Of a DNA stretch of 64,000 nt, positions 1 to 64,000 are shown piece after piece; within the stretch, counting starts at the first letter, position 1, and the number at the start of each line of letters is the position of its first letter. Source of the stretch: Rhizophagus irregularis (lineage: Eukaryota); contig NC_089429.1 of the NCBI RefSeq assembly GCF_026210795.1, positions 4,030,001 through 4,094,000 of the forward strand, read 5' to 3'. The translations under genes were made by a program, and so were the position numbers. The notes beneath the pieces were generated by a model, which saw only the letters and a list, made by a program, of their open reading frames with translations, was not told the DNA's origin and did not search any database.

Positions 1-157
1 CATAGTTGTCTTACCCGAGTCAGAACTTCCTGCTACGGCAAGACGGAAAGGCCATGATGGGGCAAACTCATTACCCTGTCTCGAGTCGGTCGTGTACTCG
101 TCCAAATTGTATACATAAAGATCCATTTGAATTTTATTCTATCTTAGTTTAAATACG

Positions 158-862
158 ATGTCGACACCAATTGCAATTTATACTCCTTCAGAGCCTACTG
201 GACCGCCTCCTAGGGATTTGCGTGATATGAATAATATACCATTAGTTGCGGTAATTAAGGATCTAACAGATTTTTTAACTGTCAGTGATCGCATGGTTGT
301 TAATCGAGATGTACAAAATGCAAACCATCGTCTTAAACATGCTCTTAATTTATTAATTCATCGCTGTAGAGAAACATACGAAGAACGCGATATATTAAAA
401 GCAGAACGTGATCGATCTCGAAAAGAACGTGATGAATTACAAGATGAACTCGAGGTTCAAACGGGTTTGTTAGGTCTTACACAAGATGAGCTAAATAACG
501 TACAAGATACTATTACTAGTTTAGAAGCTAATTTGGCTGAATTGGAACATGAGTTTGGTGGTATGCGGACGACTAATCGTCGTCTTCAGCAGCAATATAA
601 TCTTATGAGAGGAGAACGTAATAGAGCTATAGGTGAACGTAATAGAGCTATAGGCGAGCGTGATGTGGCACGAAATCGGCTTGTATATGCCAATAATCGG
701 GTTCTTTTTGGAATTCGGACATTGGGACGTCTTAGGAATCGACTTTTCCAACAAATAGCCGCTCTGCGTATCCAAGTACAATGGTTTCGGATTAGACAAT
801 TGAACCCTCCTCCACCTCCTCTCAACCATCCACAAAATACGATATGGCTGCCGTTGGTATAG
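158..862 (+). CDS. Coiled-coil protein, probably the N-terminal part of a frameshifted Gag
   Basis: Heptad-rich ORF with ERNRAIG repeats; ends in PPPPP and overlaps the start of the Gag-like ORF at 844. Confidence 0.55.
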   Translation: MSTPIAIYTPSEPTGPPPRDLRDMNNIPLVAVIKDLTDFLTVSDRMVVNRDVQNANHRLKHALNLLIHRCRETYEERDILKAERDRSRKERDELQDELEVQTGLLGLTQDELNNVQDTITSLEANLAELEHEFGGMRTTNRRLQQQYNLMRGERNRAIGERNRAIGERDVARNRLVYANNRVLFGIRTLGRLRNRLFQQIAALRIQVQWFRIRQLNPPPPPLNHPQNTIWLPLV

Positions 863-2064
863 CTGCCCCCATATTTCATGGTCGGGAAGATGAAGATCTT
901 AATCTTTTTATTGATAACTTTTTAGGGTATATTAATACCGTTGGTATTGATCCATTGGACGATGCCGGTGCGCCTCCGGGTCGGGTGCGAGCAATGGGGG
1001 TTCTTCGTAGCTGTATGAGAGATGAAGCGGCGAGGTGGTTTGATGCAGAACTTACTGGAAAAAATTGGGAACTCTCGAATATTCGGTTAGTGGCTACTGC
1101 AAATGGTGGAGCCGGTGCTACTCGCCGAGCGTTCAGAGCTTTAGCTGTTCCTGAGGTTGCTAATGGATTACATGTTGTACTACTTACTCCCGGGTCTGAT
1201 GCTGATGTATATTCAAGGGTTGCAGGTAATGCGGCGAGAACCGTTGGAGAAACATTTTTCCCATCACGCGCTGATATCGTTAGAACGAATTTTAAAGTTG
1301 AAGAGCAGTGGAGGCGTGCGGGCGGACGTCCTACTCATCAACCCGTTAATGGGTTGGGAGATCATGGAGGTCCATTCAATGCTGCTGCCCAGAATCAACC
1401 GATAGTCTTACAGGGGATTCTCCTGGATCAAGCATTTATGCATATGCGCACAAATTTTCCAACCGTCGTGGAAGAAAGACTTCAAATACGATTTAGTAAC
1501 CTTTACCAGGAACAAGGTGAACCTGTTCGATCTTACTATAAGCGAGTTGAGAGGGCTGGGGATATTGTAGGATATAATCGAATTATGGTTACTGACCAGT
1601 TCTATAGAGGACTTTTGCCGGAAAACGTTATTGAAGCTTCCAGAATCGGGGCGGCACCTCTTAATATATTAATCGATAGATTGAGTGATCTTGAGCGACG
1701 AAAGGGCGAAATGTTCTATGGATTACAAAGGCGTCAGGGTATTGAAAAAGCTAAAAAAGAGGAATTGGCTGGCTATACTCATCCCGTGACTCCACATGAA
1801 GGTGCTGTAATACAAAGGTCAACAGACGTTATTACTCAAGAACGATTACAAGAATTGCTCCAGCCGCAGCCGAGGAACTTACCAAGAACTTCCAGGCACA
1901 ATTTAAACAATTACAAGCATCTAAGCCAGTTCGTAAACCACCGGTCTATAGACAACAGATTAAACCTATTCGGCCGAAGCCACGGCCACGCGTTGTTCAG
2001 GATCATCAGGATCCGCGATTGGGATGATGGTTATGTAGATCATGATGTTGGTGATGACCCCTGA
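844..2064 (+). CDS. gag: Ty3/Gypsy-like Gag capsid domain (frameshifted near 1860)
   Basis: PIFHGREDEDLNLFIDNF, SCMRDEAARWF, LYQEQGEPVRSY and DQFYRGL align by eye with PLFYGKEDENVNDWVRQF, AHLRGAASQWY, IRQGKNENVEEY and DYYIDGL in the Gag of the LTR element later in the window. Confidence 0.75.
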   Translation: MAAVGIAAPIFHGREDEDLNLFIDNFLGYINTVGIDPLDDAGAPPGRVRAMGVLRSCMRDEAARWFDAELTGKNWELSNIRLVATANGGAGATRRAFRALAVPEVANGLHVVLLTPGSDADVYSRVAGNAARTVGETFFPSRADIVRTNFKVEEQWRRAGGRPTHQPVNGLGDHGGPFNAAAQNQPIVLQGILLDQAFMHMRTNFPTVVEERLQIRFSNLYQEQGEPVRSYYKRVERAGDIVGYNRIMVTDQFYRGLLPENVIEASRIGAAPLNILIDRLSDLERRKGEMFYGLQRRQGIEKAKKEELAGYTHPVTPHEGAVIQRSTDVITQERLQELLQPQPRNLPRTSRHNLNNYKHLSQFVNHRSIDNRLNLFGRSHGHALFRIIRIRDWDDGYVDHDVGDDP

Positions 2065-2332
2065 TGCTCCTGAATGGACTAGTGATGATGATCAACATGT
2101 TATTGATCTTATTATGGGATATGAGACGTCTAAAAGATTTCCAAAGCGACTTCAGAAGGCTAAAGATAGACGCGATGATTTGGAATTAGCCCGAGCAATG
2201 AGAAACCTCGATCTTAATGATGATGCTATGGATATTGATACTAATACCGCGAGTTTTGATGACTTGAAAATTGTTCCTGATGAGGAAGGTGGTTTTCGGA
2301 TTTGTGCGGTTCGAAGTACAAAAAAAAAGTAA
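2042..2332 (+). CDS. Gag C-terminal fragment
   Basis: AMDID motif typical of Gag C-termini; ends in an A-run (AAA AAA AAG TAA) overlapping the protease frame. Confidence 0.55.
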   Translation: MMLVMTPDAPEWTSDDDQHVIDLIMGYETSKRFPKRLQKAKDRRDDLELARAMRNLDLNDDAMDIDTNTASFDDLKIVPDEEGGFRICAVRSTKKK

Positions 2333-3051
2333 ACTCGGATAAGGGTGTAAGTATCTCGAAACTTCTTAAATCTGTTCCAAAAAAATCAGTTAAAATGACT
2401 CCTATTAAGATTCCTGTGAAGGTTACTAGTAGTAAGCCCACACTTATAAAAGCCGTCACCAAAAATGATTCATTAAGTTTATTAAGGTCTGCAGATTTTA
2501 GAAAATTACTCCGCGAGATTCTTCGGGAAGAATTAAAGTCTGCTCGTAAAAGTACGGAGATTCCGGAAGACCTAGTTGAGGAAAAACAAGAAGAGGATAT
2601 CAGGGAAGATGATCCGATGGATATTGACATAGCTCGTTTGGAGAATACTAAAGATCTTTTAGCGCTGGATGGGGAGGTCAATGGGATAGCAATTCAGTGT
2701 TTAGCAGACACTTGTGCTAACGCGTCTTTTATTCAGAGGGAAGCCGCTGAAGAATTAGGGTTGAATATCGACAAGAGTATTACACATAACATATCCGGCG
2801 CTCCGGGTTCTGGTAGGACATTCGGCATGGTAAAAGGTGTGTCAATCAAACTAACCCCTGATTGTGTAATCACTGAGAATCTCGCGGTTTTAAGCGATTA
2901 CAAGCATAGGGAGATTGGATTGAGCCGGACGTGTCTGAAACGTTACAATTATGATGTCCATGAATCACGTGAACATATCGCCCTTACTTGTAATGAGAAG
3001 AATGTTTTTATCCCGATAGTTTCTGACGTGAATCGAGGAGACAAAAAATAG
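2302..3051 (+). CDS. Retropepsin-like aspartic protease
   Basis: GEVNGIAIQCLADTCANASFIQREAAEELGL...ISGAPG...IGLSRTCLKRY matches the retropepsin pattern; DTC replaces DTG. Confidence 0.8.
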   Translation: MCGSKYKKKVNSDKGVSISKLLKSVPKKSVKMTPIKIPVKVTSSKPTLIKAVTKNDSLSLLRSADFRKLLREILREELKSARKSTEIPEDLVEEKQEEDIREDDPMDIDIARLENTKDLLALDGEVNGIAIQCLADTCANASFIQREAAEELGLNIDKSITHNISGAPGSGRTFGMVKGVSIKLTPDCVITENLAVLSDYKHREIGLSRTCLKRYNYDVHESREHIALTCNEKNVFIPIVSDVNRGDKK

Positions 3052-3065
3052 GGAATATTTATTTT

Positions 3066-4157
3066 TTATTCCCAAAACTTGCGGATTAAGGCAGGGACAT
3101 CCTCCTCCAACCGGTCAGCGGGTTCCCAAGTGGCTTCGGTATCTGGGTATCGTTCCCACTTGACTAGATACTGGTCTCGACCCTTCCTGATGCGATGCCG
3201 GAGTATCCGCTCAGGTACAAATCTTTCGGGTTGCCCTCTTATCACGGAGTCAGGTGGGGGATATTCATTTTCTGGAACAATCTGCAACTCTTTTCGGGTG
3301 TACGCACATCTGGATACACCTAGTCGCCCGTGTGGTCCAAAGAAGATACGTAGGAGGTTGTTCGGGTGAGAGTATCATTTTTTTGATGACACGAATATTG
3401 GGATTCCATCTTATGTCACCTGTACGAAATTTTCCATGAAGTTTATTACCGAGTACTGAGATAGGTTCATCTAACTTTACTTTCGGACACGCGTTCCTTC
3501 AGAGAGAAGGTCCGTCTTTTTTGACACTTTTGGTGATCCAGTCGGAATGTCTGGGGGATTTCTTTGCCAGATTTCATCTATTTTACTAACCACATCATGG
3601 AAATCTTCTGACCATTCCACGGATGTCACCCCGGTCTTCAACTCCTGTGCTACCATTCGTTTGAGAAGGGGTTCTTGAATAGCTTGGATAGCTCGTTCAG
3701 CGTATGATTGCTGTTTGTGTCTTCCCGGTTCTCCAAACCTCATCATCACCCCTAGGCTGTTCAGGAAAAAATCACGTACCTGATCATTGGTGAATTCTGA
3801 TCCAGAGTCTGTCTCTATTCGATGTGTTGGTGGCTTAATGCGATTTCTTCTGTAGATTTTAACAAATCCATTGAGAACCCTATTTGCAGTTTTATCCTTT
3901 AGGGGTTCTGCGTCGACTCGTTTACCCGCGACTTCCACCAATACGAGGAAATAGTGGAATCCTTTGGGGTCGACTGGCATCTCTGCGAGATCTGCCTGAT
4001 GCGTCGCATTTGGTTTCCATACAACTACTCGTGGACGCTCTGATGACTTCTCCTTTAGGGGCTTTTTGTATAGGTTGTAGTGCTCCTCACCTTTTAGAAT
4101 TCGTGCTGGTACTCCGGAGAGATTGTAGTATTTGTAGTAATTCTCTAATTGCGACAT
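3066..4157 (-). CDS. Maverick/Polinton-type DDE integrase with C-terminal chromodomain (frameshifts near 3480 and 3340)
   Basis: PNATHQADL, ETDSGSEF and YAERAIQAI give the DDE triad. After frame correction it continues KFRTGDIRW...PEQPPTYLL...YTRKELQIVP, then chromodomain ERILRHRIRKGRDQYLVKWERYPDTEATWEP. No HHCC domain. Confidence 0.85.
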
Positions 4158-4201
4158 ATTACGACAAATTAAAGGAAAGATTTTGGACTTCAAATCTTAA
4201 A

Positions 4202-4534
4202 ATGACACGATTTTACTGCCTAAAGTGTAAGAAGGAAACCGAGACTGCTAGTGAAATACAAGATATGACCACAAATGGGCGTTACCGGCTGCATGGCGAT
4301 TGCACAGTTTGTGGTATGCATATGAATACTTTTACTGGGATAGACTGGGTTATCAAAAAGAAAACCAAGGAGAAGAAAAAAGAAACTGCGGCTAAAAGAC
4401 ATCAGACGGCGTACAATCGGCAATGCAAAAAACTCGGGCAGAAAATCTTAGATTCTGATGACACGTGTAAGCAGTGTATTGATAAATGCCTTAAGGAGGC
4501 AAAAAGAGGAAGACGGATTAGTACCGCCTTCTAA
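4202..4534 (+). CDS. DUF5679-like Zn-ribbon protein
   Basis: MTRFYCLKCKKETET...TTNGRYRLHGDCTVCG pattern; ATG at 4202, divergent from the integrase start at 4157. Confidence 0.7.
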   Translation: MTRFYCLKCKKETETASEIQDMTTNGRYRLHGDCTVCGMHMNTFTGIDWVIKKKTKEKKKETAAKRHQTAYNRQCKKLGQKILDSDDTCKQCIDKCLKEAKRGRRISTAF

Positions 4535-5046
4535 AAGTATTCCTCATCATCCGAGTCATCGAGAGATACCTCTCCATCATCTGATTCATCGTCCGAGTCA
4601 TCAAGAGTGCGGCCTTCCTTAAGCAATTGGATGTTGTACGTTATTTGAGTCCATTTCTCCCAGTCGGACTCTTGCGTTATAAAGCCACATCTGAGAAGAG
4701 CTCTTTCTACTGCCACCATTCCTGCGAACCTAGTGTATTTTTTCTGATCGGCTTCATTGAAATTGCCAATGGCCTCCCTGTAGTAGTCTACTGCCTGTTT
4801 GTATACCTCCTCAGCTTCTTTATATCGCTTCCACAACTCGGCTTTACAACCGTTGTACCAGAGTCTGTTTATCTTGAGATGTTTTCCGAATTCTTTGATC
4901 GGAAGGTTTCTGACCATCTCTCTTACTATGTCCGGGTCGTTGAAGGGCGAAGCCTGCATTTGGATCCATTTACGGATTCCATAGATGTCTACAAGATCGA
5001 GACCAAGATCTTCGGCAAGAGAAGTGGCGGCGTGTAAGTTTATCAT
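4531..5046 (-). CDS. Hypothetical protein with acidic tail
   Basis: Clean 171-aa ORF whose stop overlaps the stop of the convergent Zn-ribbon ORF. Confidence 0.55.
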   Translation of the reverse strand: MINLHAATSLAEDLGLDLVDIYGIRKWIQMQASPFNDPDIVREMVRNLPIKEFGKHLKINRLWYNGCKAELWKRYKEAEEVYKQAVDYYREAIGNFNEADQKKYTRFAGMVAVERALLRCGFITQESDWEKWTQITYNIQLLKEGRTLDDSDDESDDGEVSLDDSDDEEYF

Positions 5047-5225
5047 TGTATGTTACTTATAGTTACCTAATCTTCAATTGCCGAATGTATTTTTTCCAAA
5101 GATCCGCGCTTCTACCCGGTTATCTCTCTGTGGCTTTACAGACCTTCTAGGGGCTATTAACCTACCTGTTTACTCGGTTTGCTATCTCACTGCTTCCGAC
5201 AGATGAATAGACTGAATCCTGATCA

Positions 5226-5445
5226 TATGACAGATCTATGACAGAATGACAGATCTGGGGGGGTAAAATCAAAACTTTTTTCTGGGAGTATCACCTCTCC
5301 CGATTTTTCTGAAACATCTGTCATATCCGTCATATCTGTCATACCCCTCTGATTCTATCGTATTTTCCTCTCTTTTCCCTTATTTCATTCTTTTTTAGTA
5401 TATTATTATATGACAGATGTTAATGACAGATAGTGACAGATATAG
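5226..5445. repeat. Iteron-like TGACAGA repeats (3 forward, 3 inverted, 3 forward)
   Basis: atgacagatctatgacagaatgacagat ... atctgtcatatccgtcatatctgtcat ... atgacagatgttaatgacagatagtgacagat. Confidence 0.8.
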
Positions 5446-5539
5446 GGGATTCCTACCCCACGGAGGGGAGATGTAGGTACTGCGAGGCCCCTGGCCGAGG
5501 TGGGTTGAGCGTAGCGAGACACACTACCAGCCCGACGAC

Positions 5540-7338
5540 AGTCTGCCTCCTATACTGTTTGCCGTCGTGCATAGTGTGTTATAGGAAAAGGCGGACTTGA
5601 ATTATATAGGTGTAAGCTTATGTTATATAGGCGTAAAGCTTATATAATTAACGCAATGAAAATCCTTTAATCAAAGGTTAAAATAGGCATGATGGGATAT
5701 TCTCATATATCATGAGCTCTGTCTGTTCGAAGTGTCGTTTTATATATAATTAAGTAGGCTTAAGTTGTAAGTAACTTTTTTATAACATTGATTATTGGAG
5801 AATGGAGAATTAAGTGGCAAAAATAATTTTTAGTTTGTAAGACTTTAACTCCATACCAACTTGTGTGTGTTTGGCGTATATTTTATTCCCTAACCCTTAG
5901 ACCCACTCGTGGGTTGGTAGGTTGCTTTGCACTTCTTGCAGCCTATCTTTAATGGGTTTTAGGTCCACGTTTGCCCATTTAAAATTTATTAAACAGGATG
6001 TCATTCGTCTAAACACATTGCAACGTTTGTTGATGAAGCTATAATTGTCTAATAAAAGTTCGCTTTGCCAGGCAATTTATGGTGGATTCAATGGATCAAA
6101 TTACAAACAACAATAATGCAGTCATATGAGAATTCCAGGCCAAAGAATAAGGGTGAATTGTCAAAGTTGAAAATATATTTGTATTTTTTTTTTAAAGCCG
6201 TCATTCTCATGAACTTTTTCATTGTATCCCTAAGTTCAATGATTTTGGTAATAATGAAACTGCAGTTGTTTACAGGGGTTTCCCGCCAAACTTCTGAGGT
6301 GAATTTATGTCTGGTGTTTTCGAATCTACTTATCCTTTTTGCAATAGAGTCATAGCGAGTCTTCTTAAAGCGTACCTGTGACATCCCATCCAATTTGGGC
6401 AGTGTCGCTGAATCTAAAGCAAGGTACCCGGTTAATCCTCAACTTTGGGTTGATGAGTTATGATTCTGGAGTATTAAGGCATAATGTTTTGACTTACATT
6501 ACCAATTTAACTCATAATTCTAATTTATTGAATTAGTTTATTATAGATTTATTGATATTTTTTTTTATCTGTTATATAATATTTAAACTAATGTATACTT
6601 TATCTGTAATTAAAATTGTTATTGTAATAAATAATCGGTAACTTAAATCTATTGAAATTAACTTTTAAATTAGATTACAAATTATTAAAATATTATAAAA
6701 TTGAATTTAACGATATTTGATTGATTTGATATTTTTAAAGGTAAATTCAATATTTATAGATAATATCATTTTGATATTATTTTGATACTGAATTAATATT
6801 AAAATAATATTATATTGATATTGCATTTATTAAAAAAAAATCATTATTGTTATAACAATATCAAAATGATATCGTTTCGTTATATCAAAACGATATCATA
6901 TTAATATCGTATTTACTTTCTATTTTTCATTATTGTTATAACAATATCGAAATATCGAAATGATATCGATTTGATGTTTCGTCAATATCGTTATGATGTC
7001 GATTAGATAATTATAAAGTGATATCTTTACAATATCATATTGATATTGAATTAATGTTGGAACGATATCATATTAATATCATATTTACTTTCTATTTTTC
7101 ATTATTGTTATAACAATATCGAAATGATATCGATTTGATGTTTCGTCAATATCGTTATGATGTCGATTAGATAATTATAAAGTGATATCTTTACGATATC
7201 ATATTGATATTGAATTAATGTTGGAACGATATCATATTAATATCGTATTTACTTTCTATTTTTCATTATTGTTATAACAATATCGAAATGATATCAATTT
7301 GATGTTTCGTCAATATCGTTATGATGTCGATTAGATAA
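5540..7338 (-). repeat. Inverted copy of ~12170-13961 (arm of a sibling DNA transposon), including a 164-bp GATATC-rich tandem array
   Basis: 5540 agtctgcctcctata... is the reverse complement of ...tataggaggcagact 13961; mirrored ORFs 6088-6393(-) and 13115-13420(+). Confidence 0.9.
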
Positions 7339-7717
7339 CATCACGAAGTTGATCAAATGTTAGACATGTATTCATCAAACACAAATTATTTAATAAATGC
7401 TTAAATTTTGTATTTACTGAATGCTTAATGTTTTATGAATACCTATTTGTATTTAAAATCAGTATTTAGTTATCATTATAATAGATTACAAATTAAATAT
7501 TTATCATTAAATACTTTATAATTGCTGCTTTAACAAAACGCTTAAAAAATATTTTAGATTAATACTTATTAATTGCTATGAAAAAAAATACCAATTAAGC
7601 ATTTGAATTTATCATTAAAAAGGTATAAAATATGGGCATTTAAATTTTATTATTTTTTATATTAAGCCTTAGAGGCTTTTCATAAGTACCTTTAGTATAA
7701 TAATATAAACTTTGACT

Positions 7718-8742
7718 TAGTGCTTCGAACAGGTCAGGTGATTTCAGGTGACCTGATCAGGTTGTCCTGAAATAATAATGAAAGCTTCAACCTGACCTGG
7801 TTGACCTGTTAACCTGAAAATAAAAAACATAGTTTTTCATTTTTTATTTATTAAAAATGCCAGTTTATGGCATTTTTCATATTTATTTATGAAAAAAACG
7901 CCATTCTGGCGTTTTTTCACTTTTATTTCTTTTATTTACAAAAAATGCTGGTTTATGGCATTTTTTCACATTTATTTATGAGAAAAAACGCCATTCCGGC
8001 ATTTTTTCACTTTTATTTATAAGAAATGCCAGTTTATGGCATTTTTCTCATATTTATTTATGAAAAATGCTGGTTTATGGCATTTTTTATCATATTTATT
8101 TATGAAAAATACCGGTTTATGGCATTTTTTTCATATTTATTTATGAAAAAAATGCCATTCTGGCATTTTTCACTTTTTTTTATAAAAAATGCCGATTTAT
8201 GGCATTTTTTTCATATTCATTTATAAAAAAAATGCCATTCTGGCGTTTTTTCACATTTTTTAATGAAAAATGCCAGGCCGTGACATTTTTTCATAATTAT
8301 TTATGAAAAAAAATGCCATTCTGGCATTTTTTCACTTCTATTTATGAAAAATGCCGGCTTATGGCATTTTCATTATTTTTTATGAAAAAAAAAGCCATTC
8401 TGGCGTTTTTTCACTTCTATTTTGAAAAATGCCAGCTTATGGCATTTTCATTATTTTTTATGAAAAAAAAAATGCCATTCCAGCGTTTTTTAACTTTAAT
8501 ACCAGTTTATGGCATTTTTTTCACTTTTATTTATGAAAAATGCCAGTTTGTGGCATTTTTTCATTATTTTTTATGAAAAAAAGCCAATCGGCGTTTTTTC
8601 ACTTTTTATTTATGAATAATTACCCATCCTGAAAAAATCAGATTAACCAACTGACCTGACCTATTCAGGTCAAAGGTTCGGTACAGGTCACCTGATCTGA
8701 TTCAACCTGAAAAAAAGTTTCGCCAGTTGACCCGATCTGAAG
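7718..8742. mobile_element. Degenerate hAT-like MITE with internal tandem palindromic repeats
   Basis: Starts tagtgcttcgaacaggtcagg, same style as the 59827-60912 element; internal aaaaatgcc...ggcattttt repeats at 7850-8620; right end eroded. Confidence 0.55.
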
Positions 8743-9647
8743 GAAAAATGTCTTAATTCCTAAAATTAGTGACGAGAATCATGTGATATAGATTATCAAA
8801 TTGATAATTTTTTTTTTTCCAACGAAGTTTCACCTTTTCCATTTTTTCTTCACCGAATTTCTTATAAGCTTATTTATCAGGATTTACATTACATTTCCTT
8901 TTCCCATTTTCCTTCCCTTCGTTTTCTTTTTTTTGTTCTTTTTTTTATTCTCTCCATTTCCATTTCCTTCATTCTTTTTCTTCTTCAAATTCGTTCTTTC
9001 CTCTTTTTCATCCTTCCCCACTTCTGTTTAAAAAAAAAGTTAAAATCACCTACAAAAAAAATCCAAAATTCTTTTTTTAGATGGTTATTTCGGTCTCCCC
9101 GGACACAACATTTCCGGTAAACTATTTTTTTCTTCAATTATATTTATTTTAACAAGCTAGTTTCTAATGGCTCATTTTTTTAATTTTTTTTAGACGGTTT
9201 TGTTCTTTTTTTGTATATTTAGATGCGTGGAAATTCAGTTTCATTTTTTCTTTTTTTAAACAGTTCTTTAGTTTCTTTTGACATGTAAGTTTTCGGTATA
9301 TTTTTTTTTATTTTCCTTAATTTAACTACTCTGACGAACTGTTATTAACAGTTCACTTTTTTTTCTTTTTTAGGGCTCTTCAAATTTTTGTCACATTTCT
9401 TTAGGAATTCGGTAAGTCTTAATTTTTTTTACTAAATTTTTTATTTTTAACGAACTATACTAATAGTTCATTTCTTTTTCTTTTTTAGGCAGATCTTTCT
9501 AGTTTCTGGAGTTTAGATGGCTTGGATTTGAGTACTTGAATTTGGTAAGAGAGGGGCTATTTTTTATAATTCTTTAATGAAATGTTTACTAACGTTTCAT
9601 TTATCTTTCTCTTTTTAGACAGCTTCTTTTTCTTCAAGTCTTTATAC

Positions 9648-9890
9648 TAAGGTTGCTTGTTTAAACCTCTTCAAAATCCTACGATTAGTTTCATCAAAAT
9701 TTTACTATAGATTTATTATAGTTTCGGCAGAGTTTCAGCAGTTTTGGCATTTATAATAAGTTTTGGCAGTTTCGCCTTTCTCCAAAGTTTCACCAGTTTT
9801 TAATATAACTTTAATATAGTTTCGGCAGAATTTCGCTTTTCGGGAAAACGCCATCTTGCCTAAACCCCTAGGTTTTGGCAAGCAACCTTA
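9648..9890 (+). mobile_element. hAT-type MITE (TAAGGTTGCTTG family), copy 1
   Basis: TIR taaggttgcttg/caagcaacctta; 8-bp TSD ctttatac. Confidence 0.92.
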
Positions 9891-10934
9891 CTTTATACGC
9901 GCAGATTATGGTATATATATTTTTTTTTTGTTTTTTAAACATTTTTATTATAACGAAATGTTAACCTAACAATTTCATTTTTTTATTTTTTTAGGCAGGT
10001 CTTCGGCTCTTTGGACATGACATTTCAGTAAGTAATTTTTTTCTTTTATTTATTTTAACGAAACGTTTATTAACATTTTGTCTTATTTCTTTTTTTTTAG
10101 TCAGCTTCTTTAAAACTTCTTTGACGTGGATTCGTAAGTTTTTTTCTTTTTTTTCTTTTATTTATTTTAACAAAACGTTTACTAACGTTTCATTATTTTT
10201 CTTTTTTTAGACGGATCTTGGATTCTGGTAAGAAACCAGAAGAAAATTTTTTAATTTTATTATTTAATGAACCATCTTTAATGTTTCGTTATCTTCCTTT
10301 TTTAGACAGCTTGCTCTTCAGACTTGGATGGCATGCATTATTTGAATGAAATCATTTTGTTACAATCTGTGACTAAAAATGATGAAAATCAAGATGGGAT
10401 AATAGAAAACGCATTGGATTAGGTGAGCTATTTTTTCGCTATTATTTGTTTTAACGAAACGAATGAAATGTATTCTAATGTTTCATTCTTTCTTTTTTTA
10501 GATGGACCTGGACATGTGAGATTTCGGTAATTGTTTTTCTTTAAAATTTTTTTTTAACAAAACGTTTGCTAACATTTTGGTTTCTCTTTTTTCTTTTTTT
10601 TTAGGCAACTGGTTCTCTGGTTCTCTATCGGGAATTTTAATAAAGATATGGATAATAATAAACATAATAATACACTTGAAAGTGAAAAACAGGTCCATCC
10701 TACTTCTCGTACTTCATCTAATAGTAATACATCAAATAAATAGATAGCTACATTGATTCCAATGGGTTTTTTTTTTATTTTTATGAAACGTTTATTAATG
10801 TTTCATTATTTTTTTTTTAAACGGAACTTGGATTCTGATTCTCCAGGTCTGAACACGTTGGATTTAGGTACTTCTACTTCAGTAAGTATTGGAGTTTCTT
10901 TGATTTATTTCTTTAATGAAACGTCTTACTAACG

Positions 10935-11313
10935 TAGAGTTCCAATCCGTCATCCGACGGATGATCAATCTCTTCTCATTTATTTTTGGAAAGAGACATT
11001 TATGTTTCATAATTTATAATTTAGGAACTGCATTCGATGTAAGGTGATCAGACTATGCATTATTTAATTAATTGAACATAAAATAAATGGGGTGAAATCT
11101 TAGTCGGATTGAAATTTTCATCCGTCAGATGATATTTTAATCCGTTCCTAATTTCTCCTCACTTTCATTTTTGAAAAAAAAGTTTATTTATTAAATTATA
11201 TACTGTATTATGCTCTTAGGATATCCTTAAAAAAAAATGCTCTTTTATATTAATTAAATGAGCGTACAACTGTCAAAATGTGATTATCCGTCAGATGACG
11301 GATTGGAACTCTA
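10935..11313. mobile_element. hAT-type MITE
   Basis: TIR tagagttccaatccgtcatc/gatgacggattggaactcta; 8-bp TSD tactaacg. Confidence 0.92.
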
Positions 11314-11879
11314 TACTAACGTTTGATTTTTATCTTTTTTTTTCTTGATGACCAGATGACCAGATCTTTGAAAGCATAGAATTTTGGTAAGAGGAATCTG
11401 AAGTATTTTTTTTTGAATATATTTCCTAGTTTTATTTATTTAATTTCATTCTCTTTTTTATTAGATAACCTGGTCTCCAGATGCATGAAAATTCGTTAAA
11501 GAATTGGAAATCTTTTAATTTTAAATGGCAGGGAGGGTCTTTGGAAGTATTGAAAATTTTAATTAGTTGTAATATTATATGTAATATAACAGGACAATAT
11601 GTATATATATAATAATAAAATTGAGTAGTAAAATAATAATAAATATCAATATTAAAATAGCGTAATATACTATTATTTATTATATAGTAATTAATTTCTT
11701 TACAGAAACCTTGAATTTTTAAACAATACCGAATTGATATAATAATGATGTTAAATAAATATCGTGGCGATATCGATTTGCAAATGATATCATTATGATA
11801 TCGCAATGATATCATTTCAATATTAATTCAATATATCGAAATGATATCGTAAAGATATTTGTTTGAAAAAATATCAGAT

Positions 11880-12660
11880 CAATATCATTTCGATATTGTT
11901 ATAACAACAATGAATTTTTTGAAAAATGGGAAGTAAATACGATATTAATATGATATCATTCCAACATTAATTCAATATCAATATGATATCGTAAAGATAT
12001 CACTTTATAATTATCTAATCGACATCATAACGATATTGACGAAACATCAAATTGATATCATTTCGATATTGTTATAACAATAATGAAAAATAGAAAGTAA
12101 ATACGATATTAATATAATATCGTTCCAACATTAATTCAATATCAATATGATATCGTAAAGATATCACTTTATAATTATCTAATCGACATCATAACGATAT
12201 TGACGAAACATCAAATCGATATCATTTCGATATTGTTATAACAATAATGAAAAATAGAAAGTAAATACGATATTAATATGATATCGTTCTAACATTAATT
12301 CAATATCAATATGATATCGTAAAGATATCACTTTATAATTATCTAATCGACATCATAACGATATTGACGAAACATCAAATTGATATCATTTCGATATTGT
12401 TATAACAATAATGAAAAATAGAAAGTAAATACGATATTAATATGATATCGTTCCAACATTAATTCAATATCAATATGATATCGTAAAGATATCACTTTAT
12501 AATTATCTAATCGACATCATAACGATATTGACGAAACATCAAATCGATATCATTTCGATATTGTTATAACAATAATGAAAAATAGAAAGTAAATACGATA
12601 TTAATATGATATCGTTTTGATATAACGAAACGATATCATTTTGATATTGTTATAACAATA
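11880..12660. repeat. Tandem array of 164-bp GATATC-rich units (~4.5 copies)
   Basis: Repeated tatcatttcgatattgttataacaataatgaaaaatagaaagtaaatacg... unit. Confidence 0.9.
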
Positions 12661-14757
12661 ATGATTTTTTTTTAATAAATGCAATATCAATATAATATTA
12701 TTTTAATATTAATTCAGTATCAAAATAATATCAAAATGATATTATCTATAAATATTGAATTTACCTTTAAAAATATCAAATCAATCAAATATCGTTAAAT
12801 TCAATTTTAATAATATTTAATAATTTGTAATCTAATTTAAAAGTTAATTTCAATAATAGATTTAAGTTACCGGTTATTTATTACAATAACAATTTTAATT
12901 ACAGATAAAGTATACATTAGTTTAAATATTATATAACAGATAAAAAAAAATATCAATAAATCTATAATAAACTAATTCAATAAATTAGAATTATGAGTTA
13001 AATTGGTGATGTAAGTCAAAACATTATACCTTAATACTCCAGAATCATAACTCATCAACCCAAAGTTGAGGATTAACTGGGTACCTTGCTTTAGATTCAG
13101 CGACACTACCCAAGTTGGATGGGGTGTCACAGGTACGCTTTAAGAAGACTCGCTACGACTCTATTGCAAAAAGGATAAGTATATTCGAAAACACCAGATA
13201 TAAATTCACCTCAGAAGTTTGGCGGGAAACCCCTGTAAATAACTGCAGTTTCATCATTACCAAAATCATTGAACTTAGGGATACAATGAAAAAGTTCATG
13301 AGAATGACGGCTTTAAAAAAAAAATACAAATATATTTTCAACTTTGACAATTCACCCTTATTCTTTGGCCTGGAATTCTCATATGACTGCATTATTGTTG
13401 TTTGTAATTTGATCCATTGAATCCACCATAAATTGCCTGGCAAAGCGAACTTTTATTAGACAACCATAGCTTCATCAACAAACGTTGCAATGTGTTTGGA
13501 TGAATGACATCCTGTTTAATAAATTTTAAATGGGCAAACGTGGACCTAAAACCCATTAAAGATAGGTTGCAAGAAGTGCAAAGCAACCTACCAACTCACG
13601 AGTGGGTCTAAGGCTTAGGGAATAAAATATACGCCAAACACACACAAGTTGGTATGGAGTTAAAGTCTTACAAACTAAAAATTATTCTTGCCACTTAATT
13701 CTCCAATAATCAATGTTATAAAAAAGTTACTTACGACTTAAGCCTACTTAATTATATATAAAACGACACTTTGAACAGACAGAGTTCATGATATATGAAA
13801 ATATCCCATCATGCCTATTTTAACCCTTGATTAATGGATTTTCATTGCGTTAATTATATAAGCTTTACGCCTATATAACATAAGCTTACACCTATATAAT
13901 TCAAGTCCGCCTTTTCCTATAACACACTATGCATGACGGCAAATGGTATAGGAGGCAGACTCTACTTTCAGAAAGAAAGTTTTTTTTTTAAAAAAAAAAA
14001 ATGTACAAAATAAATAGTTTTAAATAAAATAGTGGTTAATTGACTTTTTAGGAATTAATAGCCTTATAATATACGCGATCATTTAATATACGTGATTATT
14101 TAATCAGACAATTTATTAAATTTGGTATTACACGAACTTGATCAACCTGATAATTGTTTAGTCTTTTATAGGTGGATATTTCTTGAATTATCACCTGAAC
14201 TTTTCAATTTTTTGCAGAATCGAAGATGAAAACCGGAAAAGTATTCTGATTCAGAATTTTTTTAAGAAATGTGTTTGTTATTTTGTAAATTACCAGTCAG
14301 AATTGGCTTAAACTTTAAAGTTCTTACTTTACGCAAATGTTACGTAAATGTATTCTTTTTGATCTGTATAATAATGTCAAATATATAGAGATATTTAGGC
14401 CGTATACATTAAAGAAGAAACGTCACATAATAACCATTCCATTTTTAACAAAACAACAATTACTTTTTAAACTTGAAAGTGTTATATCTTAGACAAACAT
14501 TTTATAGTTTTATACATCCATTTTATTTTATATTATTATCACTTGACATTATGGTATAATGTTTAGAATAATGATGTTTCATATTATCATTTACTTGTAA
14601 AATTTACTAAATTTATTCAATGTAATATCGTTATAAAATGCATAATTTTATAAAAAAATTAGAGCGTTTGCTAAGATTTATAACTATGTATAATTTAATA
14701 ATATTATTAATAACTATGATTAAAGGATATGAAGTATCAGTATAAATAAAATAACTT

Positions 14758-15903
14758 ACCGATAAAGAATCAACGATCTTGTTTCCGCTCCTAGAAGGGA
14801 TCGTTAATTCTTTGGTTATATTATCTAATTCTTTAACGGCGGACAAATTTTTTCTGTTCTACGAAACCTTAAAGGTTTCTCTTACGAAATCAACCAAGAT
14901 ATCGAACCCTCCATTTCTTGTTAATTCTGAAATATTAACAGCTACAAGCTGTCAGCTTAAAATCTTTTGAACAAATTCTTCATCAACGTAATCTATAAGT
15001 TCCTTTTGAGATAAACTTCCGGTAGATGCTCTATAATTAAATTAATAATTAATACAAACAGCACTATTTGGTTAGCTAGGAAACAATTAAATAAATACCT
15101 GTTTTTTCTTATTTCTTTAAATTCTTCTACAGAAGTTAAAATAATTTGGTTAAACTTATTTCTGAAGTCGATGAAAAATTTTCAGGTTTTTTTGAGGTAG
15201 CTTTTAGCTTCGTTCGAATGTATTTTTATTTTGAAAATTTTTGTTATCAACTCATCAAAAACTTTACCACGTGGACTTCTCGCACCTAAAAAAAGACACT
15301 TGACACTTTCGTCCCATAGACGAATTTTATCCTAAAATATTAAAAATACATTATTTAAAAGATTTAGACAAATAAATATTATCATGTTAATTTAATACTT
15401 ACGTCCATAATTTTACTGGATGATGAGATAGCAACATCTGTATTGTTTATTTCTAGTGCCAATCTTAAAATTTCTGGATGGTCGACGAACCAAGCAACTA
15501 TTTCTAAATTTGACTTTGATTGAAATACTTTGGGTTTTTTATGATCTTCCGTCTTACTCGCATCATCATCATCATCATCATCATCATTACTTCTTTTTTC
15601 ATTTACTACTATAACTTCTTTATCGGCAGATTCGGCAGCTTCTTTATTACTATGGTTTTTACTTTTTTTCATCAACTGATTGGCTTTCTCAATGTCAATA
15701 TCTCTTCTTTTTTTCATAATTTGTTTTCTTTTCGATCCTATTATACATATTTTTGGTATTTATTAATTATTCTTCTTACATATAACTATATAACAAAACT
15801 TACTATAAATTTACAAAAGAGTTATATCTACATACCTCCTTCAACTTCCATTTCTTAATTATCATCAGACGATTTATTAGGTGATTTACGTTTAGTCGTC
15901 ATA
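14758..15903 (-). pseudogene. Intron-containing transposon accessory gene, disrupted
   Basis: ATG at 15903 (MTTKRKSP); exon containing ...LEIVAWFVDHPEILRLAL...; GT-AG introns; in-frame stops. Confidence 0.55.
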
Positions 15904-17173
15904 ATATAAAAAAAAATATGAGCAAAAAAAAAAGTGGAACAACCTTTTTGTTTCAAAGTAGGTGATATATATCGAGGAAATATGAATGAATAAAAAATGT
16001 GGAGCAACTTTCTTGCTCAAAAAAGTAGGTGATAAACATTGAATGAACAAAAAAAAGGGCGAGGTTATCATGATATAATTTTGAGATTTTAGCTATTGTA
16101 ATTATGATTGTAGTATTTAATTGGAAAATATACATGATCTCAATATCATTGTGTATTGTGTAAAATGCAGGATCAGTTAAAAATATCAGGAGATGGGAAA
16201 ACTAAAAATTATGATTTCAAGATCGAAAATTAAATTTAATTTATATAAATAATTTGTATTTCATTTAATAATAAAAGTGAATACTGGACACTTTTTTTAT
16301 ATAGAAGATTACTTCAAATCAGTTCCAAATCTTTATTTTATTGCGTATTTACGATTCAATTTCATAAATTTTATTATACTTTTTTAGGCCATATAAGGAG
16401 TGAGAAGAAAAATATTAGAAGAAAGAAGTGAGAAGAAATTAATCATGTGAAGTATCATTTTATGTGATACAATAATATGCACCAAACTCAAAAAGTATAA
16501 CCATTATAGCTACTATTATCATTCGGCATTAAATTACGTAATGTTAAAGATATTATTGCATCCAAATAACCCAATCAAACCTTTTTACTCATATGTGACT
16601 GATTACTAAATTTGCGAAAAGACAATGCAACTCCTTAACATATGATTTTTGTATATTATTGTACAATTATGAAAAGAAAGTCGTGAGCAGTCTATAGAAT
16701 ATTATGTAAAGCTACAAAATTCAAAAATATTTAGAGTTGGTAACGAATTTACATTTCAATAGTACCATTAAATAGAAATTTATAAACTTAACTGCTAAAG
16801 GAAGAGAAATTTTTAAACGATAAATGGATGAAACATAGTACAGTTTGATGGTTGCTAGAATACTCTCAAAATAATTTTCATGATTAATTGTGGAGGTTAT
16901 AATTAAAATATTCCAATTGAAATAATACAGTGACGATCTGCTTATTTGCTTATTTAATGATTTAGCATATTTTATTATTTTATGTAGTAAAGTAAATAGT
17001 ATTTTTTTCTAAATAATGAAAGATACATCGTTCAGAAAATAAAAAAATTGAATGTTGTACAGCAATATAATATTAAGCAAAAAATTGAATGTTGTACAGC
17101 AATATAATATTAAGCAAAATTAAATGTTGTACAGACATCAATATAACAAAATAGTAATTATGATTTGAAAGAT

Positions 17174-17908
17174 TTACAATTTCATATGAAGTGAGGTGAG
17201 TGTAAACGGAGAGGCGAAATTATTCAATTTCAATGATTTCATAATATGAAGGTGAGCCTCGTAAACGGTAAGGTATAGGTGATGAGTGATGGAGGAGAGG
17301 TGTAGGTGATGAGTGATGGAGAGGCGTAGGTGATAATGATGAGTGTGAACGGAGAGGTGATATAGGTGAGCATATTGGTGAATGTAGTGGTGAAGATGAC
17401 GAAGTTGTTGTATGGCTTGTTGTGTTGATTTCGTGAGCAATATCATAAATTATTTCTAAATAAATAATCAGATTAATTTATGAATTAAATAAAAAAAAAA
17501 TAAAATATTTACGTGGTTTTCTAATATTTAAGTCATTTTTCCCAAAAACGTTCACTGCCGGAATTCCTCGTAGTACTTCGTTCCTAGAGCACTTTTCCTT
17601 CCCTTTGGCTTATTCTCGATATATAATTGCATTTTCTAATAAAATTATAAAATTATATTAGTACTATTTAATATGCTAAAATAGTAGTTGAACCTGAAAT
17701 AATGTTTATATACTTTATAAGCTCGCACTAAGCCGTTAAATTTTTTTTTACATTTCCTCCCAGTATACGTGGTTCTGAATTCAAGGTTTATTTTGCTTGC
17801 TAGCCCTTTCCAAAAATTATGCTTCATATTACCATTAAGTTCGTGAAAATTATTGTTTTGATTTTTTCTTTTATTAATTAAAACTCGCAATTGTCTATCA
17901 GTCCACAT
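17174..17908 (-). pseudogene. Myb/SANT-like (trihelix) DNA-binding protein with Ser/Pro/His-rich tail
   Basis: MWTDRQLRVLI...FWKGLASKIN...TGRKCKKKFNGLVRAYK trihelix pattern, followed by GT-AG introns and disrupted exons. Confidence 0.75.
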
Positions 17909-17984
17909 GTTATTAAAGAATTAATAAAATATTAATGAAAACGAAAGAGAAAGAATTTTGTAAAAGGAGTGGGAAAATAAAAAA

Positions 17985-18075
17985 AATCTGTAAAAAAAAA
18001 AAATCCGTGTAAAAAAAAAAAATCCGTGTAAAAAAAAAAAATCCGTGTAAAAAAAAAAAAATCTGTGTAAAAAAA
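17985..18075 (+). repeat. Short tandem (A)n-TCCGTGT repeats
   Basis: aaaaaaaaaatccgtgt repeated about 4 times. Confidence 0.8.
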
Positions 18076-21000
18076 AATAAAATCAAATTATTACGCCTAC
18101 AATCTATGAACACAAGAATTAATGAAATATTAATGAAGATGAAAGAATTAATAAAACGAAGAATTATATTAATGAAAACGAAAGAATTAATGAAACAAAA
18201 GAATTTTGTAAAAAGAGTGGGAAAATAAAAAAAATCTGTGTAAAAAAAAAATCCTTGTAAAAAAATAAAATCAAATTATTATGCCTACAATCTATGAACA
18301 CAATAAGAAATTGCAATGATGTAGAATAAATAGTTTAAACAAATTTGTTAAACAAATTTGGATAAGCCATGGGTATGCCGCGGATATGTCGCGGGTGTGT
18401 CACGGGTGTGTCGCAGTGTCTTTATGGTAAATTAAAGCATTTACCGTGGGTGAGTTGCGGGTCAATTTGAGGACTTACTATGGAATAATAAAGATGTTTT
18501 TATACACGTAATTATCTTCTATGGTGGTTGATTTAGAGGTTCAATCAGAGAAGTTTTACCACAACATTTATTTTATTTTGACAATGACTTAAAATTAATG
18601 AAAATTAATTAACGAAAATTAATTTAATTGGTCTGCTAATAACAATCATGGTGTTTAACGAATTCGCTTCATTAGTTTTGATGTTCGAAAAATATAATCG
18701 TAAATTAAATATATAATCGTAAATTAATAAATCATACTTTATCTATTATTTTATTAAATCGTAAACTTTAATACTCTACTACTAAATTAACTAAATTATT
18801 GTTTCGCAAGAGCATTTTCTATTTATTAAGTATAATTTTCAACCACTATTTTTTATAATCCTGCATATGAATTTACAGGTCAAAAACTTCGCAATTCAAT
18901 TAGTTTAATTTTCGAGTTTTTTGACGCATTCGTGAGATTTAAGCAAGTATGAAATAAATTTTTTTTATACTAATTGAATTTTTATGTATTGATTAACGAT
19001 AAAAAAAGCATGTACTACTTGATTTTGTATACGATTGTGTTCCAAAACTTGACGATTGTGTTACTTTTAAAACTCCAATGTGCTACTTGATTTTGTATAC
19101 GATTGTGTTCCAAAACTTGATGATTGTGTTACTTTCAAAACTCCAATCAGAATCTATAGCAAATCGGTAATAATTTTAACTGAATTGATTTTGGTTTTTT
19201 TGTCGATACGCTAAACAATATAAAAGGTATTAAGGTATTTAATAAATAATTTTTATAAAGATTTATTGAATTTTATAAAAATTCTAAATTAAGTTAAGGA
19301 TTTAAATTGTCAAAGGATGAGAAGACGATATAGTCACAATAAACCAATAGAGCCAATTTGAATTCGAAATCGGTTTTCTTACAGCAAACCTAATGAGACA
19401 ACAGATTCTGACGAGAGAGTTGCAATTCGTTCGCCTGTACGTTCACCTGATAATGATAACGATGATATGGACTTTCAGTATGATCATAAAGATGATTTAA
19501 GTTTTCAAGACATTAATGATGACGATAATGCATATGGATCAATTAATCCTCAAGACTACAATGATGAGATGATATTTTCGCAAGATAATGTCAATTCATC
19601 TGATACTGAAGAGGAAGAAGAAAGTGATAACGAATACAATTATGAAGAGGAGGAAGAGGAAGAAGATAATAATGAAAACAATGACGAAGAGGAGGAAGAG
19701 GAAGGTAATAATGATGATAATAATAATCAAGTGGAAGAGGAACGTAATAACGATGAAGAGGAACGTAATAATGAAGAAGAAGAAATAGATCAAATTGTTG
19801 AAGCGTTAGATGAAGACAAGATACCGTTCTGCAATAGTGAGTTTGCACTATACTTTAATAATTATACAACTACGGCATTATTTTGCTGGCTTCAGAAGCA
19901 TAATGTTTCTACAAAAGCATATGAAGATCTTGTCGATATCATTCACAATTCTCAATTTGAACCTACCCATATGGTAAAAATATCCGAAGATTCCAATCAT
20001 GGAGAAAACGTCTTCCTCTCCTACCAATAATAACAAAGTCTATTAAAATTTCACTAAAAAAAACTCCATCAACCTCACGAGGATCAAAACTTTCGTATCA
20101 ACTCTCAATCAGTGAAATTATATGGCGTGTTCTTAATAATCCGATGCTAATGAAGCATATGTATTTTGGACCCGGCATTAATTCTGAAGAAAAATCAGAA
20201 TTTTGGCATGGAAATTTATGGGGGGAATCCCCACTTTTTGGACAATACGAAATATTAATATCAGAAGGTTATAAAATAATACACTTTGATACAATTATAA
20301 TTTATTATCATTGATAATATTTATTAAAGTTATTTTTAATAAATAGTATTGTACCGATCTGGTGATTTTGTTTACTATCATGATGATAATGGTCAAAAAA
20401 AACTTGGAAGATTAAGATCAATTTTAAAAAATGATGATGGATATTATTAGTTATGAATTCAAAAAATTTTGGAATATAGAGATTTACCCAGAAATTTAAA
20501 AGGGTTACCAAGACAACGTCGTTCTATTACCGGTGAAGTATGGTTACAAGACGAACCATTTTTAATTATAATGACTTCTCAAATTTTAGAAAAAGTAACT
20601 ATATTGATGATGTTTCAACATCAAAATATTCCTGATGGTTCATTACGGATTAGTGAAATAATTTATAAATGTAATGACCGTTGGCACGTTCGTAATGTAA
20701 AGCTTTCATACCTACATCCATCTGATTACATTTCTATCAGAAATCCACCATCATCATCTATGCCAATCTATAAGCTGTTTTTAGATCTTTATTATGATGA
20801 TTTTGGTATATTTAGAAATGTATACCATTCTCTAGGTGGTGTTTATGTACAGTTTGGAAATATGCCAGCACATCAAAGAAAGCTAATAAAGAATCATTTT
20901 GTTATTGGGTTTATCCCATTTGGAGGAAAATTTGACGAATTTATGATACCATTTATTTCAGAAATGAAGGAATTAGAGAAAGGAAAGGTGATGACTGTCC

Positions 21001-24000
21001 AAGGACAAGATGCATGGATAATTGCTGGTTTAGGCGTTGTTACGGCAGATTTACCTCAAGGTAACGATTTGACAGGAGTATTAAGGTATTTTTTCAATTT
21101 AATTAATAATATAATAATATAATTTTATGACAACTATTAAAATTGTTTAAAAAATAAATTTAGACATAATGCAAATAAGGGTTGTCGTACTTGTAAAACT
21201 ACTAAAGAATCATTGAGTGCTCACAATCAGGATATCGTAACAATATTACGTTATCATCATATTACAGACGAAGAAATCTTAAAAATTTCTCATAAGACTA
21301 TAATGTCAAGAAGAGATCAACTTTGTACGGAATATGGTTTACGATCATTACCTAGTATTTTAGATAAATTAAAAAGGGAAAGACATTTACAGACGCCGCA
21401 GGATGTTTATCATGCGACTGCAGGAAAGATTGGGCGACTACTAAAATTAACTTGTGAATTATTTTCACGAGAAGGAGAAGATAATTTTATCGAAATTTGG
21501 AAAAATTTTGAAATCCCAAAAAGATGGTCTCACTTACCAAATCCGATTACTCACTACAATAGTTTTATGATGTCGGATTTACTTAGATTAGCTATGATTA
21601 TGCCATTTTTGTTAAACCAGTTTTTAAAAGAATCAAGTATCAAACGTAATGAAACAGCCATGATTCAACAAAGAATTGATGCATTTCGAGTTAGTTCAGT
21701 TCTAAAAATTATTATATCTTGTTGGATACATGTTGCAAAAACTATGAAAGCGGTTTTTAACAAGAAATTTACATCAGATAGCTATGAGGAATTGCAACAA
21801 TGTCTTGAAGAAGAGTTTTCAATCCTTCCAAAGGTATAGTTACAAATTTGATATTGAAATATGGAATAATTTCAAATAATTAACAATATTTTACTTTTTA
21901 TAGGTTTTTATAAATTTTGTTAATTTACCAAATATACACGTTAATATGCATCTTTTGATGCATGCTAAAACCTTTGGAACACTTATTAATACCCAAGTTG
22001 GTATAAAAGAAATGGTCCATCGTATTCAAAAACATAGATTTAGATTTATTAAAGCGTTACAATACTTTATTTGCAATTCGACATTTAGCAGATGGTGGTA
22101 TTGATCCAAGATTTAATAGATCTCGTACTCACTGGTCGAAATCAAAAAAATCGGATATATGGAAAATCGGCCAAAAATCAGACCAAAATTGGCTAACATT
22201 ATAAATCGGCACATCTGATTGATGCCAATCAGACAATTCGATAAAAATTCAGCAAAAAATCATCATATTTGATTAACGGCTGATTGATGCTAGTTGAAAT
22301 CAAAAAAAAAAATGGACAAATGGCAAATCAACCTAAAATTTGTCCGATATTCAAATATGATACTTCAGATTTATGAAAAATTGACAATTCAATAAAAATT
22401 CAATAAAAATTCAACAAAAATTTGGCAAAAAATCATTATATTTGATTGATGGCTGATTGATGCTGGTTGAAATCAAAAAAAAAATTGGACAAAATGGCAA
22501 ATCAACCTAAAATTTACCCAATATTCAAATATGATACTTCAGATTTATGAAAAATTGACAATTCAATAAAAATTCAATAAAAATTCAACAAAAATTCGGC
22601 AAAAAAATCATCATATTTGATTGACGGCTGATTGATGCTGGTTGAAATCAAAAAAAAAATCGGACAAAATGGCAAATCAACCTAAAATTTACCTAATATT
22701 CAAATATGATACTTCAGGAAAATTGACAATTCAATAAAAATTTGATAAAAATTTGATAAAAATTCGGCAAAAAAATCATCATATTTGATTGACGGCTGAT
22801 TGATGCTGGTTGAAATCAAAAAAAAAATTGGACAAAATGGCAAATCAACCTAAAATTTACCCAATATTCAAATATGATACTTCAGATTTATGAAAAATTG
22901 ACAATTCAATAAAAATTCAATAAAAATTCAACAAAAATTCGGCAAAAAAATCATCATATTTGATTGACGGCTGATTGATGCTGGTTGAAATCAAAAAAAA
23001 AATTGGACAAAATGGCAAATCAACCTAAAATTTACCTAATATTCAAATATGATACTTCAGGAAAATTGACAATTCAATAAAAATTTGATAAAAATTTGAT
23101 AAAAATTCGGCAAAAAAATCATCATATTTGATTGATGGCTGATTGATGCTGGTTGAAATCAAAAAAAAAATCGGACAAAATGGCAAATCAACCTAAAATT
23201 TACCCAATATTCAAATATGATACTTCAGATTTATGAAAAATTGACAATTCAATAAAAATTCAATAAAAATTTGATAAAAATTCGGCAAAAAAATCATCAT
23301 ATTTGATTGACGGCTGATTGATGTTAGTTAAAAATCAAAAAAAATCAGACAAATGGCAAATCAGCCTAAAATTTGCCCAATATTGGTTAAAATTACAAAT
23401 TGGCACTTCTGATTTGTGGCATACTGGTTAATGATTTATGGTTGAATCTTTTCATATTATTGATATATGTAATTTATGATAAATAATAAATATTCAGTTA
23501 TCCTCATTAAAAATTGCATGAACGGTCCCTAATATTATTGTTGGATGATTTAAACTATATAATAGTTTAAATCATAATCTGTCACCTGATTTATTCAATA
23601 GTTAGAAATTTGCTCATTTTTCAATTGGGTATCAATCAAAATTAAACTATTATAATATTTACTATTTGTTGATCAATTATAATAAGATGCGACGCGTATT
23701 GTATTAAAAGTATAATTAGTATAATTTTAGCTTTAAGATTAATTTAAGATTACAACCTTTTAACCTTTTTTTTCCTCAAAACAAAATATTTCTCTTTTAT
23801 TGCTCTATGGTTCAAATTGGGAATTGATAAAAGAATCTCAATTTTTTCCGATTTAATAAATATCAGTATGCCAGTATTGAAGAAAAAAAATTTTTTTTAT
23901 TCCAGCATTCCGATTTACTGTAATGAAATGAAATAATAAAAATATATTTTTTTTTATTATTTTTAATATTATTTGCAGGTTCCGGCATTCCGATTTAATA

Positions 24001-24764
24001 AAAATATTCTTTATTTGTATATGATATCGGGTATGCTGGTATCAAAAAAAATATCTTTTTTTATCATTTGCAGGTTCCAATGTTCCGATTTAACGATTAT
24101 TTGTAGATGGATATCGGTATGCCGGTATTAATAATTTTTTTTGTATTTCTGGCATTCCAATTTAATGATCAAATCAGCTAAATCAAATGGTGGAGGTTTG
24201 GAAAAAATTATTCAAAATGAAAAAGGAAATTGCTGTAATTGCAAGTATGAACAAGCAATTTGAACAATCGGCAAAATACCAGAACGTTTTTTCTGCAAAA
24301 TATTATAATAAATGCAAAAAAAAGCCTAATTTTTTAACGGTAGATCGATATGCGGTGTTTCCAAAAACGGCTCTTTTTTTGTTGATCAGATGGATCATCG
24401 GATATCCATCTTTTTTTTTATAAAAAAATTTTTTTTTTTTAACCTTCCGGACACCATTTTACATTCTGATCCTCATGCGGATGGCGGAAAAATTCATTTA
24501 GGGCAACCTCAGAACTAATGGAACGGCACTTAGAAGGTATTTAGAGAGGAGAAGGGATTGTTTTTTTTAAATTGGAGCGTTAATATACATTTATTAATGT
24601 TCCACTTTCTTTTTTTTATTGTAGACCCTCAAGACCCTTTTCACTTTTAGGAACCTTGAAAGGAAGGTAATGCCCCGAAGAATTTTTTTATTTTTATTTA
24701 ATGCGGAACGTTAGGTATAAACTAACATTGTTTTCTTTTTTTTTTATTAGGTCCAGGACGCTGC

Positions 24765-25039
24765 CACTGGTAAAAAAATGATTTATTCTACACATATCTT
24801 ACACATATTGGGTACTTAAAATGTAGAAAATCATACACAAATAATACACATATCATACACATATCGGTACTAATATATATATCATACATATATCAGGTAC
24901 CTGATAGGTATACTATATATATAAGTACCCGATATGTGTATGATATGTGTATTATTTGTGTATGATTTTCTACATTTTGAGTACCCGATATATGTAAGAT
25001 ATGTGTAGGATATGTGTAGGATAGACCATTTTTTTTACC
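24765..25039 (-). mobile_element. CACTG MITE, reverse copy of 62868-63146, right TIR clipped
   Basis: cactggtaaaaaaatg...cattttttttacc with probable TGC duplication; internal tacacatatc repeats. Confidence 0.8.
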
Positions 25040-25429
25040 TGCGCTGGACTCCATTTTGAAGGTATAAACCTTCGATCGAAAAAATAAAGACGAAAAAAAA
25101 ATTTGGGAGAGGGATAAAGAGAAAAATCGGGTTGAAAAAAGAAACCGAAAAGGAAAAAGAAAAAAAGGATAAAAAAAAAGCCAGCGCAATGGAGTTTTTG
25201 GTCCAGCACCCAATAACGATCACCCAAATTTTCCCAAATTAATGGAACCGCCAAAGAAAAAAATTTTCTATTTTGATAAAGACAATTTAATAATCAAGGA
25301 GTATCAAGGTGCGAAACTTCTATTAATTCTGTTAGAAGTGTTAAAATTTCTGTTATATTTGACATGATGTAAGAAAGAAGGAGATTCCAATTCTTTAACT
25401 TTCTTTAAATTTAGGGAAAAAAAAAATTT

Positions 25430-27380
25430 ATTTCAGCGAAACGTTACTAACGTTTTGATTTTCTTTTTTTTTAGATTTTGGCACTCCAGTTTCCGTATTT
25501 CTGGATGGAATTTCGAAGGTACCTCTTCGAAATTCTGCATTTATTTTTTCTTTTTTATTTGAACGAAACGTTACTAACGTTTCGATTTTCTTTTTTTTTA
25601 GGTTTTGGCTCTTCGGTTTCCATATGACTGGATGGAATTTCGAAGGTACCTCTTCGAAATTCCGCATTTTTTTTTCTTTTTTTATTTGAACGAAACGTTA
25701 CTAACGTTTTAATTTTCTTTTTTTTAGGTTTTGGCTCTTCGGTTTCCGTATGACTGGATGGAATTTCGAAGGTACCTCTTCGAAATTCCGCATTTTTTTT
25801 TCTTTTTTTATTTGAACGAAATGTTACTAACGTTTCGATTTTCTTTTTTTTAGGTTTTCAGCTCTTCGGTTTCCGTATGACTGGACGGAATTTCGAGGTA
25901 CCTCTTCGAAATTCCACATTTTTTTTTCTTTTTTTATTTGAACGAAACGTTACTAACGTTTCGATTTTCTTTTTTTTTAGGTTTTCAGCTTTTCGGTTTC
26001 CGTATGACTGGATGGAATTTCGAAGGTACCTTTTCGAAATTTCGCATTTTTTTTTCTTTTTTTATTTGAACGAAACGTTGACTAACGTTTCATTATTTTA
26101 TTTTTTTTTAGGTTTTGCTCTCCGGTTTCCATATGTCTGGACGGAATTTCGAGATACCTCTTCGAAATTCCGCATTTTCTTTTTTTATTTGAACGAAACG
26201 TTACTAACGTTTCGATTTTCTTTTTTTTAGGTTTTCGGCTCTTCGGTTTCCGTATGTCTGGATGGAATTTCAAAGGTACCTCTTCGAAATTTCGATTTTT
26301 TATTCTTTTTTTATTTGAACGAAACGTTGACTAACGTTTCGGTTTTTTTTTTTTTAGATTTTTGGCTTCCCAGGCGGCATTTCGAAGGTGAAACTTCGAA
26401 AAAAAAATTTTTTTTTTATTTTATTTTAACAAACGTTAACTAACGTTCGTTCTTAATTTTGTAGGTCCAGAACACCAAAGTGCGGGGCTCCGATTTGGCC
26501 AAATCTACAGGTAAAGTTTCGTATTTTCGAAACTTAATAAAAAAACGTTAATTTTATCGTTTTTTATATTTTTTTATAGGAAATTGGCTCTGAATTGGCC
26601 AATCCTATAGGTAAAGTTTTGAAGTTTCTTCCTTCGAAACTTTCATAAAAAACAGTTATTTTTAACGTTTTTTATATTTTTTATAGGAAATCGGCTCTGA
26701 TTTGGCCAATCCTATAGGTAAAGTTTCGTATTTTCGAAACTTAATAAAAAAACGTTTATTTTAACGTTATTTAATTATTTTTTATTTTTTTTTTGTAGGG
26801 AAATCGGCTTCAATTTGGATACCGGAATCCCGCAAGTAAAGTTTCGATTTTTGAAACTTTTTGACGAAACTTAATAAAAACATTAACGTTTTTTTATTAT
26901 ATTTCATTGATTTTTTTTTGCAGGGAAATCGGCTCCAATTTGGATACCGGAATCCCGCAAGTAAAGTTTCGATTTTTGAAACTTTTTGACGAAACTTAAT
27001 AAAAACATTAACGTTTTTTTATTATATTTCATTGATTTTTTTTTGCAGGGAAATCGGCTCCAATTTGGATACCGGAATCCCGCAAGTAAAGTTTCGATTT
27101 TTGAAACTTTTTGATGAAACTTAATAAAAACATTAATTATATTTCATTGATTTTTTTTGCAGGGAAACCGGCTCCAATTTGGATACCAAAATCCCGCAAG
27201 TAAAGTTTCTATTTTTGAAACTTTTTGACGAAACTTAATAAAAAACGTTTAATTTAACGTTTTTTTATTATTTTTATTATTTTTTTTGTAGGGAAATCGG
27301 CTCCAATTTGCCATCCTACAGGTAACGTTTTGATTTTCTGGGAATTAAGGAATTTAACATATACCGGAATCCCAGGTTAG
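25430..27380 (+). repeat. Tandem arrays of micro-exon/mini-intron units (~125-bp period)
   Basis: Repeated ...gaag|gtacct...gaaacgttactaacgtttc...ttttag|g units, then ...cgcaa|gtaaag...tttgcag|g units. Confidence 0.8.
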
Positions 27381-28619
27381 TTTCGAAATAAAAAATTCAA
27401 AACTTTTATAAAAAAGTATTTTATTATTTACGCAATTAAACATTATTAACGTTATTCTGGGGTCTTTTAAACGCATGGAAATTCAGTAAGGTGATTTTAA
27501 ACAGCTACTTCACCTTTCAAGTTTTCAGGCAACTGGAATATTGATTTTTGGGCGAAATTGTTTTATATGTATATGTAATATTTTAAATTTCAGAATAAAA
27601 TTTACTGTAATTTGCGATACAATTCAGAATAAAATTTACTGCAATTCAGATGCAATTCAGAATAAAATTAACTGCAATTCAGACGCAATTCAGAATAAAA
27701 TTTACCACAATTCAGATTAAAATTTACTGTAATTCAGATTAAAATTTACCGCAATTCAGAATAGAAAATTTACTGCAATTCAGAATAGAAAATTTACTGT
27801 AATTCAGATTAAAATTTACCGCAATTCAGAATAAAATTTACCGCAATTCAGAATAAATTTACCGCAGTTCAGAATAGAAAATTTACCACAATTCAGAATA
27901 GAAAATTTACTGTAATTCAGATTAAAATTTACCGCAATTCAGATTAAAATTTACTGCAATTCAGATTAAAATTTATCACAATTTATCAAAATTTATCATA
28001 ATTCAGAATAAATTCACTTGCAATTTGGTAAATTTATGAATATATTTTTTAAACAATTCAAATTAAAAATACTAAGCAATCCAGATACAATTCGGATATT
28101 CTGATCGGCGTCGATCGGCCTGCCAATCGGAACTTTTTTTGGATTGATAATTCGGCCATCTTTATCACCAAATTCAGCCTAAAATCGGACATCCGATTTC
28201 TAGTTGATTTGGACTATTTCGACCAGTGACTGGATTTACAAATTCAAATTTTGGACAATTATTTTTAAATTGGTATGTTACAGAAGATAAATATTCAACT
28301 GAAGCAACTGAACAAGTTCAAGACGATGATGATGATACAACAAGTAAGTATTTTATTGCATATAGTAGTACATGTTTGATATTTATATTTACTAATCTTT
28401 TAATTTAGTTATATCTCCAGTAAACTTTATTTCCAATATTTCATTAAAAAAAAGAATGTCAAAGCAGGAACGTGATAAACTTCTTTTAACTTTACATAAT
28501 TTTAAAACTGAATTGTTTTTATCTTATGTGAATATGAAGTTTGAGGCGGCACTTATAAACTCTTCAATTAATTGGTACAAATTTGCATCATATATGATTG
28601 AAGAAGAAAATGGTATCTT

Positions 28620-28863
28620 TAAGGTTGCTTGTCTAAACCTCTTCAAAATCCTACGATTAGTTTCGTCAAAATTTTACTATAGATTTATTATAGTTTCGGC
28701 AGAGTTTCAGCAGTTTCGGCATTTATAATAAGTTTCAGCAGTTTCGCCTTTCTCCAAAGTTTCGCCAGTTTTTTAATATAACTTTAATATAGTTTCAGCA
28801 GAATTTCGCTTTTCGGCGAAACGCCATCTTGCATAAACCCCTAGGTTTTGGCAAGCAACCTTA
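28620..28863 (+). mobile_element. hAT-type MITE (TAAGGTTGCTTG family), copy 2, inside a transposase exon
   Basis: Same sequence as 9648-9890; TSD ggtatctt/ggtatcct. Confidence 0.9.
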
Positions 28864-30519
28864 GGTATCCTTTCAAAAGTTCACCTACATCTTGATGATT
28901 TTATCACAATTTATGAAGAAGATCATGAAGAATCTTATGCAATAATCAAAGGTATCTTTCAATATAAGGGTAATAATAACAAATATTATGCATTTATTGT
29001 TGTAGATTGGTTTGAAGATACTATGGTTGAACATTCAGTATTAAAATGTCCACTTTACCATCTTCAAGCAACAGGAGATAAATGGAGACGTATTTTTCCA
29101 ATTACTGTAATAGATAATGTTCAAAAAGTACACTTTATTCATAATTGTAATTCAGAAAGGTGCCAACTACCAAATCATGATACTACAAATAGAATTTGGA
29201 TAAAAAATAATTTTTATTTTACAGCCATATAATTATATTAATTATATAAATATAATAAAATAATTATTTTAATTTGTATCGTATAAAATTTTGGTTAAAA
29301 TTAACCAATAAAATCATATGCATGATGTAATAATAATTTAAAATTAACCAATTAAAATCACTTTAATTACATGCATGTGATATCTAAAAATAGCTAAAAT
29401 TCGCGTTTATTAATGAGATTTTTTTGTTTATTTTCAAAAATACGCTTTTCTCTTGTCTCTTATATTCGATATTTTAGTTCGTCTCTTCTTTTCTCTTTTT
29501 AAAGTATACTTTAATTATCTCTTTACAATATTAACAATACTTTATTAGTTTATATATTCAACATAGTAAGACATTCACATACGAAAAGCAAGAATAAAAG
29601 CAAGAATAAAGAAAAGAAAATGTACCCGCCACTCATATACGAAAGAAAAGAATAAAAGAAAGGAAAAATGTACCCACTACCCACATACAAAAGAGAGAAA
29701 AGCCGCTTTTAAATAAATAGTGGAGCTGTTAAGCAAGGTATGAAAATAGGATATACGCGTATTTTTCATATTTTTTTTACAATATGTTGTGGTTTGAGTC
29801 TTTCTTTGTTAGACTGTGGTATAAATGTGAATATATTTTTCAACAGCCATGTATCTATTGCTTGTTAAATATATTTGCAATTTTTTGTCTTTCTTTGTTA
29901 AACTGTGGTATTACAATATGAAGTGTGAATATATTTTTCAACGGCCATGTATCTATTGCTTGTTAAATATATTTGCAATTTCTTTTGTAATATTTGCTTT
30001 AGCCTGGAGGAAAATGTTATAAAATAGGGCTGGATATTTTATGACATTTTCTGCCTTCCAATTACTTTGTCCGGAGATAGCCTGACAATTTGTCGTTGTC
30101 CGTCAGTCGTAGCAACCAGCATTTTTTTACAATATTATGATTTTAAGAAACAAAACACTTTCAAAAAAATTTAAAGAAAGAACTAACTTAAAAATATTAT
30201 CATTTTTATTATTCTTTACAAAATCCCAGAATTACCTGCTCTAACTATTATCCCAAGGTTATGTATTAAATTTTAAATATATTTTACAAAGAGTACATTT
30301 TATTAATCATGATTGTTTTATATATATATATATATATATATTTTTTAAAATTGAAAATGATGTATCCATCCACTTACATACGAAAGAAAAGAATAAAAAA
30401 GAGAAGAAAAGAATAAAAAAAAAGGAAGAAAAGAAACGTACTCCACTCACCCATAATAATCCACTAATAAAAAATTATTATTATTAATGTATAATAAATA
30501 AATGTAAAACATTTTTTGT

Positions 30520-31000
30520 AATATTAATTCGATATTAATATGATATTATTATGATGTAATTAATAAAATGTCAAATATTTTGTAATATTAATTCAATGTT
30601 AATACGACATCACTACGATGTGATTACGATATCAAATAAAATGTCAAATATTTTGTAATATTAATTCAATATTAATACGACATCACTACGATGTGGTTAC
30701 GATATCAAATAGATGTAAAATATTTTTGCAATATTAATTCGATGTTAATATGATATCACTACGATGTGATTATGATATCAAATAAAATGTCAAATATTTT
30801 GTAATATTAATTCAATATTAATATGACATCACTACGATGTGGTTACGATATCAAATAGATAAAATATTTTTGAATATTAATTCGATGTTAATATGATATC
30901 AATACGATGTGATTACGATATCAAATAAAATGTCAAATATTTTGTAATATTAATTCAATGTTAATATGACATCACTACGATGTGATTACGTGATAATATT
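30520..31000. repeat. Subterminal tandem repeats (~60/120-bp period)
   Basis: Repeated gtaatattaattcaat...gacatcactacgatgtg...gatatcaaat. Confidence 0.85.
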
Positions 31001-31370
31001 TACATCGCATAATGATTGCTGCGATATCGCAGAGATATCAAACTAATCAATGTCAAATAAATATAGTTACGACTAACTTAATGACGTCGAATCTATTTTT
31101 TATCAAAATATCGTAATGATATCGTAATGATATCATTGCAATATCTAATCAATATTGATTGTAAACTCCAAGTTTCAGCAAAGTTAAGTATTTTAATTAT
31201 ACTAATTTCTAATGCAAAATTAATACATAATATTATTATTCAATTAGCAATAAAAAAATAATGCTTATCAAATACAAGTTGCATTGAAACTTATTTAATA
31301 AGCGCTTAAATTAAATATTCTTAAAGCATTTAATAAACAGTTGGTAAATGCTTGGTTTAACTTCGTGATC

Positions 31371-31790
31371 AATTATAAAGTGATATTTTTACGATATCAT
31401 ATTGATATTGAATTAATGTTGGAACGATATCATATTAATATCGTATTTACTTTCTATTTTTCATTATTGTTATAACAATATCAAAATATCGAAATGATAT
31501 CGATTTGATGTTTCGTCAATATCGTTATGATGTCGATTAGATAATTATAAAGTGATATTTTTACGATATCATATTGATATTGAATTAATGTTGGAACGAT
31601 ATCATATTAATATCGTATTTACTTTCTATTTTTCATTATTGTTATAACAATATCGAAATATCGAAATGATATCGATTTGATGTTTCGTCAATATCGTTAT
31701 GATGTCGATTAAATAATTATAAAGTGATATCTTTACGATATCATATTGATATTGAATTAATGTTGGAACGATATCATATTAATATCATAT
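31371..31790. repeat. Continuation of the GATATC array interrupted at 7338
   Basis: Same unit and orientation as 6880-7338 (units here carry a short extra duplication). Confidence 0.85.
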
Positions 31791-32316
31791 TTACATTCAT
31801 AGGACCTGTGAGTAATGCTAGAAATATAGCCACTAATTCTGAACGTGTAGATGAAGGCCATAGTGATACATTTGCTTGGGCTGACAAAGCAGGTTCATTA
31901 TTAACACAAAACGCCGCACCCATGTCTGTGTACACTAAATTAAGATCTTGTTTACCCATTGTTGTAGGGGTGCTTGGCTTGAGAGAACCATCTGTATAAT
32001 ATTCTACCATTGTTCTCTCTGCTAGTATATTTCTAATATTCATTAGTTGCGTTTTCAAGTTATCATCATCTATCCATCTGTGAATCCATATGTCTTGGAC
32101 CATCGGTAGGCTAATTATGGGATTTGGAGCTGATGTTGATAACCTGTCATCAGGTATCGAGACATTAAATTGATGGGTTGATGACAGCCATTCACTAGGA
32201 AAACTCCAGCCGCACATATTAGATTCTTTATTTAATATTGCCACTTTACAGCAGTGAGCTGGTATGGATCGTCCCATGTCCTGCCAACCAAATGTTCTAT
32301 TATCATTATATCCCGG

Positions 32317-33414
32317 TGTAAACGGTCAAATATCAAGCACGAAAAGATGATAAAATTCAACCACCAAATGTAATTATTAAATATTAAGAACGAACAAATT
32401 AATCGTGGATTGGCGAAGATGGATAAATAATTAGCCGAAAAGGATAAACATTTAGGAAGAGTAATGATCTACATGATGTAATATTTATTGAATGATTGAC
32501 AAGGAACCAATAGGATAAATAGAGTCGATCAATTGCGGCTTAGCAATCTTTAACAATAAGAACGATAAGAAAGAATAATTATAAGCCACAAAAGATAGAT
32601 TATAAGCAAAACACATAAAGCGAATTAAAAGAACATATAAAATAATGTCAGAAAGATTAAAGAACACAAAATAATGTAAAAGATAATATAAAAAGATAGT
32701 ATAAAGATGGAACGTAAAAGATAATATATTAAAAAGAACATATATAAAAAGATAGCATATTAAAAGATAGCATATTAAAAGATAGCGTATTTAAAATATA
32801 GATAGTATATTAGAAAGATAGTTCAAAGATAATATGTAAAAAGAACATAAAAGATAGTATATAGATAGAATAGAAAGTAGCATAAAAATTGTATATATAG
32901 AGAGCGGAATTCAAGGTAATTCCTTAGTTCTCATCCACAGAACTCAATAAAAATATAAGTTTTATTTTTTTAATTATTTGTTAGTAAAGTTTAATGTTAA
33001 TTAAAGGTAATAGGTTCGCCCTAAACTTTAATTAATGTTTGCTTAATTAATTTTAATTGAATAAATGGAAATTTTAAGGTGAATTAAATATATGTTTTTG
33101 AAAAGTAATAATTCGTAGCGAGAGCTATCGAAGTTTGAAATTAAAGGTAAAAGTGGATATAATTTGGGGAAAATTTAGAGAAGTTAATTTTATTTTATAT
33201 CGTTCAACGTTTTATATTACTAACGCTATTTATGTCGTGAACCAAGAATGTTGTTGTTATATGTTGTTGTATGTTGTTTGTTAATTATATCGTTGACTAT
33301 TTGCTTGTTCGTTTAATTGTTCGTTCGTTCGTTCATTCGTTCGTTTGACCATGAGAATGCCCGTTCGATGTGGCAACTCTGTAAATTGATGACAGAGGGA
33401 ATTGGGGGATCTCA
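32317..33414 (+). repeat. 5' LTR
   Basis: tgtaaacggtc...gggggatctca; direct repeat of 42575-43672. Confidence 0.97.
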
Positions 33415-33416
33415 TA

Positions 33417-33427
33417 TGGTGCATGCT
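33417..33427 (+). promoter_or_regulatory. Primer-binding site, possibly tRNA-Gly
   Basis: TGGTGCATG 2 nt after the LTR; complementary to a tRNA ending ...ATGCACCA, as in many eukaryotic tRNA-Gly. Confidence 0.55.
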
Positions 33428-34938
33428 CGCAAGAAAGGAAATGATCATCATCACATGATTATTATTATAATGAATATGAAAATTTAATTTCGTTAGTAAG
33501 TCACTGATAGGTATTATTAATCAATATTTTATTTTTAGAATTTATTTTTAGATTTCAGGTTTTTGACGAGTTCAAAAGGAACCAATAAGTCAACAAGGAT
33601 TTAATCGAGTTAAAAACTTGGAAAGGTGAAAGATTGGAGTTTGTTGTTGTGCAAGTAATCATTTAATCGATAGAAAGCACAAGAATATTTCTTTCGGGAA
33701 TAAAGTACCTGAGAAATTTCATAAGGAGATGTGGAAGCGAAAGATGAATTTTGAAATAAAGATTAATAATGGGAGAACACCAATGTATTATCTGGGATTC
33801 ATCTGTGTGGTATGGGTTACCTCTGAGTTTGAATTTTGGATAAATGCTCGAGATTGGAAAATTTTTATTCTTCGACATTAAAGATTATAACGTATGGGTT
33901 ACGTCAAATCTGGATACCCAGCTCAATAATGCGCAAATTGCTTTGGGGACGGGGAACGAAAATTGTAAAGACACCTACTATCAAGAAACATTGAATGGAT
34001 AAAATGGGACAAACCTGTAAACTATCATGCTTTTACCCAATGGGAAAAAGATAGAGATAAGCCCAGTATAGGTCCACCAATTTGAGGAAAGATAAGTTGG
34101 TTTAGATGAGTTTTATGGATAGCTGATGACTTTTGAAACTGGATTTTGGAAGGTTAGATTCACCCGTTAAGAGACGAGTCGGCCAACGAAGGAGGAAAGA
34201 CAGATGCGTTGTATTGTTACAGGTCCTAGGCTACATTTCAGATGAGGGTTCCTGGTGTAGTGTGCTAGGTCACGCTTTCATTACAATGTTCTGTTAAAAG
34301 AAGATAAAGTAGAAGGATATTTACACATTAACGAGCTGTATAATGAATATTATGTGCAGTATTTAATAATAGAGTAAAATCCGAAAAGAAGGACATTTAT
34401 TAAAAAGAAGAACATTTATTTGAAAAAGAATATTTATTTGAAAAAGAACATTTATTTGAAAAGAAGGACATTTATCTGAAAAGAACGACATTTTGTGCGT
34501 TATAGATTAATTTATATAATATAGAATATATAGAGCAAGAAGGATTTATGTGGATGATAAGAAAGATGTGATATGTGATATGTGAAATTATGAATCACGG
34601 TGATAGGAGATAAATTTTAGAATGTGAAATTATGGATATCGGTGATAAAAGATAAATTTTATGGCGCAGTAAAAACCTCCGCAGTCTGAGGAGATCGTGG
34701 ACTTAGAATAATTTTTGAAATTTTGAGGCGCAGTAAAATTAATAGTAAAACATGGCGTAGTAAATATATAAAATTGAAAGATGGAGTTTAAAGATTGAAA
34801 GAAGTAATCTATTTAAAGATAAAAGAATGTTTAGAAGATCAAAAATAGAAATGATAAGAGTGAAATATATATATATAAAGAGAGGAATCCGATTGAGATT
34901 CTGGATGGATATTCATAGCAATTTAACTAAAGCATACA

Positions 34939-37900
34939 ATGGAATGGTACCATCAATGGGAAAGTGAATATAGAACACATAAGGAGGAACACGAACTAGG
35001 AACAGAAGAATTGGACGAATGTTTAAATTGTGAATTGTGTCATCCGATAGTAAATGAACCAATAGTGTTCAAGAAATTTTGGGACGCATTATTTAAATTT
35101 GAAGATGCAATAATAATATATAATGATGTAACAATTAAAGGATTATTAGATTTATTAAGTATGGATAATTCAGAAAGAGAAGATACAATACATAAGGGGA
35201 AATGTAGAGACATAATGGATAGAATAACAGAATCAATAAGATATAGGATACAGCCGAAAATAAAAGAGAAGGGATTACGAACAATCATATTAGTGATTGT
35301 GAGGGATTGTATTGAAAGAAATCTGGGAAATGAAGTATTTGATAGATTGATTGGAAATCCTGAATTGATAGAACACAAATATATTTTAGAAGATTGGGAT
35401 GTTGAAAGAAAGTTTGGGAAATTTTGGCAATGGTACAGAATCACATCGAAAGAAATTGGACCATTACGAGTAAAGATGGGAGCAATGAAGACATTTAGGG
35501 AATTACTATATGAAGAAGAAGGAATAGCTACGAACGAGGAGAAAGTAAAGGAATTAATGTCCAATATGGAATACGAGAACATAAATATAGAAAATGTTCA
35601 CGAATATCACAGGAATATGGTACAAAAGATAATAAGAATATTTATAGATACTAGGGGCTTTACAAAAGAACCAGAAGATTCAGAAAGTGAAGATAGTCCA
35701 GCAAGTTATGAATTAGAAAATAGTTCTGAGGAAGAATTAGAGATAATAATAGGGGACAAATCATGGAAATTTAGTGAATTAAAAAGAAGGACAAGCTCTA
35801 TAGACGAAGATCAATTGAGATACATTTGGAAGATAGGAATAAAGTTGATGATAGAAATGGATATATTGGTAACGAAAACATTTATAGATAAAGTTCAGGA
35901 GATAGAGGAAATCGACGAAAGGGAAAAAGAATTGAAGATAAGAGAATGGTTAGAAAAAGAAACAGTAATATGTAAAAGATGCGGTAATAGAAGGTTCGAA
36001 ATGGACAAAACAGATAATGAATGTGGGGAATGTATTAAAGAAATGCAGAAAGATGAACAAGATGAGTTAGCAGAATTAAAAGATGAGATAGAAAAGTTAG
36101 GATATGAAATAGATGTATCAGAAATTCAAAGAATGAAGAGTTTTGGGGTAAATAATCGAATATTAATAACAGAAGAATTTATAATGGAATATATGGGAAT
36201 AATAGAATTGGAAGATAAAGAATTAAGAAGAGAAATTCATAAGTGGTTAAATGAGAATACAACTTGGTGCGAAAGGTGCGAAATAAGATGGATGAATAAT
36301 ATGTTTAGATTTGGAGGAACTGTATGCAAAGATTGTGAAGAAGAAGATGTTGATGAAATTGATGATCGGGTAAAAAGATTGCAGAAGATTTTTGAAGATA
36401 TCGAAACAATAGTAACTGAAGAAGAATTGTTAAGATTAACCAGTATGGGATATACAAATGGAGAAATTTTAGATAAAGAATTCATTGAGATCTTTCAAGA
36501 AAACAAGAATGAGTCAGAAAAAGAATTGAAGAAAAAGTTAGATAAGTTATTGAAAGAACAAGCAGGAATAATAGATAGTGAAGAAAGTGGTGAAAAGAGT
36601 GATAATGAAGAATCAGAAGAAGATAATACAGATGATTCAGAAAAAACTGGAGAAATATTAAGTCCAGATGAAATATGGAATGAAAATATCGAAAATTTTA
36701 ATGAAGAAGAGTTCGAAGATGAAATTGAAAATGTTATAAATAGAGGAGGTATTGACTTAAGTCAAAACTCAGATACGAATAGTTCATTAAATATTAAGAA
36801 TTCGGACAACGAAAGTGAATTATCTGATTACAATTTACAAGATTTATTTCAAGAAAATATGGCAACCGAGAATCAAGTAAAGAGATTAATAGAGAACGCT
36901 TTAGGTTATCCAGCTAATACTTTGAATGCAGCAGTAGGAGCAGGAGCGAGTTTGATAGATAGAATTGAAAATGCAGGGAATGAAGCAGGAGGAATGGTTA
37001 GTGTACCACTCTTTTATGGAAAAGAAGACGAAAATGTTAACGATTGGGTTAGACAATTTGAGGTAGCATTTACAGCAGTCGGAAAAGCAGCAGGAGCTAA
37101 TGGTGTAAGACAAGCGGCATACGCAGCAGCACATTTAAGAGGGGCAGCATCACAATGGTATAATGAAATGAAAGAAGTAAATGCAGGTAACTTAGTGAAT
37201 TGGGCGGATGCAGATAATGATAATGATTTAAAGCATAGAATAAAAAGAAGATTTACTAGAGAGGATGTCAGAAGAAAGAAAATGCAAGAATTAAGAAAAA
37301 TTCGACAAGGAAAAAATGAAAATGTTGAGGAATACACAGGAAGATTTAGACAAATATTAAGGATAGCAACTAGAGGACATGCCTTAGCAGATGATTGTCA
37401 AGTAGATTATTATATTGATGGATTGGAACCAGCAATAGGGTTTCAAATTAGAAGACAGAATCCGGAGAACTTAAATGGGGCAATAGAAATGGCAGAAAGA
37501 GAAGAAAGTGCAAGGGACGAATTTTATAGGAAAATAATAGGTTTACCAGTTAGTACAAAGATAGACATCGGAAGAGATGATAATAGACAAAATATGTTCA
37601 CAAAACCATTGAACGAAAATTATGAGGACGAATTAGTCAAAGCGTTTGAGGAAAAGGCAAGAATTAGTAAATTAGAAGGACTGGTATCAAATATAGAGAG
37701 AAGATTAAATAACGATAATAATAGGTATCGATCAAATATGGGAAGGAGATTAAATGATGGTAATAGGAATAGTTATCAATCAAATCAAAAAAGGGTACCG
37801 ACATGCTATACATGTGGTAGAATTGGTCATTATTCAAGAGAGTGTCTGGGGAAAAGAAGGAATGCAAGAGTAAATATGATGGACGAATACGATGACCAAG

Positions 37901-38580
37901 AAGAATATGGTTATAATGGATATGAAGATGAGGAACCACAATACAGTGAAATGTATTATACACAAGGTTATTACGATGATTATGAAGATAGGGAATTAAA
38001 TTACCACAATGAATTATACGCGAAAGATAACGCAGTAAAAACAAGAAGACAAACGAGAAGGTCGAATCCAGTAGTGGGATATAAAAATAATAATGAAGAA
38101 GGAAATTTACAAGAAGAATTAAGAGAAGCGGGAAATAGAATGGATGATAGAGAAATACCAAGTGGAACAACAACACCAAGATATACGCCCGAAAGGACAG
38201 AACAAAATAATGTATACAAAGATAGTCAAAATTGGGATAATCCAATAGGACCAGAAGATTATAATTATGGTCGTCGACCCATGACAAAAGATGGAAGATT
38301 TTATAAACCAATGTTCACAAAAGAAGGCAAAGCATTTTACCCTGGAATGCGGCAAGACGAATTTGGAAATTGGGTTAGAACAAAGCCATCAGGGACAGGA
38401 AAGTCCAGAGAATATGGACCGAGATTAACTGATGGAATACCACCTTACGACATTGTGGGAGACGTGAAAAATTGTAGAGCGAATATAACATTTGGACAAT
38501 TAACAAATGAGAATACTAAGTATCATAAACAATTAAGGGAAGGAACATATAAGCCAAGAAGTGTAAATGAGAGAAATTGA
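34939..38580 (+). CDS. gag: Gag with ~640-aa N-terminal extension, capsid domain and CCHC zinc knuckle
   Basis: PLFYGKEDENVNDWVRQF...LRGAASQWY...IRQGKNENVEEY; CYTCGRIGHYSREC. Confidence 0.9.
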   Translation: MEWYHQWESEYRTHKEEHELGTEELDECLNCELCHPIVNEPIVFKKFWDALFKFEDAIIIYNDVTIKGLLDLLSMDNSEREDTIHKGKCRDIMDRITESIRYRIQPKIKEKGLRTIILVIVRDCIERNLGNEVFDRLIGNPELIEHKYILEDWDVERKFGKFWQWYRITSKEIGPLRVKMGAMKTFRELLYEEEGIATNEEKVKELMSNMEYENINIENVHEYHRNMVQKIIRIFIDTRGFTKEPEDSESEDSPASYELENSSEEELEIIIGDKSWKFSELKRRTSSIDEDQLRYIWKIGIKLMIEMDILVTKTFIDKVQEIEEIDEREKELKIREWLEKETVICKRCGNRRFEMDKTDNECGECIKEMQKDEQDELAELKDEIEKLGYEIDVSEIQRMKSFGVNNRILITEEFIMEYMGIIELEDKELRREIHKWLNENTTWCERCEIRWMNNMFRFGGTVCKDCEEEDVDEIDDRVKRLQKIFEDIETIVTEEELLRLTSMGYTNGEILDKEFIEIFQENKNESEKELKKKLDKLLKEQAGIIDSEESGEKSDNEESEEDNTDDSEKTGEILSPDEIWNENIENFNEEEFEDEIENVINRGGIDLSQNSDTNSSLNIKNSDNESELSDYNLQDLFQENMATENQVKRLIENALGYPANTLNAAVGAGASLIDRIENAGNEAGGMVSVPLFYGKEDENVNDWVRQFEVAFTAVGKAAGANGVRQAAYAAAHLRGAASQWYNEMKEVNAGNLVNWADADNDNDLKHRIKRRFTREDVRRKKMQELRKIRQGKNENVEEYTGRFRQILRIATRGHALADDCQVDYYIDGLEPAIGFQIRRQNPENLNGAIEMAEREESARDEFYRKIIGLPVSTKIDIGRDDNRQNMFTKPLNENYEDELVKAFEEKARISKLEGLVSNIERRLNNDNNRYRSNMGRRLNDGNRNSYQSNQKRVPTCYTCGRIGHYSRECLGKRRNARVNMMDEYDDQEEYGYNGYEDEEPQYSEMYYTQGYYDDYEDRELNYHNELYAKDNAVKTRRQTRRSNPVVGYKNNNEEGNLQEELREAGNRMDDREIPSGTTTPRYTPERTEQNNVYKDSQNWDNPIGPEDYNYGRRPMTKDGRFYKPMFTKEGKAFYPGMRQDEFGNWVRTKPSGTGKSREYGPRLTDGIPPYDIVGDVKNCRANITFGQLTNENTKYHKQLREGTYKPRSVNERN

Positions 38581-38589
38581 CTACACTCG

Positions 38590-39093
38590 GTGGAAACTAT
38601 GAAAAACGAAGAAAAGAGAACTACAGCAATGAGAACAGAATTAGAAGTTGAAGATCAATTAGTGAATGTAATAATAGATACTGGAGCAGCAGTAAGCGTG
38701 ATAACAGATAAATTAAGAAGAAGATTGAATATACCTATATTTGGAAAAAGTAAATTTAGATGTACAATAGCAAATGGGCAAAAGATAGCAGCGTTAGGAA
38801 AGGCGAATATAACTTTGAGGTACAAAGATGAATTAGAAATACTGAAAGAAGTTGAAGTAATCGATTCAGAAGAAGAGGATCTAATTTTGGGAAATGACAT
38901 ATGGAAGTTGTATAATGCAAAAATAAATTTTGAAGATCATACCTTAAGAATAGAAGAACAGGGAGAAATAATAACGATTCCAGTAGGATATGAAAGAGAA
39001 GTAGCATATGAAAGTGAGGAGAGTGAGGACGATGAAGAATATGAAAGCAATGATGAAGGAGAGGTATTCAAAATGCACCAGAATTTTAAATAG
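38590..39093 (+). CDS. Retropepsin aspartic protease
   Basis: VIIDTGAAVSVI and LILGND motifs; same frame as gag after TGA-CTA. Confidence 0.93.
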   Translation: METMKNEEKRTTAMRTELEVEDQLVNVIIDTGAAVSVITDKLRRRLNIPIFGKSKFRCTIANGQKIAALGKANITLRYKDELEILKEVEVIDSEEEDLILGNDIWKLYNAKINFEDHTLRIEEQGEIITIPVGYEREVAYESEESEDDEEYESNDEGEVFKMHQNFK

Positions 39094-39128
39094 AGAGTCT
39101 TGGCTCTGAAGAGAGAGAGACGGAAAAG

Positions 39129-41210
39129 ATGCTTGAACCAAGTGAAAATTTTATGCAAAAACTAAGTATAGGGGAAGTAGAAGAACCAATTTGGGAAAAT
39201 ATGGTAAAATTACTATTAGAATATCAAGATATTTTGGAATACGATGAGGAAATAGAAGGAAGAACAAAAGCAGCGCAACATGAGATAAAAATAAAAGATG
39301 GGGTAGAACCAATAAAGCAAAGAAGATATAAAGAAACAGATGAAAAGGCAAAATTTATAAGCGAAGAAGTAGATAAATTGTTAAGACAGGGAAGGATAAG
39401 GAAATCAAAAAGTCCATGGAGTTCACCTGTTACATTAGCAGAAAAGAAAACAGGAAAATATAGATTTTGCATTGATTACAGAAAGTTAAATAAGATAACT
39501 ATAATGGATAGTTTTCCTTTACCAAGAATGGATGAATTATTAGACAAATACAGAAAAGCAAAATGGTTTTCAAGTATAGATTTAGCGGCAGGATTTAATC
39601 AGGTAGAAATGAAAGAAGAAGACAAAGAAAAAACAGCATTTGTATGTTTGAAAGGATTGTTTGAATATAATGTAATGCCATTCGGTTTAACGAATGCACC
39701 AGCAACATTTCAAAGATTAATGGATGAAATATTAGAAGAATACATAAACGATTTTGTAGTAGTATATATTGACGATATTATGATATATTCAGAAAAATTA
39801 AAAGACCATATGGAACATGTGGAAAAAGTATTGAAGAAGTTACAGGAGAATAATTTAATAATAAAATTAAAGAAATGCAGATTTTTGGAAAGAAACATAG
39901 AATTTTTAGGACATATAGTAGGAAATGATGGATTAAGGCCAGACGATAAAAAGATAGAAAAAATAAAAGAAATGAAGGCACCAACAACAGTGAAAGAAGT
40001 AAGATCATTTTTGGGACTTTGTTCATATTACAGAAAATTTGTGAAGAATTTTTCAAAGATAGCAAGACCAATAAGTGATTTGAGAAAGAAGGGAATACCT
40101 TTCATTTGGGGAAGAGAACAACAAGAAGCGTTTGAAAAGTTGAAAGAAAAGTTAATACAATATCCAATATTGCGACATCCAGATTGGAAGAAAGAATTTC
40201 TATTGATAACAGATGCATCAGGAAAAGGATTAGGTGCAGTATTAAGCCAAAAAGATGAAAAAGGAAAAGAAGTAGTAATAGCATATGCAAGTAGAAGTTT
40301 ATTACCAGCAGAAGAGAATTATCCGATAACAGAATTGGAATGTTTAGGAATAGTTTGGGGAATTCAACATTTTCATAAATATTTGATCGATAGAAAATTT
40401 AAAGTAATAACAGATCACAGTGCATTAAAAGGATTAATGAATGCAAAGATACCGAAAGGAAAAAGAGCAAGATGGGTAATGGAATTACAGCAATATAATT
40501 TTGAAGTAATACATAGATCAGGAAAGGAAAATACGAATGCTGACGCATTAAGTAGGCTATTAAAGATAGTAGAGGATCAACCAGAAATAGTAATAATTGA
40601 TGGAGTAGATGGATTAGGGAAAACAAGTATAGTACAAAATCTAATTAAAGAATGGGAAAAGCAAGGATTAAAAGTAAGATTCAACACTTATAAGAGAAGA
40701 AGAAAAGATAAAGATGAATTTTATGAATCAAAGATGGAGACAGAATGGAAATTCAGAAAAGAAGTAGTAGAACAAATAAACAGAAGAATGTTAGAATATG
40801 ACGAAGATACAGATATAATAATTTTGGACAAATCACCATATTGTGAATATTATTATCAAAAGACGAAAAGTTTTGACAGAGGATTAATTACTCCACATGG
40901 AAATCATGAGATGGAAAAAGAAATATTCAGATTGAAAGAAACAATAGATAAATCAATAGTGATATTTTTAGAAAAAGATGGCGACGTATGTTGGAAAAAT
41001 TACATTGGAAGAGAAACAAAGAAAACGGAAAAATCATCATATCCAACATTAAAGAAGGATGAATATTTGGACATGGTTAGAATGTTTGAAGAAAATCAGG
41101 GCGTGTACAAAGATACTAAAAGATACAGTCGAGTAAAAGTTAAAAATGACAATAGTAGTTGGAGAAAAGTATTTAAAGAGGTGGAGAAATGGAGAAGAGC
41201 ACAGAACTAA
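39129..41210 (+). CDS. pol: Reverse transcriptase-RNase H fused to a thymidylate/dNMP-kinase-like P-loop domain
   Basis: RFCIDYRKLN, MPFGLTNAP, YIDD, TDAS, ELECL, TDH, NADALSR; then IVIIDGVDGLGKTS and IILDKSPYCEYYYQ. Confidence 0.92.
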   Translation: MLEPSENFMQKLSIGEVEEPIWENMVKLLLEYQDILEYDEEIEGRTKAAQHEIKIKDGVEPIKQRRYKETDEKAKFISEEVDKLLRQGRIRKSKSPWSSPVTLAEKKTGKYRFCIDYRKLNKITIMDSFPLPRMDELLDKYRKAKWFSSIDLAAGFNQVEMKEEDKEKTAFVCLKGLFEYNVMPFGLTNAPATFQRLMDEILEEYINDFVVVYIDDIMIYSEKLKDHMEHVEKVLKKLQENNLIIKLKKCRFLERNIEFLGHIVGNDGLRPDDKKIEKIKEMKAPTTVKEVRSFLGLCSYYRKFVKNFSKIARPISDLRKKGIPFIWGREQQEAFEKLKEKLIQYPILRHPDWKKEFLLITDASGKGLGAVLSQKDEKGKEVVIAYASRSLLPAEENYPITELECLGIVWGIQHFHKYLIDRKFKVITDHSALKGLMNAKIPKGKRARWVMELQQYNFEVIHRSGKENTNADALSRLLKIVEDQPEIVIIDGVDGLGKTSIVQNLIKEWEKQGLKVRFNTYKRRRKDKDEFYESKMETEWKFRKEVVEQINRRMLEYDEDTDIIILDKSPYCEYYYQKTKSFDRGLITPHGNHEMEKEIFRLKETIDKSIVIFLEKDGDVCWKNYIGRETKKTEKSSYPTLKKDEYLDMVRMFEENQGVYKDTKRYSRVKVKNDNSSWRKVFKEVEKWRRAQN

Positions 41211-41270
41211 AAATACAGAACACATAACGAAAATAACAAATTTAGAAGCGAAATCAATTAAAGAGGTATT

Positions 41271-42498
41271 ATGGAAGAAAATAATTACAAGAGAATAATT
41301 GACAATATCGAAAAGGAGAATAAATATGAATTGAAAGAAGGAATTCTATATAGAGTAAAAGGACAAAACAAATTTAGAGTAATCAGGGATTATGAATACG
41401 AAGGATTGATGTACATGATGCATGATAACGAATTATCAGGACATTTTGGAGTAGAAGCGACATTAGATAGAATAAAAGAAAATTATTGGTGGAAAAATAT
41501 GAAAGAAGATGTAGAAGAATATGTAAAAACGTGTTGGAATTGTCAAATGAGAGGAAAACCAAGAGGAAAGAACGAATTAATGCCGATAAAGATAAATGAA
41601 CCATTCGAGATGATTGGAATAGATATAGTTGGACCATTAAAAGAGACAGAAAAGGGAAATAAGTATATTGTAGTAGCAATGGATTATTTTACAAAATGGC
41701 CTGAGGCCGCACCACTGAAAGAAGCTACAGCGAAAGAGGTAGTAGAATTTATTTGGAGGGACATAATTTGTAGACATGGGTGTCCAAAGAAAATAATTAG
41801 TGATAGAGGGACTCACTTTAACAATAGAATGATGGAAGAATTAGTAGAAAGGTGTGGAATAAACCATAGATTAAGTACACCATATAGGCCACAAACAAAT
41901 GGTTTGGTCGAAAGATTCAATAAAACTTTATGCGAAGGATTAGCCAAATTAGGAGAAGAAAATTGGGATAAACATATACCATCTGTATTATTTGCATATA
42001 GAACAAAGAAGCAATCATCAACAAAGATTAAACCTTTTTATGCGACATACGGAAGGAGAGCAAAACTACCATTGGATAAAGACGAAAATAAAATAACATT
42101 AGCTGACAGAGTAAAAATATTAATTGAAGAGCTACCGGTAATAAGAAGGAAAATAAAAGAAAATGTGAAAGAAGCTCAAGAGAAACAAAAACAACAACAC
42201 GACAAAAGGGGAATTAGAAAACCTAAATTTGAAATAGGAGAAAAAGTATTATTATATGAAGCATGGAGGAGAGAAACAATGGTCGGGAAAATTGCAGAAC
42301 AAATGGAAAGGACCATATTTAATTCACGAAGAATTTGGAAATGGAGCGTATAAACTCAAAGAATTAGACGGAAGAATACTAAAAACACCACAAAATGGAG
42401 AATGGTTAAAGAAATTTTATGATCGAAGGGGATTTACACCAAAAATAGTAATTAAAGGAAAAGAGGTATTCGATAAGACCCGAGTTCGATTTGATTAA
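41271..42498 (+). CDS. Integrase (HHCC, DDE, GPY/F) with one frameshift near 42268
   Basis: HDNELSGH...CWNC, GIDIVGP, SDRGTHF, GLVERFN; KWKGPY lies in the shifted frame; no chromodomain. Confidence 0.93.
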
Positions 42499-42560
42499 AA
42501 TTATTATGGATAAGACACGAGTTCGATTCTATTAAAGTTATTTGTGAGGTCACAAATAGC

Positions 42561-42574
42561 GAAGAGGGGGATAA
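42561..42574 (+). promoter_or_regulatory. Polypurine tract
   Basis: gaagagggggataa immediately before the 3' LTR. Confidence 0.85.
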
Positions 42575-43672
42575 TGTAAACGGTCAAATATCAAGCACGA
42601 AAAGATGATAAAATTCAACCACCAAATGTAATTATTAAATATTAAGAACGAACAAATTAATCGTGGATTGGCGAAGATGGATAAATAATTAGCCGAAAAG
42701 GATAAACATTTAGGAAGAGTAATGATCTACATGATGTAATATTTATTGAATGATTGACAAGGAACCAATAGGATAAATAGAGTCGATCAATTGCGGCTTA
42801 GCAATCTTTAACAATAAGAACGATAAGAAAGAATAATTATAAGCCACAAAAGATAGATTATAAGCAAAACACATAAAGCGAATTAAAAGAACATATAAAA
42901 TAATGTCAGAAAGATTAAAGAACACAAAATAATGTAAAAGATAATATAAAAAGATAGTATAAAGATGGAACGTAAAAGATAATATATTAAAAAGAACATA
43001 TATAAAAAGATAGCATATTAAAAGATAGCATATTAAAAGATAGCGTATTTAAAATATAGATAGTATATTAGAAAGATAGTTCAAAGATAATATGTAAAAA
43101 GAACATAAAAGATAGTATATAGATAGAATAGAAAGTAGCATAAAAATTGTATATATAGAGAGCGGAATTCAAGGTAATTCCTTAGTTCTCATCCACAGAA
43201 CTCAATAAAAATATAAGTTTTATTTTTTTAATTATTTGTTAGTAAAGTTTAATGTTAATTAAAGGTAATAGGTTCGCCCTAAACTTTAATTAATGTTTGC
43301 TTAATTAATTTTAATTGAATAAATGGAAATTTTAAGGTGAATTAAATATATGTTTTTGAAAAGTAATAATTCGTAGCGAGAGCTATCGAAGTTTGAAATT
43401 AAAGGTAAAAGTGGATATAATTTGGGGAAAATTTAGAGAAGTTAATTTTATTTTATATCGTTCAACGTTTTATATTACTAACGCTATTTATGTCGTGAAC
43501 CAAGAATGTTGTTGTTATATGTTGTTGTATGTTGTTTGTTAATTATATCGTTGACTATTTGCTTGTTCGTTTAATTGTTCGTTCGTTCGTTCATTCGTTC
43601 GTTTGACCATGAGAATGCCCGTTCGATGTGGCAACTCTGTAAATTGATGACAGAGGGAATTGGGGGATCTCA
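42575..43672 (+). repeat. 3' LTR
   Basis: Same length as the 5' LTR and no differences noticed by eye; followed by CCGG. Confidence 0.97.
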
Positions 43673-46606
43673 CCGGACGATAATTCACTATAATCCCCTG
43701 TTCATGGCGTCGTATTTTATTAATTTTGCCTAATGACCATATATCTGAATCTTCCCAAATAAAAATAACTTGTTTATGGCACGCGTCTGGTATGATATCC
43801 AGTAAAAAGGCCCAATGATTAACTTCGGCAATTTCCATATCATCAATTATTGTCATATTATCTATTCTGGATGTGCACAAATGAGCCACATCACGATACC
43901 ATCTAGCTACCCTTCCTTGTACCGGGAGTAATGCTAAACTACGGTATTGCTTCCATTTCATAAGATGTATACCTCTAATAAATAATTGATCAATATAGAA
44001 TATCGGGTAATGTGGGCTTTGGTTGATCCAGAATATATATTTTGTAAGCTGATACTATTTAAAGAACTTTAATAACGGCTCTTTTCCTCCTGAAACATTC
44101 CAGGTTGTTCTATCAATCGGGTCCGTTGCCATAGATATATCGAGAACTTTAGCTATTACTAATGCATTAAATGAGACGTTTTTCCTAGTTTGAAGTTTTA
44201 TCCAAGGCATTACGTGAAGATCAAAGTCAAAAATCGGATCTGTGATCAGTAATTTAAGCTGCGCGTCTCTGAGTCTGATATGTGTAGATATCGCTGCATG
44301 TGAATCACTATTCATTCTAATCGTTAAGTCCGTTATAGTATTGATACAAAATATTTTCCATGAATGGTCCAATCCGAGACACCCCTCATGAAATATCAGT
44401 GACAAAGGTGTGTTCTTAGGTAATTTCATCCAGTTTTTAACCAACTTCATTACTGGAGCGAATACGTGATTCCAATCTTGCTCTGTCAATGTCATGATTT
44501 GAGCTATATATATTAGTCTAGGTATTAATACTCTATTGATTAGGTAAATACATTGACCAGCTGGAACGAACTTCCTACGGACTGTGTCGCAAAAATTTTT
44601 AATTGTCGCGGATAGGCGTTGCATCCATCTTCTCCTATTCGGCTTGTTGGAGAACCAGACCCCAAGATACATTATTTCGTCGTCTGTGGCTTGAACTATG
44701 GGACGATCCCGACTTAATTCAATAGTTTGTTCTTGTCGTTCTACTGTCGGGTTGATGATTATCATTTCCGACTTCTTAGTGTTGATGTCAATATCATTAA
44801 TCGAATAAAATTCGTTTGCTATATCTACTATCTTTTGCATCCTAAACTTTGAGGACTCTAGAAATACCGTATCATCTATATATGCACATACGGGAACCTG
44901 AAGCCTGTATTGCGTCCATGTTTTAGGATCATTAATATCATTCGGCCAGTTAACTTTCATTTCATAGCCGCTATCTTTAGTTTGTTGTATTCTTACTAAA
45001 AGCAGATCATAGAAAATTCGCCATAGTAGTGGAGAGAGTGCATCGCTCTGATCAATTCCGTCTTTTCTGGTGAACCCATCACTTAAACCATATGCAGTGG
45101 CTACTCTAAGGGATCTGTGTTTGAAAAGGGCTATAATCCATTCGACCAACAATGCTGGAATGTCTATACGAAGCATGGCTCGTTTTAAAACATCTAACCC
45201 AACTGAATCAAATGCCTTTTTCATGTCCTGTGTGAGGACCCATAGTTCCTTTTTATTTTCCCTAGCGTCTTCAATAAAATTGTTGACTAGGTGTATTGGT
45301 TCGTTTGTGCATTCTCCTGGTAATCTGCAACAATTGTAGCCCTGAAGTACATTATATCATTTCAATACAGAGCTCAACCTGTTCGTGATCATCTTTGTAA
45401 AGGTTTTTCAAAAACAATCTAACAATGCAATAGGTCGAGTATTCAGAATGTCGTATTCAAAGTTGATGGGCTTAGGTATGGGGAGAATGACCGATGTTTT
45501 CCATGCCATGGGTACAAGTCCAGTTTGTAACGTCAAGTTTCCGAATTTGACCAAGAGGAGGACTAATTCCTCAGGTAATTGTGTAATAATTTTATAATTA
45601 ATACCAGACAACCCTGCAGCCGACTTTTTATTTAATTCTCTAACTGTCTTGTTTAGTGATCTTCTCTATTGTAGATTCCATCGCCTCTTTGAATTTACCT
45701 GCGGGTTCGTAAATTTGTTGCCAAAGTGGTGTCATTATTTCCAGTGGTGTGTTTCTTTTTCTAAACATTCTCGCGAAATTATTGTCCACTGCTTTCTTAA
45801 CTTCACCCAGTTCTGTAGCCAGTCTCTTAGTCGAAATTCCTGGTTCCTCATTCACTAGTACCTTATCTATTATTATATTAGTGTGAGTGTTTCTATCTAA
45901 TAAGTTTGACAGCCATGTTGTTTGATCTTCTCGTGTAATTTCTACTCGTTTGTCTATTTTGTCTTTAATGGACTTCGTTTCTGCTGATTTATATTTTTTG
46001 TAATCTGCTCTTAAGCGATAATTCACTTTTGTTTTAAGAGTGTCAAACCATTCTTCTGAAAATATGTCATGTGTGTCTATGTTACATTTGTTATTGTCAT
46101 CGGTTGATGTAATATAGTCTTGATTATATTTGGCAATTTTAATTATCCATCTTGATTTTGCGTCCTTATTTGTGAGCATTCGTTAGCTGTCATAATAATA
46201 GTTATGTAATAATTGCAGCAATTTATTTGTATGTCATTCCGGTCTCGATTTCTTTTTATTAAACCGTTTAAAGGTATTATGGAGCCTGAGAACTTTCCTA
46301 GGGAGTTCTATATCCGCTGCATTTATTATGATGCCGTTGAGTTTTTCCCAATACCTATCTATATTTTCCTGGGAATACTCCGTTAGATTGGCACTATCTT
46401 CGAGAAAATCTTGATCAAGATTATTTAGTTGGTTTTTTATATTAAGCCAGAAGTTATCCCACGTTTCCGTTTCGATGTTATCACAATTATATATGACTCT
46501 GGTGTAGGCAATATCAGTGGGTAATTTATCATATACCGTATTTTTCCTGTTATTCCGTATGAGGGCTGAGGTGTCCATGGTTAATGTAATAATATCGTGG
46601 TCACTG

Positions 46607-47043
46607 TAAGGTTGCCTGCCGAAACTAAAAAGGAAATTCCGAAAGGTTTCGGCCAATCAAATCAAATGCCGAAAATGCCGAAATTAGGCCGAAACTCGGT
46701 CTTAATTTTGGCCAAAATTAAAATTCAGCCGAAATTATGATATTGTGTCACGTGACATTACACAAATTTCCAAAAAAAGGAAATTTTGTTTCCCAGTAAA
46801 ATCGGAGAAATGTGTCACACAAATGTTACACAAATTTCCATAAAAGGAAATTTACGTGTCGATCATTATTCCGGCCAGAATTATAGTATTAATGTTGGCC
46901 AATAATTTCAGACAAATTTCGGCCTTTCGGTAAAGTTTCGGCATTGTATAATTTCGGCAAATTTACTTTTAATTGCCTAAACTTTCGGTTTTAAAAAAGT
47001 TTCGGCCTTGGTCTAAACTACTTGATTTCGGCAAGCAACCTCA
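46607..47043. mobile_element. hAT-type MITE inserted in the LINE endonuclease SDH motif
   Basis: TIR taaggttgcctgccgaaa/tttcggcaagcaacctca; 8-bp TSD ggtcactg. Confidence 0.92.
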
Positions 47044-48461
47044 GGTCACTGCTTATGATGAATGTTGAAGGAGTAATTGAAAAATTTAACAGTTTATTAC
47101 TGTGGGTTTCTGATACCCAAATTTGGTTTATTCTCGTGCTAACACTTTCTTTGTGACAAGTGTTCCCTAGTTCCTCTTTATTAATTTTCCTATATAAATT
47201 TATAAGACCTAGTGTCTCAAGATTGTTAAAAAATTTGGGTCTTGAGATATGTTGTGGTGGAGTTCGATCTATATGACCGTTTGTAATTAAATTAAAGTCT
47301 TTCATTAATATGTGTACTATATTATTTGATTTTTTTCTTATAATTTCATCACACATTTCTTTTTTAAGTTGTTTAAGGGTATCGTGAAGGATTGTTGGCT
47401 TTTTTTGTGGTGCCGCGTAAACAATCCAGATACAGAACATAACATTTCTAAATAAAAGGTATACCGAGAGTAGATATGGTGAATGGATTTTATGTCCTTG
47501 ATAATGTTTGTTCCATTTCCTTGAACATATTAACGTGACTCCTGATCCCTTATTTTTGTCGTGTTGTTTACTTGACCAATAAATATGAAACTGTTCTTTA
47601 AAACTATCAGGCATTTTAAAAAAACCGTTCCTCTGGTCTAAATTGGTTTCGTTTAAAGCCATAATGTTTACTTGGTTTTCCTGCATCCAATTTAATATTT
47701 TATATAGTTTTGTATTGTCCCCTGCCAATCCATTAATGTTGTGGGTTCCAATATGAAGCGTAAGGTATAACGCGTCTAAGTCTATTCGTTGTTGTTCCTC
47801 ATATCCAATACGTTAACTAAGTAAAAAACTATCAATATTTTCTAAACTAACTTTGTTATTGTTATTGTTATTGTTATTCTGTACTCTAATGTTCGACACA
47901 ATTGTAGCATTGTATAAAATTTTATATTAATGTTGTCCATTCTATTAGATCTATTCGTTCCAGCCAAATAGACCTCTAAAATATAAATTTATAAGATTTT
48001 GTAATTTATTAATTTTTTAATGTATTAGTTTTCAATTTTTAGTTATTATTAAACTATATAATAAATAATATCTAATTTTGTTTTTATTAATAAGTATATT
48101 TTACAAAATTCTGCATGTTATGTTATAATTAAGATCAATCTTTTTAAATTTAACCAATTAATTTAAAAATTTTCTTATTCACGTAAAATATCTATAATTT
48201 GACGCAATATCAAGCTAAATGCAGTATTTTTTTAGTATCATTTTAGAGTAGTGGAGAAATAACTAGAATTAGAATGTTTTGTATTAAAGGTTCCTCATGA
48301 ATATAAATTTTTATTTTTAGTAGTTAAATTAATAAATTACGCAAATAATTTTCAGTTTATTTTTCATCAAAATATATCATGTTTTTATGTTATTCCATTA
48401 ATTTGTAGTAGGCACCAAGTTAAATATTTTATTATTCCCAATGAAAGAAGTTGCACATTAT

Positions 48462-48705
48462 TAAGGTTGCTTGCCGAAACCTAGGGGTTTAGGCAAGATG
48501 GCGTTTCGCCGAAAAGCGAAATTCTGCCAAAACTATATTAAAGTTATATTAAAAAACTGGCGAAACTTTGGAGAATGGCAAAACTGCCAAAACTTATTAT
48601 AAATGCCGAAACTGCCAAAACTCTGCCGAAACTATAATAAATCTATAGTAAAATTTTGACGAAACTAATCGTAGGATTTTGAAGAGGTTTAGACAAGCAA
48701 CCTTA
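48462..48705 (-). mobile_element. hAT-type MITE (TAAGGTTGCTTG family), copy 3
   Basis: Reverse complement of 9648-9890; 8-bp TSD cacattat. Confidence 0.93.
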
Positions 48706-51350
48706 CACATTATTATTGAAGATCAACCGTATGACCGAAAAAATTATGTAATCTTTATAAATATTTATAATAAAAAGAATTCTATTTAAATCAAATCTAG
48801 AGTCTGGATCCGTTCATCCACTCCAAGTTTTGTACTCCAAAGTCACGTGAATGGCTGCGTAGATAGTATATACTTTAATGTTTGATGCTTATCCATTTTT
48901 TTACGCATAACGGAACTCCTTTTTGGTTCCGCCAAAATTTTTGCCTACAATAGGTAACAGATGCGATGAAAATATGAATGACCAGTCCATTATGAAGGAA
49001 GAAATAGTGTTTAGTTCGGGTTGACAACATAGACAAAAATATTACATGATCTATTTTCAGCCAATCCTTTGGCCAAATTCAATTAACGTTAACGACTTCA
49101 AGTTATTCAGTGGGACTGCCTGTGGAATATTTATGCATTTCCATTTCTGATTAATGCGAAACTGCCTTTACTAATGACGTTCATCATATTTTACAAGATT
49201 AGACAAAAATAATATTCGTACATGAATATTGTGGAATTGATAGGATTCACAAAAGTTTTTCTTATTTGTAACGGTTACCAGTAATTGTACTATTTCCATG
49301 GAAGTGCATAAGTACTTACCCATATGGCTTTAGCCTGAACTCAACCACATTTTTTTATTTATTCGTGAGACTTGTAACTTCTACAAAAGTAGATTAAAAA
49401 ATGAAATACATGTAAAAAACTGTCTTAGGGCGCACTTATGGTAGCTTCGCTAGTTCTCAATAGTGTAACAAGATGTAACGATTGATCCCATTTTGTTGGA
49501 AAAAATATACAATCTCGAACTTTCCAAGTGTAAACGTACATGTTTATGCAGAGAAAACTAGTTGACATATGTTATATAACAAAAGTATCATACTAATTAT
49601 GGACTTACTATATAAGCGATATTATGTGCTGCACTTACAATAGTTTCACTACGTAGTTCCATATCCTCTATCTGAGCTATGTTCATTGCCATAGATAAAA
49701 AATTCTACGAGTTTTTACTTTGTATCCCGCTTAGACATGCTGTTGTTTTGTTTATTTTACTGAAGAAATTCGCTAAAGGGCACCAAAGCCAAATAGACAA
49801 AACAATTATAATGGAAAAAACATGCACGAAAAGCTTTCGAGTTATTGATGGCAACTGATCCATACTGTTATGGGATGAAAACTTTTAATTATATCGCAAG
49901 TATATCTACTGTCTTACATGATAACAACTCTGATTAAGGGTACTGAATTTCGTTACCGTTTTTCTGAACAAAGAAATAAAAACAACATTACCACATGATT
50001 TCTAAACACTCATGGGACTTCTAATATGTAAAAAATATGCTCATTGTTATCTGACAAACTATTTTAACTACATATTGTCCGCTGTGATGAATGTGATCTG
50101 TGTTTTATGAGTTACTACTGCGAGTTGAATATTAGTGGACAACTGTTACTTACTGCGAAAACACATGATACTCTACACTGACCGTCTTGCCCTATTCTCT
50201 GGGAAAATTATCACATTAGATGTTTCATGACCAACGATGTAACTACTCAAGTATACTACACCTTAGAACTGACTCATCTATTCTATATAGATTTGTATGA
50301 AATAATATTAGTGCTAAATTTGTGTAGCGAATCCTTTCAGATTTTCATTTTGTTACACAACCCCCTACTTTCACAAGGTCTATTTATGGACTAGTTTTCT
50401 CCTAGGACTACTGTAACTATGTACTGTTGTTATGTTTCCAAACATTCCCGAGAACATATCCTTAAAACCTGTTTCTTTGGAAAACGATTATTTATTCCAA
50501 CAGTGCAGAATTTGTTTTTTGTAACGATACAGAACACATTTGTTGTAATTTGTTAGTAACAGTGGGCTATGTATTTTTGTAATGATGAAATATATCATTG
50601 AAATCTGTTGGTAACGATAATGTTCTGTTTGTGGCAGTAATCTTCTGGTAACTACGGTATATATTTGGACGATGCCCCCTGTATAAATTTCTTCATTACG
50701 CTTACCTCTTTAACTCTTTATTTTCATGGAATGGACCAAAGGCTTCTTTGTTCCTCACTCTTTAGCGCCTTATAGGGAAAATCATGGAAGTCATTGCCTG
50801 TTACTAGTTCGTATGTATTTTTTTTGTCGATGACGTATCGTTACTGTATATTGTTGTGATCTGTTAGCTGAAGAGCATTTCCTTTAGAAATGAACAATAG
50901 TTACAAGTTCGTATATATTTTTGAATGGCTGAGTATATTTGGTCTGTATATATTTTTGTAACGATGAAGTATATATGGTGGTGATCAGTCAGAGACTGCT
51001 CAAAAAGCAAAATTATTTGGAATGACGAATGTGAAAAAATGGCTATATTAGACGGTTTTTGCCTTTTTCTTTTTCCAAAAAATTATGCTCACCACTGTAT
51101 ATTGTATTGCTGCAGTCTGTTGGTAACGATAGTATATATTTGTTACGAGTTCGTATATATTTTTTGTTTGGTAATGATAATGAACGTATATGTTTATTAC
51201 AAGTTTGTTACATTTTTGTAACGATGAACGTATTTGTTATAGATACTATTGATAACAGTAACGTATATTTTATTTTTTGAACAATGAGGTATGCATTTTG
51301 CTACATCACCCATTGGGTGTCCAATAACATAACAATAATGTACTGAATAT

Positions 51351-53798
51351 CATCAGGAAGTCACGGGAAAAATGTTCATCAAATGTACATCGGTCACTTG
51401 ATGTACATCATAAAGAAACGCTAAACATCGGACCCTGCAATGTACTACCAATGTCACAATATTCGATGTGCATCACCTAATTTTAATGTCCATTAACGAT
51501 GTACATTATTTAAAGATAATAAACATCATATTAAATTTATAATATTATTGAATTTATTTTATTAAATACACTATAACAATAATATTAGCTAAATTTTTCT
51601 ATTATTAAAAGTAACAACTGTTAAAGAAAATGAAAAAAAGACAGTAGGCTTCGCAACGAAACTTACAATCTTTATATTAATTAACTAAATACTCCGGGAC
51701 CTACAAAAAAAGGTTTGAAGTTCAGTTATTCTTCGAAACTTGTCCAAGAAGTACAACCTAACAATAAAAAGATAAAAAAAGTATTAATAAAAAAATTAAT
51801 TTAAAAAAAAATTTTAAAAAAAGTTTCGAAGTAAAACTTCAAAACTTACTAATCCGTTCTGTTAAGATTTGTATATACTTACAAATCTTGATCTTCTTGT
51901 TTTATTCTTCGGAAATTCACCCGAGACCTAAAAAAAAGAAAAAGAACGGTTAGTAACCGTTCCATAATATTTAAAAAAAACAATAAACAAACCATGATTC
52001 GTACTCACGAATCTTGGTTCCACTTTATCCGAAGATTGGAGGCCCACCCGAAACCTAAAAAATAAAACAAAAAGAACGGTTAGAACCGTTCATAGTATTA
52101 AAAAAAAATAAATCTAAGGTTCGTAATATAATACTTACGAACCTTAGTTCTCCTTTTTCTGATCTTCGGAAATCCACCTGATCCTCTAAAAAAAAGAAAG
52201 AAAGAACGGTTAATAAACCGTTCGTAATATTAAAAAAATCCTAAACTAAGTTCGTAGTAAAATACTTACTAACCTCAGTTTATTATTTTCCGTTCTTCGA
52301 AAGACCACCAGATCCTATAAAAAAAAATAAAAGAAAAGAACGGTTAGTAACCGTTCGTAATATTAAAAAAAATAAAAAAAAACCCCAAAAGATTCGTACT
52401 AGTACCAACGAATCTTTAGGTTTTTCCATTCTTCTGAGACACTGAACCTATAAAAATAAAAAAAGGAACGGTTAGTAAACCGTTCCATAATAATAAAAAA
52501 ATAAATAAAAATCAAGATTCTTACGAATCTTGGTTCCCCGTTCGTCAGAAGCCCACCAAACCTATAAAAGAAAAAAAGGAACGGTTAGTAAACCGTTCCA
52601 TAAAATAAAAAAAATACCAAGATTCTTACGAATCTTGGTTTCCGTTCGTCGGAAGCTCACCGAACCTATGAAAAAAAAGAAAGGAACGGTTAGTAAACCG
52701 TTCCATAAAATTAAAAATAAAAAAAAGATTCGTACTTAGTACCGTTACGAATCTTTGGTCTTCCGTTCTTCGGAACTCGGAAGCCCACCCGAACCTAAAC
52801 AAAAAAAAAGAATGGTTATTAGTAACCGTTCGTAATAATAAATAATAAAAAATAAAAATAAAAAACCAAGATTCGTACGTACTTACGAATCTTGGTTTCT
52901 CCTTTTCCGAAAATTGGAAGTCCATCCGAAATCTAAAAAGAAAAGAACGGTTATTAGTAACTGTTTCAAAATAATAAAAAAAAAACAAATAAAACCAAGA
53001 TTCTTACGATCTTTGTTCAAGTCCCCATCCTCCAATCCCCCCTTCCCAGTTTTTTACCTCAAAGTCCAGTTTCGTATTCAAGCCGGCGTCCTCGTTCTAC
53101 AAAAAAAAAATAATGAAAGAAACGTTAGTAGTTCGTTTCTTAAAATAAAATAACAAAAATCTCCCCTCCTTTCCCATTTCTCACTACCTAAAGTCCGGTT
53201 TCGTAGTATTCAAGCCGGCGTCCTCCTAGTGCGCGTCCTACAAAAAAATAACAATAAGAAATGTTAAGTTGTTTCTTAAATTAAAAAAAAAGAAAATTAA
53301 AAAAAAATAAATTAAAAAAAATATGTAAGTTTCGAAATGAAACTTACATTACTTTCAAGAAAAAGAGGCGTGAGAAAAGGGGGAAGGGAAGGACGAAAGG
53401 GAGGGAGGGACAAAAGGAAAGGAAAGGAAGATAAGGGAAGGGAAGGGGGGAAAGGAAGGACGATAGGGGAAGGATGAAAAATGAAAAGTTTAAAAAAAGA
53501 TGATGATGATCCTTTTTTAAACTTTTAATATGCGTAACGCGTGATGTTTTAATTAGTGCACTATTTCAGTTGACCAATGTCTAATCGTAGATCATGACTA
53601 GTGCGCTAATATAAAAAATTATAAATTTGATAAATATTGAATTATCATTATTTAATGCTGCACATCATGATAAAAATCTCATTGATGATGCTCATTAATG
53701 TTAAATATTACATGTTCATTTAAAATAATGAATATTATAATATACATGATCTACAAAAATGTACATGTAATAAACATTTTTCCTGTAACTTCCTGATG
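51351..53798. mobile_element. Non-autonomous CMC-like element with CATCAGGAAGT termini, carrying a minus-strand mini-intron array
   Basis: TIR catcaggaagtcacgggaaaaatgtt / aacatttttcctgtaacttcctgatg; AT or ATAT duplicated on the flanks. Confidence 0.85.
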
Positions 53799-54674
53799 AT
53801 ATTACGAGCTTAAAGTATATCTTTTGTAGTGATGAAGTATATGTTGTTGCATGGCCACTGGTAACAATTTCTGTACATATTTTTTTGTAACAGTGATGTG
53901 TATATTAGTTACGGTCTGTATATTTTTTTTTGTAATAAGGTTGATATATTTTTTTCGTAATGATGGATGTATTTTCTTTGTTGCATTGCATATAGTTGGG
54001 TAATGAAGTTTGATTTTATCTTTGTTTCATAAATGTATTTTTTGTAACAGAATATGTGTCGTTGTAACTAAGAATTGTGCCACATAGCCAGGTAAAACAC
54101 GTTCATGCTAATATCCGGTTTATGTCATCTACTTCGTATCATCTGAGTAAAAACCTCTGCTTATATTCTGTATTACTTTCGCCTCTTTGAGGGATACGTA
54201 GCACTTAGAAATGTAGCGCTGATGCATATCTATCGATTTGAACAGGGGTTATCATATAAAAAAGATATGGTCGAATACTTTTATTCTGTAACAGATGAAA
54301 AACAATCCTTGAATGCTGGTGTACATGAAAATAAAAATTATCATTTTAAACATAAGCCCCTATATAAAAAAGAAATGGCTGAGTTTGATTTTTACACTCC
54401 TACTGCCAAAGAACAGGAGATGATCGACCAATATCTTGCAAGGACAGACGCTGAGTACCATGCCAGGAATCGTGCTAATATAGATTCATCTGTGAAAGGT
54501 TTAACGCTGAACTCGTAGAGAAATACGGTGCCGAGAACCTTAAGCCTGAAGACTTTCTTGTCATTTCCGAAGAGGGTTATCACGATGGTTTGTTCGAAAA
54601 ATATTTCAGAGCATGTATTGACAGAGTCGAAAATAAATTCCAAAATAAACAAATTCATATCAATCAAGAGTCTG

Positions 54675-54970
54675 AGGACCCCGGATATCTAATATAAAGG
54701 TCATAATGGACTTTTGGCCAAAAACACCCCTTTTTGCTAAAACTCAAAAAATCGTTTTTTGTAAATATCTCAGCATCCAGTAATTTAATTTTAATGAACA
54801 TTTTTTTATTTTGTAGCCCTCATTTAGCTCTACAATTTAAAAAAAAGTTCATCAAAATTGGACCACTGGATGCCGAGATATTTACAAAAAACAATTTTTT
54901 GAGCCCTGAAAAATGGGCCAATCTGCCGAAAGTGTGACTTATGACCTGTTTTGGAGATATCTGGGGTCCT
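54675..54970. mobile_element. MITE with 8-bp TSD (superfamily uncertain)
   Basis: TIR aggaccccggatatct/agatatctggggtcct; TSD agagtctg. Confidence 0.88.
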
Positions 54971-55088
54971 AGAGTCTGCGTTTTTACCTGTTGTCATGAA
55001 TGATGCTCTGCGAGAAATGCTAGCTCGCCCCGACTATTCGGAATGTATTGCTTCTTTCGTAGCAAGTATTAATGGACATTCTTCTAAC

Positions 55089-56287
55089 TAAAGCTCTGAA
55101 CGGTTCGGGCTAAACCGGGGAACCGATCCAAAACCGGCTCAAAATTCGGTTAGGTTCGGTTCGGGTATTAGAACCGAAAAACTGGCGGTTCGGTTCGGTT
55201 TAATCCAATTTTTTATAAAAATGCGAAAAATCGAATAGCCGGCCATCTAGTGATCGTACAAAGTCCAACCATATATCATTGGATTCGTCTCGACGAGACG
55301 CGTCGAATGGTAGTAAGATCATGTCTCTAGCATCGATAGATCACACGTTAACTCACGCTAAATGATTTATAAATAATTGGAATTAGCAAGTTATCTATCG
55401 GTGCTAGAGACATGATCTTAGCACCATTCGACGCGTCTCAGTGAGACGAATCCAATGAATATAAATTCGTCCGTGTACGACCACTGGATGGCGAATAATA
55501 TCAAGTTTCGCATTTTTTTAAAATTTTTGAGCGTTAAAAATTAAAAATTCCGATACATGAATTTATTCGTCGTCCAATGGTCGTACAAATATAAATTAGG
55601 ACTCATTGGATTCGTCTCGATGAGACGAGTCGAATGGTGGTAAGATCATGTCTCTAGCATTAATAGATCGTATTTTAATTCACGCTAAATGATTTATAAA
55701 AAATTGGCATTAGCAAGCTATCTATCGATGCTAGAGACGTGATCTTACCACCATTCGACTCGTCTCATCGAGACGAATCCAATGAGTCCTAATTTATATT
55801 TGTACGACCATTGGACGACGAATAAATTCATGTATCGGAATTTTTAATTTTTAACGCTCAAAAATTTTAAAAAAATGCGAAACTTGATATTATTCGCCAT
55901 CCAGTGGTCGTACACAGACGAATTTATATTCATTGGATTCGTCTCACTGAGACGCGTCGAATGGTGCTAAGATCATGTCTCTAGCACCGATAGATAGCTT
56001 GTTAATTCCAATTATTTATAAATCATTTAGCGTAGGCTAACGTGTGATCTATCGATGCTAGAGATATGATCTTACCACCATTCGACGCGTTTCGTCGAGA
56101 CGAATCCAATGATATATGGCTCGACTTTGTACGATCACTAGATGACCAGCTATTCGATTTTTCGCATTTTTATAAAAATCGGATTAAACCGAACTGAACC
56201 GCCAGTTTTTCGGTTCAGTTCTTACGGATTTCGGCTCTAATCCGAACCATCTATAATCTGGACCAAACCGACCCATTCGGAGCTTTA
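55089..56287. mobile_element. hAT-type foldback element with long internal palindrome
   Basis: TIR taaagctctgaa/ttcggagcttta; 8-bp TSD cttctaac; arms ~55170-55670 and ~55720-56215 are reverse complements. Confidence 0.92.
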
Positions 56288-58318
56288 CTTCTAACACTAA
56301 AGGTGAATTGAAACCTAACACAACTGTCAATGGAGATACTAATAATTCGTGTTCATTGCCCCTAAGCGAGTCATGGTCGAAAGGAAAGGAGAACAAAGAA
56401 GTGCCACAACCAAGTCATTCACCTCGTGGACAACGCCCAGAATTTGCCAATAACCCGAAGTGTGATGGTAACGAGTATGCTGGTATTTCTGTCATTCCAT
56501 TATTCACAGACGATGCAAAAACAAGTAATCTCTCTTCTTGTCCACATTCATCAACTTACAGTCCTATGAGAAGTGCCATGGAGTCCCGTAGTTACCTGCA
56601 AGAATTTCACCTAAAGGAATTAGTACACTGTAATACAGAGCCTAGTCCCGTGCTATGCTCACGAAGTGAAGGGAGGAAGAAACTTGTCTTCGCACACAGA
56701 ATCGATGGATAAAAATAGACAGATAATGGGGATGATGTCCACGACGATTAGAATACAAGGAACCGGCACATCATGTGGTATAGAGCTAGCTATTTAAGGT
56801 AATAATAAAATATCTGTTAACGATATGGAGATACAAATACGCCATCATGATGAAGATAAAAGTAGCCTAACTTTTGAAGGATCCCGTATTGGCAACAACA
56901 TCAAGTCTTTTGTATCGAGTACATCAGTACCTGTTGTACTTCGTTCATTGTTATTTAGTTCTGGAGGGACACATATACACAGAATCTCAGCTAATCCATA
57001 TATTTCTGTAAGCACGCAATCGTTAAAACATCATATGACAGAGTGGCTTTACCTGCGTTGGAAACATATGAGAATAAAGGGAAGAATATCGTTAATGTTT
57101 GGTTCAATTGTCGTCAAAAGCAAAACACTTTCAGTTCCATCAAGACTCGATTATATATTCATTGTTTCATCATATCTGCAAGATAGTTAACGATACTCTG
57201 GGATTAAAAAAGCTATCTACACTAACAAACTTATTCCACTTACGTACAGTTAATCATGTTCATCTACGTTTGTGGATAAATAATGGATAGAGATTTGTAG
57301 GTTATATCTAAGGGAAAAAATGAAACCTGATCATAGCCTCTACGATTATCACATGAAAATGTTCTCTGGTTAACAGGCACAGTAATACCTGAACTGAGTT
57401 CACCGTCTCAGCACGTAACTTTTAACACACAAAAAATCATAACTATACAAGGGTGTATTTATCTAAAAAATATGGGAAGACTATGCTTACCACCAAAATA
57501 TGGGGAGAATACAATTGTTCACAAACATGAGGGTTTTTGTGTCATCTGGAAAACACGTAGATATAAATTACTTATTGGATACTTTTTATCCCGATATTAA
57601 TACAACCTCATATGTACCTAAGCATATATCCATAATTAAAGAATCCATTCTGAATGATTAAGAATAACATGGTGAAGTTTAGTATGCTAAGCGTATAAAT
57701 GATGTTATCGATAAGATCATCTATCAGAGCGGACAGTAATAACTGTGAATAAAATGAAAAGCCATGGTTAACTTTGAAGAACATAAAAATAAGATGAGTG
57801 TTGCAAACATTTTATTGTTTCGGTTAATTATAATATTACAAGGCAATTGAGCGTGGTTTTTGGCTAACAATTGTTGTCCACTTATATTCTTCTCTGTGGG
57901 CGATATCCGTTGTACGTTATCACCTACGGTATATTGTCCACTATATTCCTTTTCGCAGTTGTTATGTCATATTCCGCTTGAACTTTTTCAGTGTATCATA
58001 TGACCACACGGGACAGATTATTAGTGGACAACAGACATTAAACGTGACATCGATACCCAAGGGTCCTATGTCATGTGCTCTTGAGCGTTAATGTAGTAAC
58101 TTTCGAATTAATATCTAGTGATGAGCAAAACTATTTACGTATTTTATTTTGTGAAATATCATTTGAATACGAAAAATTGTTGCCGTATTAAAAGTGGCTT
58201 TACAAAAACTACATTATCGCTATGTATAACAGCTTCAGGATATCTATTAATTGTTTTACAGAATCGAATATTTTTATTACTTAAAATAACAGTTATACAT
58301 CAACAATAAACGGAAACA

Positions 58319-59560
58319 TTAGATAGGGATGTGATTTATATAATAGTTGTAACCCTTTTTTTTCTTCACAAAGTCAAACCCATCATCATATTGCGAATTA
58401 AAGGTCTTATCTATTTTAGGTGTATATAAATTACCTATCAAGTTACACTTTAGTTTTGGATCGATAATACTTAGAGCATAACCGATGACCGCTAAACGTA
58501 ACCATAACTGACGATATCCTTTGGTTACCATATCTGTGCTATCAGACGTTTTTATCTCTCCAATCTCAATGTTAAACGTTTCAATTTCGCCATTTGATGT
58601 CAAAGGTGTTAACAGTCCTCATTCATCTATTTCCAGTTTTTCTACAAATGGTACTTGTTTGTATTTTATGGCGCTTTGTAAACTCATTACCATAGAAGAA
58701 AAAAGCATGATCGTGAACCCAGGTTCATGGATTAAAAAAGAGCGTCGTTCTTTACTTCCTAACCGTTGACAAATATGTTAGTTTCTCTATCCGATATTTT
58801 TGTAAGATTGTAGCCACCATAATCACGAAATTTTTGTCTATCCCATGATGGTACTATCTTGTTCATGAATGATAACATCTATTACTCTACCTTTTCTTTC
58901 CTTAACTTCTTTTATGAGTTTGTCCGCACGAGAATAAGGATTATCCCAATTTGAATTTGGATACACTTCTCTAGCCCTTTTGAGATTTTTCTCAAACTTA
59001 TCAATTAACTTCATTTCCTATCAGAAAAATAAACATTATTATAAAAACTAAACTCCGAAAGTGCGTGATTATTTCAGGAGAAACAATAATTACAAGTCAT
59101 CACTCACAAAAATGTGGTTTGCTATCTTATTCGTTCTATGTTCTAAAATAGAAACCTGGTTATCATATTCCAATTCTTTGGACGAAAGTTTTTCTTTTGG
59201 TGTGGATAACCTAACGAGACCATTTACATCAAAGACTACGAAACCTTCCGAATAATGTTGTCCATGTTTTTTAGCAATCTCATTTCTAGCTATCATTTTA
59301 AAAGTATGACCATTTTCTGTTCGCAATTTTTCTACTTTCTCATCGAGCTTTTCTATTCTCTTATCGAGCTTTTTTACTTTCTCATCGAGCTTTTTTACTT
59401 TCTCATCGAGCTTTTTTACTTTCTCATTGAGCTTTTCTACTTTGTCTTTGACATCTTTTAACTCCTTCAAATTATTCTCTACCTCTCCTTTAATTTCTTG
59501 AACAGTCTTCTCGAGAGAACTCAATTTTTGTAAGATTATAGCTAGACTATGATCTGTCAT
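58319..59560 (-). pseudogene. Coiled-coil protein with possible PD-(D/E)xK nuclease-like C-terminus
   Basis: KLDEKVK heptads from a 21-bp DNA repeat; intron starting gtgagt near 59105; LEID...IEIGEIK...GYRQL motif; in-frame stop and frameshifts. Confidence 0.5.
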
Positions 59561-59826
59561 TATTGTTATAATGCAACAATTTATCATAATCATTAAAAAA
59601 GAATTTAATATATAACATTTTAAGGTTTTACCAGGACTATTTACTTGCTGTGGATTCTCGTCTGAGCCTATGAACCCAGGTTCCTAGGACCTCCTATATA
59701 AACAGCGTGGTTGAGCGGCAAGACAGTCAGTTTAGAGAGTTAGTTTGATAATCTGTTTTTGTTTTATTATTGTGTCGTGAAAGGAAACTAACGTTGAAAA
59801 ATTTTTTAAGTTTCATAGTGGTAGTC

Positions 59827-60912
59827 TAGAGCTCCGAATGGGTCAGGTCAGGTCAGGTTAATTGATAAACCTGACCTGAAATTTTTTTTCAGGTCAGGTC
59901 AGGTCAGGTTATATCAGGTTGTCTGTTTGACCTGACCTGACCTGAAACCTGAAAAATTTCAGGACTATTTTTATTAAAGTATTGAAAAAAAAACGGTACA
60001 AAACTTTTTTTTTTAATATAATATTATGAAAAAAAACGTTTTTGCAACGTTTTTATTAAAATATTGAAAAAAATATTGCAAAACGTTTTTTTTAATATAA
60101 CATTATGAAAAAAATGTTTTCGCAACGTTATTATTGAAATATCAAAAAAAAAACGTTATGAAACATTTTTTTAATATAATATTATGAAAAAACGTTGCCG
60201 TTTTTTCTCAAAATATTGTGATTCAACATTTTTATATTAAAATCATATAAAAAAGTGAATCGCAATACCGCAATTCACTTTTTTTATATAGAATTAATAT
60301 AAAAAAAATGAGTTGCGGTATTGCGATTCACTTTTTTATATTGATTTTGTATAAAAAAAGTGAGTTGCGGTATTGCGATTCACTTTTATATATAGATTCT
60401 ATATAAAAAAAGTGAGTTGCGGTATTGCAATTCACTTTTTTTTATATAGAATTAATATAAAAAAGTGAATCGCAATATCGCAACTCACTTTTATTATATA
60501 AAATCAATATAAAAAAGTGAATCGCAATACCGCAACTTACTTTTTTTATATAGAATCTATATAAAAAAGTGAATCGCAATACTGCAACTCACTTTTATTA
60601 TATAAAATCAATATAAAAAAGTGAATCGCAATACTGCAACTCACTTTTATTATATAAAATCAATATAAAAAAGTGAATCGCAATACTGCAACTCACTTTT
60701 ATTATATAAAATCAATATAAAAAAGTGAATCGCAATACTGCAACTCACTTTTATTATATAGTAGAATCAATAGTTTCAGGTCAACAGGTCAATCAGGTCA
60801 GGTCAATCTTCATACCTGACATGAATTTTTTTTAAAAATCTCATACCTGACCTGAATTTCAGGTCAGGTTAGGTCAGGTTACCTGAATTTGGCTGACCTA
60901 TTCGGAGCTCTA
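59827..60912. mobile_element. hAT-type MITE with internal tandem repeats
   Basis: TIR tagagctccgaat(g/a)ggtcag; imperfect TSD agtggta(gt)c/agtggtac; aaaagtgaatcgcaatac...gcaactcactttt repeats at 60250-60760. Confidence 0.88.
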
Positions 60913-62867
60913 AGTGGTACATAATAAAGTAACTTGTCTTGTTTAAAGTATTTATACGAACTCGATGATTTGCAGAGTATATCGGTAGGGCTTGGTAACA
61001 ATTCGATAATCTGATTGAGTAACGGGTTTTAGCCCATGAATTGCAAATCCCAAATTGTACGATTCTATCCTTGAATATCGAAATAAAAGTATTAACATTT
61101 TGGACGTAGGATAGCTCCAACTGCATTCTGCTGACAGCATAAAACATAGGATCTTACTTTATCGGAATTCAGATTTTCTCAATGAACCATACCGACTTTA
61201 GGAATCTTCAAAAACAAATCGTAATGAATGGCAAGACTATCAGGGATCTGTTTCACAAATCTGGATTAATAACATTGTAACTCTAGCTGTCTACATATAA
61301 GCAATAATCCTATTGTGTACAAACAACCAGAATATATTAGCATGCAAATGATCTAACAGTAACTCGCTAATATATTGTTGATCTATCAGCATTTCTGAAT
61401 TCCGATTTCTAGTTTCGGAGAAATGATCCTTCGTATCGCACATCATCGACAACACACCTCTTAAGTCTATCAAACGTTTTAGTTGAAGATCGACTCTATC
61501 CAAAATAAACGGTGGAATATTATTACTCCAATAAGTAATTCCTAGAATAAACATGAAAAGGTAATTAGTGTTAACGTAGGAACTAAGAATTTGTATTAAA
61601 CTGCATGTATACTTGTTTACATAAGTCACTATTCGAAAGGGGCTTCAACAAAAATATAAAATATCCGAAATACCTAATAATTCATGGGTAATTGAAATTT
61701 GACTTAGGAGTGAACATATTCCCATTTTTGTAGTCAATCGAAGACTAATTAACTTAGGATAACATGAAACTATCAAGAAGATACACTATTGTATAGGATA
61801 GTTAGATATCGGACATTATTCTTGTTTTCGATTACTAAAAAAAATGATTACCGCATTCCCACTAGTTACGCTTCTCTTTAGAGTTCCTCCGGAATAGCGC
61901 CCTTCAGGTAATTTTCTTATTGCCATTGATATTTGTAGTTGAATGCTTAATATCAATAATTGTGTCTATCATTACTTATCTGGCGTTTTGATTATTGAAA
62001 ACAATAACCACCAGGAAATAAAATTATTTCGCATAATTTTTGTCATCATTTTTCTAATATCCCTGTTTCTATTACTAGTTTTGAGAAATCATCCTTCATC
62101 AAAATACATACGTGATCGAATTCCTATATCGAATTCCTATATCGATATCTTGTTCACATGATACATATTTCATTTCTCTCATACAGATGTTGATGTTTCT
62201 GTTATCATCCATTTTTGTTATTGTCTTCAGTCAGAATCACATAATTACCTTATCATACCATGTTGTTAACAACACGTCTTCTAAAATATAAGAGAAAATG
62301 TCTGTCCATAATAACACTGATTTAAACGTGGCCATGTTCTTAAGCATTGGGTCATGATAGGGTTATTGATTATAGCACATTTGTATGGTTCTACACATCA
62401 CTAGGGGTCTATTCGACATTGCTCTTAAACAACAAATAGATTCTCAAAAGAAATTGTCCAGACAGATAGGAAATAGATAAGGATAGTAATCGAAAACAAA
62501 ATGTGGAGCATTCCCAAATCGTTCCATTAATTCATTGTATTTGTTGTAACTACGCACAACCCATATAGGATAAATGTTTTGTCAGTTGCGAAACAACAAT
62601 AATAAAGAATAGATTTTCTTGTGTTTTACATTATTTTCTCGACAGAAAGAACTTTCGAGTCCACAATATATCTAAATGTGAAACAGTGAAAAAATAAGTA
62701 ATATGATTCTTCAGCCATTATTGTATACCTCTTAACTACTAGATAATAAACAGTTTTATCGTAAATAAATATGTTTATGTAAATAGTTACCTTTTCGCCA
62801 TTGCATATAACCAATCTCAAGCCCTTTACTGTTTGCACTTAAGTAGAACTATTTCCATATTCACTAT

Positions 62868-63146
62868 CACTGGTAAAAAAATGGTCTATCCTACACATAT
62901 CCTACACATATCTTACATATATCGGGTACTCAAAATGTAGAAAATCATACACAAATAATACACATATCATACACATATCGGGTACTTATATATATAGTAT
63001 ACCTATCAGGTACCTGATATATGTATGATATATATATTAGTACCCGATATGTGTATGATATGTGTATTATTTGTGTATGATTTTCTACATTTTGAGTACC
63101 CAATATGTGTAAGATATGTGTAGGATAAATCATTTTTTTACCAGTG
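62868..63146 (+). mobile_element. CACTG MITE
   Basis: TIR cactggtaaaaaaatg/catttttttaccagtg; 3-bp TSD TAT. Confidence 0.93.
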
Positions 63147-64000
63147 TATGAACTCAATTTCACTTCCATATTTTTTATTTCGTGATCATGGTAACATTAA
63201 AGATGCAGAGCTTTTATTGCAAGATATGAATAATAAGAGAAGTAAAATGGTGATTATGTTTTCGATTTGATTATCACTATATCACTACCGTATTTAGAAA
63301 ATCCTGATGGAATATGTCCAGTTACTAGAATAGTATGGAATGCCAGGCTGGACAGATATGGCATGCCAGACTGGACAGAAATTTAATGTTAAGGGTTAAA
63401 TTATTTGACGTTTAAGGTTAACTGTGACAGTCAAATATTTTACCAATTTCACCATAACCTTTGCCATCACCGTCAAACTGTTTGATTTTACAGCTATAAT
63501 CTTTGTCGTTCACCATCAAACCGTTTAAAAAAGTTTACTGATAGGCAAACAGTTGCCTGATTAAGTAAATCATTTACTAATAAATCTAGCATATATATTG
63601 CTATTTTTTAATTTTAACTATTCTTAGTAATTTTTTTTAAATATAAAAGGCAATTTTATAAATTTAGAATTACTTGTTATAGTATGACCAAAATCTAACA
63701 TCAAATTTCCAAATATCAATGATACCTATTTTCGCAAACTTTCGTTTTCTAATTTTTTCTTTAGTGAACATGTTCCACTACTATATATTGCTCCTTGTAC
63801 ACGTACTTCTACATAAATGTCTCGTTTTCTCTCATAACAGTCTCTTTTTTCTCACAAAATCTCTTTTTCATTCACAACAACTTACTTTTCTTCACATTTA
63901 ATATATTTTTTCTATACAATCTATACTTCAATAAATTTCCATTTCTTTTTAAAGTTTACTTTTTTTTCGTAAAATTATGTTTGGTTCAGGTAAATGCTAT

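Follow-up and report, generated by a model that had tools for sequence, protein, structure and literature searches.

The first 5,539 nucleotides of the window (the whole 64,000-nucleotide stretch of the Rhizophagus irregularis genome analysed here, NC_089429.1:4030001-4094000) raise the question of why a Gag and an aspartyl protease of retroelement type lie beside a Maverick-like integrase gene. We consider it probable that positions 1-5539 are the right part of a decayed Glomeromycotina Maverick/Polinton, in which a conserved pair of Gag and retropepsin-like protease (PR), linked by a predicted -1 frameshift, is the likely particle-forming and maturation module, standing in for double-jelly-roll capsid genes, which were not found.

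At the left end, positions 1-126 on the minus strand encode the first 42 codons, including Walker A, of a Pox_A32-type (FtsK/HerA) packaging ATPase that runs off the window. In R. irregularis, R. clarus and metagenomes, 86 proteins (75-2000 aa) match this segment, and most of them are 330-430 aa long and carry PF04665; full-length relatives score 44.4 bits (L023) and 37.1 bits against Pox_A32 (cut-off 22.8). A first-pass annotation of this DNA had overlooked both the ATPase start and the dead state of the copy. A plus-strand gene for a 234-aa coiled-coil protein (158-862) follows, recognized by Pfam matches to coiled-coil families only and by an alignment of relatives, in which the heptad-rich protein is 228-457 aa long. 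The gene overlaps Gag: the final ~20 bases cover the Gag ATG in the -1 frame, in the window as in 12 other loci. The Gag-like gene (844-2332, plus strand) has a run of nine A's (2320-2328) immediately 5' of its stop codon (2330-2332), the predicted -1 shift site, and the retropepsin-like aspartyl protease ORF (2302-3051, plus strand) is shifted by -1 from the Gag frame. As first described, this pair converges on the integrase-chromodomain gene, here a minus-strand pseudogene (3066-4157), with 14 bp between the stops (3049-3051 and 3066-3068). Divergent from the integrase is a plus-strand gene for a DUF5679 zinc-ribbon protein (4202-4534; Pfam, 6.7e-18). Beyond it is a 171-aa ORF (4531-5046, minus strand) that matches a 183-aa ORF in locus L030 (BLASTP E 0.002) and otherwise has weak F-box-like leads only (Atlas scores of 0.78-0.81, likewise leads). 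The first-pass annotation had placed the DUF5679-like gene, an orphan ORF and iteron-like repeats correctly, and its remark that the region is more GC-rich than the host also holds (0.39-0.45 across 1-6000 versus mostly 0.24-0.35 in the remaining window).

Judged from its reading frames, the window copy is dead and decayed. The Gag frame changes near 1860, 2016 and 2058 (three single-base breaks, with one base fewer at 2016 and at 2058 in other copies; run X5), and the integrase frame near 3480 and 3340 (two breaks). The terminal non-coding region (5047-5539) is likely the right terminal inverted repeat, a status read from relatives because the left end of the element is outside the window. 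It includes seven copies of TGACAGAT within 5228-5441, in both orientations (nine in the whole window against 2.06 expected, a count reached in 0 of 100 shuffles), and the left arm of a palindrome at 5519-5579. Position 5539 is a true boundary, because a different long-inverted-repeat element begins at 5540.

The Gag segment 844-2064 matched no Pfam family. It matched the window's own Ty3 gag ORF (BLASTP E 1e-4) and, by profile, the capsid CTD of PEG10 (E 1.4e-4), and its relatives L033, P0240 and P0261 are at or above the cut-off for Retrotrans_gag. Structure searches with an AF2 model (pLDDT 71) point the same way. In VIA-align, rows 1-35 are without exception capsids from retroviruses, retrotransposons, Arc or PNMA (Z 9.7 to 4.4, in a range, below ~13, that is common for helical models), and unrelated structures appear past row 35 (Z of 4.2 or less). 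In Foldseek, CA proteins make up 50 of 50 among the matches listed, none of which reaches E 0.001. By sequence profile and structure search, the predicted protein has a retroviral capsid fold, and we infer a capsid function. Relative to the window's Ty3 Gag it has an insertion of about 120-130 aa, much as first estimated, and the Gag of the window's lineage lacks a zinc knuckle. Intact relatives are 437-487 aa long, the ORF is intact in six other lineages, and the window Gag is 33-46% identical to those of other lineages (about 7). The Gag ORF is matched by 98 proteins, the named ones all from R. irregularis; many are 600-711 aa long and include Asp_protease_2 without RT, and the RVT family is absent from 24 long Gag-family proteins. 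The Gag dN/dS of 0.30-0.63, at saturated dS, weakly suggests selective constraint.

The protease (2302-3051) matches Asp_protease_2 (6.9e-8, 33.5 bits; cut-off 24.3), as do those of L046 (30.9 bits) and L015 (26.8 bits), and those of L033, L023 and L008 score under the cut-off. In the ORF a Lys-rich linker precedes the protease core, and conserved PMD(I/T)(D/S) motifs flank the linker on both sides. Across seven lineages the catalytic Asp and the following Ser/Thr are invariant, whereas the residue after them varies: it is Gly in L023 and L033 alone, Cys in the window, where the motif is D-T-C-A, and in L011 and L046, and Ala in L008 and L012. Protease activity is uncertain because the active-site Gly is exchanged for Cys or Ala in several lineages. 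At 12 of 12 junctions (the window and 11 loci, representing ~7 lineages) the reading frame changes by -1 from Gag to protease across the A9 run, and every junction compared has nine A's. RNA structure 3' of the run is not consistent (z of 0.68, 0.11, 0.76, -1.55, -3.20, 0.40 and 0.54).

Pfam matches on the minus strand place Chromo at 3066-3287 (5.6e-19) and rve at 3477-4193 (2.3e-9). The integrase consists of the rve core (3477-4157), an SH3-like segment (~3340-3480) that lies in a different frame, and the chromodomain (3066-3287); intact relatives are 364-369 aa long, with rve and Chromo. The motifs quoted in the first-pass annotation are present, and only ~45 residues are N-terminal of the core. 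Integrase_H2C2 of Pfam was matched by neither the window integrase nor its relatives; the window's Ty3 does carry this domain. By type, the integrase resembles that of Mavericks or Polinton-like viruses (PLV) rather than that of chromoviruses, because it lacks H2C2, is just 25% identical to the integrase of the window's Ty3 (over 103 aa) and has as its nearest Atlas clusters, a lead only, those labelled Preplasmiviricota, 'F54H12.3' and Parabasalia.

The arrangement was followed in 56 soil-metagenome loci collected with the ATPase as query, near-duplicates included (~7 lineages), in which genes were placed by tblastn. Of these loci, 24 extend 1,500 bases or more upstream of the ATPase, and 22 of the 24 have Gag there on the opposite strand; in the other two (L054 and L055) the ATPase is just 29% identical. 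In 13 loci Gag is followed by PR. The gene order of the first-pass annotation, Gag-PR converging on integrase and then DUF5679, recurs in part: a chromodomain or integrase converges on PR in nine loci, with DUF5679 next in four (L015, L021, L023 and L034, in the equivalent position), and two lineages, L033 and L046, lack the junction. The RT/RNase H of the window's Ty3, used as a tblastn query, had no match at E up to 0.01 in the 56 loci or at E up to 0.1 in 1-5600, and no LTR was found, in agreement with the first reading that neither RT nor RNase H follows the protease. A comparison of Gag with the ATPase did not establish co-divergence: Mantel r is 0.68, a value reached in 0 of 2000 permutations, but Spearman is 0.10 (p 0.07) with pairs over 90% identical removed. 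Because the soil-metagenome relatives keep the module beside the ATPase, Gag-PR is, on gene order, a stable gene of the DNA element and not a chance insertion.

A repeat-bounded gene set could be assembled from two metagenome contigs, L023 and L044, and is a composite from one lineage other than the window's. The contigs are 98.8-99.8% identical over 5.1 kb, and L023:1-123 is the exact reverse complement of L044:9718-9840. The inverted repeat is at least 123 bp long, cut by the contig end, and ~12.5 kb lie between its copies. In order, the composite encodes a small Zn-ribbon ORF, DUF5679, integrase-chromodomain, PR, Gag, the coiled-coil protein, A32 ATPase, an F-box-like ORF, a Zn-ribbon and winged-helix ORF, protein-primed PolB (pPolB) and a D5-like helicase. 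The pPolB is a 626-aa ORF of L044 that matches DNA_pol_B_2 (27.6 bits; cut-off 25.8), with a 663-aa homologue in L015 and 89 homologues in all, many from R. irregularis; by analogy with these relatives, the window's own element would have carried one too. The helicase ORF matches DUF5906 and Pox_D5 (3.2e-22), and the model of a 211-aa ORF is helical and includes a winged helix. No jelly-roll MCP, penton or adenain was found among the composite ORFs using Pfam, PHROGs and one fold model. Gene content varies, with additional 171-aa and 140-aa ORFs in L015 and a 1193-aa ORF in L025. The pPolB, D5-like helicase and packaging ATPase that the first-pass annotation would have sought to the left are thus present in relatives, and the start of the ATPase is present in the window itself. 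Assignment of the locus to a DNA virus-like element is supported because its relatives have pPolB, D5-like helicase, A32 ATPase and, in the L023/L044 composite, terminal inverted repeats.

Polintons from Glomus were reportedly first described by Kapitonov and Jurka in 2006 and by Pritham et al. in 2007. Table S1 of PMC4028283 lists Polinton-1_GI / P_Gi1.1 and P_Gi1.2 of Glomus (Rhizophagus) intraradices at 11,019-11,954 bp, without MCP, penton or adenain protease; an ATPase is given for one of them, and neither Gag nor aspartyl protease is among the columns of the table. Mavericks are described as expanded in Glomerales (PMC11952901), and the Glomus Polintons are seen as having given up capsid genes for life as transposons (PMC7805220). 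The window family is this known "capsid-less" Glomus/Rhizophagus Polinton, matched by description rather than by sequence (same host group, and a size near that of the ~12.5 kb composite). The published accounts, in the parts cited here, call these elements capsid-less, whereas the family described here carries Gag-PR. The "new hybrid class" of the first-pass annotation was overstated, since the family is already in that table (PMC4028283 Table S1). Gag-PR is a variant rather than a new kind of element because similarity to Gag and retropepsin is already noted for a PolB element in a figure legend of 2021 (Starrett et al., PMC8502044). In Figure 5 of that paper the element is labelled 'Matrix/Capsid/NC/Pro' and 'S3H', and the Figure 3 legend names Rhizophagus as a PolB source. 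Judged from the legend, this is the same combination of Gag, protease and PolB as here. The main text leaves the PolB Gag/protease element undiscussed, and the passages cited here do not include cross-lineage conservation, the A9 -1 junction, a repeat-bounded set or fold evidence (PMC8502044).

The family shares with canonical Mavericks/Polintons/adintoviruses (Preplasmiviricota) the protein-primed PolB, rve integrase with C-terminal chromodomain, A32/FtsK-type ATPase, 12-20 kb size and, as far as the L023/L044 composite shows, terminal inverted repeats. Unlike these, it has Gag, a retropepsin-like protease and a coiled-coil protein where MCP, penton and adenain (not found) would stand, and a D5-like helicase in addition to pPolB. 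Polinton-like viruses combine a capsid module with a helicase, D5-like or of another kind, and usually lack pPolB and integrase; the D5-like helicase is shared, whereas pPolB and integrase are present here and the capsid module was not found. With Ty3/gypsy chromoviruses (Metaviridae) the family shares a capsid-fold Gag, a retropepsin-like protease reached via a -1 change and an integrase chromodomain. Lacking, by comparison with Ty3/gypsy, are RT, RNase H, LTR and (in the window's lineage) the zinc knuckle; the integrase is without H2C2, on the opposite strand and outside a pol frame, and the Gag has its ~120-130 aa insertion. PEG10, which produces Gag and protease through a -1 frameshift without RT, is among the best matches of Gag in both sequence and fold (CA-CTD E 1.4e-4, Z 9.6). 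PEG10, Arc, PNMA2 and MOAP1 are single-copy animal host genes, whereas here the pair is in multi-copy fungal mobile DNA.

We predict that such an element would be replicated by the protein-primed polymerase and helicase, and inserted by the chromodomain integrase acting at its repeat-rich ends. Gag would be made in excess, with a Gag-PR fusion arising when either the ribosome or the transcribing polymerase slips on the A9 run. PR would cut the fusion, possibly at the PMD(I/T)(D/S) motifs, and the Gag shell would assemble around the element genome. The sole clearly RNA run contributed four small contigs, possibly contaminating DNA. Of the original proposal of a DNA virus-like transposon using Gag/PR for capsid and maturation, the element itself is borne out, and the capsid and maturation role keeps its conditional form.

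A possible but clearly less likely reading is that Gag-PR is conserved for a job other than packaging the element's DNA, and that the element is a capsid-less transposon. The pair may block competing Ty3-type retrotransposons, form Arc/PEG10-like RNA particles, or act in tethering or trafficking between the nuclei of coenocytic hyphae. This is in line with the published view of capsid loss for a transposon lifestyle (PMC7805220). The closest solved relatives of Gag include the domesticated PEG10, Arc and PNMA2 and Drt2, a Ty1 Gag-derived restriction factor, and Ty3 elements are abundant in the genome, with one in the window; the missing zinc knuckle of the window's lineage and the variable active-site Gly of the protease also fit. 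However, the A9 run and -1 protease frame at all 12 junctions fit a structural polyprotein made at a fixed ratio, the packaging ATPase kept beside Gag-PR argues for some particle, and the Lys-rich linker could bind nucleic acid.

In known viruses the A32/FtsK-type ATPase works with jelly-roll capsids. Its retention here without one is unexplained and may indicate that a capsid gene was overlooked, either because it is too diverged or because it is in the unseen part of the window's lineage, with Gag-PR as an accessory. We consider this improbable. The window's own element indeed continues to the left, off the window, gene content differs by lineage (the additional ORFs of L015 and L025), and Polinton capsid genes have historically been hard to detect (PMC4028283). 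However, composite ORFs of at least 100 aa are all accounted for, none being both long enough and unassigned; the coiled-coil protein is heptad-rich and the 211-aa ORF is predicted to be helical; and two surveys, one with sensitive profiles and one with new capsid profiles, list no MCP in Glomus elements (PMC4028283; PMC7805220). That Gag-PR is a chance LTR-retrotransposon remnant nested in a Maverick at this locus is scarcely credible and was rejected, for although retrotransposons insert into integrated virophage-like elements of another host (PMC8547959) and the window copy is decayed, the module adjoins the ATPase in 22/24 informative loci at 33-46% Gag identity, its ORFs are intact in six other lineages, the -1/A9 junction and, in 12 loci, the Gag-ATG overlap are conserved, tblastn found no RT or RNase H in the loci, and its GC is in line with that of the rest of the element.

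A further step, less probable than the Maverick/Polinton with a likely Gag-PR particle module, would be a protein-primed integrating DNA virus of arbuscular mycorrhizal fungi, with a Gag particle matured by the -1-frameshifted retropepsin and the FtsK/A32 ATPase kept. If this is true, two virus realms would have exchanged a module for virion morphogenesis, and the long-standing puzzle of "capsid-less" Polintons in fungi would be solved.

The element copy at window positions 1-5539 opens with 42 codons from the start of a gene for a P-loop protein (1-126, minus strand), which match the N-termini of PF04665 proteins. They are followed on the plus strand by a coiled-coil ORF (158-862), a Gag-like ORF of 406 codons that matches no Pfam family (844-2064; extended by other frames as far as the stop codon 2330-2332) and a protease ORF (2302-3051; Asp_protease_2, 33.5 bits against a cut-off of 24.3). 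The minus strand encodes a chromodomain (3066-3287; Pfam 5.6e-19) and an integrase (rve) core (3477-4193; Pfam 2.3e-9), with only 14 bp between the protease stop and the chromodomain stop. Beyond these are a DUF5679 zinc-ribbon ORF (4202-4534, plus; 6.7e-18), for which no solved relative and no NCBIfam family were found, and a 171-codon ORF (4531-5046, minus). The non-coding end (5228-5441) holds seven copies of TGACAGAT in both orientations; the motif occurs 9 times in the whole window against 2.06 expected, and 0/100 shuffles reach 9. The GC content is 0.39-0.45 over 1-6000, whereas the remainder of the window is mostly 0.24-0.35. The convergent arrangement of Gag and protease with the integrase, the iteron-like repeats and the elevated GC content reported in the first-pass annotation are thereby borne out in detail.

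Two features escaped that annotation. The P-loop fragment at the left edge is, on its matches, the start of an ATPase gene. In addition, the window copy is a dead element: alignment with related proteins of R. irregularis and with intact ORFs from metagenomes shows the Gag frame changing near 1860, 2016 and 2058 and the integrase frame near 3480 and 3340. Other copies, seen in sequencing run X5, have one base missing at 2016 and at 2058.

The 42 ATPase codons have matches at the N-terminal ends of 86 proteins, which come from R. irregularis, R. clarus and metagenomes; most of these are 330-430 aa long and contain Pox_A32 (PF04665), the domain of the ATPase used for packaging in Polintons and large DNA viruses. 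Against Pox_A32 (cut-off 22.8), full-length relatives reach 44.4 and 37.1 bits. A profile search of viral contigs with the ATPase alignment returned no relative. The Gag ORF has 98 protein matches, every named one from R. irregularis; many are gene models of 600-711 aa in which Gag is joined to an aspartyl protease, and none of the Gag-relative models includes a reverse transcriptase (RT). Remoter members of the Gag family occur in R. clarus and Entrophospora sp.

Linkage was assessed on 56 soil-metagenome loci collected by ATPase alignment, onto which the window proteins were placed. The loci contain near-duplicates and represent about seven lineages, in which Gag shares 33-46% identity with the window's. 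In 24 loci the sequence extends 1,500 bases or more beyond the ATPase start, and in 22 of these Gag lies upstream of the ATPase on the opposite strand; the ATPase of the two loci without it (L054, L055) is only 29% identical. The protease comes after Gag in 13 loci; nine have a chromodomain or integrase convergent with the protease, and in four DUF5679 is next. In L033 and L046 the gene converging on the protease is not an integrase (a 166-aa ORF at 103-600 and an ORF with an acidic C-terminus at 1-210, respectively), which makes the element's right arm variable. The arrangement singled out in the first-pass annotation, in which Gag and protease meet a convergent integrase followed by DUF5679, therefore stands in part: the link of Gag and protease to the ATPase is general and the protease-integrase junction is not. 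Gag and ATPase distances are correlated (Mantel r 0.68, 0/2000 permutations as high) in a comparison that includes near-duplicate pairs; after dropping pairs more than 90% identical the Spearman coefficient is 0.10 (p 0.07), and co-divergence of the two proteins is not shown. Judged by gene order, chance nesting of Gag and protease in the element is excluded, and we regard the pair as stably carried by the family.

Some loci depart from this gene set in other ways. An ATPase lineage about 51% identical (L025:2154-5732 and L022:3155-3685) has, in place of the set with the protein-primed polymerase (pPolB), a 1193-aa ORF after the ATPase with an endonuclease VII domain (Pfam 1.8e-6, PHROG 1.8e-8), and may have a different replication module. 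In L004, a truncated element ATPase is followed after about 850 bp by an ORF (2041-3045) for a bacterial-type ABC transporter ATPase (ABC_tran 4.2e-25); this contig could be a chimeric assembly.

A whole element was reconstructed from L023 and L044, which are 98.8-99.8% identical over 5.1 kb. Positions 1-123 of L023 are the exact reverse complement of L044:9718-9840, and we interpret this 123-bp repeat as the terminal inverted repeat, cut by the contig end. The composite is about 12.5 kb long with eleven ORFs between the repeats: a 115-aa zinc-ribbon protein, DUF5679, integrase with chromodomain, protease, Gag, coiled-coil protein, A32 ATPase, a 184-aa protein with a weak DUF3760 match (an F-box-like ORF has the equivalent position in the L015 lineage), a 211-aa protein with zinc-ribbon and winged-helix (modelled as helical), a 626-aa DNA_pol_B_2 polymerase and a 797-aa DUF5906/Pox_D5 helicase. 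The pPolB, D5-like helicase and packaging ATPase that the earlier annotation proposed to look for are present in this composite, and a search of all 56 loci found no RT. R. irregularis has many homologues of the polymerase. The integrase lacks an H2C2 finger and shares 25% identity over 103 aa with that of the window's Ty3 element; its nearest Atlas clusters (rve+Chromo) are labelled Preplasmiviricota, 'F54H12.3' and Parabasalia, which serves as a lead only. A Ginger-type cut-and-paste transposon was dropped as a candidate because the relatives carry pPolB, helicase and ATPase.

The Gag ORF matches the gag ORF of the window's own Ty3 (BLASTP E 1e-4) where the latter matches Ty3_capsid and Retrotrans_gag; no BLASTP similarity to this Ty3 was found for the protease or the coiled-coil protein. 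A profile of 14 family members matches the PEG10 capsid C-terminal domain (E 1.4e-4), three members (L033, P0240, P0261) reach the Retrotrans_gag cut-off, and one R. clarus member has a CCHC knuckle. When the AF2 model (pLDDT 71) was searched against representative structures, the first 35 matches were all retroviral, retrotransposon, Arc or PNMA capsids (HIV-1 CA Z 9.7, PEG10 9.6; two-lobe matches dArc1 8.3, copia 7.7), with unrelated folds beginning at Z 4.2 or below. Foldseek placed CA proteins in all of the best 50 matches listed, none with E <=0.001, and a viral structure library returned Gag proteins at the top, including a fungal metavirus ORF1. Z values of this size are common for helical models; it is the uniformity of the fold list together with the sequence evidence that leads us to consider the ORF a genuine Gag with a predicted capsid fold. 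About 130 residues between the lobes fail to align, in agreement with the insertion of that length noted earlier. A two-copy complex prediction (score 0.00) gives no verdict on self-association. The catalytic Asp and Ser/Thr of the protease are kept in seven lineages, and the residue that follows, Gly, is replaced by Cys in the window's lineage and by Ala in another. The selection signal on Gag is weak (dN/dS 0.30-0.63 at saturated dS).

The window's Ty3/gypsy element (34927-42350, plus) has a 1217-aa gag ORF with about 690 residues ahead of the capsid domain. In the pol ORF (39090-41207), residues 469-593 give weak P-loop NTPase matches (E 4e-4 to 1e-2); they lie after RNase H, near the C-terminus and upstream of a separate integrase ORF (41262-42350). 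Long minus-strand ORFs of 433, 180, 140 and 264 aa at 44058-47812 (GC 0.34-0.38) look like another mobile element.

In the window and 11 loci, 12/12 Gag-protease junctions place the protease ORF in the -1 frame, and a run of nine A's (2320-2328 in the window) directly precedes the Gag stop inside the overlap, with variable flanks. This layout matches that of retroviral gag-pro, and we predict retrovirus-like expression. Slippage could be ribosomal (A AAA AAA/G beside the stop) or transcriptional (A9 to A10); no stimulatory RNA structure downstream of the run was consistent across junctions. NCBI gene models span the site with an 85-base intron (GT..AG, 2305-2389), and diverged loci have no conserved intron there. 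The sole clear RNA library (X19) yields four small contigs, on Gag, linker and chromodomain, and lists no joint at 2305-2389 at a cover too thin to decide either way. One conserved acidic motif, (P/A/D)-M-D-(I/T)-(D/S), is present twice in all aligned lineages, near the Gag C-terminus and just ahead of the protease core (about 2215-2240 and 2610-2640 in the window); the two copies are possible protease cleavage sites bracketing the Lys-rich trans-frame linker. Both in the window and in 12 loci, the final ~20 bases of the coiled-coil ORF (844-862) contain the Gag start codon, always in the -1 frame, so that the coiled-coil protein ends in a conserved I-W-L motif. This overlap points to translational coupling or to a compact transcript in viral style.

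The right boundary placed earlier at 5539 is fixed by a different element. Positions 5540-7338 are an inverted repeat of about 12011-13961 (97-99%), and therefore a separate 8.4-kb element (5540-13961) abuts exactly there. It begins AGTCTGCC, its long arms contain tandem repeats, the interval separating the arms lacks a sizeable ORF, and the flanks of the element show no matching 6-bp duplication. A palindrome at 5519-5579 pairs ~25 last bases of the Maverick with ~40 first bases of the 8.4-kb element, so their termini may be related. The hairpin is unremarkable (z -0.87); its counterpart in L044 has z -3.19.

Polintons are placed at the root of many eukaryotic DNA viruses, and those of Glomus and Rhizophagus are the textbook case of no detectable capsid, interpreted as a drift towards life purely as transposons. 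Tabulated Glomus elements of 11,019-11,954 bp are entered with no MCP, penton or protease and with an ATPase in one (Krupovic et al. 2014, Table S1, PMC4028283), and a later survey reports having found no MCP in G. intraradices (Bellas and Sommaruga 2021, PMC7805220). Published work has grouped A32 ATPases of Glomus and Rhizophagus with Maverick-Polintons, and Mavericks are reported as expanded in Glomerales (PMC11952901). The family is already known, with Glomus/Rhizophagus elements in published tables, and the "new hybrid class" of the first-pass annotation is an overstatement. Judging by its legend, Figure 5 in Starrett et al. 2021 (PMC8502044) probably drew the Gag/protease likeness once before, in a PolB element, and the text of that paper does not discuss it; beyond that legend, our search of article texts found no work analysing a Gag or retropepsin of fungal Polintons. 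Within the literature searched, four points appear new: the conservation across lineages, the A9 junction, the gene set bounded by repeats, and the fold evidence.

From the observed gene content and layout we infer an element that would replicate by its own protein-primed polymerase and helicase and be inserted by the chromodomain integrase, acting at the repeat-rich ends. Slippage at the A9 run would yield Gag plus rarer Gag-protease, with Gag forming the shell and the protease acting in maturation. The main doubts about this mechanism are the retained packaging ATPase, the variable protease active site and the weak selection signal. To our knowledge, A32-type packaging ATPases in known viruses serve jelly-roll capsids. 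The chief rival is that Gag has a non-capsid role. Next is that a jelly-roll capsid gene was missed; Pfam and PHROGs identified no jelly-roll capsid, penton or adenain among the composite ORFs.

The stably carried Gag-protease pair, its predicted retrovirus-like expression and the retained packaging ATPase next to it change the picture of capsid-less Polintons. The capsid gap becomes a testable hypothesis, that a capsid module has passed between elements that reverse-transcribe and DNA viruses of the jelly-roll kind. Such an element would be a possible vehicle for carrying DNA from one nucleus or strain to another in a fungus that is ecologically important and supposedly clonal, and in which Mavericks have recently expanded.

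Follow-up and report, generated by a model that had tools for sequence, protein, structure and literature searches.

The window analysed here is a stretch of 64,000 nucleotides from the AT-rich genome of Rhizophagus irregularis, in which short exon-like blocks alternate with intron-like spacers at three loci. Locus 1 is a set of tandem arrays at 25.4-27.4 kb that is carried by a CACTA-type transposon, and loci 2 and 3 lie outside this element. The window also contains a spliced gene at 14.6-15.8 kb, which is too weakly conserved to place the host lineage, and a gypsy Pol, which points to Mucoromycota at the level of phylum only (score 0.91) and by way of a cluster that may be its own. The features are as follows.

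9081..11505, plus strand: locus 2, micro-exons and structured mini-introns in a chain that is non-repetitive and built on the same design; 6 profile hits
22127-22129 and 28229-28231: target-site duplication (TSD) ACT of the carrier element
22130..28228, no strand assigned: CACTA-type non-autonomous element of 6.1 kb carrying the arrays, with a 13-bp terminal inverted repeat (TIR) and a 3-bp TSD
22130-22142 and 28216-28228: TIRs of the element, CACTGGTCGAAAT, inverted, 13/13 match
22235..23384, no strand assigned: subterminal tandem repeats of 175 bp, 6.7 copies (tandem-repeat search)
24765..25035, no strand assigned: nested small palindromic CACTGG element of ~272 bp with 84-nt arms, right tip truncated
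25427..26464, plus strand: sub-array A, comprising 8 units, each with an exon-like block of 30-45 nt and an intron-like spacer of ~83 nt; donor palindrome GGAATTTCGAAG-GTACC-TCTTCGAAATTCC; branch-point palindrome CGAAACGTT-ACT-AACGTTTCG, then poly-T-AG
26465..27380, plus strand: sub-arrays B and C, 8-9 units with blocks of 30-46 nt; donors GTAAAG/GTAACG, then palindrome AAGTTTCG...CGAAACTT; a further palindrome containing AACGTT; acceptor poly-T-[TC]AG
27589..28012, no strand assigned: right-end subterminal tandem repeats of 22-33 bp (tandem-repeat search)
51640..53360, minus strand: locus 3, ~12 units with different stems, fold z -5.2, 9 profile hits; donor CCAAGATTC-GTAA-GAATCTTGG; branch point GGAACGGTT-TACT-AACCGTTCC
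62868-63146: second copy of the small CACTGG element, 99% identity, TSD TAT on both flanks

Tandem Repeats Finder resolved the transposon array into a period-127 repeat at 25427-26367 (7.4 copies, 90% matches), followed by repeats at 26486-26783 (period 107, 2.9 copies) and 26761-27310 (period 125, 4.5 copies). The micro-exon/mini-intron array announced by the original prediction is real, with a 127-bp repeat that carries GT, ACTAAC, and poly-T-AG. The motif ACTAAC-N(8-30)-TTTTTTAG was counted 10 times in the window where 0.07 would be expected, a number that none of 100 shuffles reached; since eight of the ten instances are copies of one array, they amount to three independent loci. The three sub-arrays together contain 16 exon-like blocks of 30-46 nt, each flanked by poly-T-AG and GT, and a poly-T-AG acceptor is positioned 30-46 nt upstream at 16 of the 17 donor-like sites examined. 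With the homologous acceptor, blocks 1-8 measure 44, 44, 44, 44, 45, 43, 45, and 30 nt; the automatic picker took a nearer TTTTCAG for two of these blocks (36 and 37 nt).

Each intron-like spacer contains two palindromes, one on the donor and one around ACTAAC. The eight units of the first array gave profile-search hits of 54.9-81.3 bits. Their donors begin with GT in seven cases (GTACCT in six, GTGAAA in one), and the remaining donor is mutated to ATACCT. ACTAAC is enclosed in gaaacgtt-ACT-aacgtttc in all eight units, as had been predicted for the branch point, and all eight end in poly-T-AG, with 20-25 nt and a T-run between ACTAAC and AG. The donor palindrome is as originally described and folds into a 13-bp stem; the G of GT is paired (G.U) within this stem, and the loop is UACC. 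The second array, described beforehand as having a gtaaag donor, is also present, with a GTAAAG or GTAACG donor and a [TC]AG acceptor in eight of eight units. Sub-arrays B and C fold with z of -2.6 and -5.4, do not match the profile of sub-array A, and have almost no relatives among metagenome contigs.

Loci 2 and 3 each have a CT-rich tract upstream; that of locus 1 is in the opposite orientation. Both differ from locus 1 in their stem sequences, and matching CACTG ends flank neither of them. In locus 2 the tandem identity is gone and the intron signals are kept, and its alignment to locus 1 is left only in the 3' halves of the introns (81-87%).

Splicing was observed in a diverged homologue of locus 2. 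In four of four runs, poly-A RNA reads omit the predicted introns and keep the micro-exons, at the predicted boundaries. At the joint from 10400 to 10624, the intervening letters consist of the predicted 25-nt micro-exon (21 of 25 positions identical) and the start of the next exon. The joint from 10692 to 10846 uses the donor CAG/GT, and at that from 11386 to 11505 intron 11387-11464 is gone and a micro-exon that is identical at 19 of 21 positions stands between the two sides. The joints carry replaced letters and come from RNA reads, so that an intron-less DNA paralogue is formally possible. At least one member of the family, the locus 2 homologue, appears to have working introns of this design.

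The transposon array itself gave a different picture. None of 12 joints found at 93% mapping in three poly-A RNA-seq runs and one soil run coincided with predicted GT/AG pairs, and at 90% mapping, where 15 of 118 joints were listed, none of these did. Sequence identity between the RNA runs and the window is about 96%, and even an ordinary gene differs by about 3-4%; the RNA is therefore that of a different strain or species, and the missing array joints are weak evidence. Contigs of soil run X1, which was flagged as probably DNA, span an array exon and intron unbroken and are uninformative on splicing. The claim of splicing finds support in the introns of the locus 2 homologue, which poly-A RNA skips; for the array, the RNA reads support neither transcription nor splicing. 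The suggested comparison with ordinary host introns set the array apart: three introns of 68-76 nt that reads support in a neighbouring gene contain neither of the two palindromes and no long poly-T, and they are unrelated to the array family.

The carrier has the CACT(A/G) TIRs, 3-bp TSD, and subterminal repeat arrays of CACTA/EnSpm (CMC) elements, which bears out the placement of the array inside a non-autonomous transposon with CACTG ends. The 12 window ORFs scanned gave no match to a CACTA transposase family, and the ORFs tested in or beside the element gave none to any transposase family. Relatives on metagenome contigs were found only for 25.4-26.46 kb of the element; they occur without its other parts and at just 65-70% identity. 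The search for a parental locus of the array found none. The array is likely to be captured cargo, judging only from its relatives outside the element.

It was proposed originally that the array is an active, heavily spliced non-coding gene of the transposon that might serve the element, by mimicking a host gene to evade silencing, by stalling spliceosomes to feed RNAi, or by releasing structured intron RNAs. About 17 modules in the same orientation make up a third of a TIR/TSD-bounded element without coding capacity, the intron design works elsewhere in the locus 2 homologue, and weak GTACCT donors in a strong stem could stall spliceosomes. A function encoded by the transposon is not supported by the distribution of the family: only the array part has metagenome relatives, the remainder of the element does not accompany them, and loci 2 and 3 have their own CT-rich tracts and lack matching CACTG ends. 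The reversed CT-rich tract of locus 1 and the lack of array joints at predicted sites among those listed point the same way. We regard such an active gene in the service of the transposon as unlikely.

The same design was found on about 115 AT-rich soil-metagenome contigs, and the branch-point palindrome is present in 118 metagenome stretches. Of the 157 motif instances, 119 are followed by a poly-Y-AG at a distance of at most 60 nt, whereas only 7 are when the opposite strand is read. Profile search identified 696 units, of which 25 are in the window and the other 671 on metagenome contigs. A covariance model of the hairpin units, which had been put forward as a check, returned 707 hits at E<=1 in the 238 kb formed by the window and 99 of 117 loci. 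The metagenome contigs were chosen by the branch-point motif and are short (1-4 kb), so linkage to transposon ends could escape notice. Two of the selected loci with 57-58% GC, L023 and L077, are chance motif matches. Rfam gave no matches at gathering score over the window and, within 24.5-28.2 kb, nothing above sub-threshold matches, those in the array being far below threshold, with no snoRNA in the introns; the miRNA-like sub-threshold matches fall on the palindrome with 84-nt arms at 24784-25012, outside the array. A literature search found no description of an intron-array family.

Within-contig mismatch rates were determined from 542 unselected units. They are low for GT (0.16), ACTAAC (0.20), and the arms of the branch-point palindrome (0.14-0.19), intermediate for the donor arms (0.26-0.28), and high for the loops (0.48-0.52) and the exon middle (0.52). 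Loops and exon middles therefore change 2-3.5 times faster than splice signals and hairpin arms, and compensatory changes are present. In the covariance-model alignment, which was fitted to the structure and in which tandem copies are non-independent events, 98.1% of the cells are paired and three of eight pairs changed on both sides (23 cells). The covariation of 0.124, against 0.043 in shuffled alignments, was reached by none of 500 shuffles. An alignment based on sequence only contains both-side changes in 251 donor-stem cells and 81 branch-stem cells.

Alternatively, the palindromes may be features of the DNA. They would then be protein-binding sites, or else hairpins or cruciforms that amplify the array by promoting slippage or template switching; the splice signals would be relics of an ancestral exon-intron junction, still working whenever the array happens to be transcribed, and the family would be a selfish minisatellite instead of a set of genes. 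The mismatch spectrum is strand-symmetric, with G.U and A.C mismatches numbering 46 and 60 in one count and 27 and 36 internally in another, and in the sequence-only alignment 94 and 147 in branch stems and 163 and 140 in donor stems. RNA-level selection usually leaves an excess of G.U over A.C, and this trace is missing. The fold stability is equal on both strands, and the organisation is tandem everywhere. Strand-symmetric behaviour as transposase-binding sites had been named as grounds for abandoning the splicing interpretation; the symmetry was indeed found, but the palindromes are not at the transposon ends and coincide with splice signals. In every subfamily they sit exactly on the donor and branch point despite differing stem sequences. 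Furthermore, the loops are free and the arms conserved, GT and ACTAAC are as conserved as the arms, the orientation to poly-T-AG is strand-specific (119 against 7), and locus 2 retained its intron signals after its tandem identity was gone. We therefore give little credence to a purely DNA-level origin of the pattern. Readings of the palindromes as heat-shock elements, Myb sites, or hammerheads were rejected, as their spacing or core motifs misfit, and the Rfam search gave no ribozyme.

The units resemble fungal introner-like elements (PMC3609843): the introns are numerous, nearly identical and structured, they carry consensus signals, and their stems show compensatory changes. If they were mobile introns of this kind, the arrays would be source loci from which single copies spread into protein-coding genes. 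No isolated unit flanked by long ORFs was found in the window or in 117 contigs, a small and array-biased sample, and the three read-supported introns of the ordinary gene are unrelated to the array family, which makes such spreading very unlikely. An NDUFS1-like ORF beside array units on contig L008 was at first taken for a coding gene with an intron. This ORF has TGA in its reading frame and an extreme AT content; it therefore looks like mitochondrial nad11, and the contig is a NUMT or a chimera. Locus L030 was rejected as a single intron in a coding context, being another micro-exon locus.

The exons of the array are non-coding and free of reading-frame constraint, as had been predicted from the lack of a long ORF and from exon lengths that do not preserve frame. 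The array spliced in silico yields a product of 625 nt with 4, 2, and 2 stops in the three frames. Exon lengths modulo 3 are uniform (102/96/95 over 293 units); the position-weight-matrix donor picker mishandles GTACCT, so the median exon of 33 nt is unreliable and just this uniformity was used. Judged by eye, exon indels of approximately 11, 13, and 19 nt separate the expressed locus 2 homologue from the copy in the window. A protein-coding micro-exon gene for a repeat protein is therefore largely refuted and has a negligible likelihood, even though most 44-nt blocks leave two of the three frames open and the spliced product has an open stretch of up to 119 codons, slightly above the 95th percentile of shuffled sequences (111; mean 73), given the stops in all frames, unit exons of 43, 44, and 45 nt, homologue indels that are not multiples of 3, and exon middles that evolve fastest.

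Based on these results, we consider it probable that the array is a tandem-amplified micro-exon/mini-intron module of about 125 bp from a large family, captured as non-coding cargo by a CACTA element and probably silent or rarely transcribed. Whenever RNA polymerase II transcribes a family member, the ordinary U2-type spliceosome would remove each intron of ~80 nt. Splicing would leave a chain of 30-50-nt exons and no protein product, so that the conserved part of the gene would be the intron and its two hairpins and not the exon. The two palindromes of a unit are likely to form local hairpins in which the donor and the branch sequence are held, in RNA or in single-stranded DNA. The non-consensus GTACCT donors in a 13-bp stem, together with the CT-rich tract pointing the wrong way, predict that the transposon copy would be spliced poorly or not at all.

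We tentatively extend this interpretation, with limited confidence, to a large, undescribed class of non-coding RNA genes built as intron arrays, which would belong to a fungal lineage of arbuscular-mycorrhiza-like kind. The selected part of such genes would be an intron with super-consensus, twice-clamped signals, the exons would drift, the loci would exist to be spliced, and transposons would spread them. If so, the loci might, for example, titrate the spliceosome or set its timing, label transcripts as self so that RNA silencing spares them, or seed new introns. Hairpins that act in RNA would offer a natural, highly replicated system for studying how local structure around a 5' splice site or a branch point influences recognition by the spliceosome; hairpins that act in DNA would be palindromes driving minisatellite growth around splice signals. 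The family forms a sizeable, apparently unannotated part of the repeats of an ecologically important soil lineage, and the transposon copy indicates that DNA transposons can mobilise intron arrays. The array is a real non-coding member of this large, apparently undescribed intron-array family, and the present copy is likely to be silent cargo.

Several known systems share features with the array family. Pack-CACTA and other Pack-type transposons are described as non-autonomous elements with TIRs and TSDs that carry a chromosomal fragment unrelated to transposition (PMC6379663). The 6.1-kb element resembles them in being non-autonomous, in its TIR and TSD, and in carrying a segment unrelated to transposition, whereas it carries a non-coding repeat array in place of a gene fragment, and the capture of this array is only presumed. 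Local RNA hairpins control splice sites in cases where donor or branch sequences lie in short stem-loops; the known cases are single regulated sites (PMC4615370, PMC12350175). The donor and branch sequences of the array are likewise within short predicted stem-loops. Unlike in those cases, the design is repeated family-wide on both signals of every intron, and an action of these hairpins in RNA is putative. Fungal introner-like elements contain all splice signals, have unusually stable predicted secondary structures, and show compensatory mutations in stems, and they are described as single introns at new positions in protein-coding genes (PMC3609843). The array introns are like them in splice signals, stable predicted structure, and stem compensation. 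They differ in being tandem, each with its own micro-exon, in forming transcripts without a reading frame, with none found in a coding gene, and in having two short local hairpins exactly on the donor and the branch point.

In non-coding snoRNA host genes, introns are conserved above exons and the spliced product has no ORF. The array family is similar in both respects, but no snoRNA or Rfam family was found in its introns, and what is conserved are the splice signals and a palindrome of 19-20 nt. Introns derived from tandem arrays in human genes were reportedly described by Zhuo et al. in PNAS in 2007; these arrays are said to be intragenic and to give alternative splicing. As in the human case, the repeat unit carries a donor and an acceptor, which results in a series of introns and small exons. 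Here, in contrast, the array makes up the entire transcription unit and belongs to a large family whose signals and hairpins are constrained. Among current leads on the origin of new introns, spliceosomal introns that are both repeated and structured are the best, and to our knowledge those known so far are all within protein-coding genes. The array family presents such introns as the building block of whole non-coding transcription units, with hundreds of units in soil metagenomes and an inverted pattern of conservation, in which introns and hairpins are constrained and exons are free.

The 25.4–27.4-kb region of the window contains a real micro-exon/mini-intron array, far above chance expectation. 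It lies within the CACTG element, a 6.1-kb transposon, and two further loci of the same design are located outside that element.

Features of the window (coordinates, strand where assigned, description).
9.1–11.5 kb (approximate), plus strand: locus 2, non-repetitive micro-exon chain
14600–15800, minus strand: ordinary expressed gene with read-supported introns 14684–14759, 15031–15098 and 15332–15402
24765–25035: 272-bp palindromic CACTGG element, nested in the CACTG element
25427–26367: 127-bp tandem array, 7.4 copies, 90% matches (Tandem Repeats Finder)
26486–26783: 107-bp tandem array (Tandem Repeats Finder)
26761–27310: 125-bp tandem array (Tandem Repeats Finder)
34927–42353, plus strand: Ty3/gypsy element with gag, RT, RNase H and integrase; long open frames, strong GC and AT skew
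44055–47812, minus strand: LINE-like RT and endonuclease
53360–51640, minus strand: locus 3, array of about 12 units
62868–63146: second copy of the palindromic CACTGG element, TSD TAT

The first array (locus 1) retains GT in seven of its eight donors (six GTACCT and one GTGAAA), and the remaining donor is mutated to ATACCT. In all eight units, ACTAAC is positioned inside CGAAACGTT-ACT-AACGTTTCG, and a T-run followed by AG closes the unit. The pattern ACTAAC-N(8–30)-TTTTTTAG occurs ten times in the window, eight of these being copies within one array, against 0.07 expected, and none of 100 shuffles reached ten. The tandem repeats, donors, ACTAAC motifs, poly-T-AG tracts and shuffle test together confirm the original prediction of an array carrying splice signals. 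Since a poly-T-AG acceptor was found 30–46 nt upstream of 16 of the 17 donor-like sites checked, the region can be read as a plus-strand run of 16 exon-like blocks with intron-like spacers, some 70–95 nt long, between them. The claim that the exon length is no multiple of three and that a long ORF is missing also holds. The unit exons of locus 1 are 43, 44 and 45 nt long, and in the 625-nt product spliced in silico the three frames contain four, two and two stops. With 119 codons, the longest open run of this product barely passes the 95th percentile of shuffled sequences (111). Exon length modulo three is uniform (102/96/95) in 293 predicted units, for which the donor picker was imperfect and from which only this figure was taken. 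The exon-like blocks of locus 1 are non-coding.

The CACTG element starts with CACTGGTCGAAAT at position 22130 and ends with its exact reverse complement at 28228. ACT is present on both flanks, and arrays of 175-bp and 22-bp repeats occupy subterminal positions (Tandem Repeats Finder). An ORF family scan recognized no transposase inside or adjoining the element. These are the features tested for in a non-autonomous CACTA-type element, and the carrier proposed in the original prediction is borne out: one family copy of the non-coding array rides in such a transposon. Relatives on metagenome contigs are confined to the 25.4–26.46-kb array part, and the termini, subterminal repeats and sub-arrays B and C (the second set of units in the transposon) have next to no relatives on the same contigs. 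Because only the array part has such relatives, the simplest reading is that the CACTG element would carry one array as cargo.

The GC content is about 28% across most of the window. A GC island (41–43%) at 1–6000, compared to 25–32% in the rest, contains ORFs of 150–422 codons on both strands; ORF 796–2064, the only one tested there, had no Pfam match. The Pol of the gypsy element is nearest to an atlas cluster labelled Mucoromycota (score 0.91), which may be the Pol's own cluster. Taken with the soil origin of related contigs, this hint would fit a fungus of arbuscular-mycorrhiza-like type. A long array of approximately 60-nt units around the inverted motif atgccattctggcatttttt occupies 7900–8620, and further tandem arrays at 30514–30990 and 31371–31798 (periods of 73/146 bp and 172 bp) are partly inverted to one another.

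Scanning the window for the branch-point motif within a hairpin, followed by poly-Y-AG, revealed two clusters beyond locus 1. The intron stems of locus 2 include GAACTGTT/AACAGTTC, GAACTA/TAGTTC and GAAATGTT/AACGTTTC. At locus 3, the donor is in CCAAGATTC-GTAA-GAATCTTGG and the branch point in GGAACGGTT-TACT-AACCGTTCC. Loci 1 and 2 align only in the 3' halves of their introns (81–87% across 52–65 nt), and their exons are unalignable. A CT-rich tract, of a kind that core promoters of filamentous fungi commonly contain, directly precedes the first micro-exon at loci 2 and 3, whereas the corresponding locus 1 tract has its purines on the plus strand and is thus oppositely oriented. Small elements are also present. 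A copy of a ~244-bp element with inverted ends CTAAGGTTGCTTG... (9648–9890, 28620–28863 and 48462–48705; 95–96% identical) interrupts an exon-like block of locus 2. Another insertion, a ~380-bp element whose inverted ends read GAGTTCCAATCCGTCATC..., falls exactly within one of the locus 2 branch-point hairpins (about 10937–11320); a ACTAACGT-like string is duplicated on its flanks, and reads jump over it from 10874 to 11348. Directly upstream of locus 3, the 40-bp stretch CACTGGTAACAA...TTGTAACAGTG (53856–53895) resembles two back-to-back CACTG ends, with no TSD evident around it.

A branch-point palindrome scan of the metagenome collection returned 118 stretches, nearly all with a GC content of about 30%. 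Poly-Y-AG followed within 60 nt in 119 of the 157 motif instances, as opposed to seven of 157 on the other strand. An iterated whole-unit nhmmer profile identified 696 units: 671 lie on metagenome contigs, and the 25 window units all fall within loci 1–3, in a single orientation per locus. The locus 1 array is non-coding and belongs to a large family of micro-exon/mini-intron arrays that is apparently undescribed. On one metagenome contig, L008, a mitochondrial-type nad11/NDUFS1-like ORF (739–2160; TGA in frame, extremely AT-rich) directly adjoins array units; the contig is a NUMT, a chimeric assembly or from a different host.

The best-conserved columns family-wide are ATTTCGAAG|GTA...CTTCGAAAT, GAAACGTT-TACT-AACGTTTC and, where the exon begins, a GGTCTTCGGCTTC block.

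Within-contig mismatch rates between units, search-motif-picked instances removed (n = 542 units); the alignment was anchored on conserved columns, which exaggerates the contrast between unit parts.
GT: 0.16
ACTAAC: 0.20
Branch-point arms: 0.14–0.19
Donor arms: 0.26–0.28
Loops: 0.48–0.52
Exon middle: 0.52

Even so, conserved arms enclosing free loops are the pattern of a stem-loop. Stems around the branch motif are bimodal in 405 unselected introns, with peaks at 2–3 and 9 pairs, and 43% of these introns have at least six pairs, compared to 18% for the same 6-mers elsewhere. A covariance model, a kind of check proposed in advance, produced 707 hits. Among the 150 best of the 707, of which 103 are distinct, pairing holds in 98.1% of cells and falls to 21–56% when the partner is slid; both sides changed in three of eight pairs (23 cells); and covariation was 0.124 versus 0.043 in shuffled alignments, with none of 500 shuffles as high. 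A sequence-only alignment contained 251 both-side-changed cells in the donor stem and 81 in the branch stem. In 213 of 348 units, a perfect hairpin with a stem of 6 bp or more lies between exon start and branch region. The loop holds or borders the GT in 85 of 151 distinct hairpins, with GTRA just upstream in 19 more. The donors are of two types: either the 5' arm consists of the end of the exon, TTTCGAAG(GTAnnn)CTTCGAAA, or the 5' splice site itself is an arm, GGTAAGTTTC(...)GAAACTTACC.

Splicing was examined in raw poly-A RNA-seq runs from a related organism. The first mapping (24900–27600 at 93%; three poly-A runs and one soil run) was thin, and 229–344 of the 250–370 mapped reads were only partly within the region. 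None of the 12 joints listed, from reads of another strain or species, was at a predicted GT/AG pair of locus 1, so that splicing of the transposon array found no support at this thin coverage. The 233 nt directly upstream of the array (25177–25409) had a poly-A read depth of 15–35; the reads carry fixed differences and leave into other sequence at either end, so their source is a paralogue expressed in a different context.

In the second mapping (7500–27499 at 90%, four runs; 15 of 118 joints listed), the ordinary gene at 14600–15800, encoding a lysine- and aspartate-rich protein of no obvious family, had three minus-strand introns of 68–76 nt, whose joints were flanked by up to 75 letters per side. 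Fixed changes of about 3–4% from the window, present even in this gene, show that the reads derive from another strain or species. Four locus 2 joints, 10400→10624, 10692→10846, 10874→11348 and 11386→11505, were found in all four runs. The letters between joint sides are diverged copies of predicted micro-exons (21/25 and 19/21 identical by eye), and their limits match the predicted acceptor and donor; therefore, introns of the family design are apparently spliced from poly-A RNA of a locus 2 homologue. Many reads of run X22 continue through donor 10692, so splicing there is partial or alternative. Palindromes and long poly-T are both absent from the three ordinary introns; judged by these three, structured introns form a special class rather than the genome default. 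The GTACCT donor of locus 1 is non-consensus, and its G is paired within a 13-bp stem in the fold, because of which this copy would be a poor splicing substrate. Excerpts of one study indicate that the use of a splice signal can be controlled by burying it in a stem (PMC4615370). Splicing was observed for a relative, not for the locus 1 copy, which is likely silent cargo.

The palindromes could alternatively be DNA-level features or relics, as would befit strand symmetry. The symmetry itself was found: single units fold far more stably than shuffles, and equally so on both strands (sense z from −2.6 to −5.4, antisense z from −3.8 to −5.2; a single unit of locus 2 reaches only −0.9). G.U is not preferred over A.C in imperfect pairs (46 vs 60), internal isolated mismatches (27 vs 36), branch stems (94 vs 147) or donor stems (163 vs 140), a spectrum that looks like neutral transitions, unlike the usual trace of RNA-level selection. 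However, the palindromes coincide exactly with both splice signals in every subfamily, with differing stem sequences. DNA-level sites of dimeric proteins are disfavoured because loop lengths vary. Hairpins tied to splicing are the more likely reading, to which we give about an even chance, and the role of two constrained palindromes per intron is an interesting question.

Zhuo et al. (2007) reportedly described human genes in which tandem arrays gave rise to introns. Rfam contained no matching family, and a literature search over full texts, few of them from subscription journals, returned no description of arrays like those of the present family. Pack-CACTA elements, as portrayed in excerpts of PMC6379663, serve as a comparator for the array-bearing carrier. 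According to excerpts of PMC3609843, fungal introner-like elements interrupt coding genes, whereas no isolated family unit in a coding context was found on the metagenome contigs. Introner-like elements, which that source portrays as spliceosomal introns that occur repeatedly, are stably structured and carry compensatory mutations, are the closest described kind.

Follow-up and report, generated by a model that had tools for sequence, protein, structure and literature searches.

A transcribed array of mini-exons and palindrome-bearing introns inside an ORF-less inverted-repeat element of Rhizophagus irregularis

An ORF-less element of 2.46 kb, bounded by 45-nt inverted repeats, was found to hold in its interior an array of short exons and GT-AG introns, most of which have the 5' splice site and the branch site in palindromes. 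The element lies at 51,346-53,803 of the window, which is the whole stretch of R. irregularis DNA analysed here (64,000 nucleotides of contig NC_089429.1). We read the array as the transcribed interior of an ORF-less transposon, giving a polyadenylated non-coding RNA of mini-exons and partly spliced introns, with palindromes predicted to gate the spliceosome; we consider this reading about evenly poised between right and wrong. The architecture is real; the RNA function shared across such arrays that the original prediction put forward is conjectural.

The carrier element and its array

The left terminal inverted repeat (51,346-51,390, plus strand; 45 nt) is 89% complementary to the right one (53,759-53,803, minus strand). 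Each end reads (AATAT)CATCAGGAAGT..., starting (AATAT)CATCAGG, and the core of the repeat, CATCAGGAAGTYACRGGAAAAATGTT, has two sites in the window, which are the two element ends, with 0 sites expected. As AATAT flanks both ends, TA, AT and ATAT are indistinguishable as the target-site duplication; all three are compatible with the short (2-4 bp) duplication of CMC elements. The label 'CMC-type', given to the element in the original prediction, is unproven: no transposase is linked to the carrier element, its ends begin with (AATAT)CATCAGG in place of CACTA/CACTG, and more than one target-site duplication fits. Transposase-like ORFs are present at 19.4-22.1 kb, in another element; they gave no significant Pfam match, and Atlas provided leads only, to Transposase_21 and Plavaka.

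An ORF search of 51,346-53,803 found none. On the minus strand, the array extends from 53,495 to 51,560 and was segmented into a CT-rich leader with a leader intron, 11 regular mini-exons with the ten GT-AG introns between them, and a less regular 3' part. The regular mini-exons have a GC content of 0.46, the introns are 68-125 nt long with a GC content of 0.21-0.32, and the units form head-to-tail repeats of 104-144 nt. All ten introns between regular exons have GT...YAG termini, with a T fraction of 0.40-0.56, and with a branch consensus, a pyrimidine tract and an acceptor they have the features of U2-type introns. A coding array was rejected, as the predicted spliced product is without a long ORF and has stops in all three frames; the exon lengths (36-50 nt) are not multiples of three.

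The leader (53,375-53,495) is 91.7% pyrimidine, and RNA coverage begins here. Upstream of it, a block at 53,500-53,600 (minus strand), catgatctacgattagacattggtc ... tcacgcgttacgc ... aaaagtttaaaaaaggatcatc, is by eye conserved with the metagenome locus L006 and is a putative promoter region. The leader intron I0 (53,238-53,347) has its donor GTAAGT in the hairpin atgtaagtttc/gaaacttacat and its branch sequence ACTTAAC in the loop of taagaaa/tttctta; its acceptor AG at 53,239-53,238 was placed from sequence. Exon E1 (53,188-53,237, 50 nt) is followed by intron I1 (53,097-53,187, 91 nt), where the donor GTAGTG has no hairpin and the branch sequence TACTAAC lies in the loop of aagaaacg/cgtttctt, then by exon E2 (53,058-53,096, 39 nt) and by intron I2 (52,933-53,057, 125 nt), in which the branch-site hairpin is imperfect. 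In the core units E3/I3 to E7/I7 (52,315-52,932; exons at 52,932-52,887, 52,794-52,749, 52,665-52,630, 52,561-52,525 and 52,447-52,410), the donors lie in (c)caagattc.../...gaatcttg(g) and the branch sites in (g)gaacggtt/aaccgttc(c). After exon E8 (52,274-52,314, 41 nt) and intron I8 (52,186-52,273, 88 nt, GTTAGT...TAG) come the units E9/I9, E10/I10 and E11 (51,883-52,185; exons at 52,185-52,139, 52,054-52,009 and 51,927-51,883), whose region has the compensatory donor-stem variants ctaaggttcgtaa/ttacgaaccttag and aagatttgta/tacaaatctt. In the less regular 3' part (51,564-51,882), I11 (51,882-51,758) and the terminal exons and introns are predicted only. A predicted poly(A) signal, AATAAA, lies at 51,558-51,563, and the RNA depth drops nearby.

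Perfect hairpins with stems of at least 7 bp are present at the donor in 9 of the 12 introns (I0, I3-I7 and I9-I11) and at the branch site likewise in 9 of 12 (I0, I1 and I4-I10). When perfect stems of at least 7 bp with at least two G/C per arm and a loop of 3-12 were counted in 51,860-53,350, 17 hairpins were found, compared with 0.58 ± 0.70 expected (maximum 3; 200 dinucleotide shuffles), although the units are tandem duplicates and the 17 are hence not independent events. Leader, units, hairpins and acceptors had been anticipated on this strand and were all recovered, including the quoted palindromes accaagattc-GTAA-gaatcttggt (52,639-52,616), caagattc-GTAA-gaatcttg (52,532-52,513), gattcgt-GAGT-acgaatc (52,013-51,996) and gaacggtt-ACT-aaccgttc, which occurs twice (52,356-52,338 and 51,962-51,944). 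The predicted RNA stems are strong, with energies of -8.4 to -19.5 kcal/mol. They are local, with 7-16 bp, and a mirtron or pre-miRNA, which requires about 20 bp or more across the intron, was rejected. Rfam gave no match at the gathering score in the whole window, and nine weak rows obtained at E up to 1 (L20 leader, preQ1-II, miRNA precursors) were far below gathering and judged to be chance; snoRNA and tRNA-like readings were rejected, as they had no Rfam support and the stems were too short.

Further arrays of this kind are present in the window. The stem gaaacgtt/aacgtttc, reported earlier for the array at 25 kb, was found there, and an array at 8.84-10.62 kb, behind a CT-rich leader of its own, has diverged exons and branch-site hairpins with other stems, among them gaactgtt/aacagttc and gaactat/atagttc. 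Among the arrays of the window, the stems thus vary yet remain paired, as had been noticed at the outset. It had also been asked whether such hairpins are equally common in host-gene introns; the introns examined were three coding ones in the transposase gene nearby (20.3-21.9 kb), and these have no such hairpins. At L003, no clear host gene with introns was found as a control.

RNA from the array

Three polyA RNA-seq runs (X19, X20 and X21) from a related strain with the same species label were used, with the DNA-like contigs of X1 for comparison. Within the element, the polyA reads cover only the part from the leader to the poly(A) signal. The depth is 10-60 between 51,889 and 53,340; at the upstream edge it is about 0.1-0.5 in 53,462-53,582, 2-3 in 53,341-53,461 and higher downstream, and at the other edge it falls from 1-2.5 in 51,526-51,646 to about 0 in 51,405-51,525. 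In the flanks (51,163-51,525 and 53,462-53,824), the RNA depth is about 0, whereas these flanks are high-copy in X1 (depth 73-231), and DNA carry-over is therefore no explanation for the signal. Most reads are only 90-95% alike, which assigns them to paralogues of another strain rather than to this locus.

An exact junction, 52,185^52,274, skips 88 nt with CT..AC on the plus strand, that is GT..AG on the minus strand, and corresponds to intron I8. It was seen in 6, 8 and 5 reads of X19, X20 and X21, respectively (19 in total), and in 0 reads of X1. Among the 15 of 107 joints listed, this was the one intron of ten with an exact junction, and no exact junction was at an intron whose donor hairpin is perfect; the junctions with the most support have donors without a hairpin or with an imperfect one. 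In addition, 214 reads (90 + 66 + 58) link the end of an E2-like exon ('...actggacttta') to the I0 acceptor predicted at 53,239/8 with an agreement of 0.99-1.0, and these exon-exon reads derive from paralogues. Many reads are unspliced, with intron beside exon sequence, for example at the loose ends 52,935, 52,900 and 52,613 (26-71 reads per run). The library appears to be unstranded, as first mates fall equally on plus and minus in the two regions examined, so that the strand is given by the GT..AG junction by itself. Minus-strand transcription and splicing had been claimed from the start, and the I8 junction and the family-level reads support transcription of the array and splicing of at least part of its RNA.

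No convincing expression was found for the arrays at 25-27 kb, where no canonical junction was present among the 15 of 33 joints listed. The RNA depth over 25.4-27.3 kb is 0-15 with peaks at poly-T stretches, and at 24.4-27.5 kb, reads at poly-T end loosely or form 'opposite strand' joints whose sides measure 20-22 nt.

The abundance of unspliced reads bears on the possibility that the array triggers host defence. In the original SCANR work, stalled spliceosomes reportedly signal RNAi in Cryptococcus. The hairpins, with donor and branch site alike sequestered in stable stems, might in the same way stall spliceosomes on the transposon RNA and feed RNAi, for which 'stalled spliceosomes' are named as a signal in a paper on Cryptococcus (PMC6643885); the array would then burden the element or supply small RNA, and would be no asset to it. 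A harmful feature should decay, yet the palindromes are the best-conserved part of the unit, and the RNA is present in polyA libraries at moderate depth. We consider this explanation very unlikely.

Conservation and covariation of the palindromes

Four soil-metagenome arrays (L001, L002, L003 and L006) have 70-76% identity to the window array and keep its design, although in L002 the part matching the less regular 3' region has a different intron pattern. Of the seven loci retrieved, three (L004, L005 and L007; GC 0.47-0.52) were not similar to the window and were discarded as chance matches. From the window and the four loci, 23 units were aligned. The pairwise identity is 100% for YAG, 81% for the 5' splice site and 96% for the branch-site arms, the last being somewhat inflated, as the loci had been retrieved by the branch-site hairpin pattern and the units were cut at its 3' arm; it is 62% in the exon bodies and 68% in the spacers. 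Both branch-site arms hold CpG, yet they are nearly invariant. Nineteen of the 23 units have GT at the aligned column, with GTAAGT in 14 of them; the hairpin lacks a GT in three others, L001 unit 2, L002 unit 7 and L003 unit 1, and in L006 unit 3 a GT lies in the loop but off the aligned column. The branch motif, of the form YTAAY, is TACTAAC or a near variant (TACTAAT, TATTAAC, TCTAAC) in 23/23 units. In the window and the four loci, 28/28 branch-site palindromes are followed by a pyrimidine run and YAG within about 30 nt, an ending that the cutting pattern itself required.

Covariation, proposed in the original prediction as a check, proved significant. In the stems of the 23 units, 88.3% of the cells are paired compared with 25-47% in slid controls, and double compensatory changes were found at 7 pairs in 19 cells, carried by the donor stems, a result reached by 0/500 shuffles. 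Pair 54-78 is AU in 17 units, GC in 4 and UA in 2, with 0 unpaired cells. The core stems comprise 383 Watson-Crick cells, 5 G·U, 9 A·C and 11 others, and in the other arrays G·U and A·C were again counted 5 and 9 times. Of the two marks of a structured RNA, compensatory double substitutions are thus present, and a tolerance of G·U over A·C is not seen in these small numbers. The claim of selection on structure and splicing is supported in part, by the hairpins and the covariation; selection on RNA folding is not shown, as both comparisons lack a G·U excess, a pattern that strand-symmetric DNA palindromes fit at least as well.

Quasi-palindrome correction is a known mutational mechanism, and the array could be a neutral satellite. 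One exon-plus-intron piece, captured from a host gene or the leader of a transposon, would have been amplified by unequal exchange, its palindromes would be kept by template switching and not by selection, and transcription and splicing would be functionless by-products. The head-to-tail repetition of units of such length agrees with this, as do stems that are almost purely Watson-Crick without a preference for G·U, and the double changes of pair 54-78 lack single-mismatch intermediates, as one-step templated correction would give. Two palindromes have undergone what are DNA events, namely a loop deletion with the arms kept (L001 unit 2) and a loop inversion from GTAAGTA to TACTTAC (L003 unit 1), and donors were lost from the hairpins of some copies. 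Templated repair, however, preserves complementarity and not sequence, whereas conservation is very uneven between arms and YAG on the one hand and exons and spacers on the other, in copies that are 24-30% diverged and come from different metagenomes, and the CpG-bearing branch-site arms hardly change. A loop flip is neutral for a DNA palindrome, yet the sense-strand signals are kept in the loops (donors in 19/23 and YTAAY in all), and another CT-rich leader is followed by an array of the same plan with different stems. On balance, we regard neutral origin as rather unlikely, though a serious contender.

It was also considered whether the palindromes are docking sites in DNA for a dimeric protein of the transposon or the host, acting in mobilisation, chromatin or replication, with splice signals that merely happen to lie in the spacers. 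Perfect, strand-symmetric inverted half-sites with short spacers, several in each unit, would suit such a protein, as would the absence of a wobble excess and the invariance of GAACGGTT/AACCGTTC at the sequence level. The half-sites AACGG and AACTG presumably resemble the Myb core YAACKG, which we counted in favour; the AACGTT arms of the 25-kb array do not fit this core, and heat-shock-element or Myb readings of the half-sites are, as we take it, partial fits only. The element has subterminal motifs of its own, four GATGTACATC-like copies at 51,382-51,507 (plus strand), where 4 of the 5 window matches lie. These differ from the array palindromes and are unrelated to them, which argues against the palindromes as binding sites of the element's transposase. 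Docking would further leave unexplained the pyrimidine run and YAG after every branch-site palindrome (an ending that, as noted, was part of the cutting pattern), the one-way orientation of the GTAAGT and TACTAAC loops and the contrast in composition between exons and introns. We consider it improbable. As an idea only, the left branch-site arm was compared with what we take to be the conserved part of U2 snRNA; gaacggt fits fairly well, and gaaacgt does not.

Proposed role and comparison with known systems

The reading that we prefer, in which the palindromes act on RNA, would run as follows. The module may have arisen by tandem duplication of one unit of exon and intron. The CT-rich leader would start a polyadenylated non-coding RNA with about a dozen mini-exons and short GT-AG introns, at least some of which are spliced; in the pre-RNA, the palindromes around donor and branch site would fold and gate the access of the spliceosome. 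By slowing the binding of U1 and U2, the stems could produce the mix of spliced and unspliced reads. By analogy, the likely pay-off is intron-dependent licensing of the element RNA: a transcript that resembles a spliced host gene would draw less silencing than transposon RNA that has no introns or is poorly spliced, and the element would thereby stay open to being mobilised in trans. For HUSH in human cells, it is described as a general principle that introns shield mobile elements from silencing (PMC8770142).

A bolder proposal, which we hold to be speculative and on the whole unlikely, is that DNA transposons of AM-type fungi carry self-amplifying 'intron cassettes', in which donor and branch site are locked in co-evolving palindromes and the RNA engages the spliceosome repeatedly, slowly and under control. 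This would be an adaptation to pass as a spliced host gene or to tune stalling, and so to escape genome defence, and the cassettes would form an undescribed class of cis-regulatory RNA module common to several transposon families. If the palindromes act on RNA, they offer a natural experiment, repeated many times, on how spliceosome access responds to local structure around donor and branch site, and a non-autonomous transposon would be investing in splicing and not in protein. The evasion or provocation of splicing-coupled defence by mobile elements would then be tied to the multiplication of intron families, and a way would open into the large unclassified share of repeats in mycorrhizal-type fungal genomes. 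If the palindromes are instead neutral or act in DNA, they are a clean case of compensatory-looking change that needs no selection on RNA, and a caution for covariation-based RNA discovery.

The maize element En/Spm (CACTA) and its dSpm derivatives have a multi-exonic transcript with a non-coding first exon, and the non-autonomous derivatives retain working splice sites and subterminal repeat motifs. The present element is likewise a DNA transposon with a multi-exonic transcript and subterminal motifs, and a CMC-like transposase gene, as a lead only, lies in the same window. It differs in that its interior consists of tandem, near-identical units of mini-exon and intron without coding exons and with splice signals in palindromes, its inverted repeat does not begin with CACTA/CACTG, and it has no linked transposase.

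No published description of such arrays was found in the literature searched. In the accessible part of PMC11075540, the word 'intron' occurs 0 times and no such arrays are mentioned. The work on HUSH and on RNAi in Cryptococcus provides a logic by which dense introns could matter to a transposon, though these are host pathways of human cells and of a basidiomycete yeast; in the parts available, neither source describes a transposon-borne intron array (PMC8770142; PMC6643885).

Introners, introner-like elements and the symmetrical (stw)introns of Hypoxylaceae are, as far as the available text goes, cases in which similar short spliceosomal introns multiply in a genome, some of them with inverted repeats capable of forming dsRNA and some transposon-borne (PMC8469720; PMC12130899). 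According to the same sources, each insertion places a single intron in a protein-coding gene, the introns are scattered, and the inverted repeats link one intron end to the other. Introners are single introns dispersed in unrelated genes, unlike the copies found here in the window and the metagenome loci, which multiply in tandem, a mini-exon with each intron, within repeat elements and in this case a transposon. The palindromes here also form two separate local hairpins, one at the donor exon/intron border and one at the branch site.

In tau exon 10 and SMN2 exon 7, a stem-loop covers the 5' splice site and limits the access of U1; in both, the site is a single one of a host gene and the stem is weak. 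The same U1-limiting mechanism is predicted for the donor hairpins of the array, which differ from the tau and SMN2 stems in having up to 16 bp of perfect pairing, in being repeated about ten times and in being accompanied by a branch-site stem.

Anatomy of the array and its carrier element

The main array, a row of mini-exons and introns on the minus strand (53,495-51,560), is in its anatomy a Pol II transcription unit carried on a gene-less transposon, with a polyadenylated non-coding RNA and many short introns of consensus type. It opens with a pyrimidine tract of 121 nt (53,495-53,375, 91.7% pyrimidine) that leads into highly regular units, has a leader intron (I0) at 53,347-53,238 and, after an irregular 3' part, reaches AATAAA at 51,563-51,558. 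Segmentation gave 11 exons (36-50 nt) and, between them, 10 introns (68-125 nt), each of which begins with GT, ends in YAG and has a T content of 0.40-0.56; the GC content is 0.21-0.32 in introns as against 0.46 in exons. Periods of 105-137 nt were reported by Tandem Repeats Finder across 51,906-52,994. Perfect palindromes of 7-15 bp, in which the exon end pairs with the intron start, are present at nine of the 12 donors (e.g. aaaccaagattcgta-AGTACG-tacgaatcttggttt, 52,898-52,863, minus strand), and equally perfect ones of 7-9 bp, for instance ggaacggtt-TACT-aaccgttcc, at nine of the 12 branch sites. The CT-rich leader, the regular units and the hairpins at donors and branch sites were thus all found on the minus strand, where the original prediction had placed them. 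Between 51,860 and 53,350, 17 qualifying hairpins were counted, compared with 0.58 ± 0.70 (maximum 3) in 200 dinucleotide shuffles, though, since the units are duplicates, the hairpins share their descent and do not count as separate events. As RNA, the stems have predicted energies of -8.4 to -19.5 kcal/mol. It was also observed that GTAAGTA (donor consensus) and TACTAAC (branch consensus) are near reverse complements, and that every branch-site hairpin reads as the donor-like GTTAGTA on the opposite strand.

The array is flanked by an inverted repeat of 45 nt (51,346-51,390 and 53,759-53,803, 89% complementary), the core of which occurs at these two sites only within the 64-kb window. No ORF was found in the carrier element (2,458 bp between the ends) and every frame of the predicted spliced product is stopped; hence, it was concluded that the array makes up the inside of a DNA transposon of the non-autonomous kind. 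The repeat begins with (AATAT)CATCAGG, not with CACTA or CACTG, and with AATAT in front of each end the target duplication could be TA, AT or ATAT. Four GATGTACATC-like motifs lie immediately inside the left end; this subterminal motif is unrelated to the array palindromes. Directly 5' of the CT-rich leader, a block at 53,532-53,544 (minus strand) is shared with a related soil-metagenome locus, L006 (about 1,010-1,025, minus strand); it holds tcacgcgttacgc, whose core is ACGCGT, as well as the palindrome aaaagtttaaaaaagg...ctttttttaaactt, and is a candidate promoter element.

Other arrays and repeats in the window

Arrays at 25.4-26.4 and 26.5-27.3 kb contain 13 and nine hairpins, respectively, where about 0.5 would be expected, and lie 1.7 kb downstream of ORFs with a weak Atlas link to Transposase_21 and Plavaka. 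An additional array at about 9.08-10.62 kb (plus strand), outside the original prediction, has its own CT-rich leader (8.84-9.02 kb); its mini-exons have diverged and its short GT-AG introns number about ten. The branch site is spanned by a hairpin in five introns, the donors are mostly unstructured, and five hairpins were counted against 0.43 expected. The element carrying it ends in inverted arrays of 164-bp repeats (6,889-7,338 and 11,869-12,616). Families differ in the sequence of the branch-site stem and retain its pairing, as had been proposed from the comparison of the main array (gaacggtt/aaccgttc) with that at 25.4-26.4 kb (gaaacgtt/aacgtttc). The 26.5-27.3 kb array has the stem aaaacgtt(aa)/(tt)aacgtttt; the 9.08-10.62 kb array has gaactgtt/aacagttc and gaactat/atagttc (both at 9.3-9.5 kb) and aaacgtt/aacgttt, and the first two introns of the carrier element have aagaaacg/cgtttctt and taagaaa/tttctta.

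A hairpin scan of ordinary introns found none at donor or branch site in the coding introns of a transposase-like gene, a small sample of three (about 20.27-20.34, 21.09-21.16 and 21.84-21.90 kb). The transposase-like ORFs themselves (19,362-22,100, plus strand), separated by plain, hairpin-free introns, gave no significant match in Pfam; the Atlas points weakly to Transposase_21, which labels 27% of cluster members, and to Plavaka (13%).

Rhizophagus irregularis is a model arbuscular-mycorrhizal fungus. With a GC content of mostly 25-33%, the window is rich in AT, and it is dense in eukaryotic mobile elements. A Gypsy element encoding gag, RT/RNase H and integrase lies at 34.9-42.4 kb, a LINE-like RT and endonuclease lie at 43.5-47.8 kb, and there are further fragments. 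Its sequence is present in soil metagenome runs, and the protein-atlas cluster nearest to the Gypsy RT, a lead, is from Mucoromycota; a mycorrhizal-type soil fungus was deduced from these features. Both LTRs of the Gypsy element are recognisable from identical short tandem repeats at 32,715-32,822 and 42,973-43,080. A 244-bp repeat in three copies (9,648-9,890, 28,620-28,863 and 48,462-48,705; 95-96% identical), one of them inserted in the 9-10.6 kb array, within an intron, is probably a small mobile element. A MITE-like palindromic insertion (24,766-25,040; arms of 84 nt, 95% complementary) interrupts a mini-exon; in a relative's DNA-like contig and in RNA reads, 24,758/24,761 is joined directly to 25,042, indicating an empty site in other copies. 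A large palindrome of about 1 kb, made up of 327-bp repeats and matching its reverse complement at 93.7% identity, occupies 55,171-56,216.

Transcription and splicing

Raw reads from three polyA RNA-seq runs with the same species label cover 51,889-53,340 at a depth of 10-60, falling to 1-8 at 51,526-51,888 and 2-3 at 53,341-53,461 and to about zero at 51,163-51,525 and 53,462-53,824; the covered interval runs from the leader to the poly(A) signal. Since these RNA-silent flanks are high-copy (depth 73-231) in X1, a run of DNA-like contigs, DNA carry-over does not explain the RNA signal. The reads are mostly 90-95% alike (866 of 1,227 in run X19) and therefore come from paralogues.

The joint 52,185^52,274 removes exactly 88 nt, the predicted intron I8, and ends CT..AC on the plus strand, which is GT..AG on the minus strand; the three runs gave 6, 8 and 5 supporting reads, X1 none. 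At 53,239, loose ends were observed in 90, 66 and 58 reads (agreement 0.99-1.0) with the upstream continuation '...gcttgaaacgaaactggacttta', the 3' end of an exon like E2, the second regular mini-exon, abutting the predicted acceptor AG. These were taken to be exon-exon junctions from a paralogue that is expressed, because GTA directly follows the same exon end in metagenome DNA (locus L002). Efficient splicing is counted against by reads with intron beside exon (26-71 per run) at 52,935, 52,900 and 52,613. First mates are equal between strands, here and at 24.4-27.5 kb, and the polyA libraries look unstranded, so that strand assignment rests on the GT..AG junction. The junction check proposed in the original prediction thus yielded array RNA and the exact I8 junction, in apparently unstranded libraries and with many unspliced reads. 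For the 25.4-27.3 kb arrays, no convincing expression was seen: depth is 0-15, the peaks in the 24.4-27.5 kb reads sit at poly-T stretches, and none of the 15 joints listed there is a canonical junction; stronger coverage at 24.6-25.4 kb belongs to a paralogue diverging at 25,409.

Among the joints listed for the main array (15 of 107), no exact junction was found for introns with perfect donor hairpins, and the well-supported junctions have donors with imperfect or no hairpin, a pattern suggestive, though not proof, of stems inhibiting splicing. The likeliest mechanism, to which an even chance is given, has the palindromes folding in the pre-RNA and controlling access of U1 and U2; so folded, they would restrict both and leave spliced and unspliced reads mixed. 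That a stalled spliceosome triggers RNAi is a further reading of the unspliced reads, and is considered improbable.

Conservation, covariation and comparison with known systems

Metagenomes scanned for the branch-site palindrome yielded seven loci, four of which (the AT-rich soil contigs L001, L002, L003 and L006) are 70-76% identical to the main array; the other three, GC-rich chance matches, were dropped. L006 retains the CT-rich leader, the hairpin-bearing leader intron and the upstream block, and the array of L002 is truncated 5'. Upstream of the L006 leader (about 1,150-1,260, minus strand) are two gaaacattagtacgtttc copies, which on the other strand are branch-site-type hairpins (gaaacgTACTAATgtttc); the pair hints at a second, divergently oriented array.

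Twenty-three complete units (eight from the window, 15 from the loci) were aligned over 167 columns with a mean identity of 63%. In these units, the loci having been fetched by the branch-site hairpin pattern and the units cut at the hairpin 3' arm, pairwise identity is 1.00 for the final YAG, 0.96 for each branch-site arm, 0.81 for the 5' splice site, 0.79 and 0.71 for the donor 3' and 5' arms, 0.68 for the AT spacer and 0.62 for the exon body, and 15 of 21 invariant columns lie within the branch-site hairpin or the final AG. The hairpin is missing from no unit in any array, unit length is 104-144 nt throughout, and all 28 branch-site hairpins matched with the cutting pattern, which itself asks for such an ending, are followed by a pyrimidine run and YAG. 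In 19 units the aligned column has GT, 14 of them with GTAAGT; the exceptions are a deleted loop with arms kept (L001 unit 2), ATAAGG (L002 unit 7), a donor loop inverted to TACTTAC (L003 unit 1, about 720-750, minus strand) and a rearrangement with a GTAC loop (L006 unit 3).

Standard pairs make up 88.3% of 496 cells in the donor and branch-site helices, compared with 25-47% after a shift of the partner by 1-3 columns. Changes on both sides were found in 19 cells of seven pairs, a cell count and covariation score reached by none of 500 shuffles; pair 54-78 is AU in 17 units, GC in four and UA in two with no unpaired cell, and pair 50-82 is CG in 10, AU in five and UA in three. Independent events are fewer than cells, as several cells represent one event inherited by orthologous units, and are estimated at about five or six. 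Within the family, the branch-site stem is near-invariant: a single compensated change was seen, besides two cells with U·G, one with G·U and two with C·A. A stem transition is, a priori, as likely to produce A·C as G·U, and only G·U is tolerated in an RNA helix; the core stems have 383 Watson-Crick, five G·U, nine A·C and 11 other cells, the other arrays 378, five and nine, with no sign of strand-specific G·U tolerance in either. The claim of compensatory change therefore stands in that the stems covary, but the pattern alone is not proof of selection for RNA folding.

Loop deletion and loop inversion are event types typical of DNA palindromes, as would suit a neutral satellite whose palindromes are maintained by templated mutation, an explanation held to be unlikely. 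Docking sites at the DNA level are held to be more unlikely still. The loops, however, retain sense-strand splice signals, and loop orientation is indifferent for a DNA palindrome. Also on this side stand the pyrimidine run and YAG after all 28 branch-site hairpins and the difference between the subterminal motif and the palindromes. From the aligned sequences, we conclude that constraint acts on the arms, whether as RNA or as DNA, and on the splice signals. If the palindromes do gate splicing, the cassette may help the element to be licensed by its introns or to escape silencing, an idea drawn by analogy from how mobile elements that lack introns are silenced (excerpts of PMC8770142).

A literature search found no description of such arrays, and in the excerpted text of a curated survey of Rhizophagus irregularis transposons (PMC11075540) the array is undescribed and the word 'intron' absent. 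The nearest published kinds are the spliced transcripts of En/Spm-type transposons and the internally symmetrical introns that proliferate (excerpts of PMC8469720).
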